Assembly: GCA_964644075.1 (NCBI GenBank)
Contig: CAZXUQ010000003.1
Location: 38,166-78,165, forward strand
From: an uncultured Candidatus Peribacteria bacterium
Lineage (GTDB): Bacteria > Patescibacteriota > Gracilibacteria > BD1-5 > UBA2023
Length of the DNA stretch: 40,000 nt
Direction: 5' to 3'
Shown here: piece by piece, positions 1 through 40,000 of the stretch
Layout: the number at the start of each line of letters is the position of its first letter
How positions within the stretch are numbered: position 1 is the stretch's first letter
The notes under the pieces: model-generated
Told to the model about the DNA's origin: nothing
What the model saw: only the letters and a program-made list of their open reading frames with translations
Databases searched by the model: none
Program-made: the position numbers and the translations under genes

Positions 1-454
1 TCGAGAGGATATTCCTGTAAGAGATGCGGAGTGTGAGGTAGAGCGAGGCAAAAAATCCTACGAGGAGCGCGAGAAATGCGCTCGATGTCCCGAGAAGTCG
101 AGAGAGTTCTCCATAGAGAGCAAATGTTGCCCTGTAGGTAGCATCGTACCAACTTACGAGAGATGTCAGTGATATATAGAAAAGAATAATCCCGATAAAT
201 CGAGATATTCCCCAGCTTGCTTTCTTCACGAGGATCATACTCCCGAGAATGACGAGGATCGGTGCTGAGATATAGCGGTAATACTCACCGAAAAAAAGCA
301 CTCCGATACTGCGCAGTACTCCTCCGACGAGTGATGACTCTGTCGTCGAGAGAAACATGAGGGCTCCTAGGGTTATGAGGATGCCTCAGGCGAGGATATT
401 TTGGAGTTCGTATGTGAGAAATGGATTTTTGGTATGGGATTTCTTTCTTGCCAT
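1..454 (-). CDS. FtsK/SpoIIIE-like DNA translocase, N-terminal membrane domain (partial; the 3' part lies beyond the window start)
   Basis: ATG at 454-452. Translation MARKKSHTKNPFLTYELQNILAGGILITLGALMF... has a basic N-terminus followed by several hydrophobic helices, as in FtsK/SpoIIIE N-termini. The frame stays open to position 1 with one in-frame TGA read as Gly. Confidence 0.45.
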
Positions 455-583
455 GGGCGTATTATAGGGAAAGAGGACTTGATTGCAAGACGAAAGACAT
501 GCCCAAAAAGTTGGCTTTATGCTATTGTTTTTTTCTTGCCTTCTTCTTCTTTTTCACTATATTTGGTGAGTTAACTTTTTCTT

Positions 584-1102
584 ATGCTCAAACTCATCGA
601 AACTCTCCGTGCAAAACCCTCTGATCGTAATATTCGCATCATTCGCATCGTATTTGCTCTTATACTCCTAGGAGTACTTTACTTTGGCTTTCCAAAGACA
701 TCTTTTGAATATAGTGCTATCCCAAAGGAAGTACTCTATGCTCTCTACATTTTCCCAATTATCGGACTCGTGCGAGGGATCCTCGACCCAGGTATCATGC
801 GTCGAAAGCTCTGGAAGTGGACACAAGTTGGGCTCGGTGTCGCTATGATGGTGATAGCATTTTTCTTCATAGAGACTGATACGAGCACGCGTACCGATAG
901 CGTTCCATCATCAGCTTCAGGATGACTCTCTGCGACAGAGATCGTGAACCGAAATATGCCTACTCCTGGAGGAGTCGATACAGACTTTTGGGTCGGATTT
1001 CTCGGCTTCTGGCTCGCGATCAGTGGATTGATCTTCGCAAGTAAAAATATCACGACCAAAAATGAACGATACGGTGAAAAGGTCACAAAGATCCGTGTTT
1101 AA
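584..1102 (+). CDS. Small integral membrane protein with a DUF2892/YgaP-like motif (SDRNIRIIRIVFALILLG)
   Basis: The track ORF 584-925 continues through one TGA (923-925) to TAA at 1100-1102. It has several hydrophobic helices and is followed by a hairpin terminator. Confidence 0.65.
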
Positions 1103-1129
1103 TCATATTTTATAAACATACTTCTTTTT

Positions 1130-1154
1130 GAGCAGATTTTTCTGCTCATTTTTT
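1130..1154 (+). terminator. Rho-independent terminator after the 584-1102 gene
   Basis: Stem GAGCAG (1130-1135) pairs with CTGCTC (1142-1147) around a 6-nt loop. The stem is followed by ATTTTTT. Confidence 0.6.
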
Positions 1155-1181
1155 GACTTATTTTCTCGGAAGTGCTACTAT
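1153..1181 (+). promoter_or_regulatory. Sigma70-like promoter TTGACT-N17-TACTAT with no ORF downstream
   Basis: TTGACT at 1153-1158 and TACTAT at 1176-1181, separated by a 17-nt spacer. Confidence 0.4.
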
Positions 1182-1187
1182 ACCTAT

Positions 1188-1480
1188 GTCTACTTCATGG
1201 ATAGGTGACTTCATACACCACCATCGAGAATATGGTCGCTTAAACCGATCGATATCCTCGATCCAATACAAATACACATACAGGCGCCAACGCCTCAAAC
1301 TATACAAATCGTTCACACCATAAAGGTGGAACATCCAATACAAAAGCTGGTCATACTTTCCAAACAGACCGAAGTGCAGTAGACCAAAGATTTTCTCAAC
1401 ATGAAGATAAGAGAAAATAAAAAATCCCCCTCTCGGCTTTCTAATTTATTATATAGCCAAATATGAGAGAGGGATTTTAT
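1188..1480 (+). ncRNA. Candidate non-coding transcript of about 290 nt, class unknown
   Basis: The region is bounded by the promoter at 1153-1181 and a long hairpin with a T-run at 1421-1482. No plus-strand ORF survives even with TGA read through. The minus-strand ORFs here are Cys/Trp-rich and unconvincing. Confidence 0.25.
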
Positions 1481-1482
1481 TT
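1421..1482. terminator. Long imperfect hairpin flanked by A/T runs (possible bidirectional terminator)
   Basis: AAAATCCCCCTCTCGGCT (1421-1438) pairs with AGCC..GAGAGAGGGATTTT (1455-1478) with one mismatch and one internal loop. T-runs follow the stem on both strands. Confidence 0.45.
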
Positions 1483-1528
1483 GGGATAGTACAGAGAAGC
1501 CATTACAACATATGCGCAATCGATTTAC

Positions 1529-1558
1529 TTGACATAATATTTTATTAAATTAATATAT
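1529..1558 (+). promoter_or_regulatory. Promoter-like TTGACA plus an AT-rich -10 region just upstream of the ATG at 1564 (near-leaderless)
   Basis: TTGACA at 1529-1534. AATATA/ATATAT/TATATT candidates lie 17-19 nt downstream. Confidence 0.35.
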
Positions 1559-1563
1559 TATTT

Positions 1564-2310
1564 ATGCAATCATCAGCAAAAGAACTAAAAGAACTCATAG
1601 CGTCCTTCCCTAGAAACGAAACACGAATATGCCCAGGAGCTGATCTGACTGTTAGAAAGGTTGAACGCTTTGCACTAGAAACGCTCGTCGTGTCTGATTT
1701 TTTTAATAGACATATGCAAGTTTATGAAAAAAGCCTCTTAGGGTATTTCAGCGATAGAAAAAACCATTTTGATAAAAGAAAAGTCCAGTTTTCCTCTTAT
1801 ACGGACTTACGAGACTACATGCAAAAACAAGAGCAGACATTCGTTGGAGCTTGATGGGAGAACTTCTTGTCTTGAGTAATTTACTTTGATGAGTCGCTAC
1901 TGAACGAATCAAAAGAATCTCAAGAAATATTGAAAAATATCAAAGCTTGATTTCAAACAATGGTGCTAGAGACAACGAAAGTATTTTTAGAGTCAATTGA
2001 TCCAAACCTTTGAATTATAGGAAATAGAGATGCCCTAGTAATACGTATAGTTCAAGTCCTTTGAAGACTTGCTTCTATGGAACTTACACAAATGACTGCT
2101 GTGAAAAGTAGGCTCTCATGAAGGCTTCTAGATACACCACTCGATAAAATAACTCAAGAATGAGAGAGTCATGAACATAAAGAAAAGAGAGTTGGTTGCC
2201 CAGCTCTTTACGCTCATTTTTTCAGAAAAATTATTGAATTGTATTTGAAGTTATACCTATTTCCCGTTTTTGATATGTACTCAAGGAGATTATCCCCCAA
2301 ACTTAAATAG
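1564..2310 (+). CDS. Hypothetical protein (248 aa)
   Basis: The frame-1 ORF from ATG 1564 runs to TAG 2308-2310 and is interrupted only by 7 TGA codons. There is no TAA or TAG over 744 nt of AT-rich sequence. I recognised no family. Confidence 0.6.
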
Positions 2311-3378
2311 CATCACATCCCCATCCGTCACGATATACTCCTTCCCTTCCATACGGACTTTTCCCTTTTCTCGTGCTCATGCCCATCCTCCGAACTCGAT
2401 GAGGTCACGGTAGTTCACGGTTTCTGCTTTGATAAATTTTTTCTCGAAGTCTGTATGGATGACTCCTGCTGCCTGTGGAGCTGTCCACCCCTTGCCTATC
2501 GTCCACGCTCGCACCTCGATTTCTCAGGCTGTGAAGTAGTACTGGAGCCTGAGGAGGTCATAGCAGGTACGGATGATCTGATCCATGGGATTGAAATCAA
2601 TTCCCATGTCAGCGAGAAACATTTTTTTCTCCTCCTCGCTGAACTCGAGCATATCCATCTCTATCTTAGCACTCACGGGGAGGACAGGGATCTGAGTATC
2701 ACTGATGCCTGTGATGGTTCGGAGTTCACTTTCGGGAGTATTCACGCGGTCTTCTGTGACGTTTACTGCGTAGATAAATGGCTTTGCCGTCAGAAGATGG
2801 AGGTCAGAGATTGCCTTTTTCTCATCGTCTGAGAGCTCCATGAGAGAGGCGATCTTCCCACTTTCGAGATGAGCCTTGAGGCGGATATAGACATCTTCGA
2901 ACATTTTTGCTTCCTTGTCTCCAGCGCGGACTTTTTTTGTATTGTCTGTGATACGCTTATCGAGTGTCTCGAGATCAGCGAGGATGAGCTCGGTATTGAT
3001 CACTTCGATATCACGTTTTGGGTCGATAGAGCCACTCACATGGTGGACATTGGAGTCGTCGAACGCTCTCACGACCTGGAGGACGGCATCGACATTTCGT
3101 ATATGAGAGAGAAATTTGTTCCCAAGTCCTTCTCCCTTGCTTGCTCACTCGACGAGACCTGCGATATCGACGAACTCGACTGTTGCTGGTACAGTCTTAG
3201 CTCCATTAACGACTTTACGTATTGCTTCGAGACGTTCATCATTGACACTCACGATACCGACATTGGGCTCTATGGTACAAAATGGAAAATTGGCAGCCTC
3301 AGCAGCATAGGATTTAGTCAAGGCATTAAAAAGCGTCGATTTCCCGACGTTTGGAAGTCATACGATACCGATTTGCAT
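2290..3378 (-). CDS. ychF: Ribosome-binding ATPase YchF (Obg-like GTPase family)
   Basis: N-terminus [21 protein letters not shown]... with FCTIEPNVG and [19 protein letters not shown] motifs, and C-terminus [20 protein letters not shown]. There are 4 in-frame TGA codons, one in the Walker A glycine (3358-3360). The gene ends with TAA at 2290-2292. Confidence 0.95.
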
Positions 3379-3412
3379 AGAGAAACAAGGAAATTAGAGA
3401 GATAGGAACGTA

Positions 3413-3658
3413 CTAGAAATCTATTTTTTCTACGGGTATATTTCTGGATTTTTTGGCTGGAGTATAGTCAGTGAGGATCTTGTATCCACCAAATATCGCG
3501 ATGAGGAGGATCACGACGAGGTATATCCGCAGGACGACAGAGAGATACTTCGAGTACTGCTTAAAGTTCCCGATGTGCATGACGACGATCGCGATAAATG
3601 CGAAGAGAACGATGATAACCAAGAGGTATATCCCGAAGAGGAGTGTGCTTGTACTCAT
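3413..3658 (-). CDS. Small membrane protein (81 aa, two hydrophobic helices)
   Basis: Intact track ORF MSTSTLLFGIYLLVIIVLFAFIAIVV... with a TAG stop. Confidence 0.55.
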   Translation of the reverse strand: MSTSTLLFGIYLLVIIVLFAFIAIVVMHIGNFKQYSKYLSVVLRIYLVVILLIAIFGGYKILTDYTPAKKSRNIPVEKIDF

Positions 3659-3739
3659 AGGAAAAAATACTTTCTTACCATATCCATTTTTTCTCGAAAT
3701 ACAAGAAGCAAAAAGAAAATCCCCGAGAAGGGGATTATT

Positions 3740-4672
3740 TTAGAGACCAGTGAGTGCAACGAGATCTTCTTCTTTTTGGAGAGCCTCTTTGACTTTTGCG
3801 AGACTTGGTTCGCGTTCTCTATTTTCCTGGGTGAGGAGCGAGAGTGTCGCATCTGGAGTTTCGCTTGTTTCCTGTGGTTCCATTTTTTTTGTTTTTGGTT
3901 CGAGCTCTGCTTCGAGGAGAGAACGGAGGTGGAGTGCATGTTCTTTTTCAGCATCGATGGCATCGATCGCATTGTATCCTTCTTTTTTGAGTTCTGCAAA
4001 GCGTGCTTCTTCTTTTTCGTATCATTGTGTTTCCTCGACTTTTGCATCGTGACGTTTTTCGATAGTTGCGATCATCGTATCGATGTCAGTGAGTGACTTC
4101 TTGATAAATGAAGCTGGGTCCACAGGTGAGTTCGCTGTAGCGACGACTGTTTCTGTCTGAGCAAAGAGAGGAGATTCTACGAGAGGAGTATCGATAATGA
4201 CTGGAGTTTCTGCTGTCTCAAGGTGCTCAAAAAGACTAATAGACTCTGTACTTGGTGCTGGACTGACAGCGAGAGGAGTTTCTTCTTCTTTCGTTTCTGT
4301 CATCATGAGAGGAGTACTCGTCGTTTCTGCCTCCTGAGTAACACTATCTTCCATAGGACTCATGGGAGTACTCGTTGGCTCCATAGCTGCAGTACTGATA
4401 ATGAGAGAACTTCCTGCTTCTTCTGCATGGATAAGTGGTTCTAGAGAGCCCTCATTTTGCTTCTCGATCGCGAGATCCTCTGTCTCCTGACCAAAAATCG
4501 TTGTTTCTGCGCTTTTTTCGATTGTGATAGGAGTCGAACTCGCCATAACAATAGGTGTAGAACTATCATCCTGAGATGATTGTCCACTTCCCTGTCATGA
4601 AGAAGTTGCTTCAGTGAGTGGATCAGTAGCTGGTGCTACAGGTTTTTTAAGGATATCGTCAAAGAGTCACAT
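3740..4672 (-). CDS. Acidic low-complexity protein (310 aa) with a C-terminal coiled-coil-like region
   Basis: ATG 4672-4670 (MGLFDDILKKP...). The track ORF 4022-4546 extends in both directions through 3 TGA codons to TAA at 3740-3742. A T/E/S/P-rich centre is followed by a K/E-rich tail. Confidence 0.6.
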
Positions 4673-4788
4673 AAAAGAGAAATTATAAAGTAACAGAAAT
4701 ACTCTAGCACTCTTTTCCTCTGAAAGCAAATTTTGGATGTTTTTTCTTTTCGACTGGCAAAAACTCTCTTTTTCGATACACTTTCGCC

Positions 4789-7700
4789 ATGTCATTTGTC
4801 CACCTCCATACTCATACACACTATACATTCCAGCGAGCACTTGGAGATCCAGAGAAGCTTGCCAAGCGAGCAAAAGAGCTTGGCCAAAGTGCTATTGCCA
4901 TCACTGATAGTGGGAATATGTACGGTGCTTTTGAGTTCTATGAGGCATGCAAAAAAGAAGGGATCAAGCCTATCATCGGAGTGGAGTTTACTATCTCGAA
5001 AAAATGAAGAGACAACAGAGAGAAGGATAATGAGCTCTATGAGATCGTCCTCCTTGCCAAGAACCTCAGCGGATACCAAAACCTCATCAATCTCGTAACA
5101 AGATCTCAGATCGAAGGATATGTTTCTGGTCGTCCAAGGATTGATTTTTCTCTTCTCGAGGAGTATCATAGTGATCTGATCGCTCTCTCAGGTTCCCTCT
5201 ATGGAGAAATCCCTCAGATGATATCGACGGGGCGCGACGAGGCTCGTATCTGCGAACGTATCGACTATTATAGAAATCTTTTTGGGAAGGAGAATTATTT
5301 TCTCGAGATCGAGGAGCATCCAGATAAGCCCCTCCAAGGAAATATCAATAATACTCTCGTCTCACTCTCAAAAAAATATGGCTATGAGATCGTCGGAACC
5401 AATAATGCCTCCTACGTCACTCTCGATGATGCGAGCGTCCAGGATATCATGATGAGTGTATCTCTCGGGCGTGCTCTCGATGATCCAGATCGTCCGACTC
5501 TCATGAATGGGGATTACTCTATCCGTCCATCACGTGAGATGGAAGAGCTCCTCGTCTACGCTCCTCAGGCGTATGAAAATACCGAGAAAATCGCAAATAT
5601 GATCGATCTCGAACTCGATGTATGAGGCTACAAGATCCCAAAATTTCCCCTCTCAGAGGAGGAACGAGAGGAATATACAAAATTCACTCATGCCTCAACC
5701 TGAGGAAAATCGAATCGAGAGAAACTTTCTGAGGAGGAGTGGTTTCTGCGAAAACTCTGTATCGATGGACTCTCATACCGATACGGATTCCAGCTCGATG
5801 ATGTGATAAAAAATGTATTCATCGAAAAAATCATCTCTCCAAAGAGTGAGAAAAAACTTTCCGAAATGAGTATCGAAGAACTCCAGAAACTCTCACAAAG
5901 TCACTATACTGATGAGAAAAAATCAGTTATCGCGAAGATGAGCGATAGAGAAAAATCCATCATTTCTCGTCTCGAATATGAGCTCCTCGTCGTCGATCTC
6001 ATGGGGTTCAATGGTTATTTTTGTATCGTAGCTGATTTTATCCAATATGGAAAGAAGAATGGAGTACCAGTTGGTCCAGGTCGTGGATCAGCTGCAGGAG
6101 CTATACTTGCTTATCTCTCAGGGATTACTGATATCGACCCACTCCGCTATGGACTCCTCTTCGAGAGATTTCTGAACCCTTCACGTGTGACGATGCCAGA
6201 TATCGACGTAGACTTTTCTGATGAGGGTCGTGAAAAGGTACTCACCTATGTACGAGAGAAATATGGAAACGATCATGTGGCACAAGTATGTACATTTGGA
6301 ACGCTGGCAGCTCGGGCGGCAGTGAAGGATGCGGGGCGAGCATTTGGTATTCCATTTGCTGAGATGAATGATTTTGCCAAGCTCATCCCAGGACGCCCTG
6401 GAACGACTCTCTCTCAGGCGCTCGAGGAAGCAGTCGAGTTCAAGGCGGCATATGAAAAAGACGAAAAATATCGAAAAATCGTCGATACTGCGCTCAAGAT
6501 GGAGTGATCTGTGAGACAGCTCTGAGTCCATGCCTGTGCGGTGATCATCGCACCTGAGCCGATGACGCATTTTTGTCCACTCCAACCACCTCCGAAGGAT
6601 CCTACATCCATCGTGACGCAGTTTTCTGCATGACCACTGGAGGCACTCGGTCTTCTCAAGATGGACTTTCTCTGATTGCGTAACCTCTCTATCCTGGATC
6701 GAGCAAAAAAAATCGTCGAAGAAGTGCACAAAAAAAATATAGACCTCCTCCAGATAGACTATGAGGATCCAAAGGTGCTTGCGCTTTTTGGACTTGGAGA
6801 TATGACAGGAGTATTTCAGTTCGAGTCGGATGGGATGCGTCGATATTTGAAGGAATTGAAGCCATCTTCATTTGAAGACTTGATCGCGATGGTATCGCTC
6901 TATCGCCCAGGTCCTATGGGATATATTCCTGATTTTATCGATCGTAAATTTGGTCGCAAAAAAGTCGATTATCCGCATCCATCTCTCGAGGAAATCCTCA
7001 AACCTACCTATGGTATCGCGGTCTATCAGGAACAAATCATGCAGCTCGTACAGGCGTTTGCAGGATTTTCTCTCGGTGAGGCGGATATCCTCCGTCGTGC
7101 TATCGGTAAGAAAAAATACGAGCTCCTCATGGAACAGCGATGAAAATTTGTCGATGCTGCCGTGAAACAATGACACAAGGAAGAGCTCGCAATCTATATC
7201 TTTGATGAGATTATCGAGCCATTTGCAGGCTATGGGTTCAACAAATCTCACGCTGCCTGCTATGCGATGATCGCCTACCAGACGGCCTACATGAAGACCT
7301 ACTATCCTACGGAATTCATGGTCGCGATGATGACCTCTGATGAGGAGGACACTGATCGTATCCGACTCGAGATCGAGGAAGCGCGTGAAAAATCGATCAA
7401 AATCCTCCCGCCGAGCGTGAGTGAGTCGCGTAAACACTTTACCTATATCGATGATCATACGATCCGATTTGGGCTCGCAGCGATCAAAGGTCTCGGTGAG
7501 TGACCAGTCGATACGATCCTCTCTGCTCGTGAAAATGGTGGGAAATTTCAGTCTCTCTATGATTTTATCGAGCGGACAGGAAGTGATGTGATCAATAAAA
7601 AATCCCTCGAATCCCTCATCCTCTCTGGAGCTCTCGATGAATTTGGTGAACGTGCAAGCCTTCTTTGATCTATAATAAAAATGAGTGCATATGAGAAGGA

Positions 7701-8697
7701 ACTCGCAAACAAAAAGGAAACGTCTCAGATGGGACTTTTTGATATGGGATGAGGAATTGACCAATGAAGCGTACATTTTTCTCTCGAACATGCCGAGCCA
7801 CAGTCTTTTGAAGATCGTATGAAGTGAGAAAAGGAGACGATCGGATACCCAGTTTCAGGGCATCCACTCGATGGCATCGAGGAGTATATCCGTACCAAGT
7901 CAAAAAATCTCTCTGCTGCTCTCGAACTCATGCGCTCAGATGACATCGATGAGGAAGTAGTCGTAGTAGACCAGCTTCCGTCACTCGAAGAAAAACCTGT
8001 ACCACTCTCTGCGGATGAACCACCGATCGAGTCCTATAGTGCTGACGAATGAGCATCACTCGAGGGTACCGAGGAAATAAACAACACCCCTCCCATCGAG
8101 GAAAAAGAAGAAATAGAAGAGACAGTATTTGCCCAGCTCATCGGTGTGATCAGCGAGGTGAGAAAAATGCAGACAAAATCCTGAAGCATGATGGCAGTTG
8201 CGACTGTCGAAAGTGTCGGTTTCGTCTTCCGTATCGTGATTTTCCCAAAGGAGTATGAAAAGTATGAATCGAAACTCGAAGAGGATATGATCGTCGTCGC
8301 CAATGGTCGAGTCCGCTATGATCGAGAAAAATGAGAGCTCTCACTCTTCCCTTCTACTCCATTTGGGAAGAAAAAAGTCATCGATGAAGCAGGAAGTGTA
8401 AAGTGTTTCTCGATCTCAGTATTTCGTGATATGGCGAGAGGGAGCTTACAGATGACAGATGAGAGACGAGAGGCTGGAACATGAGAAAAGCCAAATACCC
8501 AAACCACCAAATATACGATCGATATCCCAGCATTCTGGACCAAGGAAGACCTCCTCGATCTCAGAGACTATCTCGAGAAGTCAGAAGTCGGACTCACGCC
8601 AGTATGGATCCGTATCCATGGACTCGAGAAGGATACGAAATTTTCTATTGCCTCGGTCACGGAACTCGAAAAATGGCTGGAGACAAAATGAGTATAA
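4789..8697 (+). CDS. dnaE: DNA polymerase III alpha subunit
   Basis: Track ORFs starting at 4789, 5218, 5803, 6676 and 7267 are all in frame 1 and are separated only by TGA. I read the frame by hand through to TAA at 8695-8697. The product is 1302 aa with 19 in-frame TGA codons. Motifs: PHP start MSFVHLHTHTHYT, GPGRGSAAG, PDIDVDF, KMDFLGLRNL, FNKSHAACYA. Confidence 0.97.
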
Positions 8698-8738
8698 AAA
8701 TTATTTTACATAAAAGTCAATAATTCCAAATTTTCTTT

Positions 8739-8766
8739 TTGACTTCCGAAAGTTTCTCTCTATACT
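8739..8766 (+). promoter_or_regulatory. Strong sigma70-like promoter TTGACT-N16-TATACT
   Basis: TTGACT at 8739-8744 and TATACT at 8761-8766. It lies about 300 nt upstream of the helicase start. Confidence 0.5.
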
Positions 8767-9066
8767 GCCCTTACAAATTTCTTTTCCCGAGGAGCTTATA
8801 TCTCTCTATATACCGCTTCTCCCCTATTAGAAGCGAGTCACGTGCACGAAGTAGAGTGCGCAACCATAGGTCCATGAGACCGATGCTATCGATTTGTTTT
8901 TATATTACAAAAGGAATTTTATAAGAAGAAGACTTCTCGTCGTTTGCCAAAAACACAGACAAACTCTGTCGAAATGACAAAACCAGAATACCTTTCTTAG
9001 ACTTTATTTTGGAGTAGTCTCGTTTTCTTGATGAGCAACTATCTCCTGTTACCTATTCATTCTTTT

Positions 9067-10560
9067 ATGTCTTTTTCGACACTTTCTCTTCGCCCAGAGA
9101 TCCTCCAGGCGCTTACCGACCTGGGATATCATACCCCCACTGATGTCCAATCAAAGGTCATTCCCCTCGCCATCGAGGGAAAAAACCTCATCGTCCAGTC
9201 CCAGACTGGAAGTGGGAAAACGGCAGCATTTTGTATCCCAGCGCTCAATACAATCGACTCTCATAAGCGACTCCCTCAAGTCCTGATCCTCGAGCCGACT
9301 CGCGAGCTTGCCTGTCAGACTCGTGATGAGATATTCAATCTCTCTCGTCACATGCGTATGGGATCGCTTGCGGTGTTCGGAGGTTCTCCGATCTGGAAGC
9401 AAAAAGAAGGACTCAAAGCTGGTCCCCAGGTCATCATCGCAACTCCAGGACGTCTTATCGACCTCCTCGAACGTGGATGGATCTCTCTCGATGCTGTCAC
9501 GACACTCGTCCTCGATGAGGTGGATCAGATGATGGATATGGGATTTGCTCCGGCAGTGACGGAGATCTGGGAAGGTCTCAAAAATCTCAAACAAGTCCTC
9601 ACTTTCTCTGCGACCTATACTCCTGTCATCACTCGCCTCCTCGATACCCATATCCGTGGAGAAAAAGAGTCTCTTATCCTTTCGACAACTCCAACCGTCG
9701 ACACGATCGATCATGTATTTATGCGTGTCGGTGTCCGTGACAAATATCCAGTTCTCAAGCGTGTCCTCGAGCGTTTTCCTGAGGATAAAGTAATGATATT
9801 TACTGCGAAAAAACACGAAACAGAAGAACTCGAACGATACCTCTATCGTGATGGATTCCAGGCTGCCTATATCCATGGTGATATGCAGCAGCGTGATCGT
9901 ATGCGAGCCCTTCGCGACTACAAGGAAGGAAAGGTTCGTATATTTATCGGTACAGACGTCGCGAGTCGAGGACTCAATATGAATAATATCGATCTCGTCG
10001 TAAACTACCACGTCCCACACGATCCAGAGAGCTATATCCATCGTATCGGCCGTACTGGTCGAGCGGGAGCATCTGGTCATGCGATCATGTTCGTCTCGAC
10101 AGAGGAGATGCGACCATTCCAGCGTATCGAGCGTATGCATCGTATCGAGATCAAGGAAGTCGATATCGAAGGGACAGAAATCCCTCGTGTGAAAGAATCT
10201 CGCTCATACGGAGGAGGTGGAGGTGGCGGACGCTCGCGTGGTGGATACCACGGAGGTGGTCGCTCAGGTGGAGGATATCGAGGCGGATCGGGTGGATATC
10301 GTGGTGGTAGTCGTGAGGGTGGTGAACGTCGTGAAGGAGGATACTCATCACGTCCATCTGAGGGTGGACGATCTAGTGGTGGATACTCTCGTCCATCTCG
10401 CGAAGGCAGTGAACGTCGCGAAGGTGGTGGATACCGTGGTGACAGTGGTCGCTCACGCTCAGGTCCTCCTCGCGAATATCGCGGACGATCTGGGGGGAGT
10501 CAGTCCAGTGGATATCGAGGATATCGTGACCGTGGTGACTCTCCTCGTGGAGAAGCATAA
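9067..10560 (+). CDS. DEAD-box ATP-dependent RNA helicase with a C-terminal Arg/Gly/Ser-rich (RGG-like) tail of about 120 aa
   Basis: Motifs seen: Q-motif region, GSGKTAAF, PTRELA, DEVD, SAT, HRIGRTGRAG. The tail reads SRSYGGGGGGGRSRGGYHGGGRSGGGYRGGSGGYRGG... The preferred start is ATG 9067; the track starts at TTG 9028. There is no in-frame TGA. Confidence 0.9.
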   Translation: MSFSTLSLRPEILQALTDLGYHTPTDVQSKVIPLAIEGKNLIVQSQTGSGKTAAFCIPALNTIDSHKRLPQVLILEPTRELACQTRDEIFNLSRHMRMGSLAVFGGSPIWKQKEGLKAGPQVIIATPGRLIDLLERGWISLDAVTTLVLDEVDQMMDMGFAPAVTEIWEGLKNLKQVLTFSATYTPVITRLLDTHIRGEKESLILSTTPTVDTIDHVFMRVGVRDKYPVLKRVLERFPEDKVMIFTAKKHETEELERYLYRDGFQAAYIHGDMQQRDRMRALRDYKEGKVRIFIGTDVASRGLNMNNIDLVVNYHVPHDPESYIHRIGRTGRAGASGHAIMFVSTEEMRPFQRIERMHRIEIKEVDIEGTEIPRVKESRSYGGGGGGGRSRGGYHGGGRSGGGYRGGSGGYRGGSREGGERREGGYSSRPSEGGRSSGGYSRPSREGSERREGGGYRGDSGRSRSGPPREYRGRSGGSQSSGYRGYRDRGDSPRGEA

Positions 10561-10561
10561 T

Positions 10562-10588
10562 AAAAGAGGCGAAAGCCTCTTTTATTTT
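10562..10588. terminator. Bidirectional rho-independent terminator between the convergent helicase and glycosyltransferase genes
   Basis: AAAAGAGGC-GAAA-GCCTCTTTT is a perfect 9-bp stem with a GAAA loop, flanked by A-runs and T-runs. It overlaps the GT stop codon. Confidence 0.8.
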
Positions 10589-11742
10589 CTCTCTCTCGTG
10601 AGGAGTTCTTTTATTTTTTTACCAAATACTTCGACAGAATACTCCCCTGCTCGTGCCACACAGTCATCTCTCATGGCGAGTGCTCGCTCAGGCGTCATCC
10701 ACTTCACAGCCTCCATCGTATCATAGATCGTGAAGTCATCTGGCATGAGGATACCAGTTTTTCCATGGATTACTGTCTCAGCAAATCAGCCGTCATTCAC
10801 AGAGATCACAGGGATCCCACATGCCATACTCTCGACTGCGATAGAGCCAAAATTTTCCTCCTTCCCGAGGGCGATCGATGCCACAGCAGATGCGATGAGT
10901 CCAGCCATCTTCATATCCTTGGTTTCATGGTGAAAAAATATATTGCTGCATCCGACAGCATATCGCATAACTTGCTCTTTTGCTGGATCGTCAGGATTAT
11001 AGAGGACGATGAGGTTTTTCTCTGGCATGTGGCTAAATGCATGCACGATACGGTCCACACGTTTTGCTTCAGTGAGACGAGCAGTCGATATATAGTAGTG
11101 ATGTATTTCTCGTTCGATGACACTTTCTACGTTATTGTGTTCCTCGATGATGTAGGGAACTTTTTCTCTGAGAGGACGGAACCTGAGCATATTTACTGGT
11201 GGAGGGAGGACGATGATATCTTTGCGACCGGTCCACTCTTCCAGCCATTTTTTATTGTGCTCTGAGTTCGTCATGACGATATCCATTTTTCTCATCTCGT
11301 AGAGGAATAGATACTTTCGTACAAACAGGGCTATACTATAAAACTCGTGGTAAAAAAATAGTACTCGCTTCATGTATTCACGTTTTTTATCGAAGAGTTC
11401 ATGTGGAAGCGTATGGGCGTAGTATACTTTTTTTGTCAGAGCAGAGAGGCCATGCACTACAGTACTCGCTTCATCAGACATGATGATAGTATCATAGTTT
11501 TTCGTGACTTTCTGAGAAAAGAGAAATCGCCACTTCATACGGATATATCCTACCCAGCCTCCATGGTATTTTGGGAAGAGTTCATAGATATTTCCATGAT
11601 ATCCGAGCTCATTTGGATCATAGGATTTGATCGACCAGATAGACGTAGCGATATCAGCAGAGAGGATATTAGCCATATCGATACTCATGCGCTCTGATCC
11701 AGATCGTTTTGTAAATGATTCGTGAAATATGAGAGTTTTCAT
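10582..11742 (-). CDS. Glycosyltransferase, GT4 family (GT-B fold)
   Basis: The track ORF 10786-11742 continues through one TGA to TAA at 10582-10584. The C-terminal motif is [39 protein letters not shown], matching E-x7-E. Confidence 0.85.
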
Positions 11743-11839
11743 GAGAGCTAGTCTACACTATTTCTCTGTTCTTTGCAAAAATATGAGGTATTTATTTCAT
11801 TATTTCTTTTTACTGTCAATGACTTCTCTCCACTGTTTC

Positions 11840-11867
11840 TCGACTTTTCTCGCTTTCTTTCTATACT
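11840..11867 (+). promoter_or_regulatory. Promoter-like TCGACT-N16-TATACT upstream of clpP
   Basis: TCGACT at 11840-11845 and TATACT at 11862-11867. The -10 context (CTATACTG) matches the promoter at 8761. Confidence 0.4.
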
Positions 11868-11893
11868 GGATGAGATTACTTACCTTTTTTCTT

Positions 11894-12496
11894 ATGCCAA
11901 AAAAATCCAAAAAACAGATTGCTGATTTTCTCATCCCGACGATCATCGATAAGGTCGGAGGACAGGAGCGCGCCTATGATATCTACTCTCGCCTTCTCGA
12001 GGATCGTGTGATCTTCCTCGGCGATGCTATCGATAGTGCTGTCGCAAATACTGTGATCGCACAGCTTCTCTATCTCGAGAAAGTTGATCCAAAAGCTCCG
12101 ATCACACTCTACGTGAACTCTCCAGGAGGTCATGTCACAGCAGGTCTCGCGATCTATGATACGATGCAGTCGATCAAGCCTGATGTCATCACTGTTGCGG
12201 TCGGACTCGCAGCGAGTATGGGGTCGATCATCCTCTGTGGTGGAGCAAAGGGAAAACGCTATGCTCTCCCTCATGCTGAGATCATGATCCATCAGCCTCT
12301 CGGAGGGATGGAGGGTCAGGCTATCGATATCAAGATCGCTGCCGATCATATCATCCGAACCTGAGAAGTCCTCTATGGTATCCTCGCGAAACACTCATGA
12401 CAAAAAATCGATAAAGTCCGAAAAGACTGTGATCGTGACAACTATATGACCGCAGAAGAAGCTCTCGAATATGGTCTTATCGATAAGATACTCTAA
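11894..12496 (+). CDS. clpP: ATP-dependent Clp protease proteolytic subunit
   Basis: Motifs seen: [34 protein letters not shown] (catalytic Ser), MIHQPLGG (His). The gene has 2 in-frame TGA codons and TAA at 12494-12496. The start ATG at 11894 was chosen by homology. Confidence 0.93.
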
Positions 12497-12497
12497 T

Positions 12498-13169
12498 ATG
12501 AAAAAGATTATTTTTTTCTGTTTTTTCTTTCTGCTTCCGTCATTTTCTCATGCTATCGGACTCATGAAGCCTGAGGCATGTGGATTTGCTGATGGTATCC
12601 ATCGAAAAGAGCTCTATATCTACTGGCCAGGAGAGTATCCACAGGTCGATGAGTTTCTCAAATATAGAGGAAAACTCTACTATTTCATCCATAAGTTTCC
12701 CTCAGCCCTCTCCCTCTCTCGCTATCAGGACGCAGGAAATAGTCCCTATAGTAAATATGGATTTATCAGGAATACATGAGCCTATTTTGTGACTTTCGAC
12801 TGTGCACGATCAAAAGTAGAATTTTCTCCGACGATCCGATCGACAGCATGAGATGCATATGGGAAATTTTACTGGCTCGATCGTCGCTACCTCTCTTACT
12901 CATTCACCCGACTCGAGAAAAGAAATGCCTGCACCGAATGACCAGATAAACTTATCGCTCTTCCTGACTTTAGCTCTCTCCTCATAGAGAAACAGTCTGG
13001 ATATCCGAACTCGACAGAGGATGTCTGCTATGCACGTGGTCCGTACAAATTTCTCGGCGATGGAAAGGTCCAGTTCGATGTCGAAAAATACGATCCATCC
13101 ACTGGTGAATCCTGGTTTTCTCGATATCAGTACCAGCTCGATACAAGCAAACTCAAAAAAATACGCTAA
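12498..13169 (+). CDS. Secreted hypothetical protein (223 aa)
   Basis: ATG 12498 gives the signal-peptide-like MKKIIFFCFFFLLPSFSHA. The frame was read through 3 TGA codons to TAA at 13167-13169. Confidence 0.6.
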
Positions 13170-13310
13170 AGAAATATGGAAAACGGCGAACTTCTTTGTT
13201 ATAAAAATTTTCTCTCGATCATTTACAAATGAGTAAACTCACTTCGATAAAATTTTTCTGCCTCGAATTTCTTGTTTTTATATATTTCTGACATTTTCTT
13301 CCCCGTTTCT
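13170..13310 (+). repeat. Copy 1 of a roughly 140-nt conserved intergenic element (second copy at 31056-31203)
   Basis: Hand alignment with 31056-31203 gives roughly three-quarters identity. Shared blocks are GAAAT..GGAAAA, CGAAnTTCTTTGT, AGTAAACTC, CTCGAnnTTCTTGTTTTT and TTCCCC, and both copies end at an ATG. Confidence 0.7.
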
Positions 13311-14090
13311 ATGAAAAAATACCTCTTCCTCATATGCTGTCTCCTTCCACTTTTCTCATATGCATGAGAAGACGATGGATTTATTTCGTATAGACGACCA
13401 CTCGTCCCATGAGTCTCTCTCGTCCAGACAGATGACACTACGAGCATCCTCTACAGGAGAAAAGTCATCAAAACATACCAAAATAAAGAATTTGCCACTG
13501 AGCTCCTCCCTCATGGACCAAATGAAGATCCAGACTGCTATAACTCTCTCGTAAAAAATACTCCATCAACTCGAGCAAAGAATATCATCGGAAAAGAATA
13601 TCTGAGATCGTGTCTCATCCTGAAATCAGACCTTTTCCGAGGAAAGTATATCCTTTTCTATGCTCCATCGATCGAGGGGAACCGCGTCTCTATATACGAT
13701 ATCAAAGCAAAGAAGTTTTACCCTTTTATCATAAACACAGCCCTCTCTGTTTCACTCGCTTCAGATCGTTCACTCGTATTTCTCTCGAGCAATCGCCAGT
13801 CACCCTGTGAGCGCTCAGTTATATCATTTAGAAATGGTGCTACAAAAAAACTCTATGATGACTGTCGGCTCATGAACTCTGCGTTTCCGAGTATCTCGAT
13901 ACAAAAATTTCAAATCAGAGAGGGTTCAGTCGAGATCTCCTACTTTCCCTATACGACCGTAGGACTCGATACAATCCTCGATACAGTTCATACAGAAAAA
14001 ATCACACTCCCACTTCCCTCCCTCACTCCTCCTGTCGTTCTCCCGAGACCACAGGCGATGACGTGACTTCTCATACCTCCTCTACGATAA
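13311..14090 (+). CDS. Secreted hypothetical protein (259 aa)
   Basis: ATG 13311 gives the signal-peptide-like MKKYLFLICCLLPLFSYA. I read the frame codon by codon through 3 TGA codons to TAA at 14088-14090. It joins track ORF 13872-14066. Confidence 0.6.
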
Positions 14091-14092
14091 CT

Positions 14093-15256
14093 ATGACTCC
14101 AAGCGCTATCCACAACCTCCTCACGAAGTGAGTTTCTCGTGTCATCGACCGAGATCACCTCGAAAAACGACTTCTCGCATGAGAAAAACTCGTCGTAAAA
14201 TTCGGGATCGATCCATCAGGAACTATCGTCCATATCGGACATATGGTTCCTATACTTAAGCTCAAAGCGTTCCAAGAGCTCGGACACAAAGTCGTCCTCC
14301 TGATCGGAGATGCGACCGCACAGGTCGGAGATGCCAGTGACAAGGATGCAGAGCGTCCGATGCTTGCTCGTGCCGAGACAGAGAAAAATGCGAAACTTTT
14401 CCTCTCGAAATTTGCTCGTGTCCTCGACCTCGAAAAGATTGAGATCTATTACAATAGTGAGTGACTTGATCAGGTAAACTTTGCCTCTGTCTGAGAACTC
14501 GCCAAAAATTTCTCTGTCGCAGAGATGCTCGATCGGGATAATTTCTCGAAGCGATATAAGTCCTGAGTCCGTATATCTCTCCAGGAGTTCCTCTACCCGA
14601 TCATGCAGGGATATGACTCTGTCGCGATCGCAAAAAAATACGGAAGCTGTGATGTCGAGCTCGGAGGCAATGATCAGTATTTCAATCTCCTTGCTGGACG
14701 TACCCTCATGGATGCACATGGACTCCCGAAGCAAGATATCATGACGTTTGACCTCCTCGTCGGATCAGATGGAAAAAAAATGTCGAAGACCTCACCCAAT
14801 ACTGTCGCGATCGATGAGGCTCCCCAGAGTATGTATCAGAAACTTATCAATGTGAAGGATGATCTCATCGTTCCCTATTTCGAACTCGCGACGGATATGA
14901 CGCTCGATGAAGTAGCAATCATACGTGATCGCCTCGAAAAATGAGAACACCCGAACACTCTTAAAAATGAACTCGCCCAGCGTATCATCACGATGTATCA
15001 TGGGAAACCGTATGATCCGAGTGATGCTTCGACGATCGAAGTACAGAGCATCAGTGTAGGAGAAATCAATATTTCTGATCTCCTTAAAGAGCTTGGATTT
15101 TGTGCGACTTCAGGTGATGTACGAAATGCTCTCTCCTGAAAATCAGTGCGTATCGATAGTGTCGTTATCGAGGACCCGAAATACCTCGTGACGATCACAC
15201 CTCTATGAGTCCTCGTCGAGATGGGGAAGAAAAAGGCAAAAAGAGTAGTTACTTAA
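14093..15256 (+). CDS. tyrS: Tyrosyl-tRNA synthetase
   Basis: The HIGH region is GIDPSGTIVHIGHMV and the KMSKS motif is KMSKT, with a C-terminal S4-like domain. Track ORFs 14243 and 14603 are in one frame. The gene has 7 in-frame TGA codons and TAA at 15254-15256. Confidence 0.92.
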
Positions 15257-15261
15257 TCCTT

Positions 15262-15654
15262 ATGCTTTCTATAATCCAAAAAATTATCACTCTTTCCGAA
15301 GCACGTATCCCTTTTCTTATAAAAAAAGGAGATGGAGATTTTTACCGTGGAAGTGACACATTCCTACGATGAATAGAAAATGAGATAGAGGAAATGAAAG
15401 ATGAGCTCAAAAACTGAAATCAGGTATTGCTCGAGGATGAACTTGGGGATATATTCTGGGACTATATTTGTTTTCTTGAGAATTTAGAATCCGAGTGAAA
15501 AATAACGAAAGCTCGAGTATTTGATCGATGTTATGAGAAATTTAGTGAAAGACTTAATCCTGATGGTTCAAATAATGGTGATTGGTATGAAGTGAAAAAG
15601 AGACAAAAAGAAAAACTTATCCGAGAACAACAATTATTTCTTTCGAGATTATAA
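15262..15654 (+). CDS. MazG-like nucleotide pyrophosphohydrolase domain protein (130 aa)
   Basis: The pattern EIEEMKDEL....LEDELGDIFWDYICFL matches the MazG EExxE..D signature. The gene has 3 in-frame TGA codons and TAA at 15652-15654. Confidence 0.7.
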
Positions 15655-15664
15655 CACTTCTCAT

Positions 15665-15991
15665 ATGTCCTTCCTCACTGTCTATGTTACTCATCCATCG
15701 AAACCAGAAGCCGCCACTATGACAAGTGCGCTTCTCAATGCTCGACTGATCGCCTGTGCGAATTCATTTCCGATAGAGAGCGTTTTCTGGTGGGAGGGAT
15801 TCCTCACTAAAAGTGATGAGATCGTCACACTTTACAAGACTCTCCCAGAGAAATATGAGGCCCTCGAGGCCTATATCCTCGCTCACCATAAATATCAGGT
15901 TCCCTGCATCATAAAACTCGCGACCGTCGAGGCAAATGCGAGTTATGAGGCATGGATCCGATCAGAGCTCTCACAGCCTCCAAAACAATAA
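15665..15991 (+). CDS. cutA: CutA1 divalent-cation tolerance family protein
   Basis: Intact track ORF with the motifs ARLIACANSFP.ESVFWWEG, KT and HKYQVPCI. Confidence 0.8.
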   Translation: MSFLTVYVTHPSKPEAATMTSALLNARLIACANSFPIESVFWWEGFLTKSDEIVTLYKTLPEKYEALEAYILAHHKYQVPCIIKLATVEANASYEAWIRSELSQPPKQ

Positions 15992-16015
15992 CTATATCAC
16001 TTTATTTTCCCCTCT

Positions 16016-16408
16016 ATGCAGTATATACTCCCCTATCTCGCAGGTCTCCTTACGCTCCTCATCCTCGATGCTATCATGATATGGAATGTTATCCTCCCCA
16101 CATTTAAGCGGTATATCCCTGATATGATCCGTACGGATGTGAATATGGTCGCAGCAATAGTATTTTACCTCCTCTATGTGCTCGTCGCACTTATCCTCAT
16201 CGTCATACCAGCAGTGAAGGGATGACTTGATACTCGGGCAGTCCTACATAACGGTGCACTCCTCGGATTTGGCGCGTATATGACCTATGAGCTCACGAGT
16301 ATGAGTGTCATGAAGGGGTGGAGCTGGCAGATGGTCGCGATCGATACTCTCTGGGGAACCATCCTCACAGCACTCGTCTGTCTCGCTATGTACATCACTC
16401 TTCGCTAA
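16016..16408 (+). CDS. DUF2177 family membrane protein
   Basis: The track ORF continues through one TGA to TAA at 16406-16408. The pattern is LDAIMIW...FYLLY...GALLGFGAYMTYELT...W...DTLWG. Confidence 0.7.
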
Positions 16409-16863
16409 TGCGTGTATTTTTTCTCACCCTTCTCACTCTCCTTGGTATCACTGTCGATCAGATATCGAAATACTTTGCTGTGCATACACTCTCTCAGAGT
16501 GAGTCTCTCCCCGTTATCGGAGAGATGATTTCTTTTACCTATGCTCAGAATTTTGGTATTGCTTTTTCTCTGCCTATCGAGTGACTAGTTCTCAAATTTC
16601 TGACGGTTATAGTTATAGTTTTTTTGTTTCTTCACTATGCTCGTGAAGAGTATAGGAAGTACTCGAAACTTCTCGATGTCTGATATTCGCTTGTATTCGC
16701 ATGAGCACTTTCTCATGCCTATGATCGTCTCATCGTATGACATGTTATTGACTTTATCTCGGTGAAATATTTTGCCATTTTGAATTTTGCCGATATATTT
16801 ATCTCAGTAGGAGTTATTTTTATCCTCATAGCATATGTCAGAACAGAGAGAACATCCAAGTAG
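16408..16863 (+). CDS. lspA: Lipoprotein signal peptidase (signal peptidase II)
   Basis: The ATG overlaps the previous stop (TAATG). Motifs seen: NFGIAFS, AGALSHAYDRLIVGHVIDFI, NFADIFISVG. The gene has 4 in-frame TGA codons and TAG at 16861-16863. Confidence 0.85.
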
Positions 16864-17590
16864 AGAAGAACTCCTCGGTCCACCGAAAATTGACTTTATC
16901 TGAGTTATTATGGTCGTCCTCACGGCCCTGATCGTCTGATCGAGTGTGGGAGCACTGATATTTGTACTTCTCTATTTTACTATCGGGAGATTTTCTCTCG
17001 AGACATGAGCCTCTCCGATCCTGCTCGCGATGATTACATTTTTTGCGATCTCTCTCGGGAATGTCCTCTCCTATGCCCTACGATCTCGCATATTTCCAGA
17101 TATCTATACACGATCTCGAAGTGCACTCTCCCAGATCGTGACTATGTCGATCGTCCTCTATGTGATGTTTGCTCCGCTCTATCTCATCGTAGCGCGTATT
17201 GCACCAGAGAAAAACACGATCCTCCTCGCATTTTCCCTCCACGTGCTCATATCACTTTTTACCTATGAGCTCATCGTCGGACTCATATCACACTATCGCT
17301 ACTCGCTGCTCTCTCTCTATGCGAGTATCACATCGCTCCTCATATCCGCTCTTATTGTTATGAGTGTCGTATTTGGTCGTGCAGATGCATCTGTGACACT
17401 CTTTATCCTCCTGACACTGACTATCATGGCGTATGTCGTGAGTCATACGGTTACCGCACTTTTTCTCGCACTCTACTCACTTTTTTATAAAAATACAGGA
17501 CATGATCCACTCGGTACGGTATTTGCTCGGATAGAAAACGATGAGCGCGAACTCGAAGAAAAAGCTACAAAATCACTTACCCAGTTTTAA
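16835..17590 (+). CDS. Multi-pass membrane protein, function unknown
   Basis: The track ORF 17030-17590 extends upstream through 3 TGA codons to ATG 16835 (alternative start ATG 16910). It has at least 5 hydrophobic helices. Confidence 0.6.
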
Positions 17591-17593
17591 TCT

Positions 17594-18139
17594 ATGCATG
17601 AAATCGCGCGAAAAACCCTCGAAATATACTTGGCAGAGAAACGTATCCCGACGCTTTCAGACTTTGCTGATACAGGAACATACTCAGCGAGTAAAGATGC
17701 TATTTTTGTGACACTCTATCTCCACGGGAAAGTGATCGCTTCGAGTGGCCGCATCATCCCATCCAAGGAAAATACCCTCTATGAATGCATAGATAATACT
17801 CTCCTCTGTCTCAAAGATCCTCGCTGTAGCTCTGCCCTCACTTCTCCAGAGGGTCTCCGAGAGATCCGTATACGAGTGGATCGCTTTACGACTGATCAGC
17901 GCCGTATCCTCCAGTCAGTGGAGGAGCTCGATACGACACGAGAGGGTCTCATATTTCTCTCACAAAATCTCTGACAAATCTCAGTGATCCTTCCTCATAT
18001 GGTCCATGTGGATACGAGTCCACAAGCATATTTCTCTCTCGCCTGTCGCAAGATTTCTCTCGACGAGAAAACACTTTCTCCATCGGATTATGTGCTCTAC
18101 GGACTCTCGACAACGACATATGATGATTTTGATTTATAA
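17594..18139 (+). CDS. AMMECR1 domain protein
   Basis: The sequence DAIFVTLYLHGKVIASSG...CLKDPR...IRIRVD...REGLIFLSQNLGQISVILPHM resembles the AMMECR1 core. There is one in-frame TGA and TAA at 18137-18139. Confidence 0.65.
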
Positions 18140-18222
18140 AATAAATATATAAATCTACAAGTTACATTCCTAGGAAAAATGAACAAAATATGGTCTAATA
18201 GTGTTGATCATATTTTTTTCAT

Positions 18223-21200
18223 ATGTCATACAAAAATATATACTTTCGTCTCACAGCAGCTCTAGCGCTTCTCACATTTGTCTCGAATACGCTCAGTCCG
18301 ATCGTACTCACGAGTTCAGCGGTGGGCAATGTCTTTTATGTGGATTCTGTCTCCTGAGATGACAATAACTCTGGTACTGCAGATACTGCAGCATGGGCAT
18401 CCGTCTCGATGGTAAATGCCTCTATGGCAAGTGGGACGATACTCCCTGGTGATACGGTATATTTCCGTTGTGGAGACTCATGGTGAAGTGAGGATCTCAC
18501 TATCACGACGAATGGTATTACATTTGATCGATTTCAAAATGGTCTCGTCTGTGGAACTGGTACGCGTCCTGTAATTCGTAGTATCAGTGCCAATAGTATG
18601 TCAAATACGACGGTAAATGGACTTCAAATCAATGCGAGTATGTCATGAAGTGCCATCGATTTCACGAACTCAAGTAATGTCACCCTCTATGACAACGCTA
18701 TTTCCAATAGCTCAGGTTCATGTCTCTCTCTCGTCACAGGAAGTGGTATCACTCTCGATAGTAATGATTTTTCTCTCTGTAGTTATGCACTCAATGCTAT
18801 CGATATCGGTGGTTCTATCTCAAACAATACGTTTTCTGGTATGACTGCAGACGCTCTCCAGATACTATCAAGCCAATCTCTGAGTGTGAATAATAATACC
18901 TTTTCTTATCTCCAAAAATGAGCGATCGTCTTTGGTCAGGCTACGGTAGTATCACAAAATATCATATCAAATGTATGTCAGTGAACAGGTACAGGATGTA
19001 GCGCTATCCGGAATGAAGAATTTTCTCCTGCCAATACCTCATACCTCTCAGCTCGTGTGAGTGAAAATATCATCCAAAATGTGGGAAGTGGTATCACGAA
19101 TGGGAACTATGGTATTTCTGCTCGCAGTATCCGAGATCTCGAGATCGCAAACAATACTGTCAATAATGCTGAAGAATCACTCCATCTCGAGGATACCAAT
19201 AGTTTCAATATCCATAATAACACTTTGGTCATGCCACGAGCACGAGTGGTTCAAGTTATCCAAAATACCCCTGGAACAGTCGGAACGAATACTTTTCAGT
19301 CAAATACTATCCTCGGGAAAAACCCAGACTATCCATACATCGAAATGCGCGATGAGACAGTAGGTGGCACGATGGGAAGTTTCCTGAGCTTTAGCAGCAC
19401 GGATTTTTTCCCACTATTTAAACCAAATACTTCCTATATCCGAGAGGTAAAATACGGATGAGAGACGAGAGAATACGGAAAGGCAGAATTTTCTACACTT
19501 GATCCCACTGCAACCCAGTTCTCATATTTTGGCTACAAACCCTACTCGACTACAGGAAATCTCGTATGAGGAAACCAGGTGTGAAATGGAAACTTTTTAA
19601 CAAATACGGGTGGATGGACAGTATGAGCTGAGTCTGGTCCTACCCCTAATCTTTTGTATAATCCTTGAGGAAGTTATTCTGGTTGATCAGCTACAGTGAG
19701 TCCTGCTTGAGGATCACCTGATCGCATTTGGATTACAAATAATACAACTATTCCACTTACGGTATGACGTAATTACCAGATAACTGGATATGTGAAATCT
19801 GCATCAGGAAATATTAATCTCAGAGCATTTTTGCACTCTGCCAGTGATAAGAATATTGTATACTCTGATCGTATAGCTGAGACGTATGCAAGTGCTTCGG
19901 GAAGAACCTTCTCATTCTATCTCCAAGCTATGACATGAGCATCAGATGCTAACATCACTATCGAAACATCCAATCCCGATGTCGCCTATGAGATCGATGA
20001 AGTGAGCGTACAACGTGTAAATCCCCTCCTGAGAAATAATACAGCAAACGAGATACATATCATGCCTAACACTACTGCGAGCTCCCTCTCTCAGCCATGT
20101 CCTGGATGAGTGTGTAGTGAGTATGTAGATGAACTCAACATACCGATCTCATGGAATATTGCTATCCCTGCCTATCGTACTAAGATTGCATTTTGGAATA
20201 ATGATACAGCCAACATGCTGACACCACCAACGTGTACAGTCCTTCCTGATAATGGATCACTTCCTGCATGACAACCAGTAAATGTTACCTGGACAGCTAC
20301 TGACTCTCTCTCACAAATACTACACTACACTACCTATACAGGGTCAGTTACCTTGCCAGTTGCTTCTACATGAGTAGTGACATTTATCCCTTCAAATAGT
20401 GGATGAGCTATCGTGACGATATCTCTCGATACTCAAAATGATATATGACCAAAAACATGTAGTGCGAATGTCACTACCAACAACACTCCCCCACAGATTT
20501 TTACGAGCATATTTGCTGGTACAGAAGATGATGCACAAATCTCTGGTACGCTCAGTGGTGTCGATGTGAATCCTGGCGATTCTGTTATTTTTGAAATCAT
20601 TACACCTCCTTCCGTCAGTCAGTGAACACTCAATCTCGTAGATAGTACGACATGACAGACAGACTTTTATCCAAATCCTGACTTCTGTGGAACGGCGACA
20701 TTTGATTTTCGTGCGCGCGATCAATGGTTTAACTATGCTGATCCGATAACACAGTCGATCACTGTGGATTGTGTGAATGATACACCTTTTCTCAATAGTC
20801 CTACGAAATCTGCATCAGGCTATACAGCTATGGCTTCTCTTATAGATCTTATCGAGTGACCAAGTGGTGATTTCGATGATCCAGATGCTATATACCAGTG
20901 ACAAATCTATACAGTCAATTTTACCCAGCCAACAAATGGATCCGTGGTTCTCTGAGGTTCCGCTACGCAACTCCAATATACTTCCAATCTCGGATTTAGT
21001 GGTACTGATAGCTTTCAATACAGTATCACAGATCAGAGTGGAGCTACGACAGCCACTGGTACAATCAATGTTCTCGTGACGCGCTATAATAATCCACCAG
21101 TAGCTTACGGTACTTGAATTACGCTTCTTGAAGATTGATTTTTTTCATGATTTCTTTCTGGATCTGATCTTGATGGAGATCCTCTTACTTTTAGCCTCCT

Positions 21201-22863
21201 TAGTTGACCGACATTTGGTACTGCTAGTGTGTCTCCGTCAGGAAGTTTTACTTATACACCGAACCCTAACTTCAACTGAACGCTTGATGGTTTTGGGTTT
21301 CGAGTGAGTGATAATCAATGAGGAACTACATGAGGTTATATTAGTATAGACGTGACATCTGTTCCTGATGCTCCAGTAGCAGTAGCAGATAGTTTTACTC
21401 TCCCACAGGATACGATGACTTCCCTCCCCGTTATGGGAAATGATTCAGATGTAGATAGTAGTACGCTCACTCTGACATGATATACACAACCGACTCATGG
21501 TACTCTCGTCGTGAATGGCACATCCTTTGATTATACGCCAAACAGTGGATATGTAGGTTCTGACAGTTTCACATACCGTCTTGAAGATGATACGAGTCTC
21601 CTCTCATCACCAGTAACGGTCACTCTCACAGTCACTTCGACGAACTCTGCTCCGACGACTTCTGATATGAGCGTGTCTGTCAATGAAGACGGCGTGCTGA
21701 ATTCCACTCTTTCTGGAAGTGATCCAGATATGGATACTCTCACATACTCCATCAATACATTCCCAACACACGGGACACTTACACCTTCTTCTACTGGAGC
21801 ATTTCGCTATACACCAAACGCGAACTACTACGGAACGGATAGTTTTACATACCATGCGAGTGATGCTGCCCTGAGTTCTACCATCTCTACAGTCGCTATC
21901 ACGATCAATCCTGTAAACGATGCCCCAGTAGGAACTCCAGCAAGCTATAGTGTCACTCCGAATACGAACTCGAGTAGTGGAAATATTTTTACTGGGGTAG
22001 TTGTAGGGACTGATATCGATAGTGGTATCCTGACATTTACTGCGAGTATGATGCCAACACATGGTACACTGACTCTCGCCTCAAGTTGAGCCTTTACATA
22101 TACTCCAGCGCTCTGATATATAGGCTCTGATAGTTTCGCATTTATCGTCAGTGATGGCTCTCTCCAGAGTAGCGCTACGATAGTATCTTTTACTATCTGA
22201 TCAGCTCCAGTAGCCTCTCCTGGTCCATCTACTGGTCCTGGCGGAGGTGGTGGTGGCTGAGGCTGAGGCTGAGTATCTCTCCCCAATCCTGTAGTCACTC
22301 CGACGACAACTACAGGTACAGTGCAGCTCCCAGTGATACCAAAAAAACCAGATACAAAAACAGGTGCAACTACCAACACAGAAGATCCAGAGTTTAACTC
22401 TGCTCCAGAAATTCAAGCGCCACAGTTTGTCCTCTATGATCCTACGGGACTCCTTTCTCAGCTTATGCTGACAAATAGAGTACTTACTGCGAGCGGACTT
22501 TCCCCTATCTTCATCTCTCCTATAATCCAGATTACCCTCGCGCAAAAGGTATTTGGCGAAATACCAACTCTGATGTTAGATGACTTCGATGGTCCAGCGA
22601 TCCTCCGCAGTATGCTTCAGATGTTTGTCATGGAAGCAGATAACCAATGAGATGTGCTTGAGACATATTCGAATGCTATCGATTATGTAGGATGATTTGA
22701 TTTTAGTGACAGTAAGCGCATGAAAAATACCCAAAACTATATTTTGCGTATCCTCGAAAGAAATAGAAAACACTACGAACAGATCGTACAAAGAGATATT
22801 TTTTCTCGATTTGAAGGCGAACTCAATAGTGCCTCAGAAGAAATCCAAACAACGGATTTCTAG
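18223..22863 (+). CDS. Giant secreted/surface protein (1546 aa): signal/anchor, parallel beta-helix repeats, CBM4_9-like module, six cadherin-like (VCBS/tandem-95-type) repeats, poly-Gly/Thr linker and a C-terminal domain
   Basis: Frame 1 is open from ATG 18223 to TAG 22861-22863, checked line by line, and is interrupted only by 40 TGA codons. It joins track ORFs 19057, 21511 and 22321. The N-terminus is MSYKNIYFRLTAALALLTFVSNTL. N-rich beta-helix-like repeats occupy about 18300-19400. An NGNF...GGW...Y.I.GYVK...IDEVSV module occupies about 19560-20010. Confidence 0.85.
20479..22200 (+). repeat. Six tandem protein-level repeats of about 90-100 aa inside the giant CDS
   Basis: The recurring pattern is (N)DAP/NNPP...ED...GSD.D.D.LT.S....P.HGT......G.F.YTPN..Y.G.DSF.Y...D. 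The repeats are diverged at DNA level. Confidence 0.7.
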
Positions 22864-23582
22864 ATCCTGATATTATCCTTTGAAAAGTGTGTCTTGTAGT
22901 AGGCACACTTTTTTTGGAGCGGACATGTGTCACATTTAGGTGCCCGTGCGGTACAGTGATATCTGCCAAAAAGAACCGTAGGATGGTGGAGTATTTGCTT
23001 CTCCTCCAGAGTAAAAATCCGATCTATTTCTTTATCTGTTTGTTCAGGAGTATTTGTCTTTACGACTCCGATGCGGTTCATCACACGGTGGATATGTGTA
23101 TCGACTCCGACGTAGGGCATATCGTAGAGGACAGAAAGTACGACTTTTGCTGTTTTGACTCCGATACCAGGAAATGTTTGTATGAGTTTGAGATCGTTCG
23201 GGAGTACTCCACTATAGTTTTTCGCGAGGAGAGTTCCCGTCTCTTTGATAAACCGAGATTTATTACGAAAAAAATTCACATATTTGAGGTCAGTTTCTAT
23301 TTCCTCGAGAGACATATCCACGACATCACTACTCTCACGAACTTTCGCAAAAAACGGCGGAGTAATTTTATTGACCTGCTTGTCTGTCGTCTGCGCTGAG
23401 AGGATAACTGCACAGAGGAGCTGGAATGATGTCTCATAGTCGAGTTCTATCTTTTTTCCACCGTACATACGATAGAGCGTATCTACGAGGTAGGACCATT
23501 TGGTGGATTTCTTATTTTTCGATAGTGTTTCCATATATGATTTTGAGGTTGGTCTTGCACACTTCGACTTCTTTGCAGGCAA
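22860..23582 (-). CDS. nth: Endonuclease III (HhH-GPD DNA glycosylase with an FeS cluster loop)
   Basis: Intact track ORF with LLCAVILSAQTTD, the HhH motif LIQTFPGIGVKTAKVV, VDTHIHRV and the cluster loop C-x6-C-x2-C-x5-C (CTARAPKCDTCPLQKKC). The true start may be the internal ATG at 23534. Confidence 0.9.
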   Translation of the reverse strand: MPAKKSKCARPTSKSYMETLSKNKKSTKWSYLVDTLYRMYGGKKIELDYETSFQLLCAVILSAQTTDKQVNKITPPFFAKVRESSDVVDMSLEEIETDLKYVNFFRNKSRFIKETGTLLAKNYSGVLPNDLKLIQTFPGIGVKTAKVVLSVLYDMPYVGVDTHIHRVMNRIGVVKTNTPEQTDKEIDRIFTLEEKQILHHPTVLFGRYHCTARAPKCDTCPLQKKCAYYKTHFSKDNIRI

Positions 23583-24588
23583 ATATTTTTCCTGCTATTC
23601 GAGCATCGATATAGATATATTTTCCTGCGGTGAGTTCACTCAGATGGTTGTCTATAAATGTTTTTAGCGAAAGGAGTTCTTTTCGGAGTGTTTTGTAGGT
23701 TCATTCTTTTTCTTCTGCGAGAGAAAAATCCTCGAAACTCAGCAAGATACGTGTTTTATTTGAGAGCTTGATATGGAACTCGTTCTCTTTTTCGAAGTAG
23801 TCAGTCTCTGCTATCTGGAGACCTCACCAAGTCTGTTCTATGAACGTGAGAGATTTTTCTATCATACGTATTCGTCACTCGCTGATGAGTGGCTTGTAGT
23901 CGAGGAGTGTATCCTCTGTGATGTCATCTGAGTGGATGAAAAGTTTATACTTTCACACACTTTGGATATTTGCGTTTTCTGGTATGAGGACACCGTTTTC
24001 TGTGGTTCACCAGGTTTTATTTTCTATCGAGGCTATACGAGTAGTGTAGAGGATAGGGTAACTCGAGAGGATGATTTTGATACCATTCGGATAGAGTCGG
24101 TCGATCGATATCTCTTTGATATTTTTTTGGTCATTTTTTAGAGATCGCGCGATGCTCTCTTCATCGATAAAAAATACACTTTTTCCATAGATATCCTCTA
24201 TGGTTCTATATGCGATACTCAGATCGATGCCATCGTTTGTCGACTCGATGATCACTTTGGATGGACTGATGTGGAAGTATGGTGAGTAAAAAATGATATA
24301 GAGACACGCTAAGATCAGAAATCATCCTATATATCCGAGATAGAGATTTTGCCGAGAGTGAAAGTTACTAAAAATATGAATCTTTTCCTGGATAAATCGG
24401 GAAAATGGTGAGAGGCGTTTTGAGGTGGATCACGATTTTTTGAATATTTTTGTCCAGGATCCGCGCTTTTCTCGGATCTTCCCTTCACTAAAAAGATATT
24501 TCCGTGCTCGATCTCGTTCGATCGATGTACGGAAATCTCTACTTTTATATCGTTTTATGGAATTACGAATTTTCGCGAGAAAGCCCAT
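23512..24588 (-). CDS. ftsQ: FtsQ/DivIB-like cell division protein (basic N-terminus, one TM helix, POTRA-like domain)
   Basis: The track ORF 24007-24255 extends both ways through 7 TGA codons; the frame was checked line by line. It runs from ATG 24588-24586 to TAA 23512-23514. The TM helix is LYLGYIGGFLILACLYIIFY. It is followed by VIIESTNDGIDLSIAYRTIEDIYGKSVFFIDEESIARSL...ISIDRLYPNGIKI. Confidence 0.55.
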
Positions 24589-24925
24589 ACTGTTGGTCGA
24601 GAGAGTGTATAAGTGAGAGGATATCGTTGGTATTTTTTTGTTTCTGAGCGATTTTATATCGTATATTTGGTGTTTTTCGCAGAGAAAAATCTTTTGTGAG
24701 TCTTCTTTTTGTTGTTGGTGCTGTCGGCGCTACAAAGTGAGGAAGGTCTTTTTCATTTTTCTGTGATGATATGTAGACATCAGCATATTCGTAGTCAGGA
24801 CTCACGTCGACCTCGATCACACTGACGACTCCAAAATCATGCTCCTCGAGTTCGCAGAGTTTTTGGATATCTTCGCTTGCGTATGCACGGATACTTTCGG
24901 CAAGTCTTTTTTGTCGTATATTCAT
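24563..24925 (-). CDS. rbfA: Ribosome-binding factor A
   Basis: Intact track ORF with RLAESIRAYASEDI, GVVSVIEVDVSPDYEYADVYIS and LRKTPNIRYK. Confidence 0.85.
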   Translation of the reverse strand: MNIRQKRLAESIRAYASEDIQKLCELEEHDFGVVSVIEVDVSPDYEYADVYISSQKNEKDLPHFVAPTAPTTKRRLTKDFSLRKTPNIRYKIAQKQKNTNDILSLIHSLDQQYGLSRENS

Positions 24926-24961
24926 GGGGACAAGTATATAAAAAACAGAGGGAAAGAGAAA

Positions 24962-25933
24962 TTATTCTATGATTTTTCGCAGGTCATCTTTGAGTTCTCA
25001 GGTAAATCGATAATCTTTGCCAAAAAGATTGAATGAAAGTCTATATGCATGGAGCCACTGACGTGTGAGAGAAAAATTTTCGAGAGCTTCTTTGTTTGCT
25101 TTTTCATTGCCATAGACTTTATCCCCGGTTATCGGATAGCCGATCGAGGCGAGATGGACTCGGATCTGGTGGGTACGACCTGTGAGGAGATCGACTTCGA
25201 GAAGCGTATACTTATCGTGATAAAATCATTTAACGCGAAACTTTGTTTTAGCGATTTTTGGATTGATTGGGTCGATCGTCGTCATTTTTTTCCGATCGTA
25301 GTGATCTCTTCAGATAAAAGACTCGATATATCACTCTGGAGTTCATACCTTTCATACCACCAGTGCGAGATAGGTTTTCTCGATCGTTCGTTTTGCGATC
25401 TTGAGCTGGAGAGCATGCATGGATTTATCATTTTTGGCGATGATGATGAGTCCACTTGTGTCCTTGTCGAGACGATGGACGATACCTGGGCGCTCAACTC
25501 AGTTGATGATAGATGAATTTTTAGGCTCATCACTTCTCACCCCCAGATTCTTAAAATGATAGAGAAGCGCATTGACGAGACTTCCCTTCCTTCCCTCCTC
25601 TCCTGGAGTAGGATGCGTGTTCATCCCGGCATCTTTATTTATGATCGCGAAATCATCATTTTCGAATACGATATCGATCGGGAGATTCTCAGCGATGAGT
25701 TCCATATTTTCGATCTTCCATTCTATACGGATCTCATCCCCTCGATAGATTTTTTTATTTTTAGTGAAATTGGCACCATTACAAAATATTTTCCCTTCAT
25801 CAATCATTTTTTGGAGATAGCTTCGGGATTTTTCGGGAAAAAGAGCCGACAGGTAAGTGTCGGCTCTTCGGGTTTCTCGTGGGTCCGCGAGGACACAAAA
25901 GGATGAAATCTGGTAATTATTGGAGCTTCGCAT
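24962..25933 (-). CDS. rluD: RluA-family 23S rRNA pseudouridine synthase with an N-terminal S4 domain (RluD-like)
   Basis: The track ORF 25499-25933 continues through 7 TGA codons to TAA at 24962-24964. Motifs seen: [42 protein letters not shown]. Confidence 0.88.
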
Positions 25934-26373
25934 TATTGTATAACTTTTCTCTCGTAGTCACAGATCTCAGTCGCATCGAAAAATCGTGCGATTTCAGCCT
26001 GAGCGTTCTCTACAGAGTCAGAAGCGTGGATGAGGTTGTAGCGGATAGTCGTCGCGTAGTCAGCACGGACTGTACCCATGGCTGCCTGAGCTGGATCAGT
26101 TGCACCACAGAGCTGGCGCATACCATTCACAGCGTTGTCACCCTCGACGATCATAAACACGACAGGACCCATGGTCATATAGGCAACGATCTCTGGGTAA
26201 AACGGCTTACTCGTGAGGTGCCCGTAGTGTTCATCGAGTTTTGCTTGGCTAATTTTTGCCATCTTCATAGCGACGATCTTGAACCCACGGTTCTCGATAC
26301 GAGCTGTGACAGCACCGATGAGTCCTCGGTGTATGGTATCAGGTTTTAGGATGATGAGTGAACGCTCTGCCAT
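25933..26373 (-). CDS. ndk: Nucleoside diphosphate kinase
   Basis: Intact track ORF with ERSLIILKPD, GPVVFMIVEG and NLIHASDS. Its TAA shares one base with the rluD ATG. Confidence 0.95.
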   Translation of the reverse strand: MAERSLIILKPDTIHRGLIGAVTARIENRGFKIVAMKMAKISQAKLDEHYGHLTSKPFYPEIVAYMTMGPVVFMIVEGDNAVNGMRQLCGATDPAQAAMGTVRADYATTIRYNLIHASDSVENAQAEIARFFDATEICDYERKVIQ

Positions 26374-26449
26374 AAGAAAAAATATAAAATAATAAAGTTC
26401 GTGAACAAATTATAAAGAAAAACGAGAAAAAGCAAGAAAGAATATACTT

Positions 26450-27198
26450 TTACTTTTTATTAAAAACAACATCTAAGTCTCGTCATTGTACGAGAAGTTT
26501 GTCTATAAGAGGTAATTTATATATATCGGTAGGAACTACCCATTCTGCGATAACCTTGATGTGTGATCAAAATCGAGCTCTTATATACTCTACTGTTCTT
26601 ACGATTTTTTCATAGTCCAAGCTTTCACTCAATACCTCTCTTATTCATCTTCCATCGAGCTTTATAGCAAAAGGCTGTATTCAGTTTTTATCTAGTGCAT
26701 CAAGGTTCTTTTGGCTTTTGTTACCAGGAGTTTCATAGAGAGGGAGATCGTCTATGACAATCCTATCGTAACCCATTCGAACCATCTCAGCTATTGTTGC
26801 TATTGATTGTCCTGAGAGTTGTGCGTCCTCGATAACTTCGTAAGCGATACTTTTATCGATGTCTTTTTCTTGCAAAAACTGTACTAACTCTTTTGAAAAG
26901 TCTTGAGCTCTCAGGTTGATAAGTGATATTCATGGCGCTCAGTCATCTCCAATGAGATTATGGGCATGGGATACTACGCTTTTAGCAAGTTTGAGGGAGC
27001 GAGCCCTAGCTCTATTTTATTTAGATATCTTTCAGGACTTCAACCATTTACTCTCAGGAGAAATTCTCATCAAACAAGACGTAGCTCTTTCGATTCATTT
27101 ACGGTTCGTATCTCATAAATCCCCTCTCTTGCGTATGTTAAGGTATTTTTGGCTACAGGGGTATCAGCGCTTTCTCTGATATGGTTTTCTATTTCCAT
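26450..27198 (-). pseudogene. EAL-domain (c-di-GMP phosphodiesterase-like) gene split by a -1 frameshift
   Basis: Part 1 (27198-26974) reads MEIENH...ELRLVGGEFLLRVNGGSPERYLNKIELGLAPSNLLKA*. Part 2 is in the -1 frame, open from 27016 to TAA 26450-26452. It reads ...SLINLRAQDF...IAYEVIEDAQ...MVRMGYDRIVIDD...IKLDG...IKVIAEWV. Together the two parts cover an EAL-like domain in the canonical motif order (EFL for EAL, EVIE for EITE). Part 2 has no ATG. Confidence 0.5.
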
Positions 27199-27238
27199 TG
27201 ATAGTAATTATAAAGTATTTTCTATTATACAAACCAAT

Positions 27239-27260
27239 TCTTAAATATTTCTTAAATATT
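27239..27260. promoter_or_regulatory. Perfect 11-bp tandem direct repeat TCTTAAATATT x2 in the divergent intergenic region
   Basis: Positions 27239-27249 and 27250-27260 are identical. The repeat period is about one helical turn. Confidence 0.45.
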
Positions 27261-27270
27261 CGAGGGAAAA

Positions 27271-27288
27271 TGTTACAAAAATGTAACA
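27271..27288. promoter_or_regulatory. Perfect inverted repeat TGTTACA-aaaa-TGTAACA (operator-like)
   Basis: The half-sites are 27271-27277 and 27282-27288. The repeat lies 42 nt upstream of the ATG at 27330. Confidence 0.45.
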
Positions 27289-27329
27289 AGGCAAAATTAT
27301 CGTAGTAGAGTAACACTAACTTTCCTCCT

Positions 27330-28184
27330 ATGATATCCCCTCGTCCTGCTCTTACCATAGAACCTGTAAGCCCAAGAGATCTCAGAGAAAAAGATTTTTT
27401 TGAAATCAATGAAGTCAGTCGTGAGATGTGGTCAGATCCAAAAAGTCTCTGAGAACTGGTGGAGTGCAATAGCTGTCAAAAAATGTTCTCAAAAGCTGAT
27501 ATTTTCGGGCATGTGATATGAACACTCGCTACTGAGACTGTCTGAAAAATCATGCGAACTCTCTGAGTAGAGGAAAAAGATATACTCTGTCCATGTTGTT
27601 GATCTGCTACAACTATGATTTACTGACAGGCTCATGTCGAAAAAATCAAGAGAAGACTTCTTAAGAGTGTCGATGCATTTCTCGTCCTCTGTAAAAATAC
27701 AGATGGTGAAATTGTCGGATATGAGGAGTGATATGTCGACTCACTCGATGCTATATTTGATGGAGAATTTCACTATCACTATAGAGAAATAGGGGTCAAA
27801 GAAATACAGAGAAGAGTGATGAAAGTCCTCGGGTATAACCCGAAAGAACTTCTCGTCCTTTCATCGATAGGGTTTATGCCACGTTACCAGAGTGCGAGCT
27901 CACTTTTTCGTTTGCTTTCTACATTTGCACGTGCTCTCCCAGTGGCTCGTATGGACGATCTGCCAGGAATTACTGAGATCGATAAAAAAAGTAGTATGCA
28001 TAAGATTTCCGCGAAGTGTGGTGCTATCTCCCTAGGTATAGCAGATGATCCTTTCCTCAGCAAAAAAATCACAAACACCGGAGCACACTACGAGAGTGAT
28101 CTCATCGTCTATCGTGACCCTATACGACAGTATAAAACACAGTTTGATGCCGGTGGGAGGGAATTTCTACGGAAGGCTGCATAG
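27330..28184 (+). CDS. Hypothetical protein (284 aa) with a CxxC...CxCC zinc-ribbon insert and a GNAT-like C-terminal half
   Basis: ATG 27330 joins track ORF 27816-28184 through 7 TGA codons; the frame was checked line by line. The cysteine pairs are CNSC...CPCCG. LVLSSIGFMPRYQSASSLFRLLSTFARAL resembles GNAT motif A. Confidence 0.55.
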
Positions 28185-28243
28185 TGATTTACTTTGTACA
28201 AGTAGGAGATTTCTGTATACTCTTTGTATCTTTTATCTGATAT

Positions 28244-30295
28244 ATGGAATACTACAGTAGTCTCTACTTCCTTACTATTTGTTCCACTATTGCTCTCGGG
28301 GGTATTATTTTTTGGAAACAAAAAAACATATCTTGATACTACTTTCTTCTTTTTAGTATTTTTCTTTCATTGTGGTTTTTTGGATATTTTTTATTTTTTA
28401 GTAGGTTATTTACGGACACAATATTGCTTTTCATTTCTCGGATTACTTTTTTATTTGGGGTAGTAGGTTCTTATAGTCTCCTTTTCTTTGTGGTATTTTT
28501 TTGACTCAAAAAACCCGTCTATAGGCACTACTCACTCCCATTACTTTTTTATACAGTCCTCGCAGTGCTCTATGTAGGGACACCTTGGATCGTGAAATCT
28601 CTCGACTTCGATCCGACTCTGGGCGTCTATCGTGAACATACAGGAGTACTGTTTCCTTTACATGTACTTCTCTATTTTTTCTTTCTCATTGCATTTTGAG
28701 TTTTTGCATATAAATGAGTTCGTAAACTCCGTGGACTTTCTCGAGTTCGTCTCGAGCACATTCTTCTGGCGACTATTATTTTTGTCGTACTCCTACTGGT
28801 GCTACAGCTTGTTTTACCGCTCTTATTCAATATTTGGATACTCGAGAATGAGATCATATTCTTCTTTTTTATCTATATCACTTATATTGCTTTTGTTTTG
28901 AGGCGGTACTTTTTTCACCCCATCGGATATGGTATACGGAGATTTATCACTTTTCTCACAGCACTTATCTGATCTATTGTTCTCTACGATTTGACCAAAT
29001 TTTTTCTCGGAAAAACGCTTATTACTGAGTATAGTTACCTTGATGCGAGTTTTATTATTATCTTTTTTCTCATTACTTTTTGGTGACTTTCCAGGCTTTT
29101 TTTCCGTCGTGATATCGACGAAGATTTTCGTGAGTCGATTTTTCGTATCCAAAATACTCTCATATCTCGTAACAGCTTTCCTGAATTTGAAAAAACACTC
29201 AAAACAGCTTTTCATAAAGAGTTTAATATTCATCACGTAAGCATTGTCCGGTTTCTCTCTGAAAATAATGAATGAGCACATTTCCAAGAGTATTTTAATA
29301 ATAAAAAGAATCCTCCGTTTTATCTCAATGACATTGTTTTCCGTGAAGAAAAGAGGAAAAAAGTCTCTCTTGATGCCCTCTCAAAAGACGTCACTCTCAT
29401 CATCCCGATATCTGATACTACAGGTTGTTTTGCTCTCCTCGAGCTCTGAGGCAAATCTCTCTGAGATTTTTATACCAAAAAAGAAATCAGAATACTGACG
29501 AGTTTTTCCTATTTTCTCGCGGCTCATATACGTTATATCGATGCATATAGTGAACTGACTGATATATCTCGGGAGCTCGATAGGCGTGTCGATGAGAAAA
29601 CGATAGAGTACAATAATCTCATCAGCAAACAAAAAGAACTCATCAATATCATATCTCATGAGGTAAGGTCACCTCTCGGGAGCGCGATTTTTCAGGCGGA
29701 TAGTGTCATGGATGATCTCTCTCATACCAAAAAAGATGAAGCCATCAGAAAAGAGCTCAAACTCCTCGTGGACCAACTCCTTGTCACTTCGGATATCATC
29801 AATAAGATATTTTCTATCCAATATCTCGATACTGCAAGTATATCGCTTTTTCGTACTGATGTCGATCTCTCAGGTTGGCTCTGAGAGCTCATCGCTATCC
29901 AGTCTCGTATGCATGAAGAAGTTGATTTTTCCGCTGAGCTCGATCCTGTAGGATATATTTCTCTCGATAAAGTGCAGTTCTCACAGGTATTCTCCAATAT
30001 TTTGGCAAATGCTCTGAAATTTGCTCATAAAGAACATCCAAAAATTATCGTGATCCTGAGGAAAACACACGAGGGTATTTCTCTGCATTTTCATGACAAT
30101 GGTGATGGTTTCGCTGAGGATGAAGTGGATAAAATCTTCGATAAGTTTTACCGTGGGACATCGAGTCCTGTGGGTCTCGGTATGGGGCTCTACCTCTGTA
30201 AAAAAATCGTAGAAATGCATGGTGGTTCTATATCTGCTCATTCCTCTGGGCTCCTTTCTGGAGGGCATATAGAGATTACTCTCCCGACGACATAG
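28244..30295 (+). CDS. Sensor histidine kinase (about 683 aa): multi-pass N-terminal membrane domain, cytoplasmic linker (possibly GAF-like), HisKA, HATPase_c
   Basis: Frame 2 is open from 28135 to TAG 30293-30295 and is interrupted only by TGA codons, 10 of them after ATG 28244. The frame was checked line by line. The motifs are H-box ISHEVRSPL, N-box NILANALKF, G1 DNGDGF and G2 GLGMGLYL. An alternative GTG start at 28184 overlaps the upstream stop (TAGTG). Track ORFs 28224, 28632 and 29040 are off-frame. Confidence 0.85.
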
Positions 30296-30348
30296 TGAAG
30301 ATATTCTTTTTTATGAGGACAAAATAATCCCTCTTCACTTTACGGACT

Positions 30349-31050
30349 ATGAATATTCTCATTATCGAAGATGATGTATTTCTCGCGAAGCATATCGCTC
30401 GAGTATTCGAAAAAAAAGATGCCACACAGAAAGTAACCCTCCTGGATCGACCAGAAAACTTCTTGCGCGAATTTGCGAAAATCCGTACCTACGATATCGT
30501 TGTGACAGATTTGTGTTTTCCTGGACTCTCTCGTTTTTCGGGATTTGATGTGATAGAGATGATCCGCTCAGAGAAATACGATATTCCGATTATCGTTATT
30601 AGCGGACTTTCCGATATCAGTGATCTTGAGCGAGCATTTCTCTTCGGAGCCAATGATTATATTATCAAACCATTTCGCCTCCTCGAGCTCGATGTGCGTG
30701 CGACGAACTGGTACAAGCAATACTACCTCAAACACTGTGAGACACTGGGTGATATTTCTATCTATCATAGTCTCGAGTATCATATCAAGATCCATGAATT
30801 TTACTACAACTCACTCCATATCCCTCTTCCCAAAAAGTGAAAACATCTCCTTTTGTTATTTTTCACTCAGAGTGAGACGCTCCTCCATGAGTCTACTCTA
30901 GAAGAAAAACTCTATGGTGATCATGAGAGAATAGAGACCAGAAACATACGAGTAAATATTGCTCGCCTGAGAAAAATACTTTCTCGCTATGGTATAGATC
31001 ACTGGATCAGAAATGTGGCAGGGGAAGGATATATTTTCTCAGCAAAATAA
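30349..31050 (+). CDS. OmpR/PhoB-family response regulator (receiver plus winged-helix)
   Basis: Track ORFs 30349 and 30853 are in one frame, joined by one TGA. Receiver residues: IIEDD, VVTDLCFPG, IISGLSD, YIIKPF. The C-terminus is NIRVNIARLRKIL...VAGEGYIF. Confidence 0.88.
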
Positions 31051-31055
31051 TCTAC

Positions 31056-31203
31056 GGAAATGCGGAAAAACTGCGAATTTCTTTGTCAGAAAAAATTATT
31101 TCTCAGTCACTTACGTATTAGTAAACTCCTTTCGAAAAATTTTTTCTTCCTCGATCTTCTTGTTTTTGCACATTTCCAGTGTTCCCCTATTTTTTCTTAA
31201 ATG
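31056..31203 (+). repeat. Copy 2 of the roughly 140-nt conserved intergenic element (copy 1 at 13170-13310)
   Basis: See copy 1. This copy sits between the convergent response-regulator genes. Its 3' end overlaps the stop codon of the minus-strand regulator (31197-31199). Confidence 0.7.
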
Positions 31204-31859
31204 AGCATATATCCAGTTTTATAGAGAGTTTTTATCTTTACCTGATCTCAGAGCTTCTTTTTGATTTTGGATATGGTAGCATTGAGAGTATTGTCAGAAA
31301 AAAGCTCGAGTCGTATTTCTCACCATACGTATCCGATGAGCTCCTCTCGTTTTATGGTTTCTCACTTTTTCATGAGGAGGAGTTCGATGACGAGACTTTC
31401 TTTATGAGGCATAGGCACGTAGACCCCATCGACGTAGCACTCTTTTTTATCGGGATTATAGGAGATATTTTTATAGACGATAGCGAGAGTCTCTTTTCGT
31501 CATATAGGCCTCCTCAGGAGGGCTCGTATGCGCGCGAGAAACTCGTCTGGAACGAGTGGCTTGATCATATAGTCATCAGCTCAGATGTCGAGTCAGTGAG
31601 TGATATTGTCAGTGTCGCCATATCAGGATATGATCATGATAGGAGACTGGATATCTTTCTCTCGGAGCCACGCTATGATGTCCATACCACTCCCATCTCG
31701 CAGGGATATATCTATGACATAGAGGTCAGTATTGGTCGGAGGGTTAGCAAAAAATTTCTCACACGAATGATATATCACTACACTATATCCGTAGTTTTCG
31801 AGTTTTTTCCCGATTTTATTGGAAAGCAAGATTTCGTCGTCTATGATGACTATTTTCAT
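31197..31859 (-). CDS. OmpR/PhoB-family response regulator (orphan, 220 aa)
   Basis: The track ORF 31623-31859 continues through 8 TGA codons to TAA at 31197-31199. Receiver residues: IIDDE, YVIDISLRDGSG, MIISGYGD (Gly encoded by TGA), YMIKPL. The C-terminus is ...LIGYVWG......NTLNATISKIKKKL....TLYKTGYML. Confidence 0.85.
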
Positions 31860-31951
31860 ATAGTTTGGTGATTTTCATCATAGAGAACTTTTTTACCTTG
31901 TAAAGTCGACTCCAAAAATTGGGTCCAAAATGTAAGAAAAAAGTAACATTT

Positions 31952-32704
31952 CTACATCTTACAGACAGTATGTGTCATGTCAGCATGGAGTCCAGCAGCA
32001 CATGGTGTGCAAGACGGAGAACCTACCGTACTTACGCTATTTCCTCTACATGATTTACAGCTCCCACCACTACTAGAGTACGTACCTGCTCGACAGTCGA
32101 TGCAACTTTTTTTCTCTCTATCGGAGGTCTTTCCTGCAGGACATACACTACATATTGGAGATCCTTCGACAGATGTGATAGTTCCAGTCTTGCACGTTCG
32201 GCAAGATTTCCCATCAGCAGATGCGCTACCAGGACTACAGAGACGACACTCTCTTCTGGAAAGAGTAGACTCATATCAGGCACTACAACTCAGACAGCTT
32301 ACGGCACCAGCACTTGATGAGTACTGTCCTATACCACAGCTACGACAGCTTTTCCCATCTGATCAGTATGTTCCTGCTGGACAGGCGACACATGCAGTTC
32401 CGAGAGTATTTGGTTTCATGCCAGGAGCACATTTCTGACAGCTAACAGCTCACTCAGATGAATACTCTCACTCACTACATGGTGCGCATGACTTTCCTGA
32501 TGCGCTATAGGTTCCAGGCTTGCAGGCAGTACATGTGTTGTCTCTCCCTGGGTACATACCAGGAGCACATTCTATTGTTTTTTTCGTATATTTTGCCTCT
32601 CATGATACTACTATAGCCTGAATAGCATATGCCTGTGTCATGATGAGAGCGATGATCGATATGAGCGCACTGACGATCAGCCCGAGAGAAAAATATTTTT
32701 TCAT
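31952..32704 (-). CDS. Secreted cysteine-rich repeat protein (250 aa) with about 12 tandem CxxC-xx-G units, resembling the ephrin-receptor-like/GCC2_GCC3 repeat
   Basis: ATG 32704-32702 gives the signal peptide MKKYFSLGLIVSALISIIALIMTQAYA. Units of 15-17 aa follow: CTACKPGTYSASGKS, CAPCSEGEYSSEGAVS, CQKCAPGMKPNTLGTA, CVACPAGTYGSDGKS and so on. There are 5 in-frame TGA codons and TAG at 31952-31954. The frame was checked line by line. Confidence 0.8.
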
Positions 32705-32784
32705 AGAGAGAAAAGTTAGGTACCAGTATTATAGTTTCTAAAAAGAGAAATCAATAAGGAATACCTGGAAAAATAAAAAATACT

Positions 32785-33171
32785 ATGAAAAATATATTAG
32801 CTTTATTTTTTACTAGATACTATTACTCATCTGGCGATAAGGTCATATTTTTTCAGAATAAGTCACCTTTCCATGATGAACAAATATCAGTATTTGATTC
32901 ACATCTTAGAGATGGATCTGTATGTTCTCTCCATTCACAAGTCTCTATAGTTGCATTTATTGAATTTTTTCAAGAAAGTAAGTGTGCCACACAACGGTGA
33001 TTGCCATCGCTCAGTCAAGGATTTCATGAAATTGGACATACTACTACGCGAACATTTTCTATCACTTCACCTGAAGATATCCGTCTCATATACGTAGCAA
33101 CTGTAGGACCATGAACAGAGTGTTGGTCGCTATACAAATCACGAATAGGTATATTTTTTTCTATCATGTAA
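32785..33171 (+). CDS. Hypothetical protein (128 aa), weak call
   Basis: The track ORF 32785-33000 continues through 2 TGA codons to TAA at 33169-33171. I recognised no motifs. Confidence 0.3.
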
Positions 33172-33179
33172 GCAAAGTT

Positions 33180-35063
33180 TTATTTCTTCAGTATATTCAC
33201 AAATGTCTCACTCGGGATCGAGACTTTTCCGAACATTTTCATCTTTTTCTTTCCTTCTTTTTGTTTTTCGAGGAGTTTACGCTTTCGTGTTATATCGCCT
33301 CCGTAGAGCTTCGCAGTGACATCTTTCCTGAGGGCTGATATATCCTCACGAGCGACGACATCGTTGCCTACGACTGCCTGGAGGGCGATCGCGAACTGGG
33401 CTTTTGGGATAGACTCTTTGAGTTTCTCGCAGATGCGACCTCAGAGATAGCGAGTACGACCACGGTGTGCCATCATCGAGAAAGCATCGACCACGTCTCA
33501 GGCGACTCGGATATCCATTTTTACGATGTCATCCATCTTGTACGAGAGGGGTTCGTAGTGGAGGCTGGCATATCCTGATGAGAGGGACTTGAGATCGTCA
33601 TAGTAGTCACCGACGAGTTCACTCATCGGGATCTCGTAGTGGAGGACGACGCGAGATGCATCGAGGTACGTCTGGTTGCGAAATATCCCTCGGCGTTCCT
33701 GAGCGAGGTTCATGAGATTTCCGATATATTCATTGGGCGTGATCATCTCGACTTTGGCGATCGGCTCCTCGATATGGATATAGGTTCCAGGCTTCGGGAG
33801 ATCTTCAGGATTGGAGATCCAGAGATAGGTACAAGTACGTCCCTCGAACTCGGTGAGTTCAGGACTATTTCTCGGGTAATCGGCACACTTATCTCCTCCT
33901 ATGAGGACTTTGTATGTCACCTGTGGACTCGTGATGATGACGTCCATATCGTGCTCTCGCCAGAGCCGCTCCTTCACGATATCGAGGTGGAGGAGTCCGA
34001 GAAATCCACAGCGAAATCCATATCCGAGTGCGGGTGAAGCCTCATGTTCTGTGACGAGTGATGAGTCGTTGAGCTGGAGCTTCTCGATCGCATCTTTCAT
34101 CTTCGGGTATTCGTCGGTATCGATCGGATAAATCCCTGCGAAGATGTAGGGCGTGATACGCTTAAAACCCTTGATCGCATTTTTTGACTCAGGTCTTCAC
34201 GAAAATACGGTATCACCCACGCGAGCGTCAGCGATCGATTTGAGCCCTGTGACCACATATCCGATCTCCCCTTCATGGAGGATACCTGTCGGAGAGTATT
34301 TCGGACGGAAACATCCGACTTCGAGTGCTTCGATCTTGGCTCCTGTATTGATAAACTCGAGAGTATCTCATTTCTTGATCTCACCACTAAAAAGCTTCAA
34401 GTATACCACTACTCACTTGTATGGGTCATACTGTGAGTCAAAAATCAGAGCTTTCGTGATATCTTTCTCGTTGGCGTCAGATTCATGTGGGAGGAGACCC
34501 GATTCTCGATCGAGTTTCTTGGGTTCTGGGATACGGTCGACGACGGCGTCGAGGACAGCTTCGATATTGAGTCCGGTCTTTGCCGACACAGCGATGATAT
34601 CCTCTTTTTTGCAGCCGAGGAGATTGATGACTTCCTCACTTACTCGCTCTGGATCAGCCGATGGGAGATCGATTTTATTGAGCACGGGGATGATCGTGAG
34701 ATCATTTTCCATGGCGAGATAGACATTGGAAAGTGTCTGTGCCTCTATGCCCTGGCTCGCATCCACGACGAGGATTGCTCCCTCGACAGATGCGAGAGAT
34801 CGTGATACCTCATACTGGAAGTCGACGTGTCCTGGGGTGTCGATGAGATTGAGTTCGACTCACTCCCACTCCATGCGTACTGGAGTGAGTTTGATCGTGA
34901 TGCCACGCTCACGCTCGAGATCCATGTTATCGAGGGTCTGAGACTGGAGTTCACGTTTTTCGAGGGTACCAGTCACCTCCATGAGTCGATCAGCAAGGGT
35001 AGATTTCCCATGGTCGATATGAGCGATGATACAGAAATTGCGGATGGAAGAGGGTGTAGACAT
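33180..35063 (-). CDS. lepA: Elongation factor 4 (LepA)
   Basis: Track ORFs 34860-35063, 34413-34766 and 33498-34100 are in one frame, and the gaps contain only TGA. Motifs seen: [35 protein letters not shown]. The C-terminus is LepA-specific. TAA is at 33180-33182. Confidence 0.95.
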
Positions 35064-35065
35064 GG

Positions 35066-35332
35066 CTATTGTTGTGTAATGGTTGCCCCGGGATGATCGA
35101 CTAAGATTGCTATGATTTTTTGTTGTACGCTGAGTTCGACATCGCTCTCGGTGACAAATACTAAGTGAAAGTTTCCATTTGTATAATCAGGAGAATTTTC
35201 ACTTGGTTGGTATCGTTGTTCAATGCGAATGATACTACCACCGACAGTTTTGCTTATTGTGGATACAAGTTGTTGTTTGGTCTGACCAGTAAGAGCTCAT
35301 CACTGACCAATCGGATAATTTACTGCTAACAT
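35066..35332 (-). CDS. Small hypothetical protein (88 aa) immediately upstream of lepA
   Basis: ATG 35332-35330 runs to TAG 35066-35068, 2 nt before the lepA ATG. It contains a tandem TGA-TGA at 35297-35302. Confidence 0.4.
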
Positions 35333-35373
35333 GCCCGCACTATAGTGAAAAAGGAGAAAAAGGCAAAAAACTC

Positions 35374-35401
35374 TTTACAAAAAAACACTCCCACATATAC
35401 T
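35374..35401 (+). promoter_or_regulatory. Sigma70-like promoter TTTACA-N16-TATACT
   Basis: TTTACA at 35374-35379 and TATACT at 35396-35401. The -10 context (ATATACTGCC) matches the promoter at 8761. Confidence 0.5.
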
Positions 35402-35510
35402 GCCTCCATGCTTATATCTCAAAGACTCATCACCTGGTCAAGTTTTATCTCCTGCTCGCTCTCCTCACAGGCGGGCTCTTTGATGTAGTTTTTTTCGAAA
35501 AATCTCTTCA

Positions 35511-35542
35511 CACCCGCGCATTTTGCTCGGGTGTTTTTATTT
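35511..35542 (+). terminator. Rho-independent terminator about 110 nt downstream of the 35374 promoter
   Basis: CACCCG (35511-35516) pairs with CGGGTG (35528-35533) around an 11-nt loop. The stem is followed by TTTTTATTT. Confidence 0.55.
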
Positions 35543-35746
35543 ACTTTCTCTTTCCGATGAATACTTTACGCAATAATTTAGCATGACTCACTGGTTCAGT
35601 GACAAAGATTGCACAGAACCTTGTCCCTTTTACTCGTGCTTGTTTTTGAAATGGTTTTGTTTCCAATCTTGCCCTCTCGATCGCCTATAGAGTGGAACAT
35701 ATACATACGAGAGTTTCATCGGGAAGGTAATACCTAGTACTCCTTT

Positions 35747-36376
35747 ATGTTCAATCAAAAACTTCTTTTCCTTTTTGCGATTTATATCGCTGCGATTTTC
35801 GCGTCCAATCTCCTCGGTATGAAGACGATGCCATTTTTCTTCGGGACACATCTTTCTGTGGCGGTGTTTTTTATGCCGATACTCTTTCTCACGACGGATA
35901 TCGTCTGAGTTCTCTATGGGAAACAAATATCTCAAAAATTCGTCACTGCTGGTACGGTCGCACTCCTCTTTTTCCTTCTTGCGAACTTTCTCGCTAATGC
36001 ACTTCCCTGGTCTCCGGCGACATTTTCTCGTATCGGGACTGCATATGATGAGGTTTTTGCACTCTCGCTTCGTATGGGGATAGCGTCGCTTGCTGCATTC
36101 TTTTTTTCGGAGTATGTTGATGTGGCTGTCTTCTTTTTTGTGAAGAAATTCACTTCCAATTTTTTTGTCAGATCGACACTTTCCAATATAGTCTCTCAAG
36201 CGATTGATACTGCTGTCTTCATGACGATCGCGTTTATATGAGTATTTTCTCCTGAAAAGATCATCATGATGGCACTTCCCTGGTGGATATATAAAGTGCT
36301 CTGATGAGTTCTCTATACACCGATTTCTTATTTTATCCTCTCACTCTTTTTACGAACATGATCGTCACACCGATAA
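35747..36376 (+). CDS. yhhQ: Queuosine-precursor transporter YhhQ (DUF165/VUT family)
   Basis: ATG 35747. The sequence PILFLTTDIVGVLYGKQISQKFV, with at least 6 TM helices, matches the YhhQ pattern. The frame was checked line by line. There are 5 in-frame TGA codons, including a tandem pair at 36302-36307. TAA is at 36374-36376. Confidence 0.75.
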
Positions 36377-37056
36377 AAACTCGTATCTTCCGTGAATGAG
36401 AAGATCTTCTTGCATTTATCGAAGAATATCTACCCACTTTCTATGACGGAGATATCCTCGTCATCACATCCAAAATCGTCGCACTATCAGAGTCACGAAC
36501 ATTTGTCGCACACACAGAAGAAGAAAAACTTAAAGTAATCGAGCGAGAGAGTAGCTGGCATGCTCGAACCAAGTATGTTCACCTCACGATCCATGATCGT
36601 ATGCCGATGGCAAATGCTGGTATCGATGAATCCAACGGTGATGGAAAGTGTATCATGCTTCCGAGAGACTCCTATGAAAGTGCCTACCAGATATGGCATA
36701 CTCTTCGGGAAAAATACACTCTTGCAAATCTTGGCATTATCATCACAGACTCACATACTGTCCCTTTTCGTAAAGGGACAACAGGGGTTTCGCTCGGACA
36801 TATGGGATTCGAGTGAGTAAAAGACTATATCGGCAAACCTGATATTTTTGGGCGGCCTTTTGCTTTTTCTCGGGCTAATATCGTCGATGCTCTCGCCACA
36901 TCCGCTGTCCATACTATGGGAGAGTGAGATGAATGTCAGCCACTCGCGATCATAAAAAATCCTCTCGTCACATGGAGTGAAGAGAGGCAAACGGGAGATG
37001 ATCTCATCATCGATCCAGAGGATGATATGTATGGGCCGTTATTTATGCGCAACTAG
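36358..37056 (+). CDS. CofE-like protein (F420-0:gamma-glutamyl ligase family, PF01996)
   Basis: ATG 36358 joins track ORF 36601-36816. Motifs seen: GDILVITSKIVA, ANAGIDESNG, IIITDSHTVPFRKGTTGVSLGHMGF. There are 3 in-frame TGA codons and TAG at 37054-37056. Confidence 0.75.
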
Positions 37057-38102
37057 AAATCCCAGCTTCCCGCCATATTCGAGCTCTGTGTATAGTTGAT
37101 AACTGTCGTCTCGAAGAAGTTTCCTTTATCCGCGTTTGGATCCTGGAGGCGGTCGAGGTGTTTGTACGGATTAGTGATCGCCTCTGGGTAGAGTGGCTCT
37201 ATACCGAGCATAGAGAGGCGCTGATTGGCGAGCCAGCGAGTATAGCCTTCTGTGGTCTCACCATTGATCCCCATGATACGGTTCCCGAGGATATGCTTTG
37301 ACCACTTGATCTCCTGATCTACCGCCGTGCGCATCATGTCCTTGATGAGATTTTCATCGTAGACTTCTGGAAATTCACGCTTGATCTCGCGGATAATATT
37401 GGAAAATATCGTCACATGCGTGAGCTCATCACGACGGATATAGGCGATCATACGACCAGTCGCTGGCATCTTCATATGATCGACGAGTGTATCGAAAAAT
37501 GCAAAACCATTGTAAAAATAGAGACTCTCGAGGAGGAAGTTCGCCACGATACCACGGAAAAATGTATGATCACTCGGTCAGTCGATAAAATCCTGATAAA
37601 TCTGACCGATATATTTATTGCGCTCGAGGAGGACTTCGTCATTTTTCCAGAAGTAGTAGATCTCATCACGTTCCTCTGAGTTCACGACACTCTCGAGGAT
37701 CGTAGCATATGACTGCGAGTGGATCGCCTCCTGGTATGCCTGGATCGAGAGGATGAGGTTGACCTCAGGACTTGTGATATAGTCGTTGAAATTCGGGAGA
37801 TTGACCGTCTGGATCGAGTCGAGAAATATGAGAAATGAGATAATTCCTTTATAGGCTTTTTGCTCATCAGGCGTGAGAGTCGTCTGGAAGTCTCGAGCAT
37901 CGTCCTTGAGTCCGCTCACTTTCTCTGGCACCCAGAAATTCCCGACCATCACTTGGTAGAGGCTTTTTGCCCAGGGGTATTTGACAGCATTGAGGTTAAA
38001 AAGTCCTGTCGTCGCTCCTTTTATGATCGTACGAGCAGAGACATCATCATTTCCGAGAGGATTGAAAATCTGATTGCGAAGAATTGCATCTTGTGTCGAC
38101 AT
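37053..38102 (-). CDS. nrdB: Ribonucleotide reductase small (beta) subunit, class I
   Basis: Track ORFs 37578-38102 and 37053-37547 are in one frame, joined by one TGA. Motifs seen: FLDSIQ, QEAIHSQSY, FLLESLYFYNGFAFF, RRDELTH. Confidence 0.93.
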
Positions 38103-38142
38103 ATAGTGTTTTGATTAGTATATGGGATACAAGATATAGTAT
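38094..38142 (-). promoter_or_regulatory. Two NrdR-box-like 16-mers upstream of, and overlapping, the nrdB start
   Basis: On the minus strand, ATACTATATCTTGTAT (38142-38127) matches 13 of 16 positions of the remembered consensus acaCwAtATaTwGtgt. ACACTATATGTCGACA (38109-38094) matches 11 of 16. Their starts are 33 nt apart. Confidence 0.3.
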
Positions 38143-38171
38143 ATATTTCTCTGGAAAATCAAGAGATTTTT

Positions 38172-38591
38172 CTACTTTTTTGCGATGATTCGGCGTTTTT
38201 GAGACCGAGGAGCCATAGTAGTCGTATCTTCGATCATATCGCGTACCTCTCCCACATCTTTTTCGACTGTTTTTACTTCTTTTTCTATGCGTTCGTCAGC
38301 TTTCCTGAGTCTCTCGAGATTGGACTGGAAGAGTACGGTCATCACGTAGAGAAAGAGCGGGACATAAAATATCGCATATCCCATCGTGAGGATCTTTCCC
38401 GCCATGGTCATAGGAACGAGGTCACCAAATCAGATCGTCGCTGTCGTGATGACGGTAAAGTAAAAAGCATTGAAATAGTTCTCTCCGATCGGATAGCCTG
38501 CCTCGAAGCGGTGGATGAGGAACGTCCCGATGAGCCAGCTCATGAGAAAGACGGTTCCTGCAGTGATGAGTTTGCGGTGGTGGATGTGCAT
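38172..38591 (-). CDS. Minimal two-TM potassium channel (139 aa) with a C-terminal charged helix
   Basis: ATG 38591-38589. TM1 is followed by the pore helix and filter YFTVITTATIGFGDLVP, then TM2. The first filter Gly is TGA at 38430-38432. TAG is at 38172-38174. Confidence 0.8.
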
Positions 38592-38628
38592 AGTGTGTAT
38601 TATAGTGGTCTCGGGGGAAATGCAAGAT

Positions 38629-39444
38629 TTATATATCCATTTTTGGCAAAACGTATTTATTGTAGTAGTGCTTTGTAGCTAGTATGATATCCATGTTTTG
38701 ATACTTGGGATTTATGCGAATGAGAGTTCGTCTCATAAGTTCTATAAATACCTGAGGTTCTATTAAGGTACGCATTGTCGTAATTCTTCCATCGAAGTGG
38801 CTAATTTCCACATTTCCGATATCTTCCATGGACTTACATGAAATGATACTAGTGACTATGAGATCAAAAAGAGTTATATCATTTCTTTTTTTGAATGTTC
38901 CAAGAGAGCCATCTCACACCATAGAACCATCTTTCCCGATCAAAAATACAGTATATATGCTATCTTCACTGTTTATGATTTTTTCAGGATGATATCCATC
39001 AAGTTTATCTAAAGTTAGAGGAAAATCAGGAATTCCTTCTGTCATATGTGGTTTTAGCTTTATCCCTAGTCCTCTAAAAATATCCCATACGTATTGCTCA
39101 TAGTTCTCTATCTCTCGTGTCGGTGTTTTTTCTATAAGGAGAACAAGTTGTCAGGCTGATATTTCTGCAGTTTCTTTGGTTTTGGGATCTTGTGTTAGTA
39201 GGAGAGAGTAATCTCAGTACACTTCTCATTCGGAAAAGAAATCTACCTCCCCTACTCTATTCAGAATATCAAAAAATCGTATCGCAGTTTCTTCTGCTGG
39301 TTTATCGAGTCGATCCCAAAATAAGTTGTGTTCTTCATGAATGGCAACTACAGTAGCACCTACTTTTGAACTCAGTCTATCGGTTCTTGCTCACTGATTA
39401 GCATTATTACGAGGAGAAAATATCAAAACGTTACTATCTCACAT
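38629..39444 (-). CDS. Hypothetical protein (271 aa) in a visibly AT-rich stretch
   Basis: The track ORF 38629-38829 extends upstream through 6 TGA codons to ATG 39444-39442. An in-frame TAA lies at 39454-39456 upstream. The frame was checked line by line. I recognised no family. Confidence 0.55.
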
Positions 39445-39506
39445 AAAAATTACTTATAGTACGTCAAGTATATATTCTAAAATATATTGTCAAATAAATA
39501 TCAGGA

Positions 39507-39992
39507 CTATTCTAAATACTCTATCACATAATCGAGTGGGTACTCGTGAAACTTGACGCACATCGCATCATATTTCCTACTCACGTCTGAGTTGACTGAC
39601 TTCGAGAGGGCTCGAGTGTCCCAATCGAGATGAGGGTAGCGTGTCATCCATATCCTTGGATCTTCTCCGACGACGAACTCTGCATGTTCCCATCCAGTTT
39701 TGTATGAGATTGATTGTTTAGGTGCTGGGAGCTCGACGAGTCTGACCGTACGATCCTGATAGACGAGAGGAATAGTGAGTGTATAGGTCGATATTGGTCG
39801 TCCGTCGATCTCTGCCTCAGTCAGGAGTATCCCCATGTTGCTAAGGACTATTCTCATAGCACAGTACTCCTCCAGTGTCGCTACACGGTAACAGAGATGA
39901 TCGAGTTTATATGATGATACATCGATCCCATCTCGGGCGATATGGTCGAAGAGCTCGTCAAGAAATATTTCGTGCGGAGGGAGGATGGACAT
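39507..39992 (-). CDS. YecM-like VOC (glyoxalase-fold) family protein
   Basis: Intact track ORF with DHLCYRVATLEEY, GRPISTY, VELPAPK and GWEHAEFVV, which resembles YecM. Confidence 0.65.
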   Translation of the reverse strand: MSILPPHEIFLDELFDHIARDGIDVSSYKLDHLCYRVATLEEYCAMRIVLSNMGILLTEAEIDGRPISTYTLTIPLVYQDRTVRLVELPAPKQSISYKTGWEHAEFVVGEDPRIWMTRYPHLDWDTRALSKSVNSDVSRKYDAMCVKFHEYPLDYVIEYLE

Positions 39993-40000
39993 TAGATAGT

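What the first reader, a model, noticed from the sequence alone, without database searches (positions are those of the whole stretch)
13170..13310. A roughly 140-nt intergenic element occurs twice in the window (13170-13310 and 31056-31203)
The two intergenic stretches align over their whole length at roughly 75 percent identity by eye. Both start right after a plus-strand stop codon and both end at an ATG.

The shared blocks are GAAAT..GGAAAA, CGAAnTTCTTTGT, [T/G]AGTAAACTC, CTCGAnnTTCTTGTTTTT and TTCCCC. Each copy carries an internal direct repeat, CGA[A/T]nTTCTT(T)GT, spaced 77 nt apart.

The flanking coding sequences are unrelated, so this is not a gene duplication. The candidates are a shared promoter or 5' UTR, a regulator-binding module, a small RNA, or a miniature mobile element.
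Basis: seen in the sequence. Interest (0 to 1): 0.65.

Follow-up and report, generated by a model that had tools for sequence, protein, structure and literature searches.

The report
Mobile conserved hairpin repeat of Gracilibacteria
The two look-alike intergenic stretches are copies of an undescribed ~123-base hairpin-forming repeat that has jumped into gene ends in Gracilibacteria (bacteria that read TGA as glycine), and selection then keeps it almost unchanged, so it is a small mobile element that apparently does something for its host.

Summary
The repeat is real: 106/138 aligned bases are identical (77%), z=17 against shuffles. Each copy is a ~123-nt imperfect palindrome (13170-13289; 31056-31177) with a short T/C-rich tail.

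It is not a promoter or an OmpR site. Copy 2 lies between two convergent regulator genes, and its 'ATG' is not a gene start.

Pattern scans found about 60 more full-length copies in many Gracilibacteria MAGs and metagenomes. They sit next to unrelated housekeeping genes, and none was found in viral, phage, plasmid or E. coli collections or in Rfam.

The hairpin shows strong covariation: 41 pairs, 95% paired, 22 pairs with double changes, 0/500 shuffles as good.

Both window copies are lineage-specific insertions. The 95-98% relative has them. More distant relatives have a 10-13-nt spacer, overlapping gene ends or a small ordinary terminator instead.

Copies abut TAA/TAG and are co-oriented with the upstream gene (34 vs 3). 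Resident copies are strongly constrained: 99% identical against 86% at four-fold sites.

Best reading: a new MITE/ERIC-like mobile hairpin family retained as a gene-3'-end module.

Still unexplained: the better-folding strand is antisense to the neighbouring genes, and the transposase and exact function are unknown.

The parts
13170..13289 (+). Copy 1, hairpin core (imperfect palindrome). Listed in the family's '+' orientation, co-oriented with the upstream gene.
   Evidence: HMM/CM match (118.5 bits). Inverted arms 13170-13194/13265-13289. Folds as a ~120-nt hairpin.
13290..13304 (+). Copy 1, T/C-rich 3' tail (GACATTTTCTTCCCC), inserted together with the hairpin.
   Evidence: Filled-versus-empty comparison with L072/L073. 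Similar tails occur in related copies.
31056..31177 (+). Copy 2, hairpin core.
   Evidence: HMM/CM match (144 bits). Outer arms 31056-31071/31162-31177. Fold energy -27.8 kcal/mol on the plus strand and -37.2 on the minus strand.
31178..31187 (+). Copy 2, 3' tail (AGTGTTCCCC), followed by TA.
   Evidence: The tail motif ...GTGTTTCCC|TA recurs in L043, L044, L060 and L042.
13167..13169 (+). TAA stop of the upstream gene, directly abutting copy 1.
31048..31050 (+). TAA stop of the plus-strand response regulator, 5 nt before copy 2.
31197..31199 (-). Stop codon of the convergent minus-strand response regulator, about 19 nt after the hairpin of copy 2.
12471..13169 (+). Upstream gene of copy 1. 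It encodes a secreted 223-aa protein with no Pfam family.
   Evidence: Synteny in L073-L075.
13311..14090 (+). Downstream gene of copy 1. It encodes a 259-aa protein with a signal peptide. TyrRS (14093-15256) follows 2 nt later.
30349..31050 (+). OmpR-family response regulator upstream of copy 2.
   Evidence: Pfam PF00072 + PF00486.
31197..31859 (-). Second OmpR-family response regulator, convergent on copy 2.
   Evidence: Pfam PF00072 + PF00486. The same gene call appears in L062.
13187..13199 (+). Copy 1, 5'-arm CGAACTTCTTTGT (palindromic core GAAnTTC). Its partner is 13264-13275.
   Evidence: GAA/TTC pairs in the consensus fold.
31074..31086 (+). Copy 2, 5'-arm CGAATTTCTTTGT. Its partner is 31152-31163.
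31065..31071 (+). Copy 2, invariant A-tract GAAAAAC, pairing with GTTTTTG at 31162-31168. In copy 1 the equivalents are 13178-13184 and 13274-13280.
   Evidence: Near-invariant columns in A1/A2. Coordinates.
31110..31125 (+). Copy 2, apical stem-loop CTTAC-GTATTA-GTAAA. In copy 1 it is 13222-13237. The stem covaries across the family.
   Evidence: Pairs 61-65/73-77: CG 20 / UA 10, and AU 27 / CG 4 / GC 2.

Best explanation
The two stretches are copies of an undescribed family of small non-autonomous mobile elements found in Gracilibacteria, which use genetic code 25.

Anatomy: a ~123-nt imperfect palindrome forming a ~55-bp interrupted hairpin, followed by an 8-30-nt T/C-rich tail.

Shown here:
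- The family has roughly 5-15 copies per genome.
- It is absent from many relatives.
- Both window copies are insertions that arose after the split from 80% and 56-60% protein-identity relatives.

Inferred: insertion goes into (N)TA(A/G) sites. In a genome whose intergenic spacers are ~10 nt, the harmless sites of that kind are mostly stop codons. That is why copies abut TAA/TAG, and a subset keeps a duplicated flank.

Inferred mechanism: because the element sits directly after a co-oriented gene, it is transcribed as the 3' end or intercistronic part of that mRNA. There its hairpin, often followed by a U-rich tail, acts as a 3'-end module for termination/attenuation or for protection and processing of the transcript. 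At the regulator/regulator junction it occupies the place where relatives carry a small ordinary bidirectional terminator.

Shown: resident copies are under strong purifying selection on both sequence and pairing, so the host, or a sequence-specific partner, uses them.

Not shown: which strand or molecule (RNA or single-stranded DNA) is the functional form, which enzyme moves the element, and what exactly it does.
For: Family and structure:
- 42 genome loci and 19 metagenome loci were found with two independent arm patterns. Nearly all are full-length matches in Gracilibacteria.
- Covariation: 41 pairs, 94.8% paired, 22 pairs with double changes, 0/500 shuffles as good, and <=54% paired when partners are slid.

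Mobility:
- Copy 2 is present in the 98% relative L062. It is absent at the same convergent RR/RR junction in L063-L066 (genes overlap) and in L068-L070 (small terminator hairpin).
- Copy 1 is present in the 95% relative L071. The 80% relative reads ...CGATAA|TAGGATCGTATTT|ATG, and the 54% relative has a 10-nt spacer.
- There are no diverged copies in 69 kb from relatives.
- Flank repeats abutting the junction: >=6 nt in 11 copies vs 5.6 expected (P<0.005), plus L035 (12+ nt) and L023 (10 nt).
- A truncated copy (L022), an internally deleted copy (L046) and copies carrying insertions exist.

Context:
- The left neighbour is co-oriented in 34 copies vs 3 (P=1e-7). Co-directional gene pairs are 15 sense vs 1 antisense.
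- An ORF stop lies 1-9 nt before the element in about two thirds of copies.
- Neighbours are unrelated housekeeping genes and tRNAs.
- A U-rich tract follows the plus-strand hairpin in 22/51 copies vs 10/51 on the other strand.

Constraint:
- Window versus closest relative: element-bearing intergenic regions 284/287 identical against 584/676 at four-fold sites (P=1e-11).
- Syntenic copies in other species are 76-100% identical where four-fold sites are 37-62% identical.

Literature: these features match the definition and behaviour of bacterial MITEs, ERIC and SPRITE (PMC3184786; PMC3049150).
Against: - No transposase or recombinase was found in the window, and no longer element with the same ends was seen in any locus.
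- Target duplications are detectable in only a minority of copies and vary in length (3-18 nt). The cleanest recent insertion, copy 1, shows none.
- The outermost stem is the least conserved part and covaries. That is not what transposase-bound terminal repeats of a classical MITE do.
- The hairpin folds better on the strand antisense to the flanking genes: consensus -27.8 vs -12.9 kcal/mol, G.U 104 vs A.C 19 cells, and 35/38 copies more stable on that strand. A purely sense-mRNA function does not predict this.
- The stem is AT-rich, and the terminator scan calls no canonical intrinsic terminator.
- Copy 1 sits inside what looks like an operon just upstream of TyrRS, where an efficient terminator would be harmful.
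- Near-complete sequence conservation, loops included, is more than a simple structural hairpin needs.
Confidence: 0.6

Rival explanations
1. It is a hairpin element mobilised and/or used as single-stranded DNA, like a REPIN with its RAYT, an IS200/IS605-derived palindromic element, or an attC-like site. The selected fold is that of the minus DNA strand, recognised by an HUH/Y1 or tyrosine recombinase. On this view the orientation bias reflects strand-specific insertion or selection rather than an mRNA function.
For: - The fold is strand-specific with G.T tolerance on the strand antisense to the genes.
- The whole element is one long hairpin with covarying stems.
- The recent insertion of copy 1 has no obvious target duplication and lies immediately 3' of a fixed short sequence, TAA.
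- No promoter is conserved for a minus-strand RNA.
- Orientation is strongly biased.
Against: - No Y1/RAYT or integrase gene was seen next to any copy or in the window, though whole genomes could not be searched.
- Several copies do have flanking duplications of 6-18 nt, which IS200/IS605-type transposition does not make.
- The attC consensus boxes RYYYAAC/GTTRRRY are not met (the element has GAAAAAC/GTTTTTG). The flanking ORFs do not move with the element, and there is no cassette array.
- GC skew gives only a weak link between orientation and replication strand (30/45).
- Selection for mobility cannot explain the constraint on fixed resident copies.
Confidence: 0.2
2. It is a multi-copy small RNA gene family transcribed from the minus strand, the better-folding strand. 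The RNA would carry conserved purine-rich, Shine-Dalgarno-like unpaired motifs (GAGGAAG, AAAGGAG) and act in trans, for example as a protein or ribosome sponge. New copies would arise by duplication.
For: - The consensus structure is stronger on the minus strand, with more covarying pairs and classic G.U/A-U/G-C series.
- Sequence is conserved throughout, loops and bulges included, and resident copies are under purifying selection.
- Copy number is low and conserved across species.
Against: - No -35/-10 is conserved at a fixed distance upstream of the minus-strand 5' end. In many copies only 20-27 nt separate it from the next gene's start codon.
- No U-tract follows the minus-strand hairpin.
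- No promoter-like site lies in or beside the window copies.
- The element abuts stop codons and is consistently antisense to both neighbours, which is unusual for free-standing sRNA genes.
- Insertions are clean and some carry flank duplications.
- No Rfam family matches.
Confidence: 0.12
3. It is an ordinary host-encoded bidirectional transcription terminator or insulator that looks repeated only because terminators in this lineage share a common design. On this view it is not mobile.
For: - It lies at gene 3' ends and between convergent genes.
- It has an A-tract/hairpin/T-tract layout on both strands.
- Relatives have a small bidirectional terminator at the same RR/RR junction.
Against: - Copies at unrelated loci in different species are 91-93% identical, while their flanks are not alignable.
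- Relatives use short, unrelated hairpins or no spacer at all.
- Most convergent gene pairs in the window have no spacer.
- There are only about 5-15 copies per genome.
- The terminator scan finds no canonical site in the elements.
- Copy 1 was inserted inside an operon-like junction.
Confidence: 0.08
4. One reading: a shared promoter or 5' UTR, or a binding module for the two adjacent OmpR-type regulators.
For: - Copy 2 lies between two OmpR-family genes.
- Copy 1 does precede a gene start.
- The repeated GAAnTTC motifs could in principle be protein sites.
Against: - Copy 2 has no downstream co-oriented gene.
- No promoter consensus is present.
- Across 58 copies the neighbours are unrelated housekeeping genes.
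- Orthologous regulator pairs in five other lineages lack the element.
- The 77-78-nt spacing of the repeats is simply the two arms of a hairpin.
Confidence: 0.03

Closest known systems
ERIC (enterobacterial repetitive intergenic consensus; ~127-bp imperfect palindrome, classed as a MITE)
   Same: - Same size class and a whole-element imperfect palindrome.
- Low to moderate copy number.
- Located in transcribed intergenic regions close to gene ends.
- High sequence conservation across species.
- Larger variants with insertions at fixed internal sites.
- TA at the flanks.
- Orientation-dependent effects on transcripts are reported for ERIC (PMC3184786; PMC3049150).
   Different: - No sequence similarity: blastn against 5,426 E. 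coli genomes finds nothing.
- A different phylum (Patescibacteria/CPR, genetic code 25).
- A far stronger orientation bias (92%).
- An extra asymmetric 3' tail.
- Variable-length flank repeats rather than a clean TA duplication.
- The better-folding strand is antisense to the neighbouring genes.
Correia elements (CREE/NEMIS) of Neisseria and RUP/BOX of Streptococcus (bacterial MITEs)
   Same: - Non-autonomous and about 100-160 bp.
- Fold into long stem-loops.
- Insert at TA-containing targets.
- Co-transcribed with neighbouring genes.
- Show presence/absence between related genomes (PMC3184786).
   Different: - Those families have hundreds of copies, conserved terminal inverted repeats and defined TA duplications.
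- Here copy number is low, and the termini covary instead of being conserved.
- Here resident copies are under strong purifying selection.
- IHF sites and RNase III cleavage were not tested.
[quoted passage not shown]
   Same: An interspersed repeat consisting of a long stem followed by a uridine-rich tract. It sits close to CDS 3' ends and between convergent genes, and is proposed to be co-opted as a terminator (PMC3049150).
   Different: - The stem here is about three times longer, AT-rich and interrupted.
- Only about 43% of copies have a U-rich tract after the sense-strand hairpin.
- There is no sequence relationship.
REPINs / REP elements mobilised by RAYT transposases
   Same: Long hairpin repeats in intergenic regions at gene ends. 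Compensatory evolution preserves the hairpin, and the folding is strand-specific and plausibly that of single-stranded DNA. This comparison rests on my own knowledge of Bertels & Rainey 2011, which I did not read here.
   Different: - REP units are GC-rich ~25-35-nt palindromes, usually in hundreds of copies, and are linked to a RAYT gene.
- No RAYT was found here, though whole genomes were not searchable.
- The element is AT-rich and is not a doublet of a shorter palindrome.
Integron attC sites
   Same: An imperfect palindrome of 57-141 bp directly after the stop codon of a co-oriented ORF. The functional fold is that of the strand antisense to the ORF. The inner boundaries carry AAC...GTT.
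   Different: - The consensus boxes are not met.
- The ORF does not move with the element.
- There is no cassette array or integrase.
- Copies are dispersed among housekeeping genes.

Membership tests
Bacterial MITE (non-autonomous transposable element) | Small (<~400 bp), non-coding, present in multiple dispersed copies | tested here: met
   The unit is ~123 nt plus a tail. There are 64 copies in the 550 kb of sequence held, spread over many genomes and unrelated loci.
Bacterial MITE (non-autonomous transposable element) | Presence/absence at orthologous sites (is or was mobile) | tested here: met
   Both window copies have filled and empty orthologous sites.
Bacterial MITE (non-autonomous transposable element) | Terminal inverted repeats | tested here: inconclusive
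   The ends are inverted repeats (for example GGAAATGCGGAAAAAC / GTTTTTGCACATTTCC). However, the outermost 8-10 bp vary and covary rather than being conserved, and an asymmetric tail follows the 3' arm.
Bacterial MITE (non-autonomous transposable element) | Target-site duplication | tested here: inconclusive
   Junction-abutting flank repeats are enriched: >=6 nt in 11 copies vs 5.6 expected, and >=10 nt in 3 vs 0.1. They are variable in length, absent in most copies, and absent at the recent copy-1 insertion.
Bacterial MITE (non-autonomous transposable element) | Cognate autonomous IS with matching ends | not testable with these tools
   None was seen in the window or the loci. Whole genomes could not be scanned.
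ERIC | Sequence homology to the 127-bp enterobacterial consensus | tested here: not met
   blastn in distant mode against all complete E. coli genomes gives no match.
Integron attC site | R''/R' boxes RYYYAAC ... GTTRRRY | tested here: not met
   The element has GAAAAAC ... GTTTTTG, and a further 8-10 bp of paired stem lies outside these boxes.
Integron attC site | Moves together with its ORF as a cassette, in arrays next to an integrase | tested here: not met
   Empty sites keep both flanking ORFs. Copies lie 18 kb apart among housekeeping genes, and the window has no integrase.
REPIN / REP-RAYT | Associated RAYT (Y1 HUH transposase) gene flanked by the repeats | not testable with these tools
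   No such gene lies next to any of about 60 copies. Full genomes are not available here.
REPIN / REP-RAYT | Hairpin preserved by compensatory change, with strand-specific fold | tested here: met
Intrinsic (Rho-independent) terminator | Short G+C-rich stem immediately followed by a U-tract | tested here: not met
   The consensus scan finds no such site conserved in the two copies. The stem is ~55 bp and AT-rich. A U-rich tract follows the sense-strand hairpin in only 22/51 copies.
Any Rfam RNA family | Match to a curated covariance model | tested here: not met
   The whole window gives 0 hits at gathering thresholds. Both copies give only noise at E<=10.
Promoter / OmpR-box regulatory module | Lies upstream of the regulated genes, with -35/-10 or tandem ~10-bp-spaced direct repeats, and is linked to the regulon | tested here: not met

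The most novel reading that the evidence does not exclude
The element may not be just another MITE. It could be a domesticated, sequence-specifically recognised structured nucleic acid whose functional form is the strand antisense to the neighbouring genes. That form would be either a single-stranded-DNA hairpin handled by a still unknown recombinase or replication/repair factor of CPR bacteria, or a family of antisense-encoded RNAs with Shine-Dalgarno-like loops. On this reading its spread to stop codons and its near-complete sequence constraint reflect a host function not described for any known repeat family.
Probability: 0.2. Interest if true: 0.75.

Novelty: new member of a known kind. 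Interest (0 to 1): 0.5.

Why it matters
Gracilibacteria and other CPR bacteria have tiny, tightly packed genomes, and almost nothing is known about their non-coding elements, terminators or mobile DNA.

This family is easy to recognise and has clean insertion sites. It shows abundant covariation and unusually strong purifying selection on resident copies. That makes it a good handle on three questions:
- how transcripts end or are processed in these uncultured organisms;
- what mobilises small elements there;
- the long-standing ERIC-type puzzle of why some palindromic repeats are conserved far beyond what a selfish element needs.

Practically, the covariance model can annotate these elements. 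It can also flag assembly breaks and help with binning in code-25 MAGs.

Tried and rejected
- **Table-11 ORFs.** They were misleading. Recoding TGA raised long-ORF content from 8.9k to 31.6k aa, so all gene context was redone under code 25.
- **Third copy in the window.** None was found by nhmmer, blastn or the covariance model with filters off.
- **Known RNA families, tRNA/tmRNA, T-box upstream of TyrRS.** Nothing was found.
- **Sigma-70 promoters and canonical terminators in or beside the copies.** None is conserved.
- **Conserved promoter upstream of the minus-strand hairpin.** None was found.
- **Association with a gene family or with OmpR regulators.** Rejected by neighbour clustering.
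- **Outer stem as a pre-existing host terminator split by an insertion.** Rejected, because the same outer-stem types recur at many unrelated loci.
- **Phage or plasmid vehicle.** The first pattern has 0 viral hits, the looser pattern gives 4 chance hits inside coding sequence, and blastn finds nothing in phage or plasmid collections.
- **Replication-strand explanation of the orientation bias.** GC skew is only weakly associated and is confounded by gene orientation.
- **A longer autonomous element sharing the ends.** L022 and L003 are truncated copies and L046 is an internal deletion. No arm pair flanks an ORF.
- **Transposase in the window.** None was found.
- **Retroelement-like origin suggested by the variable-length flank repeats.** Considered, but there is no supporting evidence.
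Full report
**The observation**

- The stretches 13170-13311 and 31051-31203 align at 106/138 identical positions (77%). The score is 64, against 8.7 +/- 3.2 for 1000 dinucleotide-preserving shuffles, so z = 17.
- nhmmer and blastn find no other copy in the window. A covariance model run with filters off finds none either.
- Each copy also matches its own reverse complement (63-64% over ~120 nt, E about 1e-5). Each has nested inverted arms and folds into one long interrupted hairpin.
That core sits in both arms of the hairpin and pairs with itself.

**Gene context**

- The window is recoded. Reading TGA as sense raises the total length of ORFs of 150 aa or more from 8.9k to 31.6k aa.
- The code is 25 (TGA = Gly). 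A conserved G-E-G-Y motif is written GGGGAGTGATAT in a relative and GGGGAAGGATAT in the window. Related loci carry a tRNA with anticodon UCA.
- Under code 25, copy 1 lies between two plus-strand genes for secreted proteins (12471-13169 and 13311-14090). TyrRS follows 2 nt later.
- Copy 2 lies between two convergent OmpR-type response regulators, 30349-31050 (+) and 31197-31859 (-).
- Neither copy contains a sigma-70-like promoter or a conserved canonical terminator. Rfam has nothing, and the window has no tRNA.

**A lineage-wide family**

- A 20-base pattern from the 3' arm was scanned against one genome per GTDB species. It hit 42 loci where about one chance hit is expected. About 39 of them are in Gracilibacteria/Patescibacteria MAGs.
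- Nearly all match over the whole ~123-nt unit.
- An independent pattern from the 5' arm found 19 more loci in metagenomes. All are full-length elements except one internally deleted copy, L046.
- Only 2 of those 19 carry the first pattern exactly. Exact-pattern scans therefore see a minority of copies.
- In the roughly 370 kb of loci that were retrieved because they carry one copy, only two further copies turned up. That suggests roughly 5-15 copies per genome.
- The window matches other genomes only within the element, at up to 91-93% identity. The flanks are not alignable.
- Nothing similar exists in viral contigs, phage, plasmid or E. coli collections.
- I found no publication describing such an element in Gracilibacteria.

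**Structure**

- A 35-sequence alignment gives a consensus hairpin with abundant compensatory change.
- On the reverse-complement strand the consensus is much better: -27.8 vs -12.9 kcal/mol, 41 vs 29 pairs, and 22 vs 16 pairs with double changes.
- For that structure 94.8% of cells are paired. No shuffle out of 500 reaches any of the five measures. Sliding the partners by 1-3 columns drops pairing to 54% or less.
- Single-sequence folding favours the window's minus strand in 35 of 38 copies, with means of -36.7 vs -27.9 kcal/mol.
- Over 56 distinct copies aligned to the model, G.U outnumbers A.C by 104 to 19 cells. Without one dominant pair the count is 63 to 19.
- G.U exceeds A.C at 21 pairs against 6 the other way (P=0.006). 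The independently ascertained metagenome subset gives 25 to 2.
- The copies are related by descent, so these are not independent events. Even so, the asymmetry is consistent: the strand on which wobble is tolerated is the one antisense to the upstream gene.
- Some copies carry an extra 36-45-nt hairpin inserted at fixed internal points.

**Context across the family**

- Neighbours are unrelated housekeeping genes: RNase J, MurE, ThyA>Tmk, YbaB>cyclophilin, trigger factor, SecF, RuvC, GlyA/MnmA, NusA, HisRS. tRNA genes also occur.
- In about two thirds of copies a co-oriented ORF of 100 aa or more stops 1-9 nt before the element's left edge.
- Over 58 non-redundant copies the left neighbour is co-oriented in 34 and opposite in 3 (P=1e-7). 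The right neighbour is co-oriented in 19 and convergent in 7. Co-directional gene pairs are 15 sense to 1 antisense.
- This is far stronger than the ~61-63% strand bias reported for pneumococcal repeats, which merely mirror coding bias (PMC3049150).
- GC skew is only weakly linked to orientation (30/45).

**Mobility**

- Copy 2: orthologues of the regulator next to it keep the convergent RR/RR arrangement.
  - The 98% relative (L062) has the element.
  - The 56% and 60% relatives (L063-L066) have none. Only 28 nt separate the two conserved Gly-Tyr codons there, against ~177 nt in the window, and the two ORFs run into each other.
  - The 48-49% relatives (L068-L070) have a small classical bidirectional terminator (AAAAATAA-ACACCATTTTT-T-AAAAATGGTGT-TTATTTT).
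- Copy 1: the synteny glycosyltransferase / ClpP / 223-aa protein / 26x-aa protein / TyrRS is conserved.
  - The 95% relative (L071) has the element.
  - The 80% relative reads ...CGATAA|TAGGATCGTATTT|ATG.
  - The 54% relative has a 10-nt spacer.
  - The window reads ...CGCTAA|AGAAATATGG...ATATATTTCT GACATTTTCTTCCCC GTTTCT|ATG.
- Both copies are therefore lineage-specific gains of about 130 nt placed directly after a stop codon.
- The covariance model finds no diverged copies in 69 kb from the relatives.

**Junctions**

- The left junction is almost always (N)TA(A/G). That holds even where no ORF ends there.
- To the right of the hairpin there is an 8-30-nt T/C-rich tail. In copies with the 'ATGCG' outer stem it consists of one or two further ...ATTTCC / GTGTTTCCC motifs.
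- In a subset, a repeat of the left flank follows the tail:
  - L035: TTTTTTGGCTAG, about 18 nt if one indel is allowed.
  - L023: TATTTCTTAA.
  - L001: AAGTAAA.
  - L042: TCCTAA.
  - L002: TGTATA.
  - L005: GTAG.
  - L052: ATAG.
  - L044 and L060: TAA.
- Suffix repeats abutting the junction are enriched over swapped-flank controls. For 6 nt or more the count is 11 vs 5.6 (P<0.005). For 10 nt or more it is 3 vs 0.1, and one of those three is a tandem pair.
- This is partial support for target duplication at TAR-containing sites. The recent copy-1 insertion shows none.
- A preference for TA(A/G) would explain the stop-codon adjacency. Spacers in this genome are ~10 nt, so stop codons are the main harmless targets.

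**Constraint**

- Between the window and its closest relative, four-fold degenerate sites of five flanking genes are 584/676 (86.4%) identical. The two element-bearing intergenic regions are 284/287 (99.0%) identical (Fisher P=1e-11).
- The two window copies are only 77% alike, so conversion between them cannot explain this.
- At sites shared by several species, element identity is 76-100%. Four-fold sites there are 37-62% identical, which is essentially saturated, and adjacent spacers are 55-73% (ThyA-element-Tmk in 3 genomes, YbaB-element-PPIase in 5).
- Resident copies therefore evolve several-fold to more than ten-fold slower than neutral, loops included. Selection for transposability cannot act on a fixed copy.
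- So either the host or a sequence-specific partner uses them, or they are continually homogenised from other copies.

**Interpretation**

- The best-supported reading is a new family of small non-autonomous mobile elements of the MITE/ERIC kind. That kind is defined by small size, a whole-element palindrome, location at gene 3' ends, co-transcription and TA flanks (PMC3184786).
- The family inserts at stop codons and is then retained.
- In the prevailing orientation it must be transcribed with the upstream gene. A U-rich tract follows the sense-strand hairpin more often than the antisense one (22/51 vs 10/51, P=0.003). At the RR/RR junction it stands where relatives have a terminator.
- A role as a 3'-end hairpin module (termination/attenuation, or protection and processing of the mRNA) is the most economical mechanism.
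- That step is inferred, not shown, and it has weaknesses:
  - The stem is AT-rich.
  - Copy 1 sits inside an operon-like junction before TyrRS.
  - Conservation is stronger than a mere hairpin needs.
  - The better-folding strand is the antisense one.
- The strand asymmetry is the main unexplained fact. Three explanations remain open:
  - It reflects a single-stranded-DNA form, REPIN-, IS200/605- or attC-like in principle. The attC boxes and cassette behaviour were tested and not met.
  - It reflects an antisense RNA for which no promoter is visible.
  - It reflects selection to keep C/U-rich, anti-Shine-Dalgarno-like segments (CUCCUUU, CCUCG) unpaired in the sense RNA.
- No transposase was found in the window or beside any copy.

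**Verdict**

- The element is an undescribed member of a known kind. Two features are unusual: strong purifying selection on resident copies, and antisense-strand folding. Both deserve transcriptomic follow-up.

Noticed in passing
whole window (e.g. 13363-13365; compare 31019-31030 with L063:10672-10683): The genome uses genetic code 25 (TGA = glycine). Long-ORF content rises 3.5-fold when TGA is read as sense. A conserved G-E-G-Y motif is spelled with TGA in a relative and GGA in the window. Related loci carry a tRNA with anticodon UCA, which ARAGORN labels 'SeC'.
   Followed up: yes
L014:4227-4237, L030:338-348, L035:2302-2312, L052:1217-1330, L057:2345-2458, L068:6636-6790, L074:6910-6920: A second, unrelated inverted-repeat element (ends GTCATT[GC]CGAG ... 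CTCG[GC]AATGAC, ~110-180 nt) recurs in several Gracilibacteria loci, sometimes right next to the element studied here. It is absent from the window.
   Followed up: partly
L029:1491-1656, L032:6952-7115, L042:4532-4699, L060:681-849; L028:5450-5605: Some copies carry a nested extra hairpin. In most it is ~45 nt (cgcccc...ggggcg) between AATTTT and TCTTCCTCGA. In L028 it is 36 nt in the other arm. This recalls the enlarged ERIC variants.
   Followed up: no
L006:5-107 and 130-232: Two identical copies lie in direct tandem, 125 nt apart, at the very start of a contig. Many other copies also sit at contig ends, which suggests the repeat breaks short-read assemblies.
   Followed up: no
L063:10647-10768; L064:4133-4194: In relatives that lack the element, the two convergent response-regulator ORFs overlap tail-to-tail by 60-120 nt. 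Each has a ~20-aa C-terminal extension read from the other's antisense strand.
   Followed up: partly
L035:425-560 and flanks: This copy is flanked on both sides by the same ~18-nt sequence, TTTCGTTTTTT(T)GGCTAG. That is much longer than a usual target-site duplication.
   Followed up: partly
window 31126-31135 and 31146-31154 (copy 1: 13238-13247, 13258-13266): Conserved, mostly unpaired C/U-rich motifs on the plus strand (CUCCUUUCG, CUUCCUCGA) resemble the 3' end of 16S rRNA. On the minus strand they read as Shine-Dalgarno-like GAGGAAG and AAAGGAG.
   Followed up: no
window 31952-32704 (-): A secreted, cysteine-rich 250-aa protein matches eukaryote-type ephrin-receptor-like / TNFR-like / NCD3G cysteine repeats (Pfam E about 1e-15). 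That is unusual for a bacterium.
   Followed up: no
window 18223-22863 (+): A giant 1546-aa protein. By synteny with L071/L076 it carries Big_9/Cadherin-like repeats, so it is likely a surface adhesin of this presumed episymbiont.
   Followed up: no
window 31063 vs L062:5211: The only stem difference between the window and its 98% relative turns a U-A pair (relative) into a G.U wobble on the minus strand. On the plus strand the same change gives a C.A mismatch. This fits the family-wide strand asymmetry.
   Followed up: partly

What the first reader, a model, noticed from the sequence alone, without database searches (positions are those of the whole stretch)
31952..32704. Secreted CxxC-repeat protein with a eukaryote-type ephrin-receptor-like/GCC2_GCC3 pattern next to an orphan response regulator
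After a clear signal peptide, the mature 220-odd residues consist almost entirely of about 12 tandem units, C-x2-C-x2-G-x-[YS]-x5-8. There are 26 cysteines.

This spacing, C..C..G.Y.s..g...C..C, is characteristic of the ephrin-receptor-like/GCC2_GCC3 repeat and of protist variant surface proteins. It is uncommon in bacteria.

The gene sits directly upstream of, and co-oriented with, the orphan OmpR-type regulator at 31197-31859. The antisense track ORF 31977-32438 masks it in a naive annotation. It could be a host-mimicking or adhesion factor, or a metal or redox sensor feeding the regulator.
Basis: partly seen in the sequence, partly recalled or inferred. Interest (0 to 1): 0.7.

Follow-up and report, generated by a model that had tools for sequence, protein, structure and literature searches.

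The report
Secreted cysteine-ladder repeat protein, Gracilibacteria
This is a real gene of an uncultured Gracilibacteria bacterium (which reads TGA as glycine) for a small exported protein made of 13 cysteine-bridged hairpin modules, a fold best known from eukaryotic surface proteins. The same domain occurs in other bacteria, and nothing ties the gene to the neighbouring regulator.

Summary
On the minus strand, 31952-32704 encodes a 250-aa protein once TGA is read as Gly (code 25). It has an N-terminal signal-like segment, 26 Cys and 12 CxxC motifs, which form 13 modules of C-x2-G-x8-10-C-x2.

It passes Pfam Ephrin_rec_like (55 bits against a cut-off of 23, E 6e-15). It matches the Chlamydomonas mastigoneme protein Mst1 by sequence (E 8e-25). 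A confident AF2 model of residues 144-250 (pLDDT 91) also matches Mst1 by fold (TM 0.77, rmsd 2.1 A). Four of the five in-frame TGA codons sit at conserved Gly positions of the repeat. The antisense ORF has no family hit and scores worse on codon usage.

- **Orthologues:** no close homologue or orthologue was found. The gene lies in a variable lepA-ndk interval.
- **Regulator link:** the 'orphan' regulator sits next to a histidine kinase and a second regulator. Its only orthologue found lacks the Cys gene upstream.
- **Taxonomic range:** the domain is mostly eukaryotic among named hits, but it recurs in ordinary bacteria. Examples are a family of at least 11 genes in one MAG, pilin fusions and a protein with a T9SS tail.

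Most likely it is an exported, disulfide-laddered rod that serves as a surface or adhesive element. It is a new member of a known kind, of modest interest.

The parts
31952..32704 (-). Gene for the 250-aa Cys-repeat protein (code 25; stop TAG at 31952-31954)
   Evidence: Translation. Pfam Ephrin_rec_like 55.3 bits (cut-off 23.1), TNFR_ELAPOR1_6th 55.4 bits (cut-off 33.2), NCD3G 40.1 bits (cut-off 38.9). PDB sequence match to Mst1, E 8.3e-25. Best codon score of the six frames.
32624..32704 (-). Signal-peptide-like N-terminus, residues 1-27 (MKKY, hydrophobic core F5-M22, AYA|IQ)
   Evidence: By inspection and hydropathy: it is the only hydrophobic segment of the protein, with a 19-residue window mean of 2.26. 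There is no lipobox Cys, no pilin G|F..E motif and no C-terminal anchor. Cleavage was not tested with a predictor.
31961..32569 (-). Thirteen tandem modules C-x2-G-x8-10-C-x2 (C46 to C248), giving 26 Cys
   Evidence: AF2 model of residues 144-250: pLDDT 91, made only of short paired strands. Foldseek best match is mastigoneme Mst1 8wa2: TMq 0.77, rmsd 2.1 A, 36% identity over 101 columns.
32276..32602 (-). Span holding the five in-frame TGA (Gly) codons: 32600-32602, 32468-32470, 32450-32452, 32363-32365, 32276-32278 (residues 35, 79, 85, 114, 143)
   Evidence: One search shows the stops and one search places them. Residues 79 and 143 fall on the module's near-invariant C-x2-G glycine. Residues 85 and 114 fall on the second, semi-conserved Gly before the closing Cys. 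This supports both code 25 and the sense frame.
31970..32719 (+). Antisense open frame (249 aa under code 25; 153 aa at 31977-32438 under code 11). Not a gene.
   Evidence: No Pfam hit. Codon score -0.30 against -0.03 for the sense frame. The frame stays open because code 25 has only two stop codons, and the sense protein has few Leu codons whose complement would give TAA or TAG (the second point is my inference, not tested).
32728..32754 (-). Possible promoter of the Cys gene: TTGATT, 15 nt, TATAAT, ending 23 nt before the ATG
   Evidence: Read by eye. The 15-nt spacer lies outside the 16-18 nt range of the scan, so one search did not list it. Consensus resemblance only.
31197..31859 (-). Downstream co-oriented OmpR-type response regulator (RR2), 92 bp after the Cys gene
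   Evidence: Response_reg 65 bits and Trans_reg_C 46 bits. A promoter-like site, TTTACA-16-TATGAT at 31904-31877, lies in the gap. The 70%-identical orthologue in L018 has a different upstream gene. It is listed as context, not as a shown functional partner.
28244..31050 (+). Histidine kinase (28244-30295) and second OmpR-type regulator RR1 (30349-31050), convergent with RR2
   Evidence: HATPase_c 75 bits and HisKA 22.8 bits (below its 26.9-bit cut-off) for the kinase. Response_reg and Trans_reg_C for RR1. The kinase has about 8-9 hydrophobic segments within residues 5-287, with loops of at most about 20 residues.
26374..33179 (.). Variable interval between ndk (25933-26373) and lepA (33180-35063), which holds the Cys gene, the two-component genes and two unassigned ORFs
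   Evidence: In other Gracilibacteria the lepA-ndk gap ranges from 81 bp (L004) to about 5.1 kb (L010), with different contents and no Cys gene. GC is 0.34-0.47 here, with only the window over the Cys gene above 0.42, against about 0.50 in lepA.

Best explanation
**Organism and code (shown).** The window comes from a Candidatus Gracilibacteria genome that decodes TGA as glycine.

**What the gene encodes.** 31952-32704(-) is a real gene. Its product is a short N-terminal export signal followed by 13 back-to-back two-stranded beta-hairpin modules of the Ephrin_rec_like kind and nothing else. The gene, the family and the fold of residues 144-250 are shown. The export signal rests on inspection only.

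**How it most likely works (inferred).**
- The Sec system exports the protein and the signal is cut after AYA27.
- The 26 cysteines form 13 disulfides that staple successive hairpins into a stiff, thin rod. The solved homologue Mst1 has such a disulfide ladder with rungs about 11 A apart. By that analogy the rod would be roughly 14 nm long.
- The rod acts outside the cell as a structural or adhesive surface element of a host-dependent bacterium. Because it has no recognisable wall or membrane anchor, it would be released, held by protein contacts, or held by an uncleaved signal.

**Genomic status.** It is a lineage-specific accessory gene in a variable lepA-ndk interval. It is not a conserved partner of the neighbouring regulator.
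For: - **Code 25 and taxon:** in-frame TGA codons occur at conserved Gly positions of the regulator and in long housekeeping genes. LepA is 83-91% identical to LepA of Gracilibacteria MAGs.
- **Family:** Pfam Ephrin_rec_like E 5.6e-15 and TNFR_ELAPOR1_6th E 5.9e-15, both above their cut-offs. PDB sequence matches are Mst1 E 8.3e-25, ELAPOR1 E 1.8e-7 and EphB2 E 0.007.
- **Fold:** AF2 pLDDT is 91.1. The best Foldseek match is Mst1 (TMq 0.77, rmsd 2.1 A), followed by ELAPOR1, OX40/4-1BB, the CaSR Cys-rich domain and the EphA2 Cys-rich domain.
- **Disulfide ladder in Mst1:** the ladder is regular at about 11 A, and DTT affected the filaments (PMC10602792).
- **Native to a code-25 genome:** four of the five TGA codons fall on repeat-conserved Gly positions.
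- **Export:** the protein has one N-terminal hydrophobic segment, an AXA site and an even Cys count.
- **Accessory status:** no orthologue turned up in the GTDB scan or in 27 Gracilibacteria lepA neighbourhoods. The interval is variable.
- **Bacterial precedents:** small signal-peptide-plus-repeat proteins of this family occur in clearly bacterial contexts.
- **Lifestyle:** Gracilibacteria are described as host-dependent, and surface repeat proteins have been proposed as attachment factors in them (PMC6851277; PMC11452946, abstract).
Against: - There is no expression, localisation or binding evidence.
- Only residues 144-250 could be modelled, because the tool rejects code-25 translations.
- No thiol-oxidase (Dsb or VKOR-like) gene was recognised among the window proteins scanned. 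Whether this organism can oxidise 13 disulfides is unknown.
- No anchor motif is present, so 'surface' is not shown.
- No orthologue exists to show purifying selection. The locus scans use exact peptide words and can miss relatives below roughly 60-70% identity.
- The sense frame's codon score is only marginally better than neutral (-0.03).
Confidence: 0.7

Rival explanations
1. The protein is an extracellular sensor or co-sensor (metal, redox or ligand-binding) that feeds the adjacent two-component genes. The Cys gene and RR2 form one operon.
For: The two genes are co-oriented with only a 92-bp gap, and no terminator-like site was found between them on that strand. A kinase and two regulators share the same variable interval. 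In Mst1 the disulfide ladder responds to reductant.
Against: The only RR2 orthologue found (70% identity, L018) has a pyrB-like gene upstream, not a Cys gene. A promoter-like site sits in the gap, so RR2 could be transcribed on its own. The kinase has no extracytoplasmic loop longer than about 20 residues to receive a protein ligand. The Cys protein has no domain other than the repeats. No known two-component accessory family matched it (NCBIfam: no hit).
Confidence: 0.1
2. The gene was acquired from a eukaryote (protist or alga) or from a giant virus. It serves to mimic or bind a eukaryotic host surface.
For: Named homologues are mostly eukaryotic: Naegleria, Breviolum, Triparma, Hemiselmis, fungi and Branchiostoma. 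The best solved match is an algal ciliary hair protein. The gene lies in a variable, slightly GC-poorer interval.
Against: No homologue exceeds 49% identity (49% over only 21% of the query; 46% at best; most are about 35%). That is the level of the repeat consensus, so no donor can be named. Bacterial homologues are as similar as eukaryotic ones (P0016 at 47%, P0194 at 40%). The gene uses TGA = Gly at conserved positions, so it has been in, or came from, a code-25 lineage. No viral structure matches significantly. Where hosts are known, Gracilibacteria hosts are bacteria (abstracts).
Confidence: 0.1
3. The CxxC pairs bind zinc or iron (tandem zinc ribbons). The protein is a cytoplasmic or membrane-tethered metal-binding protein.
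For: A CxxC-x11-13-CxxC spacing is also seen in zinc ribbons. There is a weak DZR_2 hit (E 0.14).
Against: DZR_2 scores 12.5 bits against a 27-bit cut-off. The strong matches are all to extracellular disulfide-bonded domains. The protein has an N-terminal export signal. The single cysteines at the two ends (C46, C248) fit a ladder of 13 modules, not 6 four-Cys sites.
Confidence: 0.03
4. The frame is not a gene. The opposite-strand ORF is the real gene, or the region is non-coding.
For: Under code 11 the antisense ORF is the longest one here. Under code 25 the antisense frame is open along the whole region. No orthologue exists to show conservation.
Against: The antisense product has no family hit and a worse codon score. 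The sense product matches a curated family at E 6e-15 and a solved protein at E 8e-25, and it folds confidently. TGA codons fall on conserved Gly positions. Long antisense open frames are common in this window (lepA and dnaE antisense).
Confidence: 0.02

Closest known systems
Pfam PF07699 Ephrin_rec_like (formerly GCC2_GCC3): tandem Cys-rich repeat of extracellular proteins
   Same: The protein scores above the curated cut-off (55.3 against 23.1 bits, 4 stretches). It has the same C-x2-C-x2-G-x-Y ... C-x2-C spacing and the same hairpin-ladder fold.
   Different: The protein consists of the repeats alone, behind a signal peptide. It has no other domain, no transmembrane tail and is only 250 aa. 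It is encoded in a code-25 CPR bacterium, whereas most named members are eukaryotic and many are very large multi-domain proteins.
Chlamydomonas mastigoneme protein Mst1 (PDB 8tx1, 8wa2), repeat tandem at about residues 1200-1850
   Same: It is the best solved match by sequence (E 8.3e-25) and by structure (TMq 0.77, rmsd 2.1 A, 36% identity). The matched part is the disulfide-ladder rod.
   Different: Mst1 has about 1,900-2,000 residues, including nine Ig-like domains and a polyproline-II tail, and it polymerises into a ciliary hair. None of those parts is present here, and there is no evidence of polymerisation.
Small secreted Ephrin_rec_like proteins of bacterial MAGs (e.g. GCA_024692925.1 K6F04_01110 = P0016, with at least 10 paralogues; P0201)
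   Same: They are bacterial, 200-270 aa, and start with an N-terminal signal-like segment followed directly by the same repeats. They sit among housekeeping genes. They are uncharacterised.
   Different: P0016 and P0019 have only 4-5 modules followed by an unrelated C-terminal region of about 90 residues. That MAG uses the standard code and carries a multigene family, whereas here a single copy was seen in 40 kb. Identity is 33-47% over partial length.
ELAPOR1 (PDB 9vqm) and the TNF-receptor / EphA2 / CaSR cysteine-rich domains
   Same: They share the disulfide-rich hairpin architecture. ELAPOR1 matches at E 1.8e-7 by sequence, and all of them appear in the fold search. Pfam TNFR_ELAPOR1_6th scores 55.4 bits.
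   Different: All of these are parts of eukaryotic membrane receptors with ligand-binding and signalling domains that are absent here. TNFR_c6 itself is below its cut-off (14 against 29.4 bits).

Membership tests
Pfam PF07699 Ephrin_rec_like (GCC2_GCC3) repeat family | Sequence score at or above the family's gathering threshold | tested here: met
   55.3 bits against 23.1, E 5.6e-15, 4 matched stretches.
Pfam PF07699 Ephrin_rec_like (GCC2_GCC3) repeat family | Regular Cys spacing, C-x2-C-x2-G-x-[YF]-x(n)-C-x2-C, repeated in tandem | tested here: met
   There are 12 CxxC motifs at 15-17-residue intervals. The Gly is present in 11 of the 12 units after a CxxC, and an aromatic Tyr in 4 of the 12.
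Pfam PF07699 Ephrin_rec_like (GCC2_GCC3) repeat family | Elongated beta-hairpin fold, as in solved members (Mst1 tandem, EphA2 Cys-rich domain) | tested here: met
   AF2 pLDDT 91 for residues 144-250. Foldseek to Mst1: TMq 0.77, rmsd 2.1 A. The EphA2 and EphA4 Cys-rich domains appear lower in the list. Residues 1-143 were not modelled.
Pfam PF07699 Ephrin_rec_like (GCC2_GCC3) repeat family | Cysteines paired as disulfides (extracellular, oxidised) | not testable with these tools
   Model coordinates are not returned, so Cys-Cys distances could not be measured. Pairing is inferred from homologues, the even Cys count and the signal peptide.
Eph receptor tyrosine kinases / ephrin signalling | Ephrin-binding domain, fibronectin III repeats, transmembrane helix and kinase domain | tested here: not met
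   Pfam finds only Cys-repeat families. There is no hydrophobic segment after residue 30. The protein shares one domain type with Eph receptors, nothing more.
TNF receptor superfamily (PF00020 TNFR_c6) | Score above the gathering threshold for the TNFR Cys-rich module | tested here: not met
   14 bits against 29.4, E 0.07. Structural matches to OX40 and 4-1BB are weak (TMq 0.32-0.36).
Giardia variant-specific surface proteins (PF03302 VSP) | Score above threshold, plus a C-terminal transmembrane helix with a conserved cytoplasmic tail (the latter from my knowledge) | tested here: not met
   14.5 bits against 31.4, E 0.017. The protein ends ...THTVCKM with no hydrophobic C-terminus.
Zinc-ribbon proteins (e.g. 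PF18912 DZR_2) | Score above threshold; four-Cys metal sites | tested here: not met
   12.5 bits against 27, E 0.14. Metal binding itself cannot be tested here.
Accessory extracellular component of a two-component system | Conserved genetic linkage with the regulator or kinase across genomes | tested here: not met
   The RR2 orthologue in L018 is preceded by a pyrB-like gene. No Cys gene occurs in 27 related lepA neighbourhoods. This rests on one orthologue, so the power of the test is low.
Sec-exported protein with a signal peptidase I site | Basic n-region, hydrophobic h-region and an A-x-A cleavage motif | tested here: inconclusive
   MKKY / FSLGLIVSALISIIALIM / TQAYA|IQ by inspection and hydropathy. 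No dedicated predictor was available. An uncleaved signal anchor is not excluded.

The most novel reading that the evidence does not exclude
A code-25 CPR bacterium has taken up, and fully recoded, a eukaryote-type disulfide-ladder surface repeat. It uses the repeat as a free-standing rod to bind or imitate the surface of a eukaryotic (algal or protist) partner, possibly under control of the accessory two-component genes in the same variable interval. That would point to a Gracilibacteria-eukaryote association, and to oxidative protein folding in a lineage where none has been described.
Probability: 0.08. Interest if true: 0.6.

Novelty: new member of a known kind. Interest (0 to 1): 0.3.

Why it matters
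**Annotation.** This gene disappears under the standard genetic code. Code 11 breaks it into fragments and offers a spurious 153-aa antisense ORF in its place. It was absent from the 15-billion-protein collection as a code-25 product.

**Biology.** It adds a compact, repeat-only member of a mostly eukaryotic extracellular domain family to the Gracilibacteria, whose cell-surface proteins are the main candidates for host attachment. The side finding that the domain recurs in other bacteria has not, as far as my literature searches show, been described. It appears there as multigene families, pilin fusions and a protein with a T9SS tail.

**Limits.** The protein has no orthologues, no demonstrated partner and no unusual mechanism, so its importance is modest.

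Tried and rejected
- **Orthologue searches.** Three searches found nothing close.
  - The word-indexed protein search gave only 27-49% identity hits.
  - The GTDB genome scan with the protein found nothing.
  - The metagenome scan found one 29% hit on a 1.6-kb contig.
- **Synteny via LepA.** This retrieved 27 Gracilibacteria loci, but none has a CxxC-rich ORF or a tblastn hit to the protein.
- **Exact look-ups.**
  - The code-25 products of the Cys gene, RR2 and lepA, and a 60-residue N-terminal fragment of Ndk, are not in the collection.
  - Look-ups of code-11 fragments around the gene failed.
  - The one exception is the RR1 fragment. It gave a 1,174-bp Logan contig from SRR11567520 that is 100% identical to window 30253-31426 but stops short of the Cys gene. 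No paper mentions that run.
- **Other scans.**
  - NCBIfam has no model for the protein.
  - Rfam and tRNA scans of the window were empty.
  - There is no DNA tandem repeat in the gene.
- **Readings rejected.** Antisense gene, zinc-ribbon protein, membership of TNFR, VSP or Eph receptors, pilin (no G|F..E motif) and lipoprotein (no lipobox Cys).
Full report
**1. What is in the sequence**

Read on the minus strand, 31952-32704 gives 250 codons with five in-frame TGA and a TAG stop. The downstream regulator (31197-31859, minus strand) has seven in-frame TGA. They fall where response regulators carry glycine ('IIS*YG', 'DI*ADDY').

Re-translating the whole window with table 25 joins fragments into full-length housekeeping genes:
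- dnaE: 1302 aa, 19 TGA.
- lepA: 627 aa, 6 TGA.
- A 1546-aa surface protein: 40 TGA.

None of these has an internal TAA or TAG.

LepA is 83-91% identical to LepA of MAGs labelled Candidatus Gracilibacteria (a few are labelled Peribacteria or Patescibacteria) and only about 50-55% identical to LepA of other phyla. The window is therefore from a Gracilibacteria genome that uses code 25, and the finding has to be read in that code.

**2. Checking the observation**

With TGA = Gly the protein has 26 Cys and 12 CxxC motifs at 15-17-residue intervals. The natural unit is C-x2-G-x8-10-C-x2. Thirteen such modules run from C46 to C248.

The N-terminus (MKKY, an 18-residue hydrophobic core, then AYA|IQ) is the only hydrophobic stretch. 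There is no C-terminal anchor, lipobox or pilin motif. The gene has no DNA-level tandem repeat, so the modules are old and diverged.

The '[YS]' position is looser than stated (Tyr in only 4 of the 12 units after a CxxC, Ser in none). The antisense ORF 31977-32438 is real as an ORF and is the longest one under code 11. Under code 25 the antisense frame is open over 31970-32719.

**3. Which strand codes**

Several lines favour the sense strand:
- The sense product hits curated families at E about 1e-15, while the antisense product hits nothing.
- The sense frame has the best codon-usage score of the six frames, -0.03 to -0.05 against -0.22 to -0.78. The margin is small because the amino-acid composition is odd.
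- Four of the five TGA codons lie on Gly positions that the repeat itself conserves: residues 79 and 143 on the C-x2-G glycine, and 85 and 114 on the second Gly before the closing Cys.

The last point also argues that the gene is at home in a code-25 genome and is not a contaminant.

Long antisense open frames are common in this window, as expected with only two stop codons. Examples are 691 aa opposite lepA and 1075 aa opposite dnaE.

**4. What the protein is**

*Pfam*

| Family | Bits | Cut-off | Result |
|---|---|---|---|
| Ephrin_rec_like | 55.3 | 23.1 | pass |
| TNFR_ELAPOR1_6th | 55.4 | 33.2 | pass |
| NCD3G | 40.1 | 38.9 | borderline pass |
| TNFR_c6 | 14 | 29.4 | fail |
| VSP | 14.5 | 31.4 | fail |
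| DZR_2 | 12.5 | 27 | fail |

*Solved structures, by sequence*
- Chlamydomonas mastigoneme protein Mst1: E 8.3e-25, five stretches.
- ELAPOR1: E 1.8e-7.
- EphB2: E 0.007.

Mean pLDDT was 91.1 and pTM 0.74. The model contains only short paired strands.

*Fold search, Foldseek against the PDB.* The best match is Mst1 (8wa2): TMq 0.77, rmsd 2.1 A, 36% identity over 101 columns. ELAPOR1, OX40/4-1BB, the CaSR Cys-rich domain and the EphA2/EphA4 Cys-rich domains follow.

*What is known about Mst1.* The Mst1 paper describes the matched tandem as resembling the ephrin-receptor Cys-rich domain. It reports a regular ladder of disulfides about 11 A apart that stiffens the filament, and it tested filament stability with DTT (PMC10602792).

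*Inference.* By analogy, 13 modules with 13 possible disulfides would give a rod of roughly 14 nm. The pairing and the length are inferred, because I could not inspect model coordinates.

**5. Relatives**

- **No close relative.** The word-indexed search gave 26 hits at 27-49% identity. An exhaustive phmmer run with the 107-residue fragment found 4,755 cluster representatives at E <= 1e-3. None was above 46% identity, and the top ones are giant proteins of 4,000-7,900 aa with dozens of repeats.
- **Named members are mostly eukaryotic.** Those I looked up are Naegleria, Breviolum and Triparma. Others are Hemiselmis, Baffinella, fungi, Branchiostoma and an oyster.
- **The domain is not foreign to bacteria.** A profile search gave several bacterial cases:
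  - At least 11 paralogues of 190-270 aa in one MAG (GCA_024692925.1). There they sit beside rubrerythrin, topoisomerase I, seryl-tRNA synthetase, fabD/fabG-type, dnaX and PBP5-type genes.
  - A Lewinellaceae protein on a 460-kb contig.
  - Three proteins with a type IV pilin N-methylation motif.
  - One protein with a T9SS sorting tail.

  Two further examples lie among def/fmt/truA/obg-type genes and among genes for ribosomal proteins L19 and S16 and a trmD-type methyltransferase.
- **No prokaryotic annotation model.** NCBIfam has none for the protein.
- **Literature.** I found no paper on the domain in bacteria or on Cys-rich proteins in Gracilibacteria.

**6. Genomic setting**

The order in the window is:
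- ndk (25933-26373, minus)
- two unassigned ORFs
- a polytopic histidine kinase (28244-30295, plus)
- RR1 (30349-31050, plus)
- RR2 (31197-31859, minus)
- the Cys gene (31952-32704, minus)
- a 475-bp AT-rich gap
- lepA (33180-35063, minus)

In other Gracilibacteria, lepA and ndk (followed by a conserved 323-aa ORF, 24962-25933 in the window, not annotated here) are also neighbours. The gap between them ranges from 81 bp to about 5 kb and holds different genes (a 502-504-aa ORF, a membrane protein, a pyrB-like gene and others) and no Cys-repeat ORF. The interval here is somewhat GC-poorer than the core genes. So the Cys gene and the two-component genes are accessory cargo of a variable spot.

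**7. The proposed link to the regulator**

Four observations weaken the link:
- RR2 is not far from a kinase, so 'orphan' is only formally true.
- The one RR2 orthologue recovered (70% identity over the 134 residues before the locus ends, L018) follows a pyrB-like gene.
- A promoter-like site (TTTACA-16-TATGAT) lies in the 92-bp gap between the Cys gene and RR2. This is a consensus match only.
- The kinase's N-terminal 290 residues are about 8-9 hydrophobic segments with loops of at most about 20 residues, so there is no obvious docking domain for a secreted protein.

None of this disproves co-transcription, but nothing supports a sensory role.

**8. Most likely mechanism and rivals**

Best reading: the protein is Sec-exported and disulfide-stapled into a rigid rod. 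It acts as an extracellular structural or adhesive element in a host-dependent bacterium. Gracilibacteria are described as host-dependent, and surface repeat proteins have been proposed as attachment factors in them (PMC6851277; PMC11452946, abstract).

- Shown: the gene, the family and the fold of the C-terminal half.
- By inspection only: the export signal.
- Inferred: disulfide pairing, location and adhesion.

| Rival reading | Probability |
|---|---|
| Sensor feeding RR2 | about 0.1 |
| Recent eukaryote-derived mimic | about 0.1 |
| Zinc-ribbon metal binder | about 0.03 |
| Not a gene, or antisense gene | about 0.02 |

**9. Verdict**

The family assignment is right. The regulatory and host-mimicry ideas are unsupported. 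The protein is a new, compact, repeat-only member of a known domain family in an unusual host lineage. It is invisible to code-11 annotation and absent as such from the large protein collection. Interest is modest (0.3).

Noticed in passing
window 1-40000: The whole window uses genetic code 25 (TGA = Gly). Because only TAA and TAG stop translation, very long spurious antisense frames appear, e.g. 33111-35186(+) of 691 aa opposite lepA and 4636-7863(-) of 1075 aa opposite dnaE. No tRNA gene and no Rfam family match was found in the 40 kb.
   Followed up: partly
window 18223-22863 (+): A 1546-aa protein with an N-terminal hydrophobic segment. It carries a right-handed beta-helix/NosD region, a CBM_4_9 carbohydrate-binding module (24.9 bits, just under its 25.9-bit cut-off), five Big_9/cadherin-like repeats and a run of 13 Gly. 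It is probably a large surface adhesin and a more obvious attachment candidate than the Cys protein.
   Followed up: partly
window 26374-33179; L002-L023: The lepA-ndk interval is a variable spot in Gracilibacteria. It ranges from 81 bp (L004) to about 5.1 kb (L010) and 6.8 kb (this window), with different gene contents. No integrase or flanking repeat was looked for.
   Followed up: partly
L082, L083 (GCA_024692925.1) and proteins P0016, P0019, P0193-P0198, P0234, P0247, P0251: One ordinary, standard-code bacterial MAG (GC about 0.34) carries at least 11 paralogous small secreted Ephrin_rec_like proteins scattered among housekeeping genes. This is an uncharacterised bacterial multigene family of a 'eukaryotic' domain.
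   Followed up: partly
P0207 (L084/L085), P0254 (L088), P0255, P0216: Some bacterial proteins fuse Ephrin_rec_like repeats to a type IV pilin N-methylation motif (PF07963). One fuses them to a T9SS sorting tail (PF18962). L088 also holds a second pilin-like gene.
   Followed up: no
window 27330-28184 (+) and 26450-26785 (-): Two ORFs of the variable interval (284 aa and 111 aa) have no family above threshold. The 284-aa one has CxxC and CPCC motifs with only faint zinc-ribbon hits.
   Followed up: partly
window 35747-37056 (+): A Vut_1 (putative vitamin/queuosine-precursor transporter) gene overlaps, by 73 nt, the start of an F420-0:gamma-glutamyl ligase-like gene (PF01996). That is an odd family for a CPR genome.
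   Followed up: no
L086 = window 30253-31426: A 1,174-bp Logan contig from run SRR11567520 is 100% identical to the window, so the same population is present in that public sample. The habitat is not known to me.
   Followed up: partly
proteins P0027-P0031: The strongest matches in the exhaustive search are single predicted proteins of 4,500-7,900 aa with 26-66 matched stretches, on metagenome contigs of 14-47 kb. Their origin (bacterial, protist or giant virus) could not be determined.
   Followed up: no
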